Source of the DNA: Psychrobacter cryohalolentis K5
Lineage (GTDB): Bacteria > Pseudomonadota > Gammaproteobacteria > Pseudomonadales > Moraxellaceae
Length of the DNA stretch: 32,000 bases
NCBI RefSeq assembly: GCF_000013905.1
Contig: NC_007969.1
Coordinates: 1,080,001 to 1,112,000, forward strand
Direction of reading: 5' to 3'
Shown: positions 1-32,000 of the stretch, in pieces
How positions within the stretch are numbered: position 1 is the stretch's first letter
Layout of the letters: each line of letters starts with the position of its first letter
Notes under the pieces: model-generated
What the model was told of the DNA's origin: nothing
Database searches by the model: none
The model's input: only the letters and a program-made list of their open reading frames with translations
Translations under genes and position numbers: made by a program

Positions 1-2628
1 CCTATCTTTACTAATATCAGTAATATTTTTAAAGATAACGTAATCTAATTGCATTTCTGTATTGGCAATAGCGTATGTAGTCATGAGCATTGATGAATGA
101 ATGTAATACTCAAAGCTACGATTAGGAGATATATGTCCGACTAATCCTGAAATTGCATACCATCTATCTTGAGCATCATGATTAACTCCTAATAGCCCGG
201 TCTTTACCTTGGCAATATATTGATTGTCGTAACCAGTTAACGTTTTTACAAGCTGATCGTTAGCATTCAAAACAAGTGATAAGTTAGTAATGGCTGTATG
301 TCTGAATGCGTGGAATGTATGATCCTTTGCTTCGATTAAGCTCAGTATTCTTCTCAGTACGGCAAGAGGTTCTGCATCATCAATTGGGTATTTGTCAAAT
401 GAGTGACTAAATATATAATCTGTTTTATTAAGCTCGTTCAGTTGTATATATTGATTAAAAAACTTCAATTCCTCGTCAGATAGTAGTGAGAAAACTGCTA
501 CTCGGCGGATACTACCTTGAGTTTTTGTGCTGCGGTAGATATTTGGACGAATAACTAAAGAGGGTTCACCAAGGGTAAATCCTTCAATATCTTCATACCT
601 TAATCCAAGCAACTCTTTCTTCCGCATGCCTGTACGGTATGCTAAAACAAACAACAGTTTGTACATATCCACTTCGAAGGGATCAACAACTTTTGGCATA
701 TTCAATAAAATTGCTTGATACTCTAGTGGTGAAATCCATTCGCTACGTACCACTCTTTGTGTCTGGGCCTCTTTAATACTGACTTTAGGGAAGTGATAGT
801 GTTCAACCCCTATATCATGTAACCGCTGCAGTAGCTTTGCTGAATATTGGATGTCTTTATTATCACGATAGACAGCTTTGTGCTCTAAAATCTCTTCGTA
901 GCATTCTTCAAAATCCTCACTACTGTAAGTGTTTAGAGGCTGTCCTGATAAGAAATAAAGCCACTCATAAGCTACCGAACTTAAATAGCCCTGAATGGTC
1001 TCTTTTTTAGGGCGTGGCTTTACGTTACATCTAGACAGCACAAACTGAATTAAAATCTTTTCAGCAATGTCACGCTCTTCATTTAACATCTTTGTTAAAT
1101 GATAGTTAATATCATATTCATTATTTTTGAGTTTTTCTTTTTGTTGACGAGTATTGTAGTGACTGTCTAACTGTTTATAAATACGTTTCACGATATCTAT
1201 CTTACGTACTTCCGCCAACTCAGAATACCTAACGGTATTTTTGCTGATCTTAGATAGAGGTGCCTCGATTGATAAAGAGGGTTTGTTAGTTTTATACTCT
1301 TTATTTAGTAAGTTGGAAAAATCATCTGGGAGTAGACCTGTGGTTTTACGCTTGCCTTGTGCAACTCCGATTAGAGCTTGATCAACAAAGACATTGGGCA
1401 TCATTTCCCAATGATAACTCGCATAACTTAGCAACCATGGTAGAGAAGGGACCTTATTTTTAGGTATTTGTAAGACAATACTGAGGTGGTTTCTAAGCAG
1501 TTTTTCAATATCTGTGTTCGTCCTAAACTGATAAGGATCATTAAACTTTCTACATCGGTACAACCAGCATTGGCTGATGACGTCTAGAGAGACTTGCTGA
1601 GTAATGTATAAAGAGCTCTTTCTTACATTAGGAGACTCCACTCTTTCATTACCATAATTTTTTGTAGGGTAACGTACAGAAACAATGACATGATGATCAT
1701 TGAAAGCAGTTAAGACTGGTTGATCTAACAGAGTATTGACTAAAGCCGCCAGTAATTCTTTATCATTAATCCCGCCAAAAGCTATTAGTGAGAATATAAG
1801 CGACGCTAAGGACTGATTTTGATCTTTACTTGCCGCCGCCCAATCTGCCATCATCGCTTTAGTTATTTTATTAAAAAGCTTGCCGTTTTTTACCCAGTTT
1901 TCATCAATTGATAGTGGGTTTTCCTTTACTAAAACAGGCTCACTGGGTAAAGGGTAGGCATACTCTGACTGCATATAAAACGCGTTGTAGTAGCTGACAA
2001 ATTTAGTCAAAACCTCCCAAGTATAGCGAAACTGAGCCATTGAAGTATAAATTTTAGAACAGACTTGATGTATCAGTTTTTTTGCTTGTTTTAAAAAAGC
2101 TTCGAAGTACTGTTCATCAAGTGGGTGTGTCATTAATGCTAACTGAACTAAATAATCAGCATAAGTTACTTCCCATTGCTTTAGTTTAATATCGTCAGTT
2201 GGCTTGGGGTGTTTTTCTAGGTAGATCTTTTTATATCTCTCTGTTGAAAGAATCTTGTAGCCGTAAAAGCTTTTATCTACCTTTTTTTGATTGACTAGGT
2301 TTTGAAAGTCTTGGAATGCTTGTTTTTGGATATCGTCCCATAGAGTTTGAAAAATACTTAGCAATTCATATTTTTGATAGGTACGTTTTGATACGTCATC
2401 TTGGTTTACACTCAATATGTTTTTATCGCCTTTTCGTTTGGTAAACCCAGCAATAATTTTAGGTGGAAAAACATTTTTATTTATGATTGAAGGGTTAATA
2501 GGCTGTTTTTTTACCTCACGCGGCTTACTTTTGTTCTTGCGTTTAGATTTCTGAGTTTGCTGCGGCTTTGCTAATTCTTTGCGCGGCTTGTGGCTATCGT
2601 TATTTGATTTATTTTTTAATGGTTTCAT
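1..2628 (-). CDS. Large tyrosine recombinase (phage-integrase fold), partial: 3' end runs off the left edge (at least 876 codons)
   Basis: Absent from the ORF track because it has no stop in the window. The reverse frame is open from the ATG at 2628-2626 to base 1 in my own translation. Catalytic set is readable: YRTGMRKKELLGL (about 600-660), HAFRHTAITN (about 298-330), GLVGHISPNRSFEYYIHS (YY codons at 103-108), giving R...HxxR...H...Y. It starts 6 nt after the stop of the upstream recombinase-like gene. Confidence 0.8.
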   Translation of the reverse strand, partial: MKPLKNKSNNDSHKPRKELAKPQQTQKSKRKNKSKPREVKKQPINPSIINKNVFPPKIIAGFTKRKGDKNILSVNQDDVSKRTYQKYELLSIFQTLWDDIQKQAFQDFQNLVNQKKVDKSFYGYKILSTERYKKIYLEKHPKPTDDIKLKQWEVTYADYLVQLALMTHPLDEQYFEAFLKQAKKLIHQVCSKIYTSMAQFRYTWEVLTKFVSYYNAFYMQSEYAYPLPSEPVLVKENPLSIDENWVKNGKLFNKITKAMMADWAAASKDQNQSLASLIFSLIAFGGINDKELLAALVNTLLDQPVLTAFNDHHVIVSVRYPTKNYGNERVESPNVRKSSLYITQQVSLDVISQCWLYRCRKFNDPYQFRTNTDIEKLLRNHLSIVLQIPKNKVPSLPWLLSYASYHWEMMPNVFVDQALIGVAQGKRKTTGLLPDDFSNLLNKEYKTNKPSLSIEAPLSKISKNTVRYSELAEVRKIDIVKRIYKQLDSHYNTRQQKEKLKNNEYDINYHLTKMLNEERDIAEKILIQFVLSRCNVKPRPKKETIQGYLSSVAYEWLYFLSGQPLNTYSSEDFEECYEEILEHKAVYRDNKDIQYSAKLLQRLHDIGVEHYHFPKVSIKEAQTQRVVRSEWISPLEYQAILLNMPKVVDPFEVDMYKLLFVLAYRTGMRKKELLGLRYEDIEGFTLGEPSLVIRPNIYRSTKTQGSIRRVAVFSLLSDEELKFFNQYIQLNELNKTDYIFSHSFDKYPIDDAEPLAVLRRILSLIEAKDHTFHAFRHTAITNLSLVLNANDQLVKTLTGYDNQYIAKVKTGLLGVNHDAQDRWYAISGLVGHISPNRSFEYYIHSSMLMTTYAIANTEMQLDYVIFKNITDISKDR

Positions 2629-2634
2629 TTGCTA

Positions 2635-5019
2635 TCACATTCTTAAATTCATTTGTTGTGCGATTTCCTCAAAGGTATCACGCACTTGCCAAATTTGTTG
2701 CTTGTTTACTGATGAGAATTGTCCCAATGCTTCTTGTCGGTTTTTTTCGTGACCAATCACTGTGTTAATCAAGATCATTGAAACGCCAAGCTTTTCAAGT
2801 TGGGTACGTAAGAAGTGCCGTGTCCAATAAGAATCCTCAAAAGGCATGTAATCTGCTAACAGTTTTGAGATATGGCTTCGCTTGATTTTAATAAGTTTAT
2901 CGTAATTATCTGATAGTATATTTAGGAGGGTTAACTCATCTTGCTCTTGTTTGATCTGATGAATCATTTTATCGACCTTGGCAGTCGCATAAGGCTGATA
3001 ATCGACAAGAAATAATTGGTACTTTTTTAAAATCGCCAAAAGAGTAGGGCACAGTGGAATTAGCCGATGGTTTTTGACAACCTTGTTAGGTTTGTCAGCA
3101 ACTTCATACCAGCCTGTCTCTAAGTCAATATCTTTAACATTAGTCAGTCCATTATTTGGGCGAGTGCCGGTCAACAAACAAAACTGGATCCAAACAAGAG
3201 CACTATACCTATTAAAGCGCTCCTCCTTATCACCGCTATTACCAACCCATACCCATAGGTTCTGTAAAAAAATATTGACGTACTCTAATGTCAAAGCAAA
3301 TCCAGAGCCTGTAGTAAAATCTGTTCTGGTGCTCGGCTGGCTAATAAAACTATCGTCTAATTGATTATCATAGTTAAGCAGCTCTATCGCTTGACGATAA
3401 CGATTAACAAGAAAATCGTTACTATGGCTGCTGTAGTAGGTAGAGGGCGCAAGAGATGCTGGTATTCGACAAATCAGATCAGCAATATGTTGATTACTAC
3501 CCTGAATGTATCTGTGTAAGATGATATGTAAAGCGGTTTCAATCCGTACTATTGATAGATAGGGTAAGTTTATCTCTTCCTTTATAGCCCGAATATAGTC
3601 TAAGATATCCTCCTTGCTTGATAAATTTCTTTCATTAGAAAGGAGTTTTATTAATCCCATTGGCATGGGCAGACGGATGATACTTTCTTGGTTTTCGTGG
3701 ATACTTGCATCATACTCCTGCTTGCGATCAGTGATTTGCAGCTGATACTGCAAATATGCAGTATCTTCCAAAACGGTGAATAACCCAGAACCTGAAATGA
3801 AACCAGTTGTCATTAAAAACTCTACAGGAACGGCTGTCATCATTGATAGGAGTAAGATTAAAGAGGCTTTATTGTGTTTATAGTCGTATCGATGTGAATC
3901 TATCGCTAATCTGCCAAAAACCTGTTTTAAGCCTGCGACAGAAAGCGTTCGGACATTAGAGTTAAGCTCTAATTCTCTCTGACTAATATAACTATGATGA
4001 ACGTTTTTTTCTATCCTATGTAACGGTTGCATGTAACGAATTTTCTTATCAGGCAAATCTAAACTGACAATTAGTGGACGTTCTAAAGTATCAATATATT
4101 CTTCAATATTTCTAGGTTTTGTTGAGTTTGGTGAGTACAGTTCATAATCAAAATTTGGTATTGCAGGATGTTGATAGTATAAATGTGGAGCATCGTTTTC
4201 AATATCGTATCTACTCAGATTCCAATAACTATTCTCTATCCAGGTTGAACCGTCTACAAAACTAGCTAACTGTTCGGTAATCTCGCTTTTAAAAGTATTT
4301 AAATATTTTTCTTCAGCATCTTCATTTTTACCTTGCCGAGTGATTTTTTTATGTGGATAGTAGGCTTGTTCAAAGCATTTAACAATCGCATCAAGCTGAT
4401 TGATTTTTTTACTGCGTAATTTGATGGTTGCGTCACTTTCCACAGTTCTAGTTAGTAGCTCGTTTCGCACTTCTTGTTCGTACGCTATTTTTCTTAATTG
4501 GGCTATAAAAAATCTATGGAGAAAGTCTACTGTATCTGATAAGCCTTCAATATCGTCAAGTTTTGGTAATATCTCCCAAATCCATCTGTTGTTGTTAGAT
4601 TTAAAAAATACGGGTAATTTGAATCGGTTAATTATATTCGTTAAATGCCTCTTTGCTTTTTTGTGATGTGATAATAACAAATACGTGTGAATGGATATGC
4701 ATAACCATATTATTTCTTTGTGCTCATCACGGGTTAAGTTAGCTACCAAGAAAAGTGGTTGTAGAATCGGAGGTAATGCATTAAGTGTCTTTTTACTGAC
4801 TTCTTCTTGAAAAAGCAAACCGTTTTTTATAGCTATCAACTGCTCTATTAAAGGTGGCGATCGTTGTTGAACGCTTAAATTAATTAAAGTGGCAATTTCC
4901 TTTAGTGAGGCTATCCAGTTCTCAGTGTAGTTATATTCATCTTCAACACTTAAAAAATCAACTTGCTCAATAAGCTGGCTATCCGTCAAAAGAACAATTT
5001 GATTACCATCATCAGGCAT
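2635..5019 (-). CDS. Large tyrosine-recombinase-like protein (794 aa) with Phe at the expected nucleophile position
   Basis: The C-terminal third shows LLTGTRPNNGLTNVKDIDL (box I Arg), HRLIPLCPTLL, WTRHFLRTQL (HxxR) and VIGHEKNRQEALGQFSS. The residue 11 positions after the GH His is Phe (TTC, 2716-2718), and there is no Tyr anywhere in the last 41 residues. The gene is tightly packed between the 179-aa ORF and the next recombinase. Confidence 0.75.
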   Translation of the reverse strand: MPDDGNQIVLLTDSQLIEQVDFLSVEDEYNYTENWIASLKEIATLINLSVQQRSPPLIEQLIAIKNGLLFQEEVSKKTLNALPPILQPLFLVANLTRDEHKEIIWLCISIHTYLLLSHHKKAKRHLTNIINRFKLPVFFKSNNNRWIWEILPKLDDIEGLSDTVDFLHRFFIAQLRKIAYEQEVRNELLTRTVESDATIKLRSKKINQLDAIVKCFEQAYYPHKKITRQGKNEDAEEKYLNTFKSEITEQLASFVDGSTWIENSYWNLSRYDIENDAPHLYYQHPAIPNFDYELYSPNSTKPRNIEEYIDTLERPLIVSLDLPDKKIRYMQPLHRIEKNVHHSYISQRELELNSNVRTLSVAGLKQVFGRLAIDSHRYDYKHNKASLILLLSMMTAVPVEFLMTTGFISGSGLFTVLEDTAYLQYQLQITDRKQEYDASIHENQESIIRLPMPMGLIKLLSNERNLSSKEDILDYIRAIKEEINLPYLSIVRIETALHIILHRYIQGSNQHIADLICRIPASLAPSTYYSSHSNDFLVNRYRQAIELLNYDNQLDDSFISQPSTRTDFTTGSGFALTLEYVNIFLQNLWVWVGNSGDKEERFNRYSALVWIQFCLLTGTRPNNGLTNVKDIDLETGWYEVADKPNKVVKNHRLIPLCPTLLAILKKYQLFLVDYQPYATAKVDKMIHQIKQEQDELTLLNILSDNYDKLIKIKRSHISKLLADYMPFEDSYWTRHFLRTQLEKLGVSMILINTVIGHEKNRQEALGQFSSVNKQQIWQVRDTFEEIAQQMNLRM

Positions 5020-5030
5020 TATATTCCTCG

Positions 5031-5570
5031 CTATTTTTTTGACTCATTTCGTGCGTTATCGTATGTATTTTTATGGATGTTCATGTGTCTGCAAAACAGC
5101 AGGATAGTATAACTATTAAGATTAAATAAATACTGACACTGTTTTGTGGTCAAAGCTGTTTTCAACTCTTGATGGATATTGTAATAATTTAAATTTTCTT
5201 GGTATCGTATGGCTCTATTGAGTATGTTAATTAACTCATAAAAAATATTTTCCAACCTATGAAGTTTAAGGAATTCATCGTTATTAACACATATGCAGTG
5301 TAATTGTCTATCTGTAGCATGATGTATGTATTTTTTACAGAAGAAAGCCAAAATATAGTTATTTAAGAAGATGAAATCTTTATCTGTGATTGCAACCAAT
5401 GTAGTAGTAGCTAAAGCTCTTTCAATTTCTATCTCAAGAAAGCCATCTTCTAGTTTTGATAAGATCTCATAAGTTAGAATATAAAGTTGCTTAAACTCGT
5501 CATGATAAGTAATAAACTGCTCTGAGATATAACTGAGTGAGTATTGTTTTAATTTCACTTTATAATCCAT
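5031..5570 (-). CDS. Hypothetical 179-aa protein, first gene of the recombinase operon
   Basis: ORF on the same strand, ending 11 nt upstream of the 794-aa gene. No motif recognised. Its position resembles the small accessory genes of multi-recombinase elements. Confidence 0.45.
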   Translation of the reverse strand: MDYKVKLKQYSLSYISEQFITYHDEFKQLYILTYEILSKLEDGFLEIEIERALATTTLVAITDKDFIFLNNYILAFFCKKYIHHATDRQLHCICVNNDEFLKLHRLENIFYELINILNRAIRYQENLNYYNIHQELKTALTTKQCQYLFNLNSYTILLFCRHMNIHKNTYDNARNESKK

Positions 5571-5664
5571 TATCTGATAATGTTGCAGGATGCATGCTCA
5601 GTAATTAGGGGAGGGGTACGCTATAAGCAGGCTTTCATAATTGAAGCCATCAAAGATTCAATGG

Positions 5665-6555
5665 TTAATATATCTTTTCTAAAAAAGGCTTCCAGCATAA
5701 GCGTGGTAACTTCATACATATTGGAGCAGACAAAGTTAAATAAGAACTAGAATAGGTAGATAACACATTCCTCATATGTTTAAGTTGAGACTCATAATGC
5801 TGCTCTGCATGAATTTCAGCTTCATATTGACTGCGTAATGTTACATTATAAAAAACTGAAGTATTTTTGTATTGGCGAAAACATAATTCATAAATACTAT
5901 CTTGAAAAAGAAGTTTGTTTTTAATCTCATGGTCAATTTGTGCGTGTAGTATTGTATCTTTGAGCAATTCTTTTACACTTTTCTCAAAATCATCTATGTA
6001 GTAATTCATAGATATTTTAAATAAGGTTTTACGTTTAGGTGTCAGATACTCACCAACATATAGGGCTTCAACCGATAATCTATATGTGTGTGAGTTTGTA
6101 GTTAATGGGACACAATTATTTGATTTAAAATCTTTCTTCCGTAATGTGTAATACCGCTCTGCTACATTTTTTTTAGATTGTGCTGCTGCAATAGCTTCAG
6201 TATATGACTCGTAACTTTTTCTTGCCATCTGGCATTGCTCAGTACTAATCTTCCAAGCTAAGTTCCTATGATATGCTGGGGGTAAAACCGTAATGATCTC
6301 ACCATTACGTTCATCTTGGATAGCCACATAGAAGAACGTGTCCTTAGGGCTAAAAAATAGCAAATGACGACGATATGAACCTGCATGCTGCCCGATGTTC
6401 ACACATGCGCCATTATCAATCAGGCTCATTAATTCTATACTATCCATAGATGTACGCTGAGCAATGCGTTTGGCGGCATGAGAAGATGGATAGGCAAAAC
6501 GTTGTTGACGGAAAATAAAAGCTTTCTGTTCCTTGCTACTCATAAGATCACCCAC
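5665..6555 (-). CDS. Hypothetical protein; N-terminus weakly resembles a DUF4258-type (H-x-x-x-R..QR) small toxin fold
   Basis: 296-aa ORF. The track start is GTG at 6555, but the ATG at 6543 preceded by GGTGGGTGA looks like a better start. The N-terminal SSHAAKRIAQRTSMDSIELMSLIDNG ... EIITVLP pattern recalls DUF4258 from memory only. Confidence 0.45.
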   Translation of the reverse strand: MGDLMSSKEQKAFIFRQQRFAYPSSHAAKRIAQRTSMDSIELMSLIDNGACVNIGQHAGSYRRHLLFFSPKDTFFYVAIQDERNGEIITVLPPAYHRNLAWKISTEQCQMARKSYESYTEAIAAAQSKKNVAERYYTLRKKDFKSNNCVPLTTNSHTYRLSVEALYVGEYLTPKRKTLFKISMNYYIDDFEKSVKELLKDTILHAQIDHEIKNKLLFQDSIYELCFRQYKNTSVFYNVTLRSQYEAEIHAEQHYESQLKHMRNVLSTYSSSYLTLSAPICMKLPRLCWKPFLEKIY

Positions 6556-6565
6556 CTAATTAAAT

Positions 6566-7050
6566 TTAGTTGTTATCAAGCTGAGTCTGACGAAAGGAGA
6601 TCAATATCTAAGCATTCTTAATGACTATGTAGCTCAATGTACCCTATTGTTGAGAGTGAGATTATCAGACTTTATAGTTATGCAACGATAGGTGAACCTT
6701 GTGTCGATAACTATAATTGGCAAGCAAAAAAACTTACTAATGTGATTGGGGCGTTATACGAAAATAGGCTATTTACGCTTGATTAATTTGAAAAAAACGT
6801 TAATGGCAATATCTTCTATGACTAGTTTAAGTACATGCTAATTTCAATCCTTGAGACCAAATGCGTGATTCTGATGGACAATGGAAGCTTTCACAAACGC
6901 GTGTAAAGACTACTTAATAGGTATGGTAATCGTTTATGATTTCTACCACCTACAGTCCTGAGCTAAATTCAGTCGAAAAAATGGGCACAGTATAAATTTC
7001 TATGCCAAGGCTAGATAGAGAATAATCTGCCTAAAATAATTTTATCATAT
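6566..7050 (+). pseudogene. Decayed IS630-family (Tc1/mariner-like) transposase remnant, roughly the C-terminal two thirds
   Basis: Piecing frames together gives YQAESDERR / DQYLSILNDYV / PIVESEIIRLYSYATIGEPCVDNYNWQAKKLTNVIGALYENRLFTLD* / FEKNVNGNIFYD*FKYMLISILETKCVILMDNGSFHKRV* / FLPP / YSPELNSVEKMGTV*. These match the IS630 hallmarks (DEsG region, NvIGAL, vimDNasFHK, LPPYSPELNpiEk). The remnant is interrupted by at least 4 stops and about 3 frameshifts. Confidence 0.6.
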
Positions 7051-7064
7051 AGGATGTTCCAGTT

Positions 7065-7739
7065 TTATATTGAGCTGACTATATATGTTTCTTTATCTAT
7101 TACTGGATAGAAAGGTTTGCCCCAATCCATCTTGCTATGATGAGCCATCATAATCTCTAGCATCAATGGCAAGATAGAGGACAAAATAGCGCCACTATCC
7201 TTGATTTGAGCCCGATTTACTTTACCATTATGCGTAGCACCGCCATGAATAATTTGATTACGTAACGTATATAAGCGGTCGAACACTACAGCCAGTACTG
7301 TATCGGTATCCTTATTGCTCAATGCACGATGTACTTTATCTTTTGCGCGTTTAAAGTCCTCTTCCCAAGCCTGTTGACTGATCTGCCCGTTATGGTAGTC
7401 CCAAAATGGCTGAAAAGTATACTGGTTTTCTAACAGTATGCGAATGCTGCCAGAATAGGTTTCCCACACTAGTTTATAAATTTGCTGGTCAGTATCTAAT
7501 CGGCATATTAATTGTAAAAATCGCCTAAATTCACTACGCTCAGAGCTACTCGAAAATAGCGCCACTTCACGAGCGTAAGCGGCATTAAAGGCTATCCATA
7601 GGGTAATAAAGCGAATATCATCATCATTAACACTGACCGCTTTAGCAAGCCAGCTCAGAGAACGGTGCATACGTAAGCGAAAAGGGTCGGAGAATTCAGA
7701 CTTTTGAGATTGGTAACGGTTCAACACAACATCAGACAT
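7065..7739 (-). CDS. HEPN-domain protein (Rx4H motif), last gene of the operon
   Basis: 224-aa ORF containing LYTLRNQIIHGGATH (R-N-x3-H, DNA about 7240-7268), the canonical HEPN RNase motif, in an all-helical-looking protein. It lies 42 nt downstream of the preceding gene on the same strand. Confidence 0.65.
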   Translation of the reverse strand: MSDVVLNRYQSQKSEFSDPFRLRMHRSLSWLAKAVSVNDDDIRFITLWIAFNAAYAREVALFSSSSERSEFRRFLQLICRLDTDQQIYKLVWETYSGSIRILLENQYTFQPFWDYHNGQISQQAWEEDFKRAKDKVHRALSNKDTDTVLAVVFDRLYTLRNQIIHGGATHNGKVNRAQIKDSGAILSSILPLMLEIMMAHHSKMDWGKPFYPVIDKETYIVSSI

Positions 7740-7781
7740 TTAATTAGTACCATATATAGTTTTTAATGATTAAAAACCGAC

Positions 7782-8153
7782 TTATAGAAAGTCGTCTTGC
7801 ATAGTCACTTTCTGCTGAGGGTGAAGAATAACTGCTATACCATGTTCCTCATCCCAAGAACAATTACAGAGTAAAGCAAACTCTCCATCACGGTTAAACT
7901 GTAATGCAGTAGGTTGGACCACAGAATTAGTAATATTGTTTGTCCCTGTATAATCGTTTAACAGTTCTAAAGATTTTAACTCAAAGTCTGAATGATTGTT
8001 ATCGAAAAGTTTGTAGGATTGCTCTTGCTCATTAGTAACATGCTCTCCTTGAAACGCACTGAAAACGCAATCTATTACAAAATCCTGTTTATTAAGCTTA
8101 AATTTAATAGGTTTCCGCCAGCCATATTTAAATGATAGGTTTGAAATATCCAT
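7782..8153 (-). CDS. Small acidic protein, putative cognate immunity/antitoxin of the upstream nuclease
   Basis: 123-aa ORF starting 10 nt after the nuclease stop, with an AAGGA Shine-Dalgarno. No catalytic motif. The call rests on position only, following the toxin-then-immunity order typical of polymorphic toxin loci. Confidence 0.4.
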   Translation of the reverse strand: MDISNLSFKYGWRKPIKFKLNKQDFVIDCVFSAFQGEHVTNEQEQSYKLFDNNHSDFELKSLELLNDYTGTNNITNSVVQPTALQFNRDGEFALLCNCSWDEEHGIAVILHPQQKVTMQDDFL

Positions 8154-8163
8154 TTTGTAATCC

Positions 8164-8793
8164 TTAGTTATTTGTAATTAACAGCTGTTTTTTGGCAACA
8201 GATATACCACCTTCATGAGGGATGTTATTGTGTACTTCAGAAGGAACAAGTTGCATAGTTTGACAGTCTTTGCATTCATGCCAAGTATAACCATTTTCTT
8301 TACGCCAATTAGCAACCTCTCTAGGTGTGCATTCCCACTTTTCAGCAAGTTTTTCATCAGCTTGAGGAAAGTTCATGTTTCTTTCAGTTGTGAAGTTATC
8401 TATTTTTACTTCATCCTTCATTATTTCCGAAAAATCCGGTTCACCATCTTTAAAAGATATTCCATCAATACCATATTTTTCTTTGAGCTCACCCCAAGTT
8501 AAATTATCCGGATTAGCTTTTAAAGGTATAAAGTTATCATCAGGATTCCATGTTGAGTTGCCCACTTCATCTACCCAATCACCATTACTTACTGGTAGAT
8601 AGGCATTAGATGGACTGATTTCGAGAGACTGTGGATAATACTCTGTAGACCAAGGCTGATCACTAGCAAAGATATTACCTCCCTTATTATTAGGAAAGGT
8701 ATCCCAACATCCATCTTTAGAAAGTAGACTTTCATCAATAATAGGCTTATCGAGTGTTTTCAAAACCTCACTTTGTTTAATAAACTCGATCAT
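8164..8793 (-). CDS. HNH/EndoVII-superfamily nuclease toxin domain protein (WHH / GH-E-like)
   Basis: The C-terminus reads GYTWHECKDCQTMQLVPSEVHNNIPHEGGISVAKK (DNA about 8195-8293). This matches the remembered WHH-family pattern tWHH..g.mqLVp..lH....HtGG. Its start ATG overlaps the ATPase stop (ATGA at 8790-8793). No signal peptide, PAAR, Rhs or LXG-like N-terminus is visible. Confidence 0.7.
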   Translation of the reverse strand: MIEFIKQSEVLKTLDKPIIDESLLSKDGCWDTFPNNKGGNIFASDQPWSTEYYPQSLEISPSNAYLPVSNGDWVDEVGNSTWNPDDNFIPLKANPDNLTWGELKEKYGIDGISFKDGEPDFSEIMKDEVKIDNFTTERNMNFPQADEKLAEKWECTPREVANWRKENGYTWHECKDCQTMQLVPSEVHNNIPHEGGISVAKKQLLITNN

Positions 8794-11700
8794 AAAATCA
8801 TATCCTTAGAAATATTTTGCCAGGCAGTGCTTAAATCATTATGAATACTACGTGTCATATTATCTGATAGTTGAGTTAAATGATTTTTCAGTAAGGTATC
8901 CGCTAATACGTTTAGCTCCACCTTACTTGACATACGAGTTAACTGAGAACTAATCGTTTCTCGTATACCTAATACAGAAAGTAATAAGTTTGTTGCATTA
9001 GTATGATCGGACCATATTGTTGTATGACCGGTTTTTTCAACTTGTTGTATCGAATTAAGCAACCCAATCTTATAATTAGTAGCTATGTTATATTTTTTAG
9101 CACCATCTTTGAGTATCTGTAAGTCAAACGGCTCTGTCTCATCCATTCGTTTATGAAGTAGCAACCTTGCTAAGTGAAGATTAAACTCTTTACGCTGAGT
9201 GCCCACAGTAACTTGTGTAGTAGTGGGGCACTCATATATTTTTTCTTCCCCACTAAAACGATTAATTTTACAAAGGACAGGCTCTAACCAGTTATTTTGA
9301 TAAATAACAGCAACGCCTCTAGGTAGCCTTGCAATCTCTTCAAGCTGGTCGTCGCTGACTGCTGCTGCTTTACCTATTAAGCGACGATCCTGTTCGTCAG
9401 GCAACCTCAAAATAATTTTAGTATTGGTATTACGTATAGCTGAACTGTCCACTGCACTTGGTGATTGGTCAGCAATAATAAAGCCTTCGCCGTAAGTACG
9501 CATCTCAGCGATAGAGTTTGAAAGCATCTCAACGGCTTTACCAGCCACATTTGACCCTTCAGAGCTTTGTTCAGTAGAGGTTCTCTTTAAAAGATGATGA
9601 GCTTCTTCAAGGATAGTGACGTGTTTAAGAGGTTGGTTCATGCCAGAGAATGCCATACGGCGCTCGTTAAGGCGCATGATCAATATACCCATAATGAGAG
9701 ATTTTGTCTCTTGTGAACCGACGCGACTTAAGTCAATGATAACGTTAGAGTCAAAAAGTATATCATTATCAATTTCATCAGAAGCAAAAATCTGACCATT
9801 TAAACCGTTGGTCAAACTTTTAACCCGTGTTGCAAGCGAACCAATATAATTACTTTTAACCTCGTCTGAGTATGCTGATGTATTTATAACGTTATTAATT
9901 GCTTCCAATAAATCATTAAAGTTTGGAAAGATATCTTCGGAATAATAGTTATATGAATTATCAATGTCCCAACCACTGTCTTTGTAGGCTTGAAGCATGG
10001 CATCTTTTAGAACTGCAGGCATCGCAGCATACATCGACCAACACACGTTAAAGATTTCAATGAGTCTATCGATATGTTCTAAAACGTGAATACTTTTGGG
10101 GAATTTAAAAGGGTTTATTTTTAGTAAAGGAGCTTGAGATGGATTGGTTGAAAAAACATGAACATTCTCTAGATGGCCAAAGACATGTTTATATTCACCC
10201 TTAGTAGGTTCAATGACCAAAAATGGAATATTCTTTTTCTGTAGTTGATACATTAACTCGTATACAGTATTACTTTTACCTGACCCTGTTGAACCTGAGA
10301 TAAACACATGACTGGTTAAATTATCGATATCTAAACTAACTTTTTGTGGTAAGTCATTCCATAAGTGTCGAATAACGCCTAGCTCGATGCTTTTATTAGT
10401 AGCAATGTTATGACCATCCAATGATTTGACTTGTCTACCAAATGCTTGAGTTTCTACCACAGCGGTGCTGGAAGTAGATCGACGTGGCATACTAAGCTGA
10501 ATTGCCATCTCTTTACCGGATACTAATGTTGCTGGAGTTAAATATTTAAGCGGTAGAGTGTTGAAAAAATTAGCGTTAAGCCTAGGGTGGTTGAGAACCT
10601 TCAACCATTCAAGCACACTTTGCATTTTACTATTGTTAGATTTATCCCACGTAGTTAAAGCAAAATCCTCAGTATCTGAATTGCCGCCACGCATCAAACC
10701 TAAAAATATGCTTGCTAGAGTCTCAGATGAAGCTGTGCTATTGCCAATAAAGTAGGCAGCGGTTTGCCAGCCACCATAGCGAGAGGCTTCGTCGACACGC
10801 TCTAATTGTTTATCAATCTTCTTAAGCATTTGCTCAATACTTTTATCCGTCATATCAAGCGTTAATTGACGGCTTGAGCCTGTAGTTTTAGTATCTGACT
10901 GAGAGTTGGTTTCACTATTGGTACTGGTTTCACCAGTAGTTCGCCCTGCTGCAGTACTAAAGCTAGTACCTTTATTAACTCCTTGCGACTCTGTATAGCT
11001 AGTACCAGTCGTTTGATTTTCAGCGAATGGATCACTTAGCATTCTACCTACATTACTACCTATCATTGAGCCAATACCAGCTCCTATACTAGCCCCTACT
11101 GGCCCACCTAATGGTGCACCCAATATGCCACCTGCTACAGTAGCGCCTAATGTGATAGCAGTTCCACCAAAAGACGCTACTTTAGATTTATTGGTTTGTT
11201 CAGAAAGTGATTCTGAAGTCCCATAAGCTTTAGAGGTGTTTGTTCCTTCTGTAATTCCAGACGTTTCGGTTTGGCTCAAGCTATCACTTAATGACTGGCT
11301 AAGGCCATGACTGATTGATAGGCTGATAGCCTCACTATCATTCTCGCCATAAGACATTTGTTGTTTTAACAATGGTGAGAGTTGAGTAGCGACACTTTCG
11401 TAACCAGAACGTATATGAGAAAGCTGGGTAGGGGTAACTGGTTCAGCTAAAATAACTGCAGAATAATTATGTCCTTCGGCAGCATCAATGAAGCGCTCGA
11501 GCCCTTGCATAAAGTGCTCTCTTTCTTCCACAGATAGAGAAGGTACACCGGTAACTGCAGTTACAGACTGGACTGTAGACGTACCATCATGGTTTTCGCA
11601 GTATAGACTATCCATTAGGGTTTGAGTTGCTGAACCATTTAATGGTGTAAGCTCACTACCAGAAAAGTGGCCCTTAAAGGTTTCCTGCAATAGCTGACCT

Positions 11701-12062
11701 GCGGTGCCACCTTGAGTGCCACCTGATTGACCACGAGTACCTAAGTATAAGTGAGTCTCAGAACCATCACAGTCTAAAAATATAAACACCGAAAACCCAG
11801 CAGCACCTAACGCATTATAAGCAGCTGTCATACTTTCTAAAACTGATTGCTTATTTTCAAGGACGATGCGCTCAACTTTAAATATTCTAACGTCAGAGCT
11901 TAAGTTAATCTTGTGATTAAATCGTGGTGCAATATCACAGTGACTCAGCTGTGACAGGTAGCTTTTGTTTATCAGATTGCTAGCATCTTGAAGGGCATTA
12001 AATGCCTGTTGTCGTATAAGTTCAGCTTCTGTTTTAGTGGCAAGTGCTATCTGGTTAGTCAT
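8790..12062 (-). CDS. HerA/FtsK-clade P-loop ATPase (1090 aa) with unknown N-terminal domain and Ser/Thr-rich plus glycine-zipper membrane insert
   Basis: Walker A is HVFISGSTGSGKSNTVYEL (DNA about 10270-10310) and Walker B is HVTILEEAHHLL. The HerA-like tail reads FIIADQSPSAVDSSAIRNTNTKIILRLPDEQDR. Residues about 245-400 are Ser/Thr/Gly low complexity flanking GGTAITLGATVAGGILGAPLGGPVGASIGAGIGSMIGSNVG (DNA about 11043-11171). Confidence 0.8.
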   Translation of the reverse strand: MTNQIALATKTEAELIRQQAFNALQDASNLINKSYLSQLSHCDIAPRFNHKINLSSDVRIFKVERIVLENKQSVLESMTAAYNALGAAGFSVFIFLDCDGSETHLYLGTRGQSGGTQGGTAGQLLQETFKGHFSGSELTPLNGSATQTLMDSLYCENHDGTSTVQSVTAVTGVPSLSVEEREHFMQGLERFIDAAEGHNYSAVILAEPVTPTQLSHIRSGYESVATQLSPLLKQQMSYGENDSEAISLSISHGLSQSLSDSLSQTETSGITEGTNTSKAYGTSESLSEQTNKSKVASFGGTAITLGATVAGGILGAPLGGPVGASIGAGIGSMIGSNVGRMLSDPFAENQTTGTSYTESQGVNKGTSFSTAAGRTTGETSTNSETNSQSDTKTTGSSRQLTLDMTDKSIEQMLKKIDKQLERVDEASRYGGWQTAAYFIGNSTASSETLASIFLGLMRGGNSDTEDFALTTWDKSNNSKMQSVLEWLKVLNHPRLNANFFNTLPLKYLTPATLVSGKEMAIQLSMPRRSTSSTAVVETQAFGRQVKSLDGHNIATNKSIELGVIRHLWNDLPQKVSLDIDNLTSHVFISGSTGSGKSNTVYELMYQLQKKNIPFLVIEPTKGEYKHVFGHLENVHVFSTNPSQAPLLKINPFKFPKSIHVLEHIDRLIEIFNVCWSMYAAMPAVLKDAMLQAYKDSGWDIDNSYNYYSEDIFPNFNDLLEAINNVINTSAYSDEVKSNYIGSLATRVKSLTNGLNGQIFASDEIDNDILFDSNVIIDLSRVGSQETKSLIMGILIMRLNERRMAFSGMNQPLKHVTILEEAHHLLKRTSTEQSSEGSNVAGKAVEMLSNSIAEMRTYGEGFIIADQSPSAVDSSAIRNTNTKIILRLPDEQDRRLIGKAAAVSDDQLEEIARLPRGVAVIYQNNWLEPVLCKINRFSGEEKIYECPTTTQVTVGTQRKEFNLHLARLLLHKRMDETEPFDLQILKDGAKKYNIATNYKIGLLNSIQQVEKTGHTTIWSDHTNATNLLLSVLGIRETISSQLTRMSSKVELNVLADTLLKNHLTQLSDNMTRSIHNDLSTAWQNISKDMIL

Positions 12063-12082
12063 GTTTTATCCTATATTTATAG

Positions 12083-13012
12083 TTATCTTAACTTCGCTAT
12101 CAAAGCCAGTATGCCTGCTAGAACAGCGCCACCAATTATAACGGCAGTCTTCATAAAGCTATTTTCTTGTTTAACATGGCTCGACTGCTTACTGCTTGAA
12201 CTGCTACTGGAGGTGTTGTTAAACTGAGGTTTCGGCTTAGGTTGAACTTTTATATGCTCGAAACCTTCTACACCTTTTTGAGCTAAGTAATCGCGAACAT
12301 TGATAAGATGCATTAATCTTTCCATAGCGAAGTTATGGTTAAGATAGCTTTGCTGTAAAAGGAAATAATCTTTATTCCAACTATTGTTGTTTTCAATTAT
12401 GGCAAGACAAAATTTATCTTCTTCATACTCAAGAAAGGCTTCTGGTATATTTTGACTTACAAACATAACCTCTTGAATAATATCTTTAACTAATAATCGA
12501 TTGTTTTTCAAATCAAACTTAATAATATTTTGTACAGCTCTTATGTCTTTTTTCGCGATTGATAGCTGTAGACTTTCTTTAGGTTCATATTCTTTGAGAA
12601 TATCCTTTAAAGCATCAGCATCAGGATTTTCAGATATTAGACTCACATCAATTTCTTGAGTTTCATTACTATTTTCTAGTGTTGACTTGGAGGTTTCGGT
12701 TATTGCAGGGGCATATTGCTCATTATTAATACCGAAGCCTTCTACTTTGTAATCTTGTAGGTAATGTTTTACAGCTATGATATGTTCACAACGCTTTTTG
12801 GAGAACTCCTTATGCTGTATTAGGCTAAGCTCTCCTCGGAAATAGTCTTCATTCCACATACTTTTATTTTTTTTAATTGGATATGTTTCATCATTGAATT
12901 CTACGAAATCAATAGATTGAATATTATCAAGTATGTTCTGAGATGTTTTAGCTGGTATTGAACCATTAGCAGATAGTTCAATAAATTCACTTTTACTATT
13001 TTTTGTGTTCAT
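12083..13012 (-). CDS. Tail-anchored membrane protein with an internally duplicated approx 60-aa domain
   Basis: 309-aa ORF with an AAGGA Shine-Dalgarno. Two related segments are present: ...SMWNEDYFRGELSLIQHKEFSKKRCEHIIAVKHYLQDYKVEGFG and ...NSWNKDYFLLQQSYLNHNFAMERLMHLINVRDYLAQKGVEGFE. These are followed by a poly-Ser linker and a single C-terminal TM helix, TAVIIGGAVLAGILALIAKLR. Confidence 0.6.
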   Translation of the reverse strand: MNTKNSKSEFIELSANGSIPAKTSQNILDNIQSIDFVEFNDETYPIKKNKSMWNEDYFRGELSLIQHKEFSKKRCEHIIAVKHYLQDYKVEGFGINNEQYAPAITETSKSTLENSNETQEIDVSLISENPDADALKDILKEYEPKESLQLSIAKKDIRAVQNIIKFDLKNNRLLVKDIIQEVMFVSQNIPEAFLEYEEDKFCLAIIENNNSWNKDYFLLQQSYLNHNFAMERLMHLINVRDYLAQKGVEGFEHIKVQPKPKPQFNNTSSSSSSSKQSSHVKQENSFMKTAVIIGGAVLAGILALIAKLR

Positions 13013-13119
13013 AACATTCCTTAGGATATATAGGTTTAGATAAGTAGAGTTTTACGGTATATCAGGATTAGCTGTAATATGGCATATAATTCTATTTAAA
13101 GATTATAAGATATAACAGC

Positions 13120-15432
13120 CTATAGAGCTAAAATATTGGTAATTTTAGTATTAAATGTATTAATGTGATTAAGTTCTGCTTTAGCCGTATTAATAGCTTT
13201 CTCACGTTCATCTTTATCATTAATCTTATTTTCTAAATCTGCCATTAGGTTATTAAAGCGTTCGCCAAACTCTTCGTTCATAAAATCAATATATATATCT
13301 ATAGTTTTATTGCTATTGTCCTTAACTTTCTTTACTGCTTCTGCAGAAAGATTTTCAAACACAGCGTCTATTTCTGGACCCCGTTTCGCCCACAAATCAT
13401 CAAGGCTAACAAACTCTTCTTCTTGATTTTCATAAATAGCTTCTTCTGTTGTGCTAAACCAACTAAAAGGGTTGTACCATGTTGAAGCACTAACAGTTCT
13501 TGTTCCTGTTTGAACTCTATGATGTTTAATCTGTACTTCATTCTGCCCTAAAGACATATTAAAAGATGCTATTTGGTTCTTTAAACCCTCTAGCATTGGT
13601 AGCTCTAACTCTGATACATCATTAAATAAGCTGGTTATATATTTATTATAATCTGCTGCTAATTCTGACTGTATCTCTAATTGGTCAGACTCAATGATCT
13701 TTTCTAAATTGATAATGCGTAAGTTAAACTCACTTTGTAAATCATGAGTTAATTTTTTGATTTTCTCTTGAGCCTGTCTTTTAGAGGCTTCTCCTTGAAA
13801 TTTGTTTCCAAAGTCATAAGTAGTCTCTCTCAGGATTTTTTCTTCCTGCATAAATGCTTGAGCTGTTTCTTTTCTTAGTCCTTTTTGCTGCTTTTTTAAT
13901 TTAGTGATATAACCATCTGTTTTGAACGCTTGTTTTTCTTTTTCCCGTAGTATGTTAATAGTCTCTTGCAGATTATTAAGTGCCTGCTGATCAGTTTCAA
14001 GTGATTTTTGTAGTTCAGCAGCATTAGTACATTGTTGTATGATTTGACTGAGTGCTTGATTGGCTCGTGTTACACGGTTAGGAAGACTGTATTTTTCGAT
14101 ATAGTCGTCTATCATCATCTCAACTGCGGGTAGACCACTACGATATAATGCTGTTGAGTAGTTTTTATTATTAATTTTTTCCTGAGTTTTTTTAGATAAG
14201 GGCATATACTGAACTAAATCCATACGTGGCTCTTCATTGAACAGCTCTTCCATTGCATTGATGACACCTCGTTCACTGCGTGTTAATAAGTCGATACTTA
14301 GCTCACGCTTGCGAAGCAAAGAGGTTAAGCTAGCAGATACTGGATATACCAAAGGATTGGCAATACCGTTGTTTTCTAGATATTGTTTGGCACGTGTAAC
14401 TACATCTTCGACATATTCGCCTTTTTCTGGGTCAAATACATCTGCTTTATTAATGACAAAGATAAAGCGATCTTTGCTTTGCTTACCTCCTTTACTCATA
14501 ACATCAGCAATTTGTTTTAGCAGACTTTGATCGTCGTTGATGCCTAGCTGTTGTCCATTTAGAATGTATAGAACTAACGGGTTACGATCAGAATCACTAA
14601 TATATCGCATAGTTGTTAGATTGTGTTCGCTATCTTGACTGTTATTAGGCCCTGGAGTGTCTGTTAAAACTAATCGAACACTCTCTCGTTCTTCTATTGC
14701 AGGTATTTTCCCCTCTATATTAATTCGGAATACATCAGGTGATTTATTCCACTCGCTCATTAGCTGAGATGCCGAGTCAGAGCCTGTTTTTGTCGTAAGA
14801 TTTAATTTTTGTTTCTCATTGACTATACAGTCTTTATTATCTGTACAGCTTACCGTAAAGTGACCTTGTGGCATATCGTCGTTATCAGTAATTTTAGCAA
14901 TTGTAGCTGTGGTTGCTTCGTTTAACGCTGGCAATAAGTCACAACCTAACATAGCATTGATCAGGGTAGACTTACCAGATGACATGGTTGCCACCACATA
15001 GACATCAAAGTTTTTATCAAACGCCGTATCAAACTTCTTGAGTATATCGGGAGTGTTAACATACTGTTTAAACAATGGATCTTGTTTTGCTTCTATTACA
15101 AGCTGTTGAATGTTTTCTAGACGCTCTTCTGAACCTGGTACTACGTCACACCACATCTTGACATTTATTCCGTCTTTGTTGGCTTGTTTAACGGCCTCTT
15201 CCATATCAGTACAGTCTGCTTCTACCCCTTTAAAGTGAACTCTGTATTCTTTTTCACCATTAAATATTTCATATAACTTCTGAAAGAATCCTTCAATCCA
15301 TAGCTGTAGACGTTGATTTTCATATTCAGCGAACTGAGAATTACTCTCAGGTTTTTGGTCATCGATGAGAAAGAAAGTCTCAACTGTAAAAGGATTGTGT
15401 GTGATAGCTACGTTAATCATAAAATACTCCAT
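13120..15432 (-). CDS. Dynamin-like (TRAFAC) GTPase, long form (about 766-770 aa) with N-terminal extension and long coiled-coil C-terminus
   Basis: G1 is VYVVATMSSGKSTLINAMLG (DNA about 14970-15005), G2 region is NEATTATI, G3 is LTDTPGPNN and G4 is VINKADV. The C-terminal approx 350 aa are heptad-like and rich in Glu, Lys and Gln. The start is more likely the ATG at 15420 (GGAG 6 nt upstream) than the one at 15432. Confidence 0.8.
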   Translation of the reverse strand: MEYFMINVAITHNPFTVETFFLIDDQKPESNSQFAEYENQRLQLWIEGFFQKLYEIFNGEKEYRVHFKGVEADCTDMEEAVKQANKDGINVKMWCDVVPGSEERLENIQQLVIEAKQDPLFKQYVNTPDILKKFDTAFDKNFDVYVVATMSSGKSTLINAMLGCDLLPALNEATTATIAKITDNDDMPQGHFTVSCTDNKDCIVNEKQKLNLTTKTGSDSASQLMSEWNKSPDVFRINIEGKIPAIEERESVRLVLTDTPGPNNSQDSEHNLTTMRYISDSDRNPLVLYILNGQQLGINDDQSLLKQIADVMSKGGKQSKDRFIFVINKADVFDPEKGEYVEDVVTRAKQYLENNGIANPLVYPVSASLTSLLRKRELSIDLLTRSERGVINAMEELFNEEPRMDLVQYMPLSKKTQEKINNKNYSTALYRSGLPAVEMMIDDYIEKYSLPNRVTRANQALSQIIQQCTNAAELQKSLETDQQALNNLQETINILREKEKQAFKTDGYITKLKKQQKGLRKETAQAFMQEEKILRETTYDFGNKFQGEASKRQAQEKIKKLTHDLQSEFNLRIINLEKIIESDQLEIQSELAADYNKYITSLFNDVSELELPMLEGLKNQIASFNMSLGQNEVQIKHHRVQTGTRTVSASTWYNPFSWFSTTEEAIYENQEEEFVSLDDLWAKRGPEIDAVFENLSAEAVKKVKDNSNKTIDIYIDFMNEEFGERFNNLMADLENKINDKDEREKAINTAKAELNHINTFNTKITNILAL

Positions 15433-15437
15433 TAGTT

Positions 15438-16430
15438 TTATAAAGTGGTTTTTTGAAATTTATAATTAATAATGTTTTCTAATAAAGGTATACCGCTAAA
15501 ATAAATTAGTTGATTGATTTTACTTTTTGATATTTCTAACCCATCTTTGATCGTAATAGACATATCTTTTTTTTCTGTATTCGGTAATGATATAGTTTTT
15601 ACTTCATCAGATATATTATAAGAGGCTCTTATAAGTCTATCATCATCAAGGTTATGTATGTTTTGTTGTAGCAAATTACGTTCAAATCGAGTAAGAGGTT
15701 CTTTATTTAATACTTTTCTAGCATTTAATGCAGAAAGTGCAGATACTGGTATAATACTAGGGTTTATGAAACCAATGTTTTTTAAATAAGAAGCTATGTT
15801 TCTTACAAAAATTTCAATATCCTCACCTTTTTCTTCATCTAAAACGTCTGCTTTATTAAGTATAAATATAATATTTTTATGCTTATCAGTTTTTAAAACC
15901 TGACTTATCTGTGATAAAAATAGCTTATCGTCATTAATGCCAATTTGAGTAGCGTTTAATACATAGATAATCATTCCATAACGACCATCGCTTACTAAGT
16001 TCAAGGTTAAGTCTTGATGTGTATTATCTTGGCTATTATTAGGACCTGGTGAGTCATACAATACAATGTGCTTACTAGAGTTTTTTATAGAAGGGATATT
16101 ACCGGTTAGACTAATATAGTTGATATTGTTATCCGCATTCCATTTTTTCAATGTTTCACTATCAATAACACTCTTATAGTCTAGAAACTTCAATCTTGCT
16201 TTTTCATTTGATTTAATAGGTTCAAAATTATATGCGGAACCATTAAAGTTATTCTGCTGGTCCTTATTGTGTATTCTCGTTATAGTCGCTGTTGTCGCTT
16301 CGTTAGCACAATGGAGCAGCTCTTTTCCTAACATTGAATTAATAAGTGTGGATTTTCCTGAACTCATCGTCGCTACAACAATAATTTCGAAAAAACTCAC
16401 TACTGACTTACTTCTCTTGTTTTTTGCCAC
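15438..16430 (-). CDS. Dynamin-like (TRAFAC) GTPase, short form (330 aa), paralogue of the downstream gene
   Basis: G1 is IVVATMSSGKSTLINSMLG (DNA about 16350-16385), followed by NEATTATI, G3 LYDSPGPNN and G4 ILNKADV. These motifs are near-identical to those of the 770-aa protein. The GTG start lies 3 nt after the WYL gene stop, and the stop lies 5 nt before the next gene. Confidence 0.8.
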   Translation of the reverse strand: MAKNKRSKSVVSFFEIIVVATMSSGKSTLINSMLGKELLHCANEATTATITRIHNKDQQNNFNGSAYNFEPIKSNEKARLKFLDYKSVIDSETLKKWNADNNINYISLTGNIPSIKNSSKHIVLYDSPGPNNSQDNTHQDLTLNLVSDGRYGMIIYVLNATQIGINDDKLFLSQISQVLKTDKHKNIIFILNKADVLDEEKGEDIEIFVRNIASYLKNIGFINPSIIPVSALSALNARKVLNKEPLTRFERNLLQQNIHNLDDDRLIRASYNISDEVKTISLPNTEKKDMSITIKDGLEISKSKINQLIYFSGIPLLENIINYKFQKTTL

Positions 16431-16433
16431 AAT

Positions 16434-17342
16434 CTAGTTTCCTATTAAATACTTACTTATAGTGATTTCTAAATCTTTCTGAATTTCGCTCGGACTAATG
16501 ATACGTATATAAGGTATCCAGTACTGAACAATAGGAACTACTTCTCTCGGATGTATGTTTTTACATGCTAGTAGCAAATCCCCACTGTCAAGTCTTTGTA
16601 CTAGATTTTGATTGGGCAATAAGTCACGCCGCTCAAAATATCCAGCGACCTTTGCATCGACCTGCAAGATAATCTCACTGATTTGATTGCCAAAGAATAA
16701 GCTATCCGTATCAAGAGTTTCTTTTTTGATATCCTCAGAGCATTGGAAGGTCTCAGTATTTATATGTAACTGGGTCATTTGCGTAAAGCAAAATGTTCTT
16801 GTTTGTCCATGAAGGCGACCTACTACATACCAAATACCATTTTTATTAAGCAGGTGATAAGGTTCTAATAAGTAATGTTTACTATTATTGGAAGCATAGT
16901 CACTGACCTTGCGATAATAAAACTCAATATATTGGTGATTAGTAATGGCTTGGTTAATAGTTCTAAAGTCGTCTGTACGTTCGCTTATATTTTCATAAGC
17001 GAAACCTTTAACGAAAATGCTTTGGTTAAGTTTTTCTTGGAAAAACTGACGGTCAATTTTCGGTAGTAAGTCTTGTACGCTAGCAAAACTAGCAAAACGC
17101 TGAATATCTGCTATATCTAGATATCCAATATTACTAGGGTGCAAGCGATAAAACTGTGGACCTTCTTCATAGAGCTCTAGTAAGGTCAAACGATCCTGAA
17201 AATCTCTCTTTAAGGTGCGGATAGAGACCTTATAGGTGTCTGCTAATTCAAAAATATTCAAACGCTCACCATCGTTAAGTCTAACGATAATGTCAGATAG
17301 TCGATACGCAAGCCTCTCATGTTTTCTCAATTTCATAATCAC
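16434..17342 (-). CDS. WYL-domain transcriptional regulator (HTH + WYL, CapW/BrxR/YafY-like)
   Basis: The N-terminal HTH reads RLSDIIVRLNDGERLNIFELADTYKVSIRTLKRDFQDRL. The WYL core reads HYLLEPYHLLNKNGIWYVVGRLHGQTRTFCFTQMTQL. It is the first gene of the operon. An alternative ATG start exists at 17336. Confidence 0.8.
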   Translation of the reverse strand: MIMKLRKHERLAYRLSDIIVRLNDGERLNIFELADTYKVSIRTLKRDFQDRLTLLELYEEGPQFYRLHPSNIGYLDIADIQRFASFASVQDLLPKIDRQFFQEKLNQSIFVKGFAYENISERTDDFRTINQAITNHQYIEFYYRKVSDYASNNSKHYLLEPYHLLNKNGIWYVVGRLHGQTRTFCFTQMTQLHINTETFQCSEDIKKETLDTDSLFFGNQISEIILQVDAKVAGYFERRDLLPNQNLVQRLDSGDLLLACKNIHPREVVPIVQYWIPYIRIISPSEIQKDLEITISKYLIGN

Positions 17343-17390
17343 TCAACTTGCAAGGTAACTCTGCTTTCAGTTGCATTAAGTTACTAAAAA

Positions 17391-17417
17391 ATAACAAAAA
17401 TAACAAAAATAACAAAA
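17391..17417. repeat. Exact 9-bp tandem repeat ATAACAAAA x3 in the operon leader
   Basis: Read directly as ataacaaaa ataacaaaa ataacaaaa, flanked by further A runs (17386-17419). It lies between the candidate promoter and the WYL gene start. Confidence 0.85.
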
Positions 17418-17421
17418 ATGC

Positions 17422-17450
17422 AATTATGCACTATAATCGTTAATTATCAA
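17422..17450 (-). promoter_or_regulatory. Candidate sigma70-type promoter of the WYL-headed operon
   Basis: On the minus strand there is TTGATA (17450-17445), a 17-nt spacer, then ATAATT (17427-22). An 8-bp palindrome CTTGCAAG sits at 17347-17354, next to the start codon. This is a pattern match only. Confidence 0.3.
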
Positions 17451-17885
17451 TTGCTTTCGAACTTTCTTTTACTATATTTTTAGCAAGTTCTTGATAATGT
17501 TATTAATATATTATTCAGAATGAAAAATTATTTGCTAAAGAGTAGGCATGGTTTAAAAAGTTTAGTAGTTTGATATAATTAATGTTATAGCTTTGTCGCT
17601 ACAATCCATATTGTTTGTTTCTTAGTTATATCCTAATAAAGACCAGTGTAGTCAAAGAAAATGACAGGTTGTGTCATAGAAACTAATAATTTTTAGCTAT
17701 GAAATAAATTTAGATAGTAGAGTTTGGCCAAGTTAGGTAAGCATTATGATGAGCTACGCTGTTAAGTTCGTAGATATTAATTGAGAGGGAAGGTAAGGGT
17801 GTGTTGAACATTGGGATCAAATTGATTGTAAAAAAATAGCGAACGGATAATCTTTAAGTTCTTACACAAAAAAATATCGTTCGCT

Positions 17886-17956
17886 ATGCCTCGCACCATA
17901 CTTAAAGATGAACACTGGATTAGACTAAGACCCATACTGAGTTATGCTGAAAAAAT
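17886..17956 (+). pseudogene. N-terminal fragment of an IS5-family-like (DUF4096-type) transposase, cut by the IS3-family insertion
   Basis: MPRTILKDEHWIRLRPILSYAEKI resembles the l.d..W..i.pll opening of IS5/IS427-group ORFs. The reading frame ends at the IS3 left terminus, and no continuation is found after 19212. Confidence 0.35.
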
Positions 17957-18002
17957 TGTAGAACTAGACTTTGTAAACTAAGCGTATTAATAGGAGTTTG
18001 TC

Positions 18003-19184
18003 ATGACTAAGAAAATCAGAACCTATAGTGCAGCTTTCAAAGCTGAAGCCGTCAAAAAATTAGCAGGTAATAATAGCAATGTTTAAGCGACTGCAAAGCA
18101 GCTAGGCATAGCCATGCAGACCTTATCTAACTGGCAGAACAAAGCGAATGAAGGCAAACTTATCGGCACTAAGCAGTATGACCCTGAACTCATGGCTATA
18201 CTAGAAGAGAATAAACGTCTTAAACGTGATCTCAAGATTGCTCAAGAGGAGCGAGAGATATTAAAAAAGGCCACGGCGTACTTCGCGAAACACAGTTGAT
18301 GAAGTACGTCTTTATCAAGGATAACCAGAAGATATTTAGCATTACCTGTATGTGTCGCGTATTAGATGTCAAGCCATCAAGCTATTACAACTGGATAAAT
18401 CGTGGTGTCAGTAATCAGCAGATCCACCGCAACCAGTGTGAGCTGCTGGTTCGCGTGGCTCATGATGAGACTAAGCAGCGCTATGGCTGTGAGCGATTGC
18501 ATGCTCATCTTGCAGGGCAAGGCCATCATATCAGTCAATACATGGTCAGACGAATCAAAAAGGAATACGGCATTGTTTGCCGTCGTCACAAGCGTTTTAA
18601 AGTTACTACCAACTCAAACCATAACAAGCTTATCTATCCAAACCTGCTCGATCAAAAATTTGATACCAGTCGTCCTAACGAAGCTTGGGTTAGTGACATC
18701 ACTTAGATATGGACAGATGAGGGTTGGCTATACTTAGCAGGCGTTAAAGACCTCTACACTAAAGAGATCATCGGCTATGCTATCCACAAGCGTATGACAG
18801 CAGATTTAGTTTGCCGTGCACTTAATATGGCCATCAAGAACAAACGAACCAGCCAAGCGCTGATTGTTCCCTCTGACAGAGGAAGTCAGTACTGTAGTTA
18901 CGAGTATCATAAGATCATTAAGAAACATAGATTTAAGGGCTCAATGTCCAGACGTGGTAATTGCTTTGATAACGCGCCCATAGAAAGCATCTCGGGTGAG
19001 GAGCACTGCTCCGCAAGGAAGAGTGAGTTGGTGTATCACCAAGACTATAAAACCAAGGTTTGGAGCCATCAGTGATATCACTAAATATATCGAACTAGAT
19101 TACAATCAGACTAGGATTCAAAAGGGTTTGGGCTATAAAACGCCAAGACAGATGTGGCTTGATTATTATCGTCAGGCTGCGTAA
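18003..19184 (+). pseudogene. IS3-family transposase OrfAB, disrupted
   Basis: orfA (MTKKIRTYSAAFKAEAVKK...) has an in-frame TAA at 18084-18086. orfB carries the DDE region WVSDIT*IWTDEGWLYLAGVKDLYTKEIIGY with TAG at 18704-18706, then SDRGSQYCS and GNCFDNAPIES. A further frameshift occurs near 19053, before AISDITKYIELDYNQTR. Confidence 0.8.
18263..18269 (+). promoter_or_regulatory. Programmed -1 ribosomal frameshift heptamer A AAA AAG of the IS3 element
   Basis: The heptamer lies in the orfA zero frame (TTA AAA AAG GCC). A -1 slip reads directly into the orfB frame (18296 onward), as is established for the IS3 family. Confidence 0.6.
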
Positions 19185-19404
19185 TTAACCCCCCCCCAAG
19201 TTGTTTTGTACAGATTTGACAGCATAGGTCACTGTGATGAGCAGAGTGATAGACGTGCAAATCATTTAGTTCGATGTGTCATAGATTACACTTAGATTTT
19301 ATTAATGAATAATGACTATAGCAGATAACGTTTAACAGTCTTTTGGTAAGCTTTATACTTTGGCTATATTTATTATTCTTGTTGTTACACGTGAGGTTTT
19401 TAAA

Positions 19405-21048
19405 ATGCGTTTAGATAGAGTGTCTGGTGCTCCCTTGGATAAGATCTATTCTTTCTCTGATTTACCTACCATGCATACTTTTGATGCTGCTGGTATTAAT
19501 GTTGACCACCTACTTCTTTTGCAGTATACGCTTTCCAATAATTTTGTAGTTGGTGCTGAGTTTGCTATTGCTAATTTATACGATGATGTTTTTTTAAAAA
19601 TTGAGTCTCTTTATGCTGAAGCTGCTGGATTTGGGGGTGACGGGCTAGCTGTTATTAGGTACCTAGAGACTACTGATATTGTGCAAGTTTCTGAAGAGTT
19701 GTCTAAGACAGTTGTCAATGACTACTTTAACTACTGTGTGGATGTTAATGATCGCTATCAGCCAAAAATATTTATCAACATGAAAGAGCAGCTCAATATC
19801 TTTCTAAAAAACCTGAGTTTTATTCAAAAGCTGCACTCTAACTCATATTTTTATAATGCTTCTAAAAAAACTATTCTGGATGAGTCAGGTTTAGAAGATG
19901 GGTTAGAGCTTAGCGATGATATAGAAGCTGACATAGAGCGCAGTGCTCATGAATCTTATATTGAAGCTTTGAATGCTATTAATAAAGATGTTTGCGTGTA
20001 CATTATACTTTGGTTACATGCGTATAGATTTTCGCAGGCAAGGATAGAGTGTTCGAAAAATAAGGAAAATATAGCTTTTTCGCATAGGTATTATGGTTGG
20101 TCACAACCTCTCTACAGTCTGAATGAAGATTTTCAAATAGAGTTTAAGACTAATTTTGGATATGGTTATTCAAGCTATTTCTACTTGGTAATGTACTACA
20201 AAGGAATACAGATATTTAACTTTCTTGATTGGGTGAATTACGGTATTGCGGATCTTTCACAGATGCACAAGTATTCTATAAAATACACTGAGGAGCCTAC
20301 GGACGATGAAAAAGAGCTGGGACAGACGAACAATAAAAATCAAACTATTAGTAATGAACTTTGGGTGGAAGCAGTAGAAGATGCTAAAGAAGCCTGTAAT
20401 TTATATTTAAGAGAGGAGGATGCATTTATAAGGAAGCACATTATAGATAATCTGGGTGGTATGGTATCGAGATTGGAGAAAATAATAGATACAAGCGATG
20501 CTGAAATAAATAGTAAGTATAGAAGTTCTGCATATAAGTTCAGTAGTTATTGCTTCAGTAAAGAAGAAATAATAAAAGTAAAGTCGATGAACGTGAAGGG
20601 TTATATGATAAGTGGAGTATTAGGCTTTATAAATCAGATACTTAAATTGGAAGAAGTTATTTCAGTAAAGTCTTATTTAGAAAGAATATGGTCTTTAAAT
20701 AGAAAATTAAAACCAATGTTAGAATTAGAAAGTATAAGAAATAAAGACATGAAAGCAAGGATAGAGTCTGAGGTAAAAAACACTAAAGATAGGATGATTG
20801 TTGTATGGACAGTGGGCGACGGTTCTGGTTGTTTAAGAGACCTAACAAATATGAAGAAAAAATCTGGTTTAAGTTCTGATGTACAAGAAGTATTTGATAG
20901 ATTACAAAAAGAGCATGACGATCTATCTTTGAAAAATAAAGATATAATGGAAGATTATGACAACGTCAATAAACTCTTGAGAAATATTGATAGATATACT
21001 CTAAACATAGAGCAGTACTTCTCTAAGCAGTACTTCTCTAAGCAGTAG
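19405..21048 (+). CDS. Hypothetical protein (about 547 aa), coiled-coil-rich C-terminal half
   Basis: Long ORF. The track starts at TTG 19360, but the ATG at 19405 has a GAGG Shine-Dalgarno 8 nt upstream. No recognisable catalytic motif. The 3' end carries a 15-bp tandem duplication (21011-21047) encoding YFSKQYFSKQ. Confidence 0.6.
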   Translation: MRLDRVSGAPLDKIYSFSDLPTMHTFDAAGINVDHLLLLQYTLSNNFVVGAEFAIANLYDDVFLKIESLYAEAAGFGGDGLAVIRYLETTDIVQVSEELSKTVVNDYFNYCVDVNDRYQPKIFINMKEQLNIFLKNLSFIQKLHSNSYFYNASKKTILDESGLEDGLELSDDIEADIERSAHESYIEALNAINKDVCVYIILWLHAYRFSQARIECSKNKENIAFSHRYYGWSQPLYSLNEDFQIEFKTNFGYGYSSYFYLVMYYKGIQIFNFLDWVNYGIADLSQMHKYSIKYTEEPTDDEKELGQTNNKNQTISNELWVEAVEDAKEACNLYLREEDAFIRKHIIDNLGGMVSRLEKIIDTSDAEINSKYRSSAYKFSSYCFSKEEIIKVKSMNVKGYMISGVLGFINQILKLEEVISVKSYLERIWSLNRKLKPMLELESIRNKDMKARIESEVKNTKDRMIVVWTVGDGSGCLRDLTNMKKKSGLSSDVQEVFDRLQKEHDDLSLKNKDIMEDYDNVNKLLRNIDRYTLNIEQYFSKQYFSKQ

Positions 21049-21049
21049 T

Positions 21050-21343
21050 TTGAATATGAAGTTTATAATTCAGCTTTATCATAAATTAGTCACACTAATA
21101 CCAAGAATAGGACGTCTAACTATGTTTAAAAGTCTTACAAAATTTTTTAGAGCAGTTTCTGTAGAAGCGAATAAGATTAGCGATCAACTAGATGTAAAAA
21201 TTAAAAAAGAAGAAAAGAAGTTAGTGGAGATACGGAAAGACTTCGAAGAACATGAGCGGAAATCAGCAGTGGAAGGAGGCTTCGATACAGTTGAAAAGTG
21301 GCGAGAACACATGGAGGAGATAAGAAGAGATTTATTGAAATAA
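21050..21343 (+). CDS. Small hypothetical charged/coiled-coil protein (start uncertain: 21056 or 21122 ATG)
   Basis: ORF directly after the 547-aa gene. Its Lys/Glu-rich sequence reads KIKKEEKKLVEIRKDFEEHERK. No clear Shine-Dalgarno, so coding status is uncertain. Confidence 0.3.
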   Translation: MNMKFIIQLYHKLVTLIPRIGRLTMFKSLTKFFRAVSVEANKISDQLDVKIKKEEKKLVEIRKDFEEHERKSAVEGGFDTVEKWREHMEEIRRDLLK

Positions 21344-21404
21344 ATTTTTTGCTATATTCAGGATAACTTTACTTTGAATTATAGAGACCTATAGAGACCA
21401 TCCC

Positions 21405-21456
21405 GAGGGTATCCCAGATTCTGTGTAACTGCCATTTAGATTAAATGCTTACTGAT
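21405..21456 (-). mobile_element. Solo terminal fragment (about 52 bp) of an IS256-family element, inverted relative to the full copy
   Basis: gagggtatcccagattctgtgtaactgccatttagattaaatgcttactgat is nearly identical to the reverse complement of the right end of the full copy (22969-23020). This includes the last codons ...ISKHLI*. The similarity stops abruptly at 21457. Confidence 0.65.
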
Positions 21457-21709
21457 GCGGTGGTAACGCTCCCAAACCTAAGACACCTAATAAATAGAAT
21501 TAAGCTACCTAGCTCAAGTAAATCTGTCTCCTAGATACTCGGGAGGGTTACCGTTCAATTTAATTTTGAGTAAGATTAATATAGTCAGTTCAAAATAAAA
21601 ATGTTATGACCAGGGCAAATATTATAAAATAATTTGGATAAGTCATTTTGCATGAGACTTTCCCAAACTTTGTGTAACTGCTTATAATCCACTAACCGGA
21701 GAATAAGCA

Positions 21710-22991
21710 ATGACTAACCAAACTGACATCAAGAAACTGGCCCAGCAGATGGCTGGTAGCATGAACAGCTTTGATGACATCAAAGACTTCCAAAAGCAAC
21801 TCATGCAATCCTTTATCGATACTGCCCTAGAAGCTGAGATGGAAGACCATCTTGGCTATCCTAAGCATGAAAAGGCGGATAAACCTAATAAGCGCAATGG
21901 GCACACTAAAAAGACAGTCCGTAGTGACACAGGGGAGCTTGAGATCTCCACCCCAAGAGACCGTGACGGCGCTTTTGAGCCCACCTTAGTGCGTAAGCAT
22001 CAAACCCGTATCTCAGGGCTTGACGATAAAATCATATTCCACTACAGGCATAGCCTTCCGTCTTGCGCTTCGGGCAAGTGTCTCCCAGACACTTGCTGAT
22101 CCTCGCTCATATGCCAAGGGCCAAACGACCACCGAGATTGTCGAGACCATCAAAGAGCTTTACGACGTCGACATCTCAAGCTCTCTTGTCTCAAGAGTCA
22201 CTGACAACATCTTGGAAGACATCACTGCGTGGCAGAATAGACCACTGAGCAGTGTTTATCCTATCGTCTATTTGGACTGTATTGTTGTTAAAGTACGTCA
22301 AGATAAGCAGATCATCAACAAGGCTATCTATCTGGCGCTAGGGGTGGGACTTAACGGTAAAAAAGAGCTGCTGGGTATGTGGTTATCAGAGAATGAGGGC
22401 GCTAAGTTCTGGCTAGGCGTTCTCACTGAATTGCAAAACCGCGGGGTACAAGACATACTCATTGCCTGTGTCGACGGTTTAAAGGGCTTTCCTGATGCCA
22501 TCAATACTGTTTACCCCAACGCTCAGGTTCAGCTGTGTATCGTGCACATGGTGCGTTATTCAATGAAGTTCGTACCATGGACGGACAAAAAGGCCGTAGC
22601 GGCTGATTTAAAGGCAATTTATGGTGCTGATACTATAGAGATAGCAGAGGCCAATCTTGAGCACTTTGATGAGACTTGGGGTAAAGAGTACCCGCACGTG
22701 GTTAAGTCTTGGCGCAATAACTGGGAAGGCTTAACGGTGTTCTTTGGTTACCCTAAAGACATCAGAAAAGTCATATATACCACCAATGCTATTGAGTCGC
22801 TAAACAGTGTGATTCGTACGGCAGTGAATAAGCGTAAGGTGTTCCCGTCTGATCAGGCAGCGTTTAAGGTAGTCTATCTAGCAACCCAGCAGGCGTCTAA
22901 AAAGTGGTCGATGCCGATTCGTAACTGGACGTCTGCCCTTAATCGCTTTATGATTATGTTTGATGATCGTATCAGTAAGCATTTAATCTAA
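21710..22991 (+). pseudogene. IS256-family (mutator-type) transposase, split into two frames
   Basis: The N-terminal part reads ...LEAEMEDHLGYPKHEKADKPNKRNGHTKKTVRSDTGELEISTPRDRDGAFEPTLVRKHQTRISGLDDKII. The C-terminal part reads SYAKGQTTTEIVETIKELYDVDIS...VYLDCIVVKVRQD...GMWLSENEGAKFW...IACVDGLKGFPDAI...CIVHMVR. The two parts are separated by a 70-bp insertion that shifts the frame. Confidence 0.8.
22037..22106. other. 70-bp insertion inside the IS256 transposase gene carrying a perfect 10-bp-stem hairpin
   Basis: Deleting exactly 22037-22106 restores GAT AAA ATC ATA TCA TAT GCC AAG GGC (DKIISYAKG), the expected IS256-family motif. The insert contains GCAAGTGTCT-CCC-AGACACTTGC (22074-22096). 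Confidence 0.55.
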
Positions 22992-23020
22992 ATGGCAGTT
23001 ACACAGAATTCGGGATACCC

Positions 23021-23320
23021 TCCTTTTTTTTGACTAATGCCAAGACGCTTTAAGGCGTGATAAATACCTGTTTTACTACAGTTTAAACGACGTGCTCGCT
23101 CATACTGGTAATCATCAGGATGCTCTTTGACATCATTCAGTAGCACGTCATCTGGTATTTTATAGGGTTTGGTTTGTCTGGTTGTTTTGCTATGAACACG
23201 TCTCTTCCAGTTTTGTATGGTGGTTGGGCTGAGATTATAGAACTCAGCCGCTTCGGCAAAGGTCATACCGTCATCTATACTTTTGAGAACTTGTTTACGA
23301 TAATCTAGTGAGTAAGTCAT
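23021..23320 (-). pseudogene. IS630-family transposase N-terminal (HTH) fragment truncated by the IS256 insertion
   Basis: MTYSLDYRKQVLKSIDDGMTFAEAAEFYNLSPTTIQNWKRR...CSKTGIYHALKRLGISQKK is a typical IS630 ORF opening. The last approx 10 codons of track ORF 22988..23320 (GGYPEFCVTAI) are read-through into the IS256 terminus. Confidence 0.65.
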
Positions 23321-23476
23321 GGTCTTTATAATAACAATTGGGTTTGATAATTAGTTTATAACACTTTTAGGTGGGCTTGACTATAGCTTTGTAAGATTCT
23401 ATAAACTGATAGTCGCCGTGCCTATGAAGGCTTTGCAAAATTAGATTATGCTGATATATTTTAAAGGATTCTCATT

Positions 23477-24538
23477 GTGCCCTCTGCCGACTTTCAGCTT
23501 AACTTTCTAAGACGTATTCAATGGTTGCTTGAATCTAGCTCTTATACCTCGACTTATAAATTCGCTTTATTAATGGCGATGACAAACCTTTCTATAGAAT
23601 CAGCTATTAATGATAATAGTGAGTGTATTATGTCCTATGAAGAGTTAGCTGAGCAGTTTGTTCAGCTTTACTGGACACAAACACTGCCGTTTTCACATCA
23701 AGATGATGACTCTATATTGAAACAGAGTAATGTAGGGGGTCAAGCTAAGGTTATTACTAGCATACTGAAGTTGCAACAAGAGACTAAAACGACCAACATA
23801 CGTGTAGCTCGGACGCGTGATATTAAAAAGTGGCAGTCAACGATTAAAGAGGTTGCTCAGACCATTAAGAACAACCCGGCAAAGTATTTACAAAGTGCCC
23901 AAGATAAGGTCAGTCGCGAATTTCTATATGTTTATAATCCTAAAGCAAACGAGATAATATTGATGCCTGGAGTCGCATATTGCTTTACCCGTTTCAGTCA
24001 GATAATTCATAAACTCTGCCAGCAGTATTGGACAGAGTTTGTGCGTAAGAACCGTCACAATCAACCGTATTTCAGCGATGATGTTGACCTGCAACAATTT
24101 TTATTTCATCAATCAAGACAAAGTTTAAAAGTCTTAGAATCTATATTAATTGATACACAACAAGGGCAGTGCTTCTATTGTCATAAAGCTTTAAAAAATA
24201 ATATTGAAGTCGATCATTTTATTCCTTGGTCGAAATACCCCATTGATACCACTCATAACTTCGTACTCACTGATCATAGCTGCAACAATAGCAAACGGGA
24301 TTATCTTGCTGAAGAGCTATTTTATGAGAAGTGGTTAGAGCGCAATCAACAACATGGTCATACGATTGAACAAGAAGCAAAAACCATAGGCTTTATAACT
24401 AACCAGCAACGCTCAGAGACGATTAGCCAGTGGGCCTATCAAATAGCAATAGAACATGAGGATTTGGTCTGGTCGCCAGAACCAAGTATAAAGCTACGAC
24501 CAATTAATCCTGACTTATTGCCACAGCTTCGAGCCTGA
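23477..24538 (+). CDS. HNH endonuclease family protein with unknown N-terminal domain
   Basis: The HNH core is CFYCHKALKNNIEVDHFIPWSKYPIDTTHNFVLTDHSCNNSKRD. GTG start with an AAGGA Shine-Dalgarno 8 nt upstream. The N-terminal SSYTSTYKFALLMAMTNL segment suggests a helical DNA-binding module, but this is recollection only. Confidence 0.7.
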   Translation: MPSADFQLNFLRRIQWLLESSSYTSTYKFALLMAMTNLSIESAINDNSECIMSYEELAEQFVQLYWTQTLPFSHQDDDSILKQSNVGGQAKVITSILKLQQETKTTNIRVARTRDIKKWQSTIKEVAQTIKNNPAKYLQSAQDKVSREFLYVYNPKANEIILMPGVAYCFTRFSQIIHKLCQQYWTEFVRKNRHNQPYFSDDVDLQQFLFHQSRQSLKVLESILIDTQQGQCFYCHKALKNNIEVDHFIPWSKYPIDTTHNFVLTDHSCNNSKRDYLAEELFYEKWLERNQQHGHTIEQEAKTIGFITNQQRSETISQWAYQIAIEHEDLVWSPEPSIKLRPINPDLLPQLRA

Positions 24539-24557
24539 TAAATAGATATGTCACCTT

Positions 24558-25184
24558 ATGATCAATCAATTATCTAAAAGAATGCTTAACTATTATGATG
24601 AAAATGTCGTTGAGTTTGCTTGTCAAACGGTAAGCATAGATATGCATGATTTATACGAGCTATTTATTAATCAGCTCCCTCAAAGAGATACGCAGTCTAT
24701 TTTAGATGTGGGCTGTGGCTCAGGTAGGGATGCAAGTTACTTTGCTAAACAGGGTTATGAGGTAACAGCGATAGATGCCAGCGCTGGATTAATTCAGTGG
24801 GCTCAGAAATATCATATGTCGAGCAGAATTAGTTGGGTTCACTTAGATTTTAGCAGTATTGAAAATCAGACTTGGGAAAATAAGTTCACTGGCATTTGGG
24901 CTTGTGCCTCATTGCTACACGTACCTTTTCTCGAGCTATCTTTCATTATAAAGTCATTACTCTACACCTTAACTGATAAAGGCGTGATGTACTTATCATT
25001 TAAATGTGGAGAAGGGGAGCGAGTAGACAATGAGCGCTTCTTTTGTGATATGAATGAATCACGTTGGACAACCATTGTTGCTAAAATACCGCAAGTAATT
25101 GAGTATAAGATCTGGTTGTCGGCCGATAAAAGATCTAGTATTGAGAATAATTGGTTTAATATCACCATTAAGAAAACAGATTAA
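24558..25184 (+). CDS. Class I SAM-dependent methyltransferase (small-molecule/Methyltransf_11-25-like)
   Basis: Motif I is ILDVGCGSGRDASYFAKQGYEVTAIDAS and the post-I acidic residue is present. No (D/N/S)PP(Y/F/W) motif or cytosine-5 PC/ENV motif is visible. It starts 19 nt after the HNH gene. Confidence 0.8.
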   Translation: MINQLSKRMLNYYDENVVEFACQTVSIDMHDLYELFINQLPQRDTQSILDVGCGSGRDASYFAKQGYEVTAIDASAGLIQWAQKYHMSSRISWVHLDFSSIENQTWENKFTGIWACASLLHVPFLELSFIIKSLLYTLTDKGVMYLSFKCGEGERVDNERFFCDMNESRWTTIVAKIPQVIEYKIWLSADKRSSIENNWFNITIKKTD

Positions 25185-25270
25185 TTTGAAAAGAATTAGA
25201 TAGTCAAACCATCAAGCTACTGATCATCAAACGGTAAAAGTTGAATGATCAATGAGTTGATAATCGGAAT

Positions 25271-25308
25271 ATGATAAGAAATATAAGTTACTTCTTATCA
25301 TTATTTTA
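25271..25308. terminator. Possible bidirectional intrinsic terminator between convergent genes
   Basis: Perfect 10-bp inverted repeat ATGATAAGAA (25271-25280) / TTCTTATCAT (25292-25301) with an 11-nt loop, followed by TATTTTAT. The stem is AT-rich and therefore weak. Confidence 0.35.
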
Positions 25309-25351
25309 TAGATGCATAACCACTCAATTAAAAACCTAAAAAACGATAAGG

Positions 25352-26176
25352 CTATGAATGTTCTGAAATGAAATCAGAAATATATTCATTGACAATCTTT
25401 GGTTGCTCAAGTGCCACCGAATGGCCCGCCTTTGGAATCACAAACATCTGACTATCCGCTACAGTTTGAGCGATGTTATGGGAAAGTGGCACTTCATAAG
25501 CGTGGTCTTGCTCACCTGCCAATATTAGCATAGGTACCTTACAGTCCTTAAGCTCATCTAAGACACCTGTACGATGTATAACACCATGAGCACTGCGCGC
25601 AATATCTGGCCCTAGTTTCAGCATATGATCACGCCAGTACTCGCGCTCGCTTGCACGTGAGGCGTCTGCCAAATAGTCATCACCAAACATAATATACATG
25701 AGTGTGTCGATAAATGGTTCGGTGCCTTGTGCGTTTACACCATCAATGAGGGGGGAGAAATCAGAGAGCTTATATTCAAGCTCTCCGCTAGAGCCAAGTA
25801 CAATACAACCTTTCAGTAAATCTGGTCGTCGAGCAGCTAAACGCAAAGCAATAAAGCCTCCCATAGAGTTACCTGCAAAGAAGCAAGGTGCTAGGTTGAG
25901 TGCCTCAATCAATGCTATCGCATCATCGGTATGCGTATCCATATCAACACTTTTTAAATCTGATCGAGAGCTTTGTCCTTGGTCTCGAAGATCATAGCTC
26001 ACAATTCGAATAGTCTTAGAGAAGTATTCTGTTTGATGAGCGAACATTGTTTGATCAAAAAATAGGGAGTGACACATCACTAATACTGGTGCGTCTTTCG
26101 GACCTTGATCACTATAAACAAGGGTAGTTCCATTAACGTTAATATTTGGCATGGTTCTCATCCTTGTAGTAAACAC
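25352..26176 (-). CDS. Alpha/beta-fold hydrolase
   Basis: Contains HSLFFD, the nucleophile elbow FAGNSMGG, a late GEQD motif, and a C-terminal His in PKAGHSVALEQP. The start is possibly the downstream Met (MPNINVNG...). The gene is visibly more GC-rich than its neighbours. Confidence 0.8.
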   Translation of the reverse strand: MFTTRMRTMPNINVNGTTLVYSDQGPKDAPVLVMCHSLFFDQTMFAHQTEYFSKTIRIVSYDLRDQGQSSRSDLKSVDMDTHTDDAIALIEALNLAPCFFAGNSMGGFIALRLAARRPDLLKGCIVLGSSGELEYKLSDFSPLIDGVNAQGTEPFIDTLMYIMFGDDYLADASRASEREYWRDHMLKLGPDIARSAHGVIHRTGVLDELKDCKVPMLILAGEQDHAYEVPLSHNIAQTVADSQMFVIPKAGHSVALEQPKIVNEYISDFISEHS

Positions 26177-26534
26177 TTTGAATTCAAATAGATATAGTCA
26201 TGTGAACTTATTTATAGTAGCACTAATTTACTTAAAGAGATGATAGGTTTATAGCATCGAGCATTGTTTTTCCAGTCAATTTATGTCGAACAAAATTTAG
26301 TTACTTTATATGTTAATGAATGTAAGATAAGTAAATAATATTGTTACTGCTCAGTTGCTATTAAAACTATTATTCTTGGATTTAGTTTTACATAATTAAT
26401 GATAAGTAAGATATTAATATGAATTGAAAAATAAATTTTGCTAATACCTAGATAGATAATTATTAATTTTTATTCTACGAAAAAAAGACTATTTAAGAGA
26501 AGGTTTTAATAGAGCCATAAATATAAGGCAAATA

Positions 26535-29500
26535 ATGTATAAAAAAGAGGGTATGTTTTACTCACCATCAGATCTAACCAAATACATGGAAAGTCCTTTT
26601 GCATCATGGATGGATAGACTCGCTCAAGAGTATCCAGAGTTAGCACCTAAGCCAGATCCTAGTGACGAGCTTATGGTGATGTTGCAACAAAAAGGTTATG
26701 AGCATGAAGATAAGCTAGAGACGCAGTTCATAGCTGAAGGCAAGAGCTTAGTCAAAATTGAGGGCATTACCAAAAAGGATAAATATACCAAAACTTTAGC
26801 GGCAATGAAGCAAGGTGCTGAAGTCATTATACAAGGAAGGTTAGAGCTTAGGGAGTTCGCCAGCTATGCTGATTTTCTGGTGAAAGTGGAGCACAAGTCA
26901 GATCAACCTTTAAGCAATCTCGGAGATTGGCATTATGAGGTGTGGGACACTAAGCTTGCTAGTCACGTCAAGCCAACATTTATAATCCAATTGTGTTGCT
27001 ACGCTCAAATGCTTGAGACCATTCAAGGCTGCTTGCCTCAAAATATTACCGTTGCTCTTGGCAATGGTGAGAAGCAAATACTAAAGACTCATGATTTTTA
27101 TTACTATTATCTATCTCTTAAAAATACTTTTTTGGTCGAGCACTCTCGCTTTCATCCCGATCAAAAACCAGATCCTGCTGACTCGAAAAGTTGGGGTAAT
27201 TGGAGTAACCATGCCGAACAAATTTTGCTCGATAAAGATCATCTGTTTCAAGTGGCGAACATTACCAAAGCACAAATTAAAAAGCTCAATAAAGTAGGTG
27301 TTCGCACTATGCAGCAGCTCGCAGAGTTGCCTTTATTATCAGTGCCTGGTATCCATTCTACATCTCTCACTAAAATTAAAGCTCAAGCTGCTATACAAAT
27401 CAAAACCCATTTAAAAAATCAAATCTCAGATGAGCCTGATAGTAGTGATAAACCAGAGTTTGAAATATTGACTCACATACAGGATGAGAAAAAAGGTTTA
27501 GCACTATTACCGCCACATTCTGCACTGGACGTATTCTTCGACATTGAAGGATTTCCACTTGATGAAGGCGGTTTAGAGTATTTATGGGGCAATAGCTATC
27601 TTGATGAACAGGGTAATCGTCAATTTAAAGATTTCTGGGCGCATAATACTGAACAAGAAAAACAGTGTTTTGAGGCGTTTATCCACTGGGTATATGACAG
27701 ATGGCAACAAGACCCGAGTATGCACATTTATCACTATGCTAATTATGAAATTGCTGCGTGCCGAAAACTTATGGGTCGCTATGGCGTTTGTGAGTATGAA
27801 GTTGACCAACTCTTAAGAAATGAAGTGTTTGTAGACTTGTATAAAGTGGTGAAAGGTGGCTTACGATTAGGTGCCTCTAAATACTCTATCAAAAACGTAG
27901 AGCGTCTCTATCGAAGCAAGCGTAACACTGAGGTAGGCAATGGCGGTGATTCTATCGTTGTTTATGATCACTGGCGACAGTTATTTGAGCAAGGCCTAGA
28001 AGGGGATACTTGGCAAACCTCGAAGATTCTAAATGATATTCGAGATTATAATATTGATGATTGCGACTCTACGCAGGAGCTAACGGTATGGTTGAGGGAG
28101 CAGCAAGCAATACATCGCATTGAGTATCTTGGTAAAGCAGAAGTTATTGAGGCAGAAATACCCGATGAAGTAAGCATAGTAACTGCATTGCGTGATCGTT
28201 TATTGGCTCAAGCCAAAATGGAATCGCTCGACAACCCTAAACAGGGACAACTGACTGAAAACTTGGCATGGATGTTAGAGTTTCATCGCCGAGAGTCTAA
28301 GCCTTTATTTTGGAAGCTTTTTGATCGACTTGGTTCAGACGAGATGGAGCTTTTTAACGACTTAGACTGTCTTGCACTTTGTGAGCGGACGGATAGAGCG
28401 CCCTTTAAGTCTCAACCCAAAGCTAGAAACTTAAGCTATGAGTATAGCTTCGATTTAGAGCAAGAATTTAAGGGCGCTGTGAAAAGCTTCTATTTACTTG
28501 GAGTTGAAAAATCAGATGGCAAAAATGCTACGGTTAGTTTTGCTGCCGAGGAAAGTGATTTAGACAAGGGTATAATCGTAGTTAAAGCTAAAGACGAACC
28601 ACCAATCACAATATCACTTATTCCAGACGACTACATTAGAGCGGATGTTATCTCAGAAGCAATCTTTAGAACGGTTGCTGAGTATGAACAAGGATTATTT
28701 AAACAACAACAATCTGCCGTTATAGACTTTTTAACGGGTTCAAAGCCGAGAATATCAAATCATAAAGGAGGTGATATTGTCGATAGTGATGAACCTAATG
28801 CACGCTTAGAGCAAATCATCACGGCGATTGTTAATCTAGATAATAGCTACTTACCTATACAGGGCCCTCCTGGCGCTGGCAAGACTTTCACTGGTAAACA
28901 TGTCATCGCTCATCTGCTTAAATCAGGCGCAAAAATAGGCATCTCAAGTAACAGCCATAAAGCGATCAACAATCTATTATTGAGTACTGCCAAGTATTGC
29001 AAACTTCAAAACATAAAAGCAGCTTTTATTTGTACACAAGATACTGATGATGAGCTTGCAGATTATGATGTGACTATATCTAGCAATAGTAAGTTGATCA
29101 GTCAGATACAATCAGCCTGTGTTATCGGAACAACTGCTTGGGGTTTTGCGCGAGAAGATATGACTAAGCAGCTCGACTATTTATTTATTGATGAAGCCGG
29201 TCAGGTTTCAACGGCAAATTTGGTAGCTATGAGTCGTAGTGCTAAGAATTTAGTATTAATGGGTGATCAGATGCAGTTAGGTCAACCTTCACAAGGCACC
29301 CATCCTGCTCAAAGTGGGTTATCTATATTAGATTATCTACTCCATAAAACACCGACAATACCTGCAGATAGAGGTGTGTTTTTAGATACGACTTATCGTA
29401 TGCATAGCAAAGTAAATACTGTTATCAGTCAGCTAATCTATGAGAACAAACTAAAGTCTCATCTTGATAATGATAAGCGTATTCTTCAAATTTCAGACGT

Positions 29501-30053
29501 ATCTGGTCAAAGTACTGATCACCAAACCTTAGACGCGTATTTGAACTCTGAGGCAGGCATTATCTTTATCCCTGTAGAGCATGAAGGTAATACTCAAGCT
29601 TCTGATGAAGAGGTTGTAGTGATTAAGCAACTAGCTGAATCACTGTTAGGGCGTCTATTACATACTGGTGCGACTAAAGATACTGGAGAGCCAGAAACTC
29701 GCCCAATTACATGGGACGATATGTTGTTTGTCGCTCCCTATAATCATCAAGTTAGTAAGCTAAAAACTGCCTTGGGCAAACAAGCAAAGATTGGTAGTGT
29801 GGATAAGTTTCAAGGTCAAGAAGCGCCTATCATATTTTTAAGTATGTGTAGTAGTGATGCTAGTGAATCGCCTCGCGGTATTGAGTTCTTGCTGGATAAA
29901 AACCGCATTAATGTCGCGATCTCTAGAGCACAAACCTTGGCTGTCGTAGTGGCAAATTCTAATCTTGGTAATATGTCCGTCAATAATGTTGAGCAGTTAA
30001 AAAAAGTGAATCTATTTAATGCAATGAACCTCATGAACGACAGGATCGTCTAA
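26535..30053 (+). CDS. RecB-like (PD-(D/E)xK) nuclease + RNase H-like domain + SF1 (DNA2/Upf1-like) helicase fusion, 1172 aa
   Basis: The N-terminus reads YSPSDLTKYMESPFASWMDR ... ADFLVKVE ... YEVWDTKLA ... QLCCYAQML, a TM0106-type RecB-like nuclease pattern. DVFFDIEGFP...YLWG follows. The helicase motifs are IQGPPGAGKTFTG (Walker A), LFIDEAGQVS (Walker B), VDKFQGQEAPIIFLSM and NRINVAISRAQ. Confidence 0.8.
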   Translation: MYKKEGMFYSPSDLTKYMESPFASWMDRLAQEYPELAPKPDPSDELMVMLQQKGYEHEDKLETQFIAEGKSLVKIEGITKKDKYTKTLAAMKQGAEVIIQGRLELREFASYADFLVKVEHKSDQPLSNLGDWHYEVWDTKLASHVKPTFIIQLCCYAQMLETIQGCLPQNITVALGNGEKQILKTHDFYYYYLSLKNTFLVEHSRFHPDQKPDPADSKSWGNWSNHAEQILLDKDHLFQVANITKAQIKKLNKVGVRTMQQLAELPLLSVPGIHSTSLTKIKAQAAIQIKTHLKNQISDEPDSSDKPEFEILTHIQDEKKGLALLPPHSALDVFFDIEGFPLDEGGLEYLWGNSYLDEQGNRQFKDFWAHNTEQEKQCFEAFIHWVYDRWQQDPSMHIYHYANYEIAACRKLMGRYGVCEYEVDQLLRNEVFVDLYKVVKGGLRLGASKYSIKNVERLYRSKRNTEVGNGGDSIVVYDHWRQLFEQGLEGDTWQTSKILNDIRDYNIDDCDSTQELTVWLREQQAIHRIEYLGKAEVIEAEIPDEVSIVTALRDRLLAQAKMESLDNPKQGQLTENLAWMLEFHRRESKPLFWKLFDRLGSDEMELFNDLDCLALCERTDRAPFKSQPKARNLSYEYSFDLEQEFKGAVKSFYLLGVEKSDGKNATVSFAAEESDLDKGIIVVKAKDEPPITISLIPDDYIRADVISEAIFRTVAEYEQGLFKQQQSAVIDFLTGSKPRISNHKGGDIVDSDEPNARLEQIITAIVNLDNSYLPIQGPPGAGKTFTGKHVIAHLLKSGAKIGISSNSHKAINNLLLSTAKYCKLQNIKAAFICTQDTDDELADYDVTISSNSKLISQIQSACVIGTTAWGFAREDMTKQLDYLFIDEAGQVSTANLVAMSRSAKNLVLMGDQMQLGQPSQGTHPAQSGLSILDYLLHKTPTIPADRGVFLDTTYRMHSKVNTVISQLIYENKLKSHLDNDKRILQISDVSGQSTDHQTLDAYLNSEAGIIFIPVEHEGNTQASDEEVVVIKQLAESLLGRLLHTGATKDTGEPETRPITWDDMLFVAPYNHQVSKLKTALGKQAKIGSVDKFQGQEAPIIFLSMCSSDASESPRGIEFLLDKNRINVAISRAQTLAVVVANSNLGNMSVNNVEQLKKVNLFNAMNLMNDRIV

Positions 30054-30066
30054 TTCATAAGCTAAG

Positions 30067-30642
30067 ATGGAGAGCAATTCAAGAAATACGATTAACTTGA
30101 ATTTTAAATTTTACGATAAAAATACAGGAGTCATGCTTATGATAGCTAATGCTGTGCAGAGAGGTAGTAGTGTTTACCTGTATGATGAAACAGGCCAAGA
30201 TTTGCCAGTTTCAATTTTTACTAGAGGAGGTAGGTTAGTAGGGTTTACTGCTTCTACAGTAAGCATTCAAAACGGTACCCTTATTTATACTTACGATAAT
30301 CGGGGTAATATCTTAGGCACTCCAATTTCTACTGCCTCTCAAGGGACCATTGAGTCTGATGCAACGAATGATAGGGAATCTAGCAGATATAGTAATAGAG
30401 CAAATAGTAATACATCAGATTATGGGTTCATTGATGGATATATCGAAAGTTTAACGAATTATGTATACAGGAAGGGATGGAGTCAAAAGAGTATATTTGG
30501 AAAACTACTAACTTTGATTTTATTACCCTTTGCAGTTTGCATCTCTGCTATTCAGATTGCTTTCACAATTTTAAGATGGCTAGTGATTGCTGCGGTAGTA
30601 CTTGTAGTTCTATATGTATTTTATATAGGTATTTTTGGTTAG
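30067..30642 (+). CDS. Hypothetical membrane protein (soluble N-domain, two C-terminal TM helices)
   Basis: The ORF starts 13 nt after the helicase stop. ATGs at 30133 and 30139, preceded by AGGAG, are alternative starts. The C-terminus LLTLILLPFAVCISAIQIAFTILRWLVIAAVVLVVLYVFYIGIFG is hydrophobic. Confidence 0.5.
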   Translation: MESNSRNTINLNFKFYDKNTGVMLMIANAVQRGSSVYLYDETGQDLPVSIFTRGGRLVGFTASTVSIQNGTLIYTYDNRGNILGTPISTASQGTIESDATNDRESSRYSNRANSNTSDYGFIDGYIESLTNYVYRKGWSQKSIFGKLLTLILLPFAVCISAIQIAFTILRWLVIAAVVLVVLYVFYIGIFG

Positions 30643-30880
30643 TTTTACCATTTTTTAAGTATTATCACTACAGTGGAAAAATATTATAAAGCCCGATGTA
30701 TAAAGATGGCTATTCGAGATTTAAAAACATACAATCATAGGGTGGCCCTATTAATATAGGTTCATTAGCTAAAGGAGAAAATCAGTCAATTTGAAGTTTT
30801 GGATAATTGCTACTTAAATTTCTATAAGCCGATCATAGCGGACAAACAAAAACTAATTTCATTTAATAAAGGGATTTATA

Positions 30881-32000
30881 ATGAAAAACGTAGCTGACTC
30901 AAATAATGAAGAATGGATGCAAGAGATTTGGGATTGGGCAGATAAATTTAATATTGAAAAAGATATTATCCCTAGAAAGCCAAAAAAATTAATTAAGTTA
31001 GAAGTACTGGAAATTAGTTACAATGATGAAATAAGTACAATACCTGAAAGTATTGGAAATCTTAAGAGTTTAGTAACTTTCGCACTAGAAGGAAGTAAAG
31101 TAAAAAAATTACCAAACAGTATCGGTGAATTATCTAAACTGAAGCAATTAGTAATTAGCAGTAATGATAAACTAACTGAACTTCCTAAAAGCATGGGTAA
31201 TCTTGAAAATTTGGAAGAACTTCAGTTGAGAGGAAATGGACTTAAAAAATTACCAGATAGTTTCGGGCAGCTATCAAACTTAATATACCTAACCATTAAC
31301 GGTAACTATAACTTAACTGAACTTCCTGAAAGTCTTGGAGGCCTTGAAAACCTAGAAAGCCTTACTTTAGGATACATGGGGATAACAAAATTACCAGAAA
31401 GTATTGGTCAGCTATCAAAATTAAAATATTTAACTATTGAAGATCTTGAAAACATAATTGATCTTCCTGAAAGTATTAAAGACCTTGGGAATTTAGAAAG
31501 CCTTACTTTAGAGAATAGTGGTTTTAAAAAATTACCAGAAAGTATTGGTCAGTTGTTAAATTTAACAAATTTAACTATTAATTATAATAATAATATCACC
31601 GAATTTCCTGAAAGTATTGGAAATTTAAATATTTTAGAATATCTTAGTTTAGGAGGTAATAGTGTTAAAAAATTACCAGATAGTATTGGAAAATTATTTA
31701 GTTTAAGAGAGCTAAACATTAGTAATATTGAAAAATCGATCGATATTCCTGAAAGTATTGGCAATCTTAAGAATTTAGAAAGCCTTAGTTTAGGATACAT
31801 AAATATTAAGAAATTACCTGAAAATATTTTTCAATTATCAAGTTTATTAAGTTTGACTATAGTAGATAATATGAAACTCACAGAAATTTCTGAAAATATT
31901 AATAAACTTAAAAATTTAGAGACACTCTATTTAAAAGGTAATAACTTTAAAAAATTACCTAGTAGTATTGGTCAGTTATCAAAATTGATAGATTTAAGTA
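30881..32000 (+). CDS. Leucine-rich repeat protein, partial (continues past the right edge)
   Basis: Absent from the ORF track because it has no stop in the window. My translation from the ATG at 30881 is open to 32000 (373 codons). It contains at least 13 tandem 23-24-aa LRRs of the form L(P/T)ESIG(N/Q)LxNLExLxLxxxxxKK. Confidence 0.8.
   Translation, partial: MKNVADSNNEEWMQEIWDWADKFNIEKDIIPRKPKKLIKLEVLEISYNDEISTIPESIGNLKSLVTFALEGSKVKKLPNSIGELSKLKQLVISSNDKLTELPKSMGNLENLEELQLRGNGLKKLPDSFGQLSNLIYLTINGNYNLTELPESLGGLENLESLTLGYMGITKLPESIGQLSKLKYLTIEDLENIIDLPESIKDLGNLESLTLENSGFKKLPESIGQLLNLTNLTINYNNNITEFPESIGNLNILEYLSLGGNSVKKLPDSIGKLFSLRELNISNIEKSIDIPESIGNLKNLESLSLGYINIKKLPENIFQLSSLLSLTIVDNMKLTEISENINKLKNLETLYLKGNNFKKLPSSIGQLSKLIDLS

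Follow-up and report, generated by a model that had tools for sequence, protein, structure and literature searches.

The A-B-C genes and their products

The window analysed here is a stretch of 32,000 nucleotides from Psychrobacter cryohalolentis K5 (NC_007969.1), corresponding to G000:C1:1080001-1112000, where G000 denotes the K5 genome. At its left end, ORF calling and translation place three genes, A, B and C, on the minus strand in the same direction, with 11 nt between A and B and 6 nt between B and C, in agreement with the initial annotation, which had noted three co-directional and almost abutting genes of 179, 794 and at least 876 aa. Gene C was completed from the genome beyond the window edge; its full-length product has 1150 aa and ends at G000:C1:1079176, 824 nt to the left of window position 1. 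The features, in window coordinates, are as follows.

5031..5570, minus strand: gene A, 179 aa by ORF calling and translation, a small accessory protein whose C-terminus is HTH-like
2635..5019, minus strand: gene B, 794 aa, a protein of predicted tyrosine-recombinase fold in which the canonical nucleophile is not conserved
2638..3312, minus strand: catalytic-type domain of B (residues ~570-794), from HMM alignment to XerD, hhalign and column counts
2716..2718, minus strand: TTC codon of Phe768 of B, which likely corresponds in position to the nucleophile tyrosine
1..2628, minus strand: the first 876 codons of gene C (1150 in all), a giant true tyrosine recombinase
79..729, minus strand: catalytic domain of C (residues ~634-850), with the codon of Tyr842 at 103-105
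5571..5651, minus strand: upstream edge of the conserved module, a border between module and cargo rather than a sharp terminus
5652..32000, strand not given: island cargo, continuing to G000:C1:1149856, with limits taken from the island analysis

Judged from its residues, C is a tyrosine recombinase with a complete active site, in which Tyr842 is the predicted nucleophile. The protein contains GHISPNRSFEYYIHS and is matched by PF00589 (Phage_integrase) over residues 634-802 (1.1e-12; 48.5 bits, the cut-off being 27.1) and, in PHROGs, by the phrog_1 integrase family at 3e-21. The full catalytic set ascribed to C in the initial annotation was confirmed as R669, K702, H773, R776, H832 and Y842, all invariant in 11 divergent homologues of 19-87% identity, and the R-K-H-R-H-Y series is kept in every locus with an intact catalytic domain among the 94 Moraxellaceae loci surveyed.

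The relationship of B to these enzymes is far more remote. Searches against Pfam, NCBIfam and PHROGs returned no match, and neither did a BLASTP comparison of B with C, so that B is not the recombinase homologue recognizable by family databases or BLASTP; it is nevertheless one by structure model and profile. The AlphaFold (AF2) model of B (pLDDT 87.6, pTM 0.84) finds only tyrosine recombinases among its top Foldseek matches. When compared by VIA-align, it matches XerA with a Z score of 16.8 over 171 residues (rmsd 2.3), on a Staphylococcus aureus integrase at 15.8 and on Tn1549 Int at 13.0; 96 chains reach a Z score of at least 8, and the best 50 listed are all tyrosine recombinases or type IB topoisomerases. 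The B profile also aligns with the XerC/XerD proteins of the same genome in hhalign (probability 89%, E 2e-6). Model and profile match together assign B the predicted fold of a tyrosine-recombinase catalytic domain, with a core-binding-like part at residues ~311-420, a family-specific insert at ~420-570 and the catalytic-type domain at ~570-790. The two outsized recombinase homologues reported at this locus are thus real, at 794 and 1150 aa, and are accompanied by the small protein A.

The active site of B is conserved in one half and variable in the other. HMM alignment and hhalign map R620 (Arg I), K643 (Lys), R734 (Arg II) and H757 (His III) onto R148, K172, R247 and H270 of XerD, and these four residues are invariant in 112 family representatives at 13-43% identity; F768 and S769 follow, the serine being present in 111 of the 112. 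The literal HxxR at H735..R738 is shifted in register: in the profile alignments Arg II falls on R734, and Tyr731 occupies the position of His II (H244 in XerD), which across the family reads N96/Y12/D4. The nucleophile region carries GHEKNRQEALGQFSS, which places Phe768 (TTC, one transversion from TAC) where a tyrosine would be expected, with no tyrosine in the rest of the tail, as had been observed from the sequence. Phe768 lies 11 residues past His III, compared with 9 in canonical enzymes, and is likely to be the positional equivalent of the nucleophile, to judge by spacing, by the 37-42% of the wider family that have a tyrosine in this column and by rough offsets from aligned ranges.

As the initial annotation had suggested, orthologues were surveyed for the same residue. 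Column 768 reads Y41/F35/H12/W5/M4 in the 112 representatives, Y60/F40/H13 in a set of 144 and F42/N18/M16/Y8 in 94 Moraxellaceae loci, and 50 of the 112 have no tyrosine within 24 residues past His III; the conserved tyrosine expected some 9-10 residues after His III is absent from B, which has Phe768 as its likely counterpart, within a variable family column. A conserved tyrosine elsewhere in B had been named as the observation that would overturn this reading, and one does exist: Tyr529 is present in 112/112 representatives, although it lies outside the catalytic domain, in the family-specific insert. B is most likely unable to cleave DNA by itself, in keeping with the non-catalytic subunit proposed earlier, as its family has no fixed C-terminal nucleophile; given the invariant Tyr529, however, the label 'non-catalytic' is not secure, and the near-invariant R-K-R-H pocket, Ser769 and Tyr529 are difficult to reconcile with a role that is only architectural.

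Protein A has no match in Pfam, NCBIfam, PADLOC or PHROGs. Its C-terminus is HTH-like, with the consensus LFG..FTI..FCR.IGIS..TY, and homologues lie directly upstream of B in Moraxellaceae loci. Its AF2 model (pLDDT 75.6) gives weak fold matches, the best at a Z score of 4.5, with ParB-N-like chains at 4.4, 4.2 and 3.8.

The island, its two ends and the spread of the trio

The trio lies at one end of an island of ~71 kb inserted in a tRNA-Gly(GCC) gene (1149807-1149881 in G000). The island is bounded by 93-bp direct repeats with 2 mismatches, attL at 1078695-1078787 and attR at 1149764-1149856, each corresponding to the terminator plus the 3′ 50 nt of tRNA-Gly(GCC), and the uninterrupted site is found in a close relative (G114). 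Leftward extension of the sequence, recommended in the initial annotation, reached the island end just outside the window, 409 nt past the stop codon of C, so the locus is indeed the left boundary of the island carrying the HerA/dynamin operon. No further recombinase lies on that side; the third is a P4-type integrase at the opposite end, ~62 kb away. The cargo in between includes a WHH toxin with DUF6985, a HerA-like ATPase, two dynamin-like GTPases, a WYL regulator, IS3/IS256 fragments, an HNH protein, a methyltransferase and a large SF1 helicase.

The end beside C is precise. Eight genomes have the same sequence, ...AACATTGCCAAGGTTGGG, 409 nt beyond the stop codon of C, with GGGGT in 7/8; four of these ends are flanked by the tRNA-Gly 3′ half and four by unrelated DNA, amounting to five different flanks among the eight genomes. 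Together with the empty site in a relative, these flanks show that the genes are not fixed in the chromosome. The terminal 19 bp resemble the anticodon arm of tRNA-Gly even where the flank is not a tRNA gene, and chromosomal deletions of 55 kb (G099) and 20 kb (G103) adjoin the element end. Other trio subfamilies have sharp termini of their own, 43-593 nt after C and with differing flanks. A second copy of the trio-specific site was searched for in the island and was not found, nor was an inverted-repeat or terminal-repeat partner of the terminus. On the A side, homology between copies stops at window position 5619 (G099, FME13) or 5651 (G103) and runs on in other copies.

The P4-type integrase (414 aa, G000:C1:1147484-1148725) marks the tRNA-proximal end of the island, 1.1 kb from the intact tRNA-Gly gene, and is accompanied by a small ORF of 97 aa. 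Integrase next to tRNA gene, direct repeat and empty site are those of a P4-type, tRNA-integrated island. Among the 35 cases in which a P4-type integrase and the trio share a contig, the coordinates show both on one strand, with the integrase upstream of A-B-C, in 29; the distance is 4-33 kb in 25 of the 29 and 43-62 kb in the four islands of the close subfamily. In Moraxella osloensis one unbroken series runs from int through genes of 96 aa and 123 aa to A, B and C, as a result of which the trio looks core to the element family rather than random cargo. Integrase and B also diverge in step, from 100% to ~58% identity and from 100% to ~37%, respectively. Integrase orthologues of 91-98% identity are, however, present in at least 8 Psychrobacter species that have no B homologue, and distant trio subfamilies in complete genomes are without this integrase family and are sharp-ended nonetheless. 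Tandem islands are seen at loci L066 and L068 (G069 and G095 by coordinates), and 1.1 kb past the partial tRNA gene that flanks the trio end comes a second P4-type integrase.

A-B-C is a conserved and hitherto undescribed trio. Gene order is kept in 12/12 and then 80/80 loci, of which 63 are intact, 6 are cut by contig ends, 10 have a split B and/or C and 1 is double. Natural B-C fusions exist as well: at least 8 cluster representatives, 1387-1924 aa in length, are matched first by the B profile and then by that of C. B-like proteins form 1537 clusters at 50% identity; the trio is found in 88/143 Psychrobacter species, in Moraxella and on plasmids of Acinetobacter, Vibrio, Aliarcobacter and Sulfuricurvum. 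In the split loci, B and/or C are broken into several ORFs; ~1 trio copy in 8 is decayed, and some genomes harbour multiple copies.

A putative heteromeric recombination module and competing readings

We consider it somewhat better than an even bet that A-B-C is a conserved, heteromeric site-specific recombination module forming the integrase-distal core end of a Moraxellaceae family of tRNA-integrating islands. This reading is supported by what B and C show in fold and residues, by the strict synteny and the fusions, by the precise element end and by the tRNA-Gly insertion with its empty site. The trio is probably a second, heteromeric module at the distal end of the island, and not a proven mobility engine: the mobility role that the initial annotation gave it holds as far as a multi-recombinase module at an island end is concerned, but because the integrase occurs without B in at least 8 species, the trio is not shown to be 'the' mobility module.

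In mechanistic terms, C, which is the only subunit with a complete active site, would cut and rejoin DNA alone, while B would be a diverged recombinase-fold partner that has kept DNA binding and the Arg-Lys-Arg-His phosphate pocket and has lost a fixed C-terminal nucleophile, and A would be a small DNA-binding accessory factor. At the element terminus, which in this genome is 409 nt downstream of C, the two large proteins B and C may come together 1:1 on a core site. Since C alone would cleave, only one strand pair would be exchanged, as in XerC-only or XerD-only reactions, and replication or another enzyme would finish the process. We infer the B-C complex, the absence of cleavage by B, the action at the terminus and a division of labour with the P4-type integrase from the arrangement described above.

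The strongest competitor, possible though clearly behind a recombination module at the island core, is that the P4-type integrase moves the island alone and that the trio, as conserved cargo, rearranges DNA for some other purpose, for instance to resolve tandem islands or multimers or to bring about inversions or deletions, or else is a leftover module. The classic tRNA-int layout with its 93-bp direct repeat speaks for it, as an integrase 1.1 kb from tRNA-Gly by itself accounts for integration there; moreover, attL of the integrase system coincides with the element end beside C, so the sharp junctions there could be the integrase's work. The integrase orthologues lacking a trio, the tandem islands, the second P4-type integrase beyond the partial tRNA and the trios on plasmids, where no chromosomal integration is needed, point the same way. 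Against it count the regular placement of the trio downstream of the integrase on the same strand, the joint divergence of the two, their contiguity in M. osloensis and the sharp ends of distant subfamilies without this integrase family.

A second alternative, to which we give a rather low probability, concerns the part played by B, which may be catalytically engaged, either by taking a tyrosine from C into its pocket in trans, a shared active site like that of Flp within a hetero-oligomer, or through an unconventional nucleophile, Tyr529 or Ser769. The conservation of R620, K643, R734, H757, S769 and Y529 at 13-43% identity counts for a catalytic B, because such conservation usually signals chemistry beyond mere binding, and the B-C fusions and the tyrosine retained at column 768 in part of the wider family fit with it. 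Yet C already holds a complete active site, and Tyr529 belongs to a family-specific insert outside the catalytic domain. For Ser769, we know of no serine nucleophile in the tyrosine-recombinase fold, which weighs against that variant. Tyr-less subunits do exist in GinC and Tfp, albeit without the pocket (PMC10214605).

That the trio is a self-contained selfish element nested at attL, targeting the att ends of P4-type islands or sequences like the tRNA-Gly anticodon arm, is more doubtful still. It is suggested by G103, which shares with G000 only window positions -1231..5651, that is, the trio alone, by the terminal 19 bp mimicking the anticodon arm with non-tRNA flanks too, and by the decayed and multiple copies. 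The A-side border, however, is not sharp, falling at 5619, at 5651 or nowhere depending on the genome, and no terminal repeat pairs the two sides; in G103 an IS sits at this border, beside a 20-kb stretch present in the relative G109 and missing in G103, and both can account for only the trio being shared.

The recent inactivation of a formerly active B in this strain, raised in the initial annotation and hinted at by the single transversion and by relatives with a tyrosine in the column, can be dismissed, as a non-Tyr residue at column 768 is a family-wide trait (only 8/94 Moraxellaceae loci have Tyr), the close Psychrobacter homologues (84-94% identity) all have GHEKNRQEALGQFSS unchanged, relatives at 37-40% identity have F or L, and the B gene is intact and strongly conserved.

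Relation to known multi-recombinase systems

The closest parallels to a heteromeric module of this kind are SEs, integrative elements of the strand-biased circularizing type, defined by intA-tfp-intB-srap (PMC10214605, PMC9345347). Both combine a large tyrosine recombinase with a Tyr-less recombinase-fold protein (Tfp, 580-770 aa) and a small accessory protein, include an ordinary-sized integrase in the element, have coupled or overlapping genes at one element end next to variable cargo, and reside in Gammaproteobacteria. Profiles of B (A2, A4 and C-terminal domain) and of C (A3) nevertheless detected no sequence similarity to any of the IntA, Tfp, IntB and Srap proteins that SE-6283 and SE-6945 encode; in this search, limited to B and C profiles against eight core proteins from pSEA1, the best E value was 0.0068 at 3.8 bits and Tfp gave E values of at least 0.22. 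The homology to Tfp and Srap by which SEs are recognized (PMC10214605) is hence not seen with these profiles. The architecture differs as well: the trio runs small, Tyr-less, large, with the ordinary integrase usually at the other island end, and reads outward to the terminus, whereas the SE operon reads inward; B retains the Arg-Lys-Arg-His pocket, while Tfp is reported to be without RHRY residues; C exceeds IntB in length by ~400 aa; and insertion is into a tRNA gene, with direct repeats of 93 bp. In place of an intA-tfp-intB-srap left end with imperfect inverted repeats of 13-19 bp, no inverted-repeat partner was found. SEs are characterized, in addition, by recombination of attL with attR that leaves no empty site and by a 6-bp footprint.

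Genomic islands with three integrases (GInts), encoded by ginABCD (PMC5385486), likewise have three integrase-like proteins and one small protein per island, a degenerate subunit (GinC) often annotated as hypothetical, and core genes that delimit the island end while the cargo varies. Compared by description, the GInt operon has four genes at the island 5′ end and two catalytic recombinases, against one in the trio, and GinC is reported to lack the first arginine, which B retains as Arg I. The ordinary integrase lies ~62 kb from the trio here, although the two are contiguous in M. osloensis. Tn554 (TnpA, TnpB and TnpC) and the recombinase-in-trio (RIT) elements also encode several tyrosine recombinases together, Tn554 with a small third protein, but all their recombinases carry the catalytic tyrosine, there is no Tyr-less subunit, and hosts, termini and gene order differ. 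RIT recombinases have 315-410 aa (PMC10214605); against a range of 300-630 aa for Tn554 and RIT together, B and C reach 794 and 1150 aa, and B is without the tyrosine. Tn554, RIT and GInt may therefore be said to resemble the trio in outline, by analogy only.

The island as a whole resembles P4-type tRNA islands, with a direct repeat by which the 3′ half of the tRNA gene is restored, an integrase 1.1 kb off, an empty site and tandem accretion. To our knowledge, descriptions of such islands do not include a second recombinase module, giant and heteromeric, that makes up a conserved core at the distal end. Single-strand exchange by XerC/XerD offers a model for a heterotetramer with one active subunit type, and the trans active site of Flp a model for a pocket completed by the tyrosine of a neighbouring subunit. 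XerC and XerD are both catalytically complete proteins of ~300 aa and Flp is a homotetramer, and the likeness of the trio to them would amount to homology at the superfamily level only.

The trio is a separate, abundant lineage of putative multi-subunit recombination modules with a Tyr-less subunit. Multi-recombinase machines of this type (GInt and SE) are recent and poorly understood, not least as regards their degenerate subunit. In B, the phosphate-activating pocket is kept while the nucleophile position drifts, sometimes in fusion with the catalytic partner, making the trio a clean test case for how catalysis is split in hetero-oligomers, by exchange of one strand pair or with a tyrosine supplied in trans. 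It is conceivable, if on balance unlikely, that the B family is a new half-site class, in which the Arg-Lys-Arg-His pocket, along with Ser769 and Tyr529, works as a catalytic centre using either the tyrosine of C in trans or an odd nucleophile, and at the same time that the trio is a third, sequence-unrelated GInt/SE-like lineage spread across Proteobacteria. In practice, the A-B-C genes are a marker flagging the distal end of defence-laden Moraxellaceae islands.

As regards the plasmid-borne copies, trio plasmids occur in the same records as resistance genes; on one A. baumannii plasmid, for example, 3.7 kb separate aac(3)-IId from the trio.

Gene layout, protein C and distribution of the trio

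Three nearly abutting genes, A, B and C, occupy the left end of the window on the minus strand of the 3.1-Mb genome of Psychrobacter cryohalolentis K5, and their initial annotation as a three-gene module is confirmed as a whole, with corrections. The genes are as follows:

5031-5570, minus strand: gene A, ORF of 179 aa
2635-5019, minus strand: gene B, ORF of 794 aa
start at 2628, stop 824 nt left of the window, minus strand: gene C, 1150 aa once neighbouring DNA is added

The motifs previously quoted for B and C are present in the translations, and the Phe768 codon of B, TTC, is found at 2716-2718. To the left of C, a 536-bp spacer is followed by ordinary chromosomal genes encoding a TRAP-type binding protein, a DUF1244 protein, an SRPBCC protein and a pseudouridine synthase. 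The third recombinase that had been expected in this direction is absent from the neighbouring DNA examined; an ordinary P4-type integrase is found at the opposite, tRNA-proximal end of the island.

Protein C matches PF00589 (1e-12 over residues 634-802) and the phrog_1 integrase, and its residues R669, K702, H773, R776, H832 and Y842 are invariant in 11 homologues of 19-87% identity, the R-K-H-R-H-Y set being present at every Moraxellaceae locus whose catalytic domain is intact. On account of these matches and invariant residues, C is a true tyrosine recombinase, with ~630 extra residues before the catalytic domain and ~300 after it.

The trio behaves as a unit. A B homologue is directly followed by a C homologue at 12 of 12 divergent Psychrobacter loci, 11 of which have a small A homologue before B, and the A-B-C order is kept at all 80 further loci, of which 63 are intact, 6 are truncated at a contig end, 10 have B and/or C in several ORFs and 1 is a double copy. 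Nine long cluster representatives match the B profile in their N-terminal part and the C profile in their C-terminal part, and since eight of them (1387-1924 aa) give near-full-length C matches, they represent natural B-C fusions. Relatives of B were found in 88 of the 143 Psychrobacter species genomes searched, often several per genome, in subfamilies of 85-91%, 34-50% and 22-33% identity. The trio is also present on plasmids of Acinetobacter (145/755/1062 aa) and Vibrio cyclitrophicus (197/743/995 aa), while Aliarcobacter and Sulfuricurvum plasmids yield B matches by tblastn.

Two of these loci are of separate interest. On a plasmid of clinical Acinetobacter baumannii (NZ_CP038501.1, 46426-59910), the trio lies between a rep gene and aac(3)-IId/IS1008, with aac(3)-IId at a distance of 3.7 kb and the IS1008 transposase gene at 1.4 kb. 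Psychrobacter sp. MF31 (NZ_JABBDX010000001.1:89876-103545) has two consecutive trios, A-B-C with a truncated C of 443 aa and then A-B-C. Either one element has inserted into another's C gene or the two stand in tandem, and the arrangement could show where the unit ends on the A side.

Fold and active site of protein B, and the small protein A

Protein B has no match in Pfam, NCBIfam, PHROGs or PADLOC. BLASTP between B and C returned nothing, full-length hhalign of the two families nothing useful, and domain-level hhalign against the C catalytic domain failed (prob 1.4%); against PDB sequences (phmmer, hmmsearch), a sub-threshold XerD match (E 1.4), good for the register only, was the sole result. 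The only sequence comparison that worked was that of the B catalytic-domain profile with the XerC/XerD of the same genome (prob 89%, E 2e-6). The family itself is large: among 1.84 billion cluster representatives, its profile recovered 1537 clusters at E<=1e-3, 726 of them at E<=1e-10, mostly of 700-850 aa. An alignment of 112 from the 1537 clusters served as input to an AlphaFold model of high confidence (pLDDT 87.6, pTM 0.84). Its top 48 Foldseek ranks are all tyrosine recombinases (38 rows listed, the others being repeat chains of the same entries), and VIA-align matches it with archaeal XerA at Z 16.8 (171 residues, rmsd 2.3), with an S. aureus integrase at Z 15.8, with Tn1549 Int at Z 13.0 and with XerH at Z 12.5. 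In total, 96 chains reach Z>=8, and all 50 entries among the matches listed are tyrosine recombinases or type IB topoisomerases. Aligned ranges divide B into a core-binding-like part (residues ~311-420), a family-specific insert (~420-570) and a catalytic-type domain (~570-790).

The active-site register was taken from the XerC/XerD profile match, with which the sub-threshold XerD HMM alignment agrees.

Active-site positions in B
Arg I: R620
beta-hairpin Lys: K643
His II: Y731
Arg II: R734
His III: H757

Both alignments place Arg II at R734, so that the HxxR originally picked out in B (H735..R738) is one turn off register. The equivalent of the Tyr nucleophile falls somewhere in 765-774, with 768/769 as the commonest estimate, these being offsets from aligned ranges and not a residue superposition. 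The motif VIGHEKNRQEALGQFSS is identical among close Psychrobacter homologues; position 768 is F or L in homologues at 37-40% identity and N, Q, H, M or Y in more distant subfamilies.

Residues at column 768 of B, by sample
144 representatives: Y60, F40, H13, M5, W5
112-sequence alignment: Y41, F35, H12
94 Moraxellaceae loci: F42, N18, M16, Y8

In 50 of the 112 aligned sequences, the 24 residues that follow His III contain no Tyr. The initial annotation had considered Phe768 a possible recent inactivation, which is refuted by non-Tyr residues at this column across the family samples; because the column varies throughout the family, the absence of Tyr is an old, family-wide trait, with Phe ancestral to the clade. 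What is unusual in B is that the phosphate pocket remains strongly constrained: R620, K643, R734 and H757 are invariant in the 112-sequence alignment, and S769 and H735 are each present in 111 of 112. Tyr529 (112 of 112) and Gly571 are also invariant, and Ser572 nearly so, among these representatives of 13-43% identity; all three lie in or beside the family-specific insert, at the entry to the catalytic domain.

A telomere resolvase was considered for B and rejected: Tyr at the His II position agrees with an Atlas lead towards this class, the Atlas cluster, at 0.88, is below trust level, and the family mostly has Asn at that position.

Protein A has an HTH-like C-terminus. No chain reached Z>=5 in a wide fold search with its model, and the resemblance to ParB-N is weak (Z 4.4, 4.2 and 3.8; Atlas lead 0.87), so that a ParB-N-like fold is a modelled lead only. 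PADLOC has no match for A, B or C, and a role of the trio as a defence component was rejected on this ground.

The island, its ends and the P4-type integrase

In the closest relative without the element (G114), the left flank joins DNA sited 71 kb away in K5. The K5 island is bounded by 93-bp direct repeats with two mismatches, each consisting of the terminator and the 3' 50 nt of tRNA-Gly(GCC):

1078695-1078787 of the K5 chromosome: attL repeat, 93 bp
1149764-1149856 of the K5 chromosome: attR repeat, 93 bp

The intact tRNA-Gly(GCC) stands at the right-hand end. The trio occupies the tRNA-distal end and reads outward, the terminus lying 409 nt past the C stop; the repeats and the uninterrupted site in G114 thereby bear out its proposed position at the left boundary of the island. 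A second tRNA-Gly(GCC) (2531014-2531088), with a 78-bp stretch 100% identical to the island-end copy, is a potential alternative attachment site. A paralogue of the TRAP binding-protein gene flanking attL (~78% DNA identity) is present in many genomes, where it adjoins the ~58% P4-type integrase subfamily (e.g. G004:C3:103211-106201 and G103:C1:27064-30046), so that the left flank in K5 may be what is left of an old island.

The terminus next to C is precise and recombinationally active. The sequence ...AACATTGCCAAGGTTGGG ends the element in eight genomes, with GGGGT in seven of the eight, and is followed by the 3' half of tRNA-Gly in four and by unrelated flanks in four; its terminal 19 bp reproduce the tRNA-Gly anticodon arm apart from one mismatch. 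In one relative (G099), the integrase-bearing island start is still at tRNA-Gly and the trio end abuts DNA sited 55 kb off in K5. In another (G103), the trio end lies between a ribosome-binding site and a start codon, at an insertion point uninterrupted in relatives, and 20 kb of the relatives' DNA is gone. Other trio subfamilies have their own sharp end 43, 82, 117, ~160, ~278 or ~593 nt after C, with differing flanks; the A-side border is ragged (5619, 5651 or absent). As the terminus sequence in the close subfamily, the trios nearest to the K5 copy, doubles as attL for the P4-type integrase system, these data do not single out the acting enzyme. When the island and genome were searched for terminal repeats and for further copies of the trio end region, the tRNA-Gly genes were the sole matches; short repeats within the 400-bp end region are weak, and in the compact island of G118 no tRNA-Val direct repeat was found at the trio end. 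Several trio subfamilies share a TTG(G)CAA(G)-like motif close to their termini, which is too short to serve as evidence.

The tRNA-proximal end of the K5 island carries the P4-type integrase (414 aa) and a small 97-aa ORF. Two sets of match coordinates read jointly gave 35 cases in which one contig carries both such an integrase and a trio. In 29 of them, the integrase precedes A-B-C on the shared strand, at a distance of 4-33 kb in 25 of these and of 43-62 kb in the four close-subfamily islands; in four cases integrase and trio are oppositely oriented, and in two the integrase lies just past the trio end. The last arrangement is directly visible at the loci of P. immobilis NCIMB361 (L066, G069:C25; 14356-15600) and P. 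piscatorii JCM 15603 (L068, G095:C45; 14352-15575), where a second P4-type integrase is located 1.1 kb past the partial tRNA-Gly flanking the trio end, a layout which indicates a second island in tandem at tRNA-Gly. The ~58% integrase subfamily pairs with the ~37% trio subfamily, and in Moraxella osloensis the genes for the integrase, 96 aa, 123 aa, A, B and C are contiguous; the trio accordingly appears to be a core part of an island family, with cargo inserted between the trio and integrase modules. Neither strictly needs the other: integrase orthologues of 91-98% identity are found in at least eight species without any B homologue, and distant trio subfamilies in complete genomes without this integrase family.

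Proposed role of the trio and cargo of the island

From the initial reading, the multi-recombinase module, its position at the left island boundary and a Tyr-less subunit stand, while the recent Phe and the third recombinase to the left do not. The trio is a candidate, as yet unproven, mobility module of the island. We lean, with modest confidence, towards a scheme in which B and C would form a hetero-oligomer, assisted by A, that would act on the distal terminus with C as the sole cleaving subunit. A less likely alternative is that the conserved pocket of B joins catalysis, through a Tyr in trans or an unconventional nucleophile.

Tn554 and RIT elements differ in having smaller recombinases, all catalytically complete, whereas B is Tyr-less. 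The systems SE (IntA, Tfp, IntB, Srap) and GInt (GinA-D), whose four proteins are all required for attL x attR recombination (PMC10214605, PMC5385486), resemble the trio plus integrase in combining an ordinary integrase, a large recombinase, a Tyr-less recombinase-fold protein and a small protein. Membership of the SE group was rejected at the sequence level: the B and C profiles showed no detectable similarity to either SE of plasmid pSEA1 (RefSeq copy). SE elements differ as well in gene order, transcription direction, protein sizes, the pocket kept in B and the tRNA target. A literature search found no paper that describes the A-B-C trio.

The cargo next to the trio includes the following:

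7782-8793, minus strand: WHH/colicin-DNase-type nuclease toxin (209 aa, PF14414 at 1.5e-18), then a DUF6985 protein (123 aa)
8790-17342, minus strand: operon encoding a WYL regulator of 302 aa, two dynamin-like GTPases of 330 aa and 770 aa, an unassigned 309-aa protein and a HerA-like ATPase of 1090 aa
18296-19075 and 21710-22991, plus strand: IS3-family fragments (HTH_21, rve), and a transposase of IS256/Mutator type in two pieces, with ORFs of 129 aa and 323 aa
26535-30053, plus strand: 1172-aa protein with RNase_H_2 and an SF1 helicase (AAA_11/AAA_12)

The toxin pair is directly downstream of the HerA-like gene, and the DUF6985 protein is probably the immunity partner. The HerA-like ATPase matches the PADLOC mad8 and HerA models (best 7e-26), and the operon, also kept in the G099 island, is a candidate defence system borne as cargo. 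Beside the P4-type integrase (1145483-1146764 of the chromosome) lies another ORF pair of 323 aa and 129 aa, equal in lengths to the IS256 pair. Upstream of the 1172-aa protein are a 353-aa HNH protein and a 208-aa methyltransferase.

Follow-up and report, generated by a model that had tools for sequence, protein, structure and literature searches.

Eight genes of Psychrobacter cryohalolentis K5, lying within the window (the whole 32,000-nucleotide stretch analysed, positions 1,080,001 to 1,112,000 of NC_007969.1), form a conserved mobile conflict module that combines a constant engine with an exchangeable warhead. The engine consists of one or two dynamin-like GTPases together with the adaptor g4 and a large HerA-clade ATPase (~1000–1100 aa); the warhead pairs a small His-Me-finger DNase, which has an acidic leader, with the cognate immunity protein that always comes after it. 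The cluster is real and widespread, and is apparently undescribed as a bacterial system; as the first-pass annotation had supposed, no curated model covers it, with PADLOC giving generic HerA/mad8 and WYL matches only and none for the dynamins, and NCBIfam nothing above cutoff, and no name for it was found in the models of either database or in searchable papers. We assign a probability of about 45% to the preferred reading, that it protects against phages or plasmids as an inducible, membrane-associated system whose ATPase licenses the DNase.

Table 1. Features of the cluster, in window coordinates.
Feature	Coordinates	Strand	Basis
Putative promoter TTGATA-16-CATAAT, then three tandem TTTTTGTTA repeats just 5' of g1	17385..17450	-	Consensus match only
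g1, WYL-domain transcription regulator (HTH + WYL + WCX-like), 300–302 aa	16434..17342	-	Pfam, PADLOC
g2, small dynamin-like GTPase, 330 aa (GTPase domain and short tail)	15438..16430	-	Dynamin_N 67 bits
g3, large dynamin-like GTPase, 770 aa	13120..15432	-	Dynamin_N 50 bits
g3 aromatic loop STWYNPFSWFS, aa 650–660	13453..13485	-	Motif conservation
g3 hypervariable C-terminal part, aa ~500–770	13123..13935	-	Ortholog pair identities
g4, tail-anchored helical protein, 309 aa	12083..13012	-	Hydrophobicity, AF2 model
g5, HerA-clade ATPase, 1090 aa	8790..12062	-	DUF87 66 bits
g5 Gly/Ala-rich segment, aa 298–339	11046..11171	-	Gly-zipper_Omp weak match, E=0.012
g5 C-terminal tail, aa 945–1090, part of variable 3' module	8793..9230	-	Swap boundary, identity
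g6, toxin, 209 aa (leader and WHH/Colicin-DNase His-Me-finger nuclease)	8164..8793	-	WHH 67 bits, Colicin-DNase 60 bits
g7, DUF6985 protein, 123 aa	7782..8153	-	DUF6985 44 bits
g8, HEPN-like protein, 224 aa; Rx4H RNQIIH at aa 160–165 (nt 7245–7262)	7065..7739	-	Motif and weak profiles

The recomputed ORF coordinates place all eight genes on the minus strand between 7065 and 17342, with spacings of 3, 5, 107, 20, −4, 10 and 42 nt, and thus reproduce exactly the positions and intergenic distances first reported. The initial domain calls mostly hold, with WYL, two Dynamin_N, DUF87/HerA, WHH/Colicin-DNase and DUF6985 all above their Pfam thresholds. The surroundings had been described as insertion sequence debris on both sides, but the fragments (IS3, IS256 and IS630) are confined to the WYL side, at 18.1–23.3 kb; the opposite flank holds two ORFs without assignment, a 794-aa ORF that had been taken for a recombinase but has no Pfam match, and a truncated tyrosine recombinase.

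The order of dynamin(s), tail-anchored protein, ATPase, small DNase and immunity gene is invariant in ~45 loci from ~29 genera of Pseudomonadota, Bacillota and Spirochaetota, including Lactococcus, Bacillus and Treponema plasmids. Linkage across genera had been chosen beforehand as a point on which the proposal could fail; it stands up to this, and because the same order recurs in dozens of genomes the arrangement is not due to chance. The unit first described as an eight-gene operon is constant in its dynamin(s), g4, ATPase, toxin and immunity gene, whereas the WYL gene is usual only, and both g8 and the small dynamin count as accessory. Every complete locus with a dynamin-type engine, in all three phyla, has the DNase–immunity pair within 27 nt after the ATPase gene, the one exception found being Ruminococcus, where the ATPase has different partners and no nuclease; the ATPase–nuclease–immunity trio persists where the dynamins are replaced. 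Carriers include conjugative plasmids (Lactococcus pF27B and an ETEC IncI plasmid), megaplasmids and integrase-bearing islands, and among 5426 complete E. coli genomes a single one has the cluster, on a plasmid. Flanking genes are rich in defence and mobile types (DRT, MADS, MkoA, PD-Lambda-1, HEC-06, SoFic, GmrSD, dCTP deaminase and integrases), with an Abi_2 gene near the cluster on the Lactococcus plasmid; these mobile or defence-island contexts agree with the early suggestion of mobile cargo. In Haemophilus and Pasteurella the cluster is chromosomal and sits between housekeeping genes, in Haemophilus outside a defence island.

The regulator g1 matches WYL at 46 bits in Pfam (cutoff 21.8) and at E=1.9e-23 in PADLOC, with HTH_11 and WCX sub-threshold; its start is the GTG at 17342 or, in the NCBI gene call, the ATG at 17336 (300 aa). 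A WYL gene is linked in ~30 of the 35 assessable loci: 23 have it upstream in the same orientation, 2 have it divergent, and in ~5 it lies a short way downstream. The Lactococcus, Bacillus and Treponema versions carry one too. The repeats and putative promoter upstream of g1 are a tentative candidate for an operator, in a region where the number of promoter-like sites is not above shuffled expectation.

The G1 (ATMSSGKS), G3 (DSPG) and G4 (NKAD) motifs of g2 are kept in 37 of 38 orthologues; the gene is absent in Pasteurella and Rodentibacter, and in Moraxella oculi it forms a fusion with the large dynamin. In g3 a family-specific N-domain (aa 1–135) precedes the GTPase (aa 144–329) and a helical C-terminal half, and G1/G3/G4 are kept in 37–38 of 39 orthologues; plasmid copies of this dynamin type always accompany the ATPase (8/8). 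Pairs of g3 orthologues that are 85–98% identical over the N-terminal 500 aa fall to 30–58% over aa ~500–770, and amid this variable region the motif S-x-W-[YW]-[NK]-P-[FW]-[ST]-W-[GF] is kept in nearly all orthologues, making the aromatic loop a candidate membrane-inserting paddle tip.

The adaptor g4 has no match in Pfam, NCBIfam or PADLOC. It carries internal repeats (aa 53–93 and 212–251), a Ser-rich linker and a C-terminal hydrophobic helix (aa 286–309; KD 2.3–3.2 in nearly all genera), with its N-terminal ~200 aa hypervariable; the AF2 model has two helical domains (pLDDT about 70–94) and no PDB fold match. Lactococcus has the gene split in two; in Bacillus a pair of small genes takes its place, and homology is detectable only for the tail-anchored member.

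The ATPase g5 comprises a conserved N-domain (aa 1–235; AF2 pLDDT 50, no fold match), a Ser/Thr-rich linker (aa 236–405; 34% S+T), a HerA/DUF87 core (aa 573–940) with Walker A (590–597) and Walker B (816–822) motifs that are present in 40/40 orthologues, and a fast-evolving tail; the family has more than 150 full-length clusters at 50% identity. The core scores best against HerA, CedD and mad8 models, with FtsK_SpoIIIE below threshold, but all of the matches (NCBIfam CedD and HerA, PADLOC mad8 and HerA) are far below family cutoffs. The first-pass annotation had called this protein membrane-embedded, which its family bears out weakly at most: the Gly/Ala-rich segment is a marginal candidate for a glycine-zipper membrane hairpin (Kyte-Doolittle ~1.4, estimated by hand, and not the protein's KD19 maximum), a hydrophobic hairpin is missing in Bacillus and enterobacterial orthologues and in 57% of 139 family representatives, and only 24% of these reach KD >= 1.6 in the region.

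The nuclease domain of g6 (aa 115–202) follows an acidic, probably disordered leader (aa 1–110; 19 D+E versus 8 K+R), with no signal peptide and a hydrophobicity maximum of 0.30. The LDKPI at aa 14–18 (nt 8740–8754) fits the leader motif [LIVMF][DNE][KR]P[LIVMFA], which is found in 28 of 40 toxins versus 5% of background ORFs and is shared across unrelated nuclease domains. The ATPase–toxin junction is <=27 nt everywhere and often a 4-nt overlap, here the ATGA joining the g5 stop and g6 start. A DUF6985 protein is always paired with the WHH-A toxin type, in the Lactococcus plasmid too, and where the toxin type differs, SUKH or YezG-like proteins take its place; since g7 swaps together with its toxin, it behaves as the cognate immunity protein or antitoxin of the WHH-A nuclease, in keeping with the early label of immunity-like partner. 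The cassette is swapped between close relatives while the dynamin–ATPase machine is conserved, and two clean replacements lie between ~95–97%-identical flanks, in Ursidibacter and at one chromosomal site in Haemophilus. Similarity in the Ursidibacter swap ends about 125 codons before the ATPase stop, and the g5 tail is 16–37% identical where the ATPase body is 65–95%. Four toxin families were seen, all His-Me-finger DNases, with catalytic motifs conserved as in both GTPases and the ATPase. The cassettes combine WHH, LHH or Endonuclease_NS_2 with SUKH, DUF6985 or YezG-like proteins, all of them toxin or immunity families of secreted polymorphic toxins used between bacteria.

Between about a quarter and a third of loci have the last gene, g8, among them loci of Psychrobacter, Pasteurellaceae, Shewanella and Salinicola, and it stays conserved across the toxin cassette swap. 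Its earlier assignment as HEPN stands on the motif R160-N-Q-I-I-H165 (R-N-Q-x-x-H), invariant in 7 diverse homologues, and on weak profile matches (HEPN_RiboL-PSP in 6/7 homologues, best E=0.0015; PADLOC Csx1/CARF_HEPN at E about 0.008), but no Pfam match reaches threshold.

For the defence reading, the first of two hypotheses originally offered and here weighed above the second, toxin export, we infer every functional step. The system would act by abortive infection at the inner face of the cytoplasmic membrane, with the WYL protein repressing the operon until a DNA-damage or infection signal. The g4 protein and the aromatic loop of the large dynamin would recruit the dynamins to the membrane, where they would respond to perturbation at an injection or lysis site. 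An ATPase hexamer would hold the DNase through the toxin leader and its own variable C-terminal tail and, once activated, would spend ATP either on prising DNase and immunity protein apart or on feeding DNA to the nuclease, leading to DNA degradation; the HEPN RNase, where present, may be a second effector.

We favour defence because of the frequent linkage of the WYL regulator, the flanks rich in defence and mobile-element genes, the accessory HEPN gene with no antitoxin partner, a set of parts that is the same in monoderms and diderms and includes neither a channel nor an outer-membrane component, and the scores of the ATPase core. Absence of the hairpin from most of the ATPase family argues for no conserved pore and favours an intracellular role, the restriction of all four toxin families to DNases fits a DNA-handling HerA-clade motor, and the hypervariable cytoplasmic patches (the large dynamin C-terminus and g4 N-terminus) fit an intracellular arms race. 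Against defence count the cassette families, known from secreted toxins, their exchange between close relatives, like competition loci, and the resemblance of leader motif and variable tail to a substrate signal and receptor, as in type VII secretion EssC variants; we also know of no characterised defence system with a SUKH-type immunity protein, and the Haemophilus locus is not in a defence island. No close phage-encoded homologue of these immunity proteins was found, so diversification driven by phages has no direct support.

The way the cassette behaves like a polymorphic toxin lends real support to the main rival, a system dedicated to exporting or delivering the toxin in interbacterial competition, which is possible though rather unlikely. 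Here the ATPase would recognise the toxin leader with its variable tail, strip off the immunity protein and drive the DNase out, with the dynamins and g4 remodelling or resealing the membrane, a logic like that of T7SSb EssC-EsaD-EsaG or of SOS-induced colicin release, although the machinery is unrelated. The bona fide polymorphic-toxin families, the clean cassette replacements, the concurrent exchange of the ATPase tail in Ursidibacter (as in essC variants), the leader common to unrelated nucleases, the survival of the trio after dynamin replacement and the occurrence in monoderms, where an inner-membrane machine would suffice, all agree with export. It would have to work, however, without a conserved membrane channel, without an outer-membrane component in diderm hosts, and with ~200-aa toxins that lack both a receptor-binding domain and any recognisable translocation domain with which to enter target cells. 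Polymorphic toxin pools are normally chemically diverse, whereas these are DNases only, and the loci showed no arrays of orphan immunity genes; outward scission of vesicles would require a topology that cytoplasmic dynamins do not have, and export leaves the WYL regulation, HEPN gene and defence-island flanks unexplained.

Carriage on conjugative plasmids, megaplasmids and islands, the rarity and plasmid location in E. coli, and the recombinase genes adjoining the cluster in the window would also suit an addiction module that stabilises the plasmid or island, formed by the nuclease–immunity pair, with the engine serving element maintenance, entry exclusion or inter-element competition and not host defence. 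We consider this improbable: a simple toxin–antitoxin pair would be enough, leaving a conserved ~8 kb engine with three NTPases unexplained, there are no replication, partition or relaxase partners, and the Haemophilus and Pasteurella loci are stably chromosomal. Least probable is that there is no single system, and that a dynamin/ATPase module (e.g. for housekeeping membrane repair) merely neighbours an independent toxin–immunity pair and HEPN gene. In its favour, the accessory g8 is on the opposite strand in one Salinicola locus and in one case has other genes in between, the gap between g7 and g8 holds a terminator-like hairpin (a kind of site no more frequent than shuffling predicts), and the cassette recombines independently of the engine; against this stand the tight and often overlapping ATPase–cassette junction outside Ruminococcus, the persistence of the trio, the divergence of the ATPase tail along with the cassette, and a patchy distribution on mobile elements that is unlike a housekeeping function.

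On the evidence available, the eight minus-strand genes g1–g8 represent an undescribed and widespread system with an architecture unlike the known kinds; prior naming in newer DefenseFinder or PADLOC releases is conceivable. The ORFs called consecutively in the first-pass annotation, from 17342 down to 7065, match exactly in coordinates, with spacings of 3, 5, 107, 20, -4, 10 and 42 nt, and most of the domains assigned to them are upheld by Pfam, PADLOC and NCBIfam scans. They code for a WYL regulator (g1), a small and a large dynamin-like GTPase (g2, g3), a tail-anchored protein (g4), a HerA-clade ATPase (g5), a DNase toxin (g6), its immunity protein (g7) and a HEPN-like protein (g8). The window is identical in sequence to the Psychrobacter-type chromosome CP022043.2 (GCA_002208765.2), and Rfam and tRNA scans of it found nothing.

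Features of the system and its surroundings. Positions are in nt of the window unless another sequence is named.
Feature	Position	Strand	Length (aa)	Content
g1, WYL regulator		minus		WYL above cutoff; HTH_11 (17 bits) and WCX (14 bits) sub-threshold, order correct
g2, small dynamin		minus	330	Dynamin_N above cutoff
g3, large dynamin		minus	770	Dynamin_N above cutoff
g4, tail-anchored protein		minus	309	No family match in Pfam, PADLOC or NCBIfam
g5, ATPase		minus	1090	DUF87/HerA core at aa 573-940
g6, DNase toxin		minus	209	WHH and Colicin-DNase
g7, immunity protein		minus	123	DUF6985
g8, HEPN-like protein		minus	224	No significant family match
Tandem repeats	17385-17415	minus		TTTTTGTTA, three copies, between promoter-like TTGATA-16-CATAAT (17450-17423) and the WYL start codon
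Terminator-like hairpin and T-run	7778-7794	minus		Overlaps the g7 end, before g8
ORFs downstream of g8	1-6555	minus	296, 179, 794	296- and 179-aa ORFs without known family; 794-aa ORF without Pfam match
Tyrosine recombinase	within 1-6555, beyond the 794-aa ORF	minus	1150 in full record	Truncated by the window edge
IS fragments, WYL side	18114-23320			Remains of IS3, IS256 and IS630 elements (the last two in the rows below); the IS3-family element (HTH_21, rve) is broken into several ORFs
IS256/Mutator transposase	21710-22099 and 22020-22991			Frameshift-split
IS630 HTH fragment	22988-23320
HNH and methyltransferase genes	23477-25184	plus	353, 208	HNH_4/HNH endonuclease, followed at once by a SAM-dependent methyltransferase
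RNase H/helicase gene	26535-30642	plus	1172	RNase_H_2 (PF13482) exonuclease-like domain and Upf1-type AAA_11/AAA_12 helicase; weak nSTAND matches; the range includes the 191-aa ORF that follows
E. coli TW10590 locus (L052)	pTW10590_133, 4847-13246			System on plasmid
Ruminococcus albus 7 locus (L053)	pRUMAL01, 5130-12596			ATPase of the g5 family, 41% identical
Aggregatibacter actinomycetemcomitans Fic gene (L057)	11487-12833		448	Fic-domain protein between the immunity gene and the g8/HEPN homologue

Judged by its domain order, HTH-WYL-WCX, g1 has the layout of a BrxR/CapW-type WYL regulator and is a putative repressor; the WCX domain is clear in its Paraburkholderia and Pasteurella orthologues. 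Among orthologues the catalytic motifs of the two GTPases, of the ATPase and of the nucleases are conserved, and the dynamin G1, G3 and G4 motifs are kept in at least 37 of 38 orthologues of g2 and g3. A conserved aromatic loop of g3 (STWYNPFSWFS), inside the variable half of the protein, is a plausible candidate for a paddle tip, which we propose would insert into the membrane. The g4 protein is predicted to fold into two helical domains, and a search of the PDB with this usable model found no relative (best E=1.7). The motif RNQIIH of g8 (R-N-Q-x-x-H) is invariant across seven diverse homologues, six of which match HEPN_RiboL-PSP weakly (best E=0.0015), and Apea-like and MAE_28990-like profiles are matched weakly by one member each; the g8 profile has no match among PDB sequences.

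The universal membrane link of the system is g4, since its C-terminal helix shows strong hydrophobicity (KD 2.3-3.2) in nearly every genus and includes an IGGA motif of small residues; in a Psychrobacter/Moraxella subclade the helix is amphipathic. The ATPase had been described as membrane-embedded, which does not hold as a family trait: its Gly/Ala-rich segment is marginal in g5, is lacking in the Bacillus and enterobacterial proteins, and is clearly hydrophobic in 24% of 139 family representatives. This segment is thus not a defining feature and provides no conserved candidate channel. The Ser/Thr-rich linker of the ATPase is universal in the family.

Full-length homologues of g5 at about 50–60% identity are found in many Gamma- and Betaproteobacteria, and the family is large: in a profile search the 150th-best 50%-identity cluster is still full-length at 809 bits. 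Surveying a single genome for each species gave 38 loci, essentially all of which have the order small dynamin, large dynamin, g4-like protein and ATPase, with a nuclease of about 200 aa and then a partner of about 135 aa directly 3' of the ATPase gene (gap of at most 27 nt, often a 4-nt overlap). The first-pass annotation had staked the idea of a system on conserved linkage across genera, and this gene order does recur, in several phyla. It is present with the WYL gene on a conjugative dairy plasmid of Lactococcus cremoris, a Bacillus megaplasmid and a plasmid of Treponema saccharophilum. An ETEC IncI plasmid has the same genes without an annotated WYL gene, and with an IS66 transposase upstream of the dynamins. 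This plasmid, pTW10590_133 of E. coli TW10590, is conjugative, has etpB among its other genes, and is the sole occurrence among 5426 complete E. coli genomes. The leoABC genes, the classic dynamin locus, are likewise an ETEC feature; their gene content is unrelated to that of the TW10590 locus. Of the 35 assessable loci, 23 have a WYL gene upstream in the same orientation, and about seven others have one nearby. The g8 gene is accessory: Psychrobacter, Pasteurellaceae, Shewanella and Salinicola have it, and the Salinicola locus encodes it on the opposite strand.

The core of the system is defined by its variants. The two dynamins are fused into one two-headed protein in Moraxella oculi, the small dynamin is missing and g4 is short in Pasteurella and Rodentibacter, and g4 is split into two genes in Lactococcus; two small genes occupy the g4 position in Bacillus, and detectable similarity to g4 is confined to the tail-anchored one. 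In Exiguobacterium the ATPase, WHH nuclease and SMI1/KNR4 genes are retained, with a 658-aa protein of no known family in place of the dynamin/g4 block, and in Ruminococcus the ATPase is present with other partners and no nuclease. The Ruminococcus albus plasmid pRUMAL01 has an HD-domain gene upstream, and its ATPase gene is flanked on one side by the gene for a 543-aa protein without known family and on the other by that for a protein of 515 aa whose C-terminal part includes a Gly/Ala-rich segment. This locus has no nuclease, immunity gene or clear dynamin (the 543-aa protein matches g3 at just 24 bits), and is possibly a sister system that uses another effector. One clostridial locus (L047) was rejected as a member, as its HerA gene, of 612 aa, is a generic one. 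IMG/VR contigs gave no close relatives of the ATPase; a phage collection yielded one weak partial match and a full-length relative on a single 7-kb contig, unverified and labelled 'Bacteriophage sp.', and no close homologues of the immunity proteins.

Four toxin/immunity combinations were found among the loci examined, and all of the toxins are His-Me-finger DNases: LHH with SUKH_5/6, WHH/Colicin-DNase with DUF6985 (in the window and on the Lactococcus plasmid), WHH/Colicin-DNase with SUKH_6, and, in one Haemophilus cassette, Endonuclease_NS_2 with a weakly YezG-like protein. Two clean cassette replacements were mapped, with flanks 93-98% identical and zero similarity across the cassette. The DNA of Ursidibacter arcticus and U. 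maritimus is about 95% identical over a stretch that begins at the WYL gene and ends about 125 codons short of the ATPase stop, interrupted by a divergent patch of about 600 nt within the large-dynamin gene, which belongs to the second hypervariable patch treated below; the ATPase tail, toxin and immunity genes are without similarity, and 93% identity resumes exactly at the g8 start. Two Haemophilus contigs with the system at the shared purC-prfC site are 97.6% identical until about codon 7 of the toxin gene, have no similarity over the toxin and immunity genes, and return to 96% identity about 70 nt before g8.

The toxins share an acidic leader of about 100 aa in which the motif [LF]D[KR]P[hydrophobic] is present in 28 of 40 toxins, compared with 5% of background ORFs, and is common to toxins with unrelated nuclease types; Pasteurellaceae leaders have PFK[IM]PDI or ELP-type motifs in its place. 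The leader contains no Pfam domain and no signal peptide (KD maximum 0.30). The C-terminal 150 aa or so of the ATPase are fast-evolving in all lineages compared, and in close pairs the divergence of this tail follows that of the toxin and the immunity protein (rho 0.84 and 0.92, respectively, values confounded by phylogeny and adjacency). That the tail tracks nuclease type as a general rule was rejected, as divergence within a toxin type equals that between types. A second hypervariable patch comprises the C-terminal 270 aa or so of g3 and the N-terminal 200 aa or so of g4, which are 22-58% identical where the remainder is 85-100% identical. Strict co-variation of these two regions was also rejected, as the g3 region has diverged between the Ursidibacter species and g4 is still 94% identical.

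The first-pass annotation knew of no named system combining these modules, and no curated model names the cluster: PADLOC provides generic HerA/mad8 and WYL matches, and all NCBIfam matches are far below their cutoffs. The dynamins resemble those of Eleos (LeoA with LeoBC) in being paired, co-transcribed GTPases with intact G1–G4 motifs and in their location on mobile islands, and the fused Moraxella oculi form resembles the two-headed DynA of B. subtilis. Eleos/LeoABC and DynA are linked to phage defence or toxin release. Eleos, however, consists of two genes without an ATPase, nuclease, immunity protein or tail-anchored adaptor, whereas the dynamins here are always linked to g4, an ATPase of about 1000-1100 aa, a DNase and an immunity protein, and one of them is a 330-aa GTPase-only protein that is dispensable in some lineages. 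Neither g2 nor g3 has a PADLOC match at E <= 0.1, in a library that includes other systems from the Eleos discovery paper, such as MkoA, and in which inclusion of the Eleos models is unconfirmed; the NCBIfam DynA match reaches 43 bits against a cutoff of 1600.

As in Sir2-HerA, DUF4297-HerA and archaeal HerA-NurA, a HerA-clade P-loop ATPase adjoins an effector that targets nucleic acid, and the system plausibly shares, by analogy, the motor-plus-nuclease logic of these systems. The ATPase matches PADLOC HerA and NCBIfam HerA_antiphage at E of about 1e-21 to 1e-23 over its core only, and g5 scores 76 bits against the anti-phage HerA equivalog NF042943 (cutoff 800). It is twice the length of those ATPases and differs further in its unique N-domain, in a tether rich in Ser and Thr, and in a tail that varies; in place of Sir2, DUF4297 or NurA, the effector is a DNase of the His-Me-finger type that comes with an immunity protein, with no Sir2 or DUF4297 effector in any locus examined, and the dynamins and g4 have no counterpart there. 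The best PADLOC match of the ATPase core is mad8 (89 bits), but the operon has no further mad component and is thereby distinguished from MADS.

A large FtsK/HerA-superfamily ATPase whose variable C-terminus changes with the downstream toxin and immunity genes is reminiscent of EssC in T7SSb, as are the SUKH-type immunity proteins and the Haemophilus pair of Endonuclease_NS_2 and a weakly YezG-like partner, which corresponds to the EsaD/EsaG pairing. Unlike EssC, a multi-domain FtsK/SpoIIIE ATPase with two transmembrane helices, the ATPase here carries only one DUF87/HerA domain, with FtsK_SpoIIIE below its cutoff (22 bits; cutoff 24), and a membrane segment that is not conserved; the system is mainly in diderms, the toxins have a short acidic leader that is probably disordered rather than a helical hairpin, and Pfam and PADLOC detected no WXG100, LXG, EssA, EssB or EsaA among the proteins scanned.

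Polymorphic toxins, colicin E-type bacteriocins and S-pyocins likewise pair WHH, LHH or Colicin-DNase domains with adjacent cognate immunity genes and exchange cassettes by recombination between related strains. By analogy with nuclease bacteriocins, expression may be induced by DNA damage, with the WYL protein in the role of LexA. The toxins here nonetheless have no receptor-binding, translocation or known trafficking domains and no lysis gene, and the repertoire is of DNases only, coupled to a three-protein NTPase engine. Relative to the polymorphic-toxin features set out by Zhang et al. 2012 (PMC3482391), there is a C-terminal toxin of known family with adjacent immunity, and cassette recombination; the leader has none of the known secretion-route N-domains (Sec, T5SS/TPS, T6SS PAAR/VgrG, T7SS WXG/LXG, Rhs), and that paper lists, apart from T7SS, no dynamin- or HerA-coupled route. 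Functional analogies can be drawn with Zorya and Kiwa, where a membrane-associated module is joined to a DNA-targeting effector, and with Fis1/Mff-Drp1, as a tail-anchored helical protein is encoded beside dynamins without a transmembrane segment, but there is no sequence or fold relationship to any of these, g4 having no fold match in the PDB. The system shares parts with Eleos, HerA-effector systems, T7SSb and polymorphic toxins, and lacks at least one defining feature of each. The gene combination is not described in the portions available of the open full-text literature, including PMC3482391, PMC3113570, PMC7159879 and PMC12629846, with subscription-only papers beyond reach.

We favour an inducible anti-phage or anti-plasmid abortive-infection system at the inner face of the membrane, with a probability of roughly 0.45. 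As we infer its steps, the WYL protein would hold the operon repressed pending a damage or infection signal, and g4 would recruit the dynamins, which would respond to membrane perturbation. The DNase would be held by the ATPase through the toxin leader and the ATPase tail, and the activated ATPase would strip the immunity protein off the DNase or feed DNA to the nuclease, with the HEPN protein as a second effector in some lineages. We favour this reading because the WYL regulator is near-universal, the flanks resemble defence islands, the HEPN protein is partnerless, the cytoplasmic surfaces are hypervariable, and the effectors are exclusively DNases, encoded beside a HerA-clade motor; monoderms and diderms also share one identical parts list, which includes neither an outer-membrane part nor a conserved pore.

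The main rival, a dedicated export of toxin for interbacterial competition, parallel to EssC-EsaD-EsaG, would account for toxin and immunity families that are those of polymorphic toxins, for replacement of cassettes within species, and for the leader motif and variable ATPase tail, but there is no channel, the toxins have no domain for entry into a target and the toxin class is not diverse, and we regard it as somewhat unlikely. It is also unlikely that the engine is an unrecognised apparatus for protein translocation and toxin delivery common to monoderms and diderms, a new killing system with parts unprecedented in secretion, in which the HerA-clade ATPase would detach the leader-tagged DNase from its immunity protein by threading, and drive it into or through the membrane, with membrane remodelling by the dynamin-like GTPases and the tail-anchored adaptor. 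An addiction or exclusion role for mobile elements, several of which carry the system, is very unlikely, and a coincidental neighbourhood without any single system, set beside the recurrent gene order, is scarcely credible; the remaining probability belongs to mechanisms that we have not thought of.

If the abortive-infection reading is true, this is a new class of membrane-associated immune system in which a HerA motor would license an immunity-bound nuclease, and bacterial dynamins would gain a defined set of molecular partners, which Eleos, LeoABC and DynA have so far lacked. If export is true, the system is a new pathway of secretion or delivery, which would be the larger discovery. Under either reading the system is common, and is present in human-associated and veterinary bacteria, its hosts including Haemophilus parainfluenzae, Aggregatibacter actinomycetemcomitans, Pasteurella multocida and an ETEC virulence-type plasmid. 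It is also carried on conjugative plasmids of dairy Lactococcus starters, where both phage resistance and bacteriocins are commercially relevant. The modular toxin/immunity cassette and conserved leader motif make the system directly testable.

The three tandem repeats upstream of g1 are a possible operator for WYL autoregulation. The hairpin at the end of g7 might partly uncouple transcription of g8; the number of such sites in the region does not exceed the shuffled expectation. The 179-aa and 794-aa genes downstream of g8 also adjoin the system in another Psychrobacter, and therefore look like part of the carrier element rather than of the system. The HNH and methyltransferase genes possibly form a small restriction-modification-like or mobile module. 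The 1172-aa RNase H/helicase gene is followed by a 191-aa ORF without known family, and the two have the look of a further candidate defence pair within the island.

At 19 other loci, 146 flanking ORFs match 44 PADLOC families at E <= 1e-10, including DRT, MADS, MkoA, PD-Lambda-1, HEC-06, SoFic and NERD+UvrD, and those flanks also hold integrases, GmrSD, dCTP deaminases and antirestriction genes; the Lactococcus copy is about 6 kb from an Abi_2 gene. Haemophilus and Pasteurella have housekeeping genes on both sides of the system. Three Pasteurellaceae loci, in Haemophilus and Aggregatibacter (L006, L056, L057), have a very basic, conserved ORF of 81-85 aa (e.g. MKAYMKKKITLKEFKNRQEK...) between the WYL and small-dynamin genes that is missing from the window, and the A. 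actinomycetemcomitans locus also has the Fic-domain gene. In four Paraburkholderia loci (L005, L013, L016, L021) and one of Herbaspirillum (L025), the immunity gene is followed directly by a conserved pair coding for a 418-424-aa protein without known family and a 683-694-aa PLD-like (PLDc_2) protein, and in Paraburkholderia phytofirmans a pair made up of a WYL gene and a NERD/UvrD-helicase gene lies upstream of the system; these neighbours are possibly adjoining defence systems.

Follow-up and report, generated by a model that had tools for sequence, protein, structure and literature searches.

A HerA/VirB4-type ATPase with a conserved N-terminal extension and a predicted glycine-zipper hairpin, encoded with dynamin-like GTPases and a DNase-immunity pair

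Introduction

Pairs of a HerA-type ATPase and an effector are being studied actively in phage defense, and bacterial dynamins have been tied to phage resistance only recently. In Sir2-HerA (Nezha), HerA-DUF4297, and HerA-NurA, HerA scaffolds an effector that targets nucleic acids. VirB4, VirD4/TrwB, FtsK/SpoIIIE, EssC, and CedD combine a P-loop pump with a long linker and hydrophobic segments. Polymorphic toxin modules combine WHH or LHH nucleases of the HNH fold with SUKH, DUF6985, or PoNi immunity proteins (PMC3113570, PMC3482391). Among bacterial dynamins, membrane binding by Bacillus subtilis DynA is required for phage defense (PMC12998192), and LeoABC includes paired dynamin-like proteins (PMC4159319).

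In a window of 32,000 nucleotides from Psychrobacter cryohalolentis K5 (NC_007969.1, positions 1,080,001 to 1,112,000; coordinates below are positions in this window), we found a conserved cassette that encodes a WYL regulator, two dynamin-like GTPases, a membrane adaptor, a HerA-type ATPase, an HNH-type DNase, and an immunity protein. The searchable literature yielded no description or published test of such a cassette. The ATPase belongs to the same clade as the defense HerA proteins, and like them it adjoins and is coupled to an effector that targets nucleic acids. But it has about 440 extra N-terminal residues (a new domain and a Ser/Thr-rich module with a glycine zipper), it is paired with an HNH-type DNase that has a dedicated immunity protein instead of with Sir2, DUF4297, or NurA, and the two dynamin-like GTPases and the adaptor belong to the cassette. 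The pumps of the VirB4/VirD4/FtsK/EssC/CedD kind differ in another way: they have classical transmembrane helices at the N terminus, whereas here a single, marginal, predicted Gly-rich hairpin follows a soluble domain of 240 residues. Also, the cassette has no other secretion or conjugation genes, and the scores for those families are far below their cut-offs.

The ATPase and its N-terminal extension

An earlier note on this DNA had singled out the stretch 10863-12062 (reverse strand) as the extension of a HerA-type ATPase. The placement was right: the stretch encodes residues 1-400 of an ORF of 1,090 amino acids, with an AGGA box 7 nt 5' of the ATG. We divide the protein as follows.

8790..12062, reverse strand: whole ORF, N-terminally extended HerA/VirB4-clade ATPase, 1090 aa (ORF list, Pfam DUF87, Foldseek, homologues)
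11343..12062, reverse strand: family-specific N-terminal alpha/beta domain, aa 1-240 (AlphaFold2 model, family recurrence)
11181..11342, reverse strand: N-flank Ser/Thr-rich tract, aa 241-294 (composition, period-2 S/T pattern)
11055..11180, reverse strand: uncharged Gly/Ala-rich segment of 42 residues, aa 295-336, predicted glycine-zipper helical hairpin (GxxxG, family periodicity, sub-threshold Pfam)
10857..11054, reverse strand: C-flank Ser/Thr-rich tract, aa 337-402 (composition, period-2 S/T pattern)
10347..10856, reverse strand: conserved helix and alpha/beta region ahead of the ATPase core, aa 403-572 (alignments, AlphaFold2)
9243..10346, reverse strand: HerA/VirB4-type P-loop core, aa 573-940 (Walker A 10272-10295, Walker B 9597-9614)
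8793..9242, reverse strand: fast-evolving C-terminal helical domain, aa 941-1090 (AlphaFold2 helices 949-1089)

The core has an intact Walker A motif (GSTGSGKS, residues 590-597, as late in the protein as had been claimed) and an intact Walker B motif of the hhhhEEAH/DEAH type (ILEEAH, residues 817-822). Pfam's DUF87/HerA model matches residues 573-794 (65.8 bits; the cut-off is 23.2), which places the protein in the HerA-VirB4 clade of the HerA/FtsK superfamily. The PADLOC models for HerA and mad8 also match, and the top match in NCBIfam is CedD (100.7 bits). The modelled core resembles solved structures of HerA, VirB4, and DndH-C (Foldseek; E ~1e-10 for 8j4u, 8sub, and 4d2i, and 1.6e-10 for 8j4u). 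The core is closest in fold to the VirB4 C-terminal domain, with a target-normalised TM-score of 0.69 (4ag5/4ag6); DndH-C (7es4) also scores 0.69, and 4d2i scores 0.52-0.54. The C-terminal domain is only 15-20% identical where the core is 59-67% identical.

The protein does not belong to the described families that come closest. For the anti-phage HerA equivalogs NF042943 and NF042944, it scores 76.3 bits against a cut-off of 800 and 21.3 bits against 850, respectively, and its partner is a WHH DNase, not Sir2 or DUF4297. With the curated family NF033849 (serine-rich protein, ser_rich_anae_1, about 1160 aa), the alignment begins in the Ser-rich linker and extends across the ATPase core (for example, residues 402-935 to profile positions 588-1148). 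The Psychrobacter protein scores 80.8 bits and six homologues in other phyla score 70-110 bits, far below the cut-off of 650; NF033849 is a sister family.

The earlier note put the extension at 580 residues. Solved HerA proteins have about 130 residues before the P-loop, and residue 132 of Sulfolobus HerA aligns to residue 574 of the ATPase, so the extension beyond canonical HerA is shorter, about 440 residues. For this protein and its homologues alike, profile alignments to HerA and CedD start around residues 480-575. The region just before the core (aa 403-572) is strongly conserved among homologues and has no match in Pfam. AlphaFold2 predicts a helix (403-429) and then beta/alpha elements; in the monomer model, residues 431-578 are alpha/beta with low confidence. 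The last part of this region corresponds to the pre-P-loop region of canonical HerA; HerA proper has a HAS-barrel at its N terminus and assembles into a hexameric ring.

Both peptides quoted in the earlier note are present (FSVFIFLDCDGSETHLYLGTRGQSGG at residues ~90-115 and GGTAITLGATVAGG...GSNVG at ~299-339), and residues 1-240 are indeed unrecognised: they have no match in Pfam, in NCBIfam, among PDB sequences or folds, or among viral folds (BFVD). The AlphaFold2 model of this domain has a mean pLDDT of 68.5 (80-91 for residues 51-150) and a predicted beta-alpha-beta-beta-alpha-beta core. The domain is found in 633 cluster representatives, and it is N-terminal in every full-length match (~1000-1190 aa) among the 150 listed of these 633. 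The 1,090-residue ATPase has over 600 homologues of full length; the best 120 of its 629 matches are 969-1121 aa long, with ~90-100% coverage. Its full-length relatives occur in at least 402 species from many phyla. Thus, the N-terminal extension is real and is conserved across bacterial phyla. The domain of residues 1-240 and the periodic Ser/Thr-glycine-zipper module are new sequence families.

The Ser/Thr-rich tracts and the predicted hairpin

As the earlier note described, the Gly-rich segment is Ser/Thr-rich on both sides: the flanks are 42% Ser+Thr, compared to 17% in the remaining protein (binomial p = 5e-10). In the Gly segment, 14 of 50 residues are glycine (5.7% background, p = 5e-7), and residues 297-338 lack charged residues. 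By itself, the Psychrobacter segment has 6 GxxxG motifs, with 3.4 expected (p = 0.06). In 58 distinct homologous segments, glycine pairs favor spacings of i+4 (z = 8.4) and i+8 (z = 5.7) and avoid i+2 (z = -7.3). Prolines cluster in the central fifth, and 52 of 59 segments have a central proline. Across the family, GxxxG periodicity thus falls on what would be two uncharged helices joined by a turn. The i+4 and i+8 peaks and the central proline indicate that the segment would fold as a glycine-zipper helical hairpin (helix-turn-helix). Pfam's glycine-zipper models (Gly-zipper_Omp, Gly-zipper_YMGG, and glycine zipper 2TM) are below their gathering cut-offs (17.5 vs 25 for PF13488, 12.8 vs 28.9 for PF13441, and 12.7 vs 24.2 for PF05433).

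The flanks are periodic as well. Family-wide, Ser/Thr residues recur at i+2, i+4, i+6, and i+8 (z = 9.5-16) and hydrophobic residues at i+4 and i+8 (z ~12). The period-2 alternation of Ser/Thr is strict across all phyla, so the flanks are no random linker.

Is the segment in the membrane? Of 84 homologues, 59 have a charge-free Gly/Ala stretch of 25 residues or more (25-49 aa), and homologues with the insert span Proteobacteria, Bacillota, Bacteroidota, Fusobacteria, spirochaetes, and Synergistota. Kyte-Doolittle hydropathy (19 residues) reaches 1.2 or more in 66 of 80 distinct linkers and 1.6 or more in 42 of 80. Most homologues thus keep the insert, which does not fit the strain-specific accident that had been named in advance as a refutation. 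A featureless soluble linker, the other outcome named in advance, does not fit the glycine spacing and the central proline. But the Psychrobacter hairpin, at 1.39, is marginal relative to the usual threshold of 1.6. A simple sum on the Hessa scale gives +3.5 kcal/mol for this hairpin, compared to +0.26 for the transmembrane helix of the adaptor, and the sum is positive in all 80 homologous linkers (none is at or below 0). AlphaFold2 predicts no helix or other secondary structure for residues 268-402 (pLDDT 21-32), and about 15-20% of homologues lack the hairpin while keeping the rest of the protein. Given these absences, the marginal hydrophobicity, and the unstructured model, the segment is no more than a candidate for constitutive membrane spanning. 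What stands of the proposed membrane hairpin is the zipper periodicity and the membrane-linked neighbors (see below), and we infer that the hairpin partly enters the cytoplasmic membrane or is packed inside it.

Alternatively, the Ser/Thr/Gly region could be a flexible tether between two cytoplasmic domains, with no role at the membrane. The low pLDDT and the positive Hessa-scale sums fit this idea, as do the variable length and sequence of the linker and the loss of its hydrophobic part in some homologues. Yet a tether would not be expected to keep, across phyla, the glycine and Ser/Thr periodicities, a central proline, and 25-49 residues without charge. Furthermore, the DNA under the Ser/Thr tracts shows no tandem repeats and no repeat expansion, and the partner adaptor has matching Gly-rich transmembrane segments. 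We consider a soluble tether improbable.

The earlier note also suggested that the ATPase might itself permeabilise membranes. An activated ring of ATPases would drive the hairpins into the membrane, where they would oligomerise and either permeabilise it (abortive infection) or form a channel for DNA or protein. In aerolysin-type pore formers, the amphipathic beta-hairpin that inserts lies between Ser/Thr tracts, and here period-2 Ser/Thr tracts flank a hydrophobic tip in all phyla. Marginal hydrophobicity suits conditional rather than constitutive insertion, and one homologue (P0017) has an ApoL-family match over the hairpin region, barely above the cut-off. However, the periodicity of the central segment is helical, not beta, and the ATPase matches no pore-former family in Pfam, neither Aerolysin nor ETX/MTX2, so we rejected an aerolysin-type beta-pore former. 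The hairpin is dispensable in those ~15-20% of homologues. And the coupled DNase, with an immunity protein of its own, is the evident choice of effector, so a permeabilising ATPase is less likely. Overall, we doubt that the ATPase is a pore former.

The cassette and its effectors

The ATPase gene lies among these genes.

16434..17342, reverse strand: WYL-domain regulator, operon head (Pfam WYL 4.4e-12; PADLOC WYL 1.9e-23)
15438..16430, reverse strand: short dynamin-like GTPase, 330 aa (Pfam Dynamin_N 3.6e-18)
13120..15432, reverse strand: long dynamin-like GTPase, 770 aa (Pfam Dynamin_N 4.7e-13)
12083..13012, reverse strand: adaptor, 309 aa, with an internal duplication, a Ser-rich tail, and a predicted C-terminal Gly-rich transmembrane helix (hydropathy, alignment, repeat)
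8164..8793, reverse strand: WHH/colicin-type HNH-fold DNase (Pfam WHH 1.5e-18, Colicin-DNase 3.5e-16)
7782..8153, reverse strand: DUF6985 protein, presumed cognate immunity protein (Pfam DUF6985 4e-11)

The cassette is widespread, and in the same form it is found in one-membrane and two-membrane bacteria. Hosts include Haemophilus, Aggregatibacter, Pseudomonas, Paraburkholderia, gut Lachnospiraceae, Bacteroidota, and Brachyspira, and another copy is on a plasmid of enterotoxigenic E. coli. WYL genes adjoin the cassette in many other loci. A homologue of the long dynamin-like protein is upstream in 80 of 85 loci, and loci from Proteobacteria, Clostridium, and Parabacteroides encode two dynamin-like GTPases. 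The adaptor is conserved among homologues. Its hydropathy reaches 2.39 (aa 290-308), its internal repeat is 42% identical (E = 6e-11), and in at least 65 of 78 loci it is predicted to end in a Gly-rich transmembrane helix or hairpin. This anchored adaptor and the two dynamin-like GTPases fit a membrane setting for the ATPase.

The tandem pair of dynamin-family GTPases is reminiscent of DynA and of LeoA/LeoBC (Eleos), but the proteins are only distantly related to solved bacterial dynamins (E ~1e-3 to 2j68 and 7zw6). Neither matches any PADLOC model at E <=0.01, LeoA/LeoBC included, so we do not assign the cassette to Eleos. Nor were a HerA-type ATPase and a DNase-immunity pair reported as operon partners at the LeoABC locus (PMC4159319). 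The WYL regulator's match aside, no component other than the ATPase matches a PADLOC defense model.

The ATG of the DNase overlaps the stop codon of the ATPase (ATGA). Among 83 loci, the two genes overlap by 4 nt in 39 and by 1 nt in another 10. A DNase is directly downstream of the ATPase in ~69 of 81 loci (35 WHH/colicin-DNase, 28 LHH, 4 NS-type, and 2 NERD). The immunity position is held by SUKH in 42 of 79 loci and by DUF6985 in 16 of 79; PoNi also occurs. The pairs are matched (WHH with DUF6985, LHH with SUKH, plus NS-type and PoNi) and are swapped between related cassettes. As in polymorphic toxin modules, then, a variable toxin (WHH, LHH, NS-type, or NERD) has a matched immunity gene beside it, across 80 loci. 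In contrast to polymorphic toxins, the toxins here are short, are all DNases, and are translationally coupled to an ATPase. Within the loci and in Pfam, we saw neither an N-terminal trafficking domain nor a known secretion route (types V, VI, VII, or others).

These swaps raise the possibility of a toxin-export machine. The membrane-tethered ATPase would be a protein translocase like VirB4/VirD4 or EssC that reads a short signal at the N terminus of the DNase and sends the DNase out for interbacterial antagonism, possibly via vesicles or membranes that are remodelled by the dynamin-like pair, while the immunity protein would shield the producing cell and its kin. FtsK/HerA-type pumps do power type IV and type VII secretion (PMC3113570, PMC3482391), and VirB4 has the closest fold to the ATPase core. 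Also, DNases with different catalytic domains share N-terminal features: 25 of 81 have an LD[KR]P[ILMV] motif (0.9 expected), and 27 of 81 have Glu at position 3. On the other hand, effectors that are all DNases are unlike classical polymorphic toxins. The DNases are only ~170-330 aa, and Pfam finds only nuclease domains in them (no receptor-binding, translocation, trafficking, or other secretion-associated domain). The cassette lacks envelope-spanning parts, in one- and two-membrane bacteria alike, and the loci that we inspected have no orphan arrays of toxin or immunity cassettes. The regulators and the island context favor defense: WYL/BrxR-type regulators are adjacent to cassettes, and neighboring genes encode a Mokosh-like helicase, HNH, methyltransferase, SIR2, NERD-UvrD, PLD, and integrase or transposase. 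We consider export unlikely, but worth keeping in mind.

A proposed mechanism

Our preferred explanation, to which we give a probability of roughly one half as a whole, is that the ATPase is a membrane-tethered motor of the HerA/VirB4 clade, with a presumed hexameric-type ring, that controls a DNase effector in a membrane-associated conflict cassette, probably for defense against phages or plasmids. The cassette probably works at the cell membrane. The hairpin would sit in the cytoplasmic membrane beside the Gly-rich transmembrane segment(s) of the adaptor and would thereby keep the ATPase ring on the membrane, at the site where the two dynamin-like proteins would act. There, the ATPase may deploy or activate the translationally coupled DNase, while the immunity protein would keep the DNase in check. 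Such coupling would parallel the scaffolding of NurA, Sir2, or DUF4297 by HerA. The most likely role would be defense at the membrane against incoming phage or plasmid DNA. A caveat is that dedicated immunity proteins are typical of interbacterial toxins and less so of defense systems, which counts against this role.

A more elaborate arrangement seems improbable to us: six or more Ser/Thr-zipper-Ser/Thr modules in a ring would form a Ser/Thr-lined beta-barrel stalk with a helical tip that inserts into the membrane. Powered by ATP, this conduit would carry the DNase, or DNA, through a membrane that the dynamin-like pair has reshaped. If so, the cassette would be a previously unrecognised translocation apparatus that is common to one- and two-membrane bacteria.

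Implications

The cassette unites a HerA-type ATPase and dynamins in one operon, which also encodes a membrane adaptor, a colicin-like DNase, and the immunity protein of this DNase. The domain of residues 1-240 and the Ser/Thr-glycine-zipper module are worth defining as families. If the DNase is exported, then the cassette would represent a new secretion route. If the cassette is a defense system, it would have a new membrane-based mechanism, and it could reveal the role of dynamin-like proteins in immunity.

The extended HerA-type ATPase

The gene for the 1090-residue ATPase stands fifth in a compact operon on the minus strand. An AGGA box lies 5' of its ATG.

Features of the operon (window coordinates)
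16434-17342, minus strand: WYL regulator, at the head of the operon
15438-16430, minus strand: short dynamin-like GTPase
13120-15432, minus strand: long dynamin-like GTPase
12083-13012, minus strand: 309-residue adaptor, internally duplicated, with a Ser-rich tail and a Gly-rich transmembrane helix at its C-terminus
8790-12062, minus strand: ATPase, 1090 codons (10863-12062 holds the first 400)
8164-8793, minus strand: WHH/colicin-type HNH-fold DNase; its ATG overlaps the stop codon of the ATPase gene
7782-8153, minus strand: DUF6985 protein (putative immunity protein)

The earlier note had called this protein a HerA-type ATPase, and we found both of the peptides it quoted. The Walker A motif is GSTGSGKS (residues 590-597) and the Walker B motif, ILEEAH (817-822), is of the HerA/VirB4 style. 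Pfam's DUF87 (HerA central domain) matches residues 573-794 at 65.8 bits (cut-off 23.2). The PADLOC HerA and mad8 models and the NCBIfam CedD and HerA models also match the core, at scores well under their equivalog cut-offs. An AlphaFold2 model of the monomer, built from a 68-sequence alignment, has a mean pLDDT of 60, with values of 75-88 in the first half of the core (residues 601-790). Foldseek matched this model to Sir2-HerA, Sulfolobus HerA, VirB4 and DndH-C with E around 1e-10 (target-normalised TM-score of 0.69 for VirB4 and for DndH-C). The C-terminal helical domain evolves fast, with 15-20% identity where the core has 59-67%.

Solved HerA proteins have 500-696 residues. Because residue 132 of Sulfolobus HerA aligns to residue 574 of our protein, the N-terminal extension is about 440 residues beyond canonical HerA, and not 580 as first estimated.

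The first 240 residues are an unrecognised domain, as had been proposed. They are conserved, with the invariant residues Y106-x-G108, G131-x-F133-x-G135 and Q186-G187-x-E189. No Pfam or NCBIfam family matched them, even at E ≤ 1, and no meaningful match came from searching PDB sequences with a profile. A model of the domain built on 55 sequences has a mean pLDDT of 68.5 (80-91 at residues 51-150) and a beta-alpha-beta-beta-alpha-beta core. For this model, Foldseek searches of PDB and BFVD turned up nothing convincing: the best matches were assorted ferredoxin-like or Rep-like folds with TM-scores of about 0.2-0.27, and none exceeded 0.27. A search of 1.84 billion cluster representatives with residues 1-245 gave 633 matches. 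Among the 150 of these that were listed, every full-length protein (about 1000-1190 residues) has the domain at its N-terminus, and the shorter matches look like contig-end fragments.

The extension is not an accident of one strain: full-length homologues occur across phyla, and it is not the case that relatives generally lack the insert. A search of 5.8 billion proteins gave 629 matches to the ATPase. The best 120 of these have 969-1121 residues, cover about 90-100% of the query (67% in one case), are 53-61% identical to it outside Psychrobacter, and include proteins from Moraxella, Pasteurellaceae, Paraburkholderia, Pseudomonas and Stutzerimonas. In a scan of one genome per species, at least 402 species had a relative. 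The 80 loci that we retained are from Proteobacteria, Bacillota (Lachnospiraceae, Clostridium, Paenibacillus, Bacillus and Veillonella), Fusobacteria, Brachyspira, Bacteroidota, Fretibacterium and Wolinella, and in each of them the match runs from about residue 10-30 to about residue 1000-1090.

The glycine-rich segment and its flanks

A glycine-rich segment was proposed to form a membrane hairpin between Ser/Thr-rich stretches of low complexity. The Ser/Thr-rich stretches are clear: serine and threonine make up 42% of residues 241-295 and 346-400, versus 17% of the rest of the ATPase (p = 5e-10). Across the family, the flanks average about 57 and 60 residues. In both of them, Ser/Thr has a strict period of two (z = 6.7-16 at i+2, i+4, i+6 and i+8, with odd spacings depleted). 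The other phase is taken by hydrophobic residues (i+4 and i+8 in the N-terminal flank, z about 12; i+2 in the C-terminal flank, z = 11.5). Such an alternation is beta-strand-like, with one Ser/Thr face.

Tandem Repeats Finder found no DNA-level repeat under the Ser/Thr tracts. Its calls are confined to the Gly segment (two short 12-nt repeats, one of which also has an overlapping 10-nt call), which rules out recent microsatellite expansion as the source of the tracts.

In the segment itself, 14 of residues 296-345 are glycine (14/50, versus a background of 5.7%; p = 5e-7), and residues 297-338 include no charged residues. We aligned 84 homologues with MAFFT and took from each the linker equivalent to residues 236-405. 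In 59 of the 84, with every phylum represented, this linker contains an uncharged Gly/Ala-rich run of 25-49 residues, often with a central "P.TGG" or "GGP" motif. Across 58 distinct segments, pairs of glycines are over-represented at i+4 (z = 8.4), i+8 (z = 5.7) and i+7 (z = 3.4) and under-represented at i+2 (z = -7.3). Most segments (52/59) contain proline, and 34 of 61 prolines are in the central fifth. This combination is the expected signature of a GxxxG glycine-zipper helix-turn-helix; a neutral linker would look different.

Several observations speak against a classical transmembrane anchor. The hydropathy of the window protein's segment is just 1.39 (42 of 80 distinct linkers reach 1.6 or more). 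A simple Hessa-scale sum is above zero for 80 of 80 linkers, with a median of +3.6 kcal/mol, as compared to +0.26 for the adaptor's transmembrane helix. In the AlphaFold2 model, residues 268-402 lack structure (pLDDT 21-32). Pfam's glycine-zipper models score under their cut-offs on the segment; in one homologue (P0017), the hairpin region scores just above the cut-off of the ApoL model. Also, in about 15-20% of homologues the hydrophobic run is gone and the Ser/Thr tracts remain (for instance, at the Pseudomonas loci that we label L004 and L005, and at L016-L018, L030, L035 and L042). These observations would suit a merely flexible soluble linker, but the glycine spacing and the central prolines would not, and we consider a mere linker to be the least probable of the readings that we weighed.

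Another reading is that hairpins flanked by Ser/Thr make up a pore or conduit. Aerolysin-type pore formers have an insertion loop flanked by Ser/Thr tracts, and the flanks of the window ATPase may be likened to these. We consider this reading unlikely.

Partner genes

The order of the genes is identical in Paraburkholderia, Haemophilus and Pseudomonas, with LHH and SUKH proteins there instead of WHH and DUF6985. A homologue of the long dynamin-like protein is upstream of the ATPase in 80 of 85 loci (3 of the 5 exceptions are truncated contigs), and loci from Clostridium and Parabacteroides also have the second, shorter dynamin-like gene.

In at least 65 of 78 loci, the small protein encoded between the long dynamin-like protein and the ATPase has one or two hydrophobic, Gly/Ala-rich segments at its C-terminal end. 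In the window, no Pfam family matched this adaptor. It contains a duplication (residues ~46-93 and ~205-251; 42% identity, E = 6e-11) with the repeat motif W-x2-DYF...NF..ER..H[LI]I.V..YL...(V)EGF, and a poly-Ser stretch precedes its transmembrane helix.

Downstream of the ATPase, 81 proteins include 35 WHH/colicin-DNases, 28 LHH, 4 Endonuclease_NS_2 and 2 NERD proteins. The next genes (79) encode 42 SUKH and 16 DUF6985 proteins, and the remainder are PoNi and other proteins. The end of the ATPase gene and the start of the DNase gene share 4 nt in 39 of 83 loci and 1 nt in 10. DNases whose catalytic domains differ (WHH, LHH) have N-terminal features in common: a start of M-[IL]-E or MNFE, an LD[KR]P[ILMV] motif at about residue 14-50 (25 of the 81 proteins, 0.9 expected) and Glu at position 3 (27 of the 81). 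This shared signature may be a docking peptide for the ATPase. Any co-variation of nuclease type with the ATPase's C- or N-terminal domain was tiny (+0.03 to +0.04 in identity); the comparison is confounded by phylogeny and relies on a crude motif classifier.

A scan of the operon for promoters and terminators gave counts that were not above those in shuffled sequence. One terminator-like hairpin (7778-7794) is at the stop of the immunity gene, between the operon and a 224-residue ORF (7065-7739, minus strand) that lies directly downstream. This ORF has a HEPN-like R-x4-H motif (LRNQIIHG) and weak matches to HEPN_RiboL-PSP (E = 0.19) and to PADLOC's Csx1/CARF-HEPN. Its homologues are in the equivalent position in Pasteurellaceae, Moraxellaceae and Lysobacteraceae (loci L002, L006, L011, L014, L018, L022 and L023).

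Genomic surroundings

The cassette's neighbourhoods often look like defence or mobile islands. Loci from Pseudomonas and Paraburkholderia include genes for BrxR-type WYL, SIR2, NERD-UvrD, PLD and integrase proteins. The cassette is essentially absent from phage records, and it is on just 10 of 72,556 plasmid records. One complete cassette (L086; NZ_CP035852.1, 50-58 kb) is on the conjugative IncI-type plasmid pTW10590_133 of an ETEC strain, adjoining an IS66 transposase and etpB; this is the sole copy among 5,426 complete E. coli genomes. Its genes follow the order of the window cassette, and RefSeq labels them as dynamin, dynamin, hypothetical, ATP-binding protein, HNH/ENDO VII nuclease and SMI1/KNR4.

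Elsewhere in the window, a 1172-residue SF1 helicase with an RNase H-like domain (26535-30053, plus strand) matches PADLOC's Mokosh MkoA (4e-42) and is probably a separate defence gene of the same island. It is followed by a 191-residue ORF (30067-30642, plus strand) that matched no family. At 23477-25184 (plus strand) are a 353-residue HNH endonuclease with PtuB/PDC-M01B-like PADLOC matches and then a 208-residue SAM methyltransferase that matches the MADS mad2 model (8.6e-16). A Mutator/IS256-family transposase at 21710-22991 (plus strand) appears to be split into two overlapping ORFs of 129 and 323 residues. The split suggests that this insertion sequence, which separates the cassette from the other defence genes, is decayed or frameshifted. 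Neither Pfam nor PADLOC matched several sizeable ORFs of 794, 179, 296 and 562 residues (2635-6555, minus strand, and 19360-21048, plus strand). At 20-21 kb, GC content is low and GC skew is unusually high (0.35).

Comparison with known systems and proposed role

PADLOC and NCBIfam scores do not support membership in Eleos, Sir2-HerA, MADS or ser_rich_anae_1. The ATPase scores 76 bits with HerA_antiphage (800 needed) and 81 bits with ser_rich_anae_1 (NCBIfam NF033849; 650 needed), and no PADLOC model matched the dynamin-like proteins, the adaptor, the DNase or the immunity protein. NF033849, a "serine-rich protein" of about 1160 residues, aligns from the Ser-rich linker through the core at 70-110 bits for the window ATPase and six homologues (L034, L038, L046, L050, L051 and L058). 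The alignment suggests that NF033849 is a sister family that shares the overall architecture.

In the searchable full-text literature, we found no description of a cassette with dynamin, HerA and a DNase-immunity pair. The polymorphic-toxin surveys that defined WHH, LHH and SUKH discuss HerA/FtsK pumps only with regard to type VII secretion and do not mention dynamin (PMC3113570, PMC3482391), and the LeoABC paper reports no such neighbours (PMC4159319).

The window ATPase is most like the effector-coupled HerA ATPases (HerA-NurA, Sir2-HerA and HerA-DUF4297) and also the membrane-tethered FtsK/VirB4/VirD4 pumps. The likeness to pumps would fit a toxin-export machine, and the likeness to HerA-NurA and its kin would fit a coupled DNase. 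We view export as doubtful, though it is the foremost of the alternatives.

We give a probability of about one half to the whole of the following explanation: a membrane-tethered ATPase ring with a coupled DNase, acting in defence. The hairpin would associate with the cytoplasmic membrane, probably packed against the adaptor's Gly-rich transmembrane segments, and would thereby site the ATPase ring where the dynamin-like pair acts. The ring would then deploy or activate the DNase, which the immunity protein would otherwise hold back, and the cassette would protect against incoming phage or plasmid DNA. Beside its three rivals, this explanation lends the earlier note's interpretation (that the ATPase is membrane-anchored or is itself a permeabilising effector) partial support. 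A membrane role is plausible and the context favours it; the ATPase itself is probably not the killing effector.

Across phyla, this family joins a new N-terminal domain, a module of periodic Ser/Thr, glycine zipper and Ser/Thr, and a HerA/VirB4 core with intact motifs. It has a fixed place in the cassette, together with the two dynamin-like GTPases, the membrane-anchored adaptor and the DNase-immunity pair. We rate the window protein as an effector-coupled HerA ATPase with an unusually rich, so far undescribed context.
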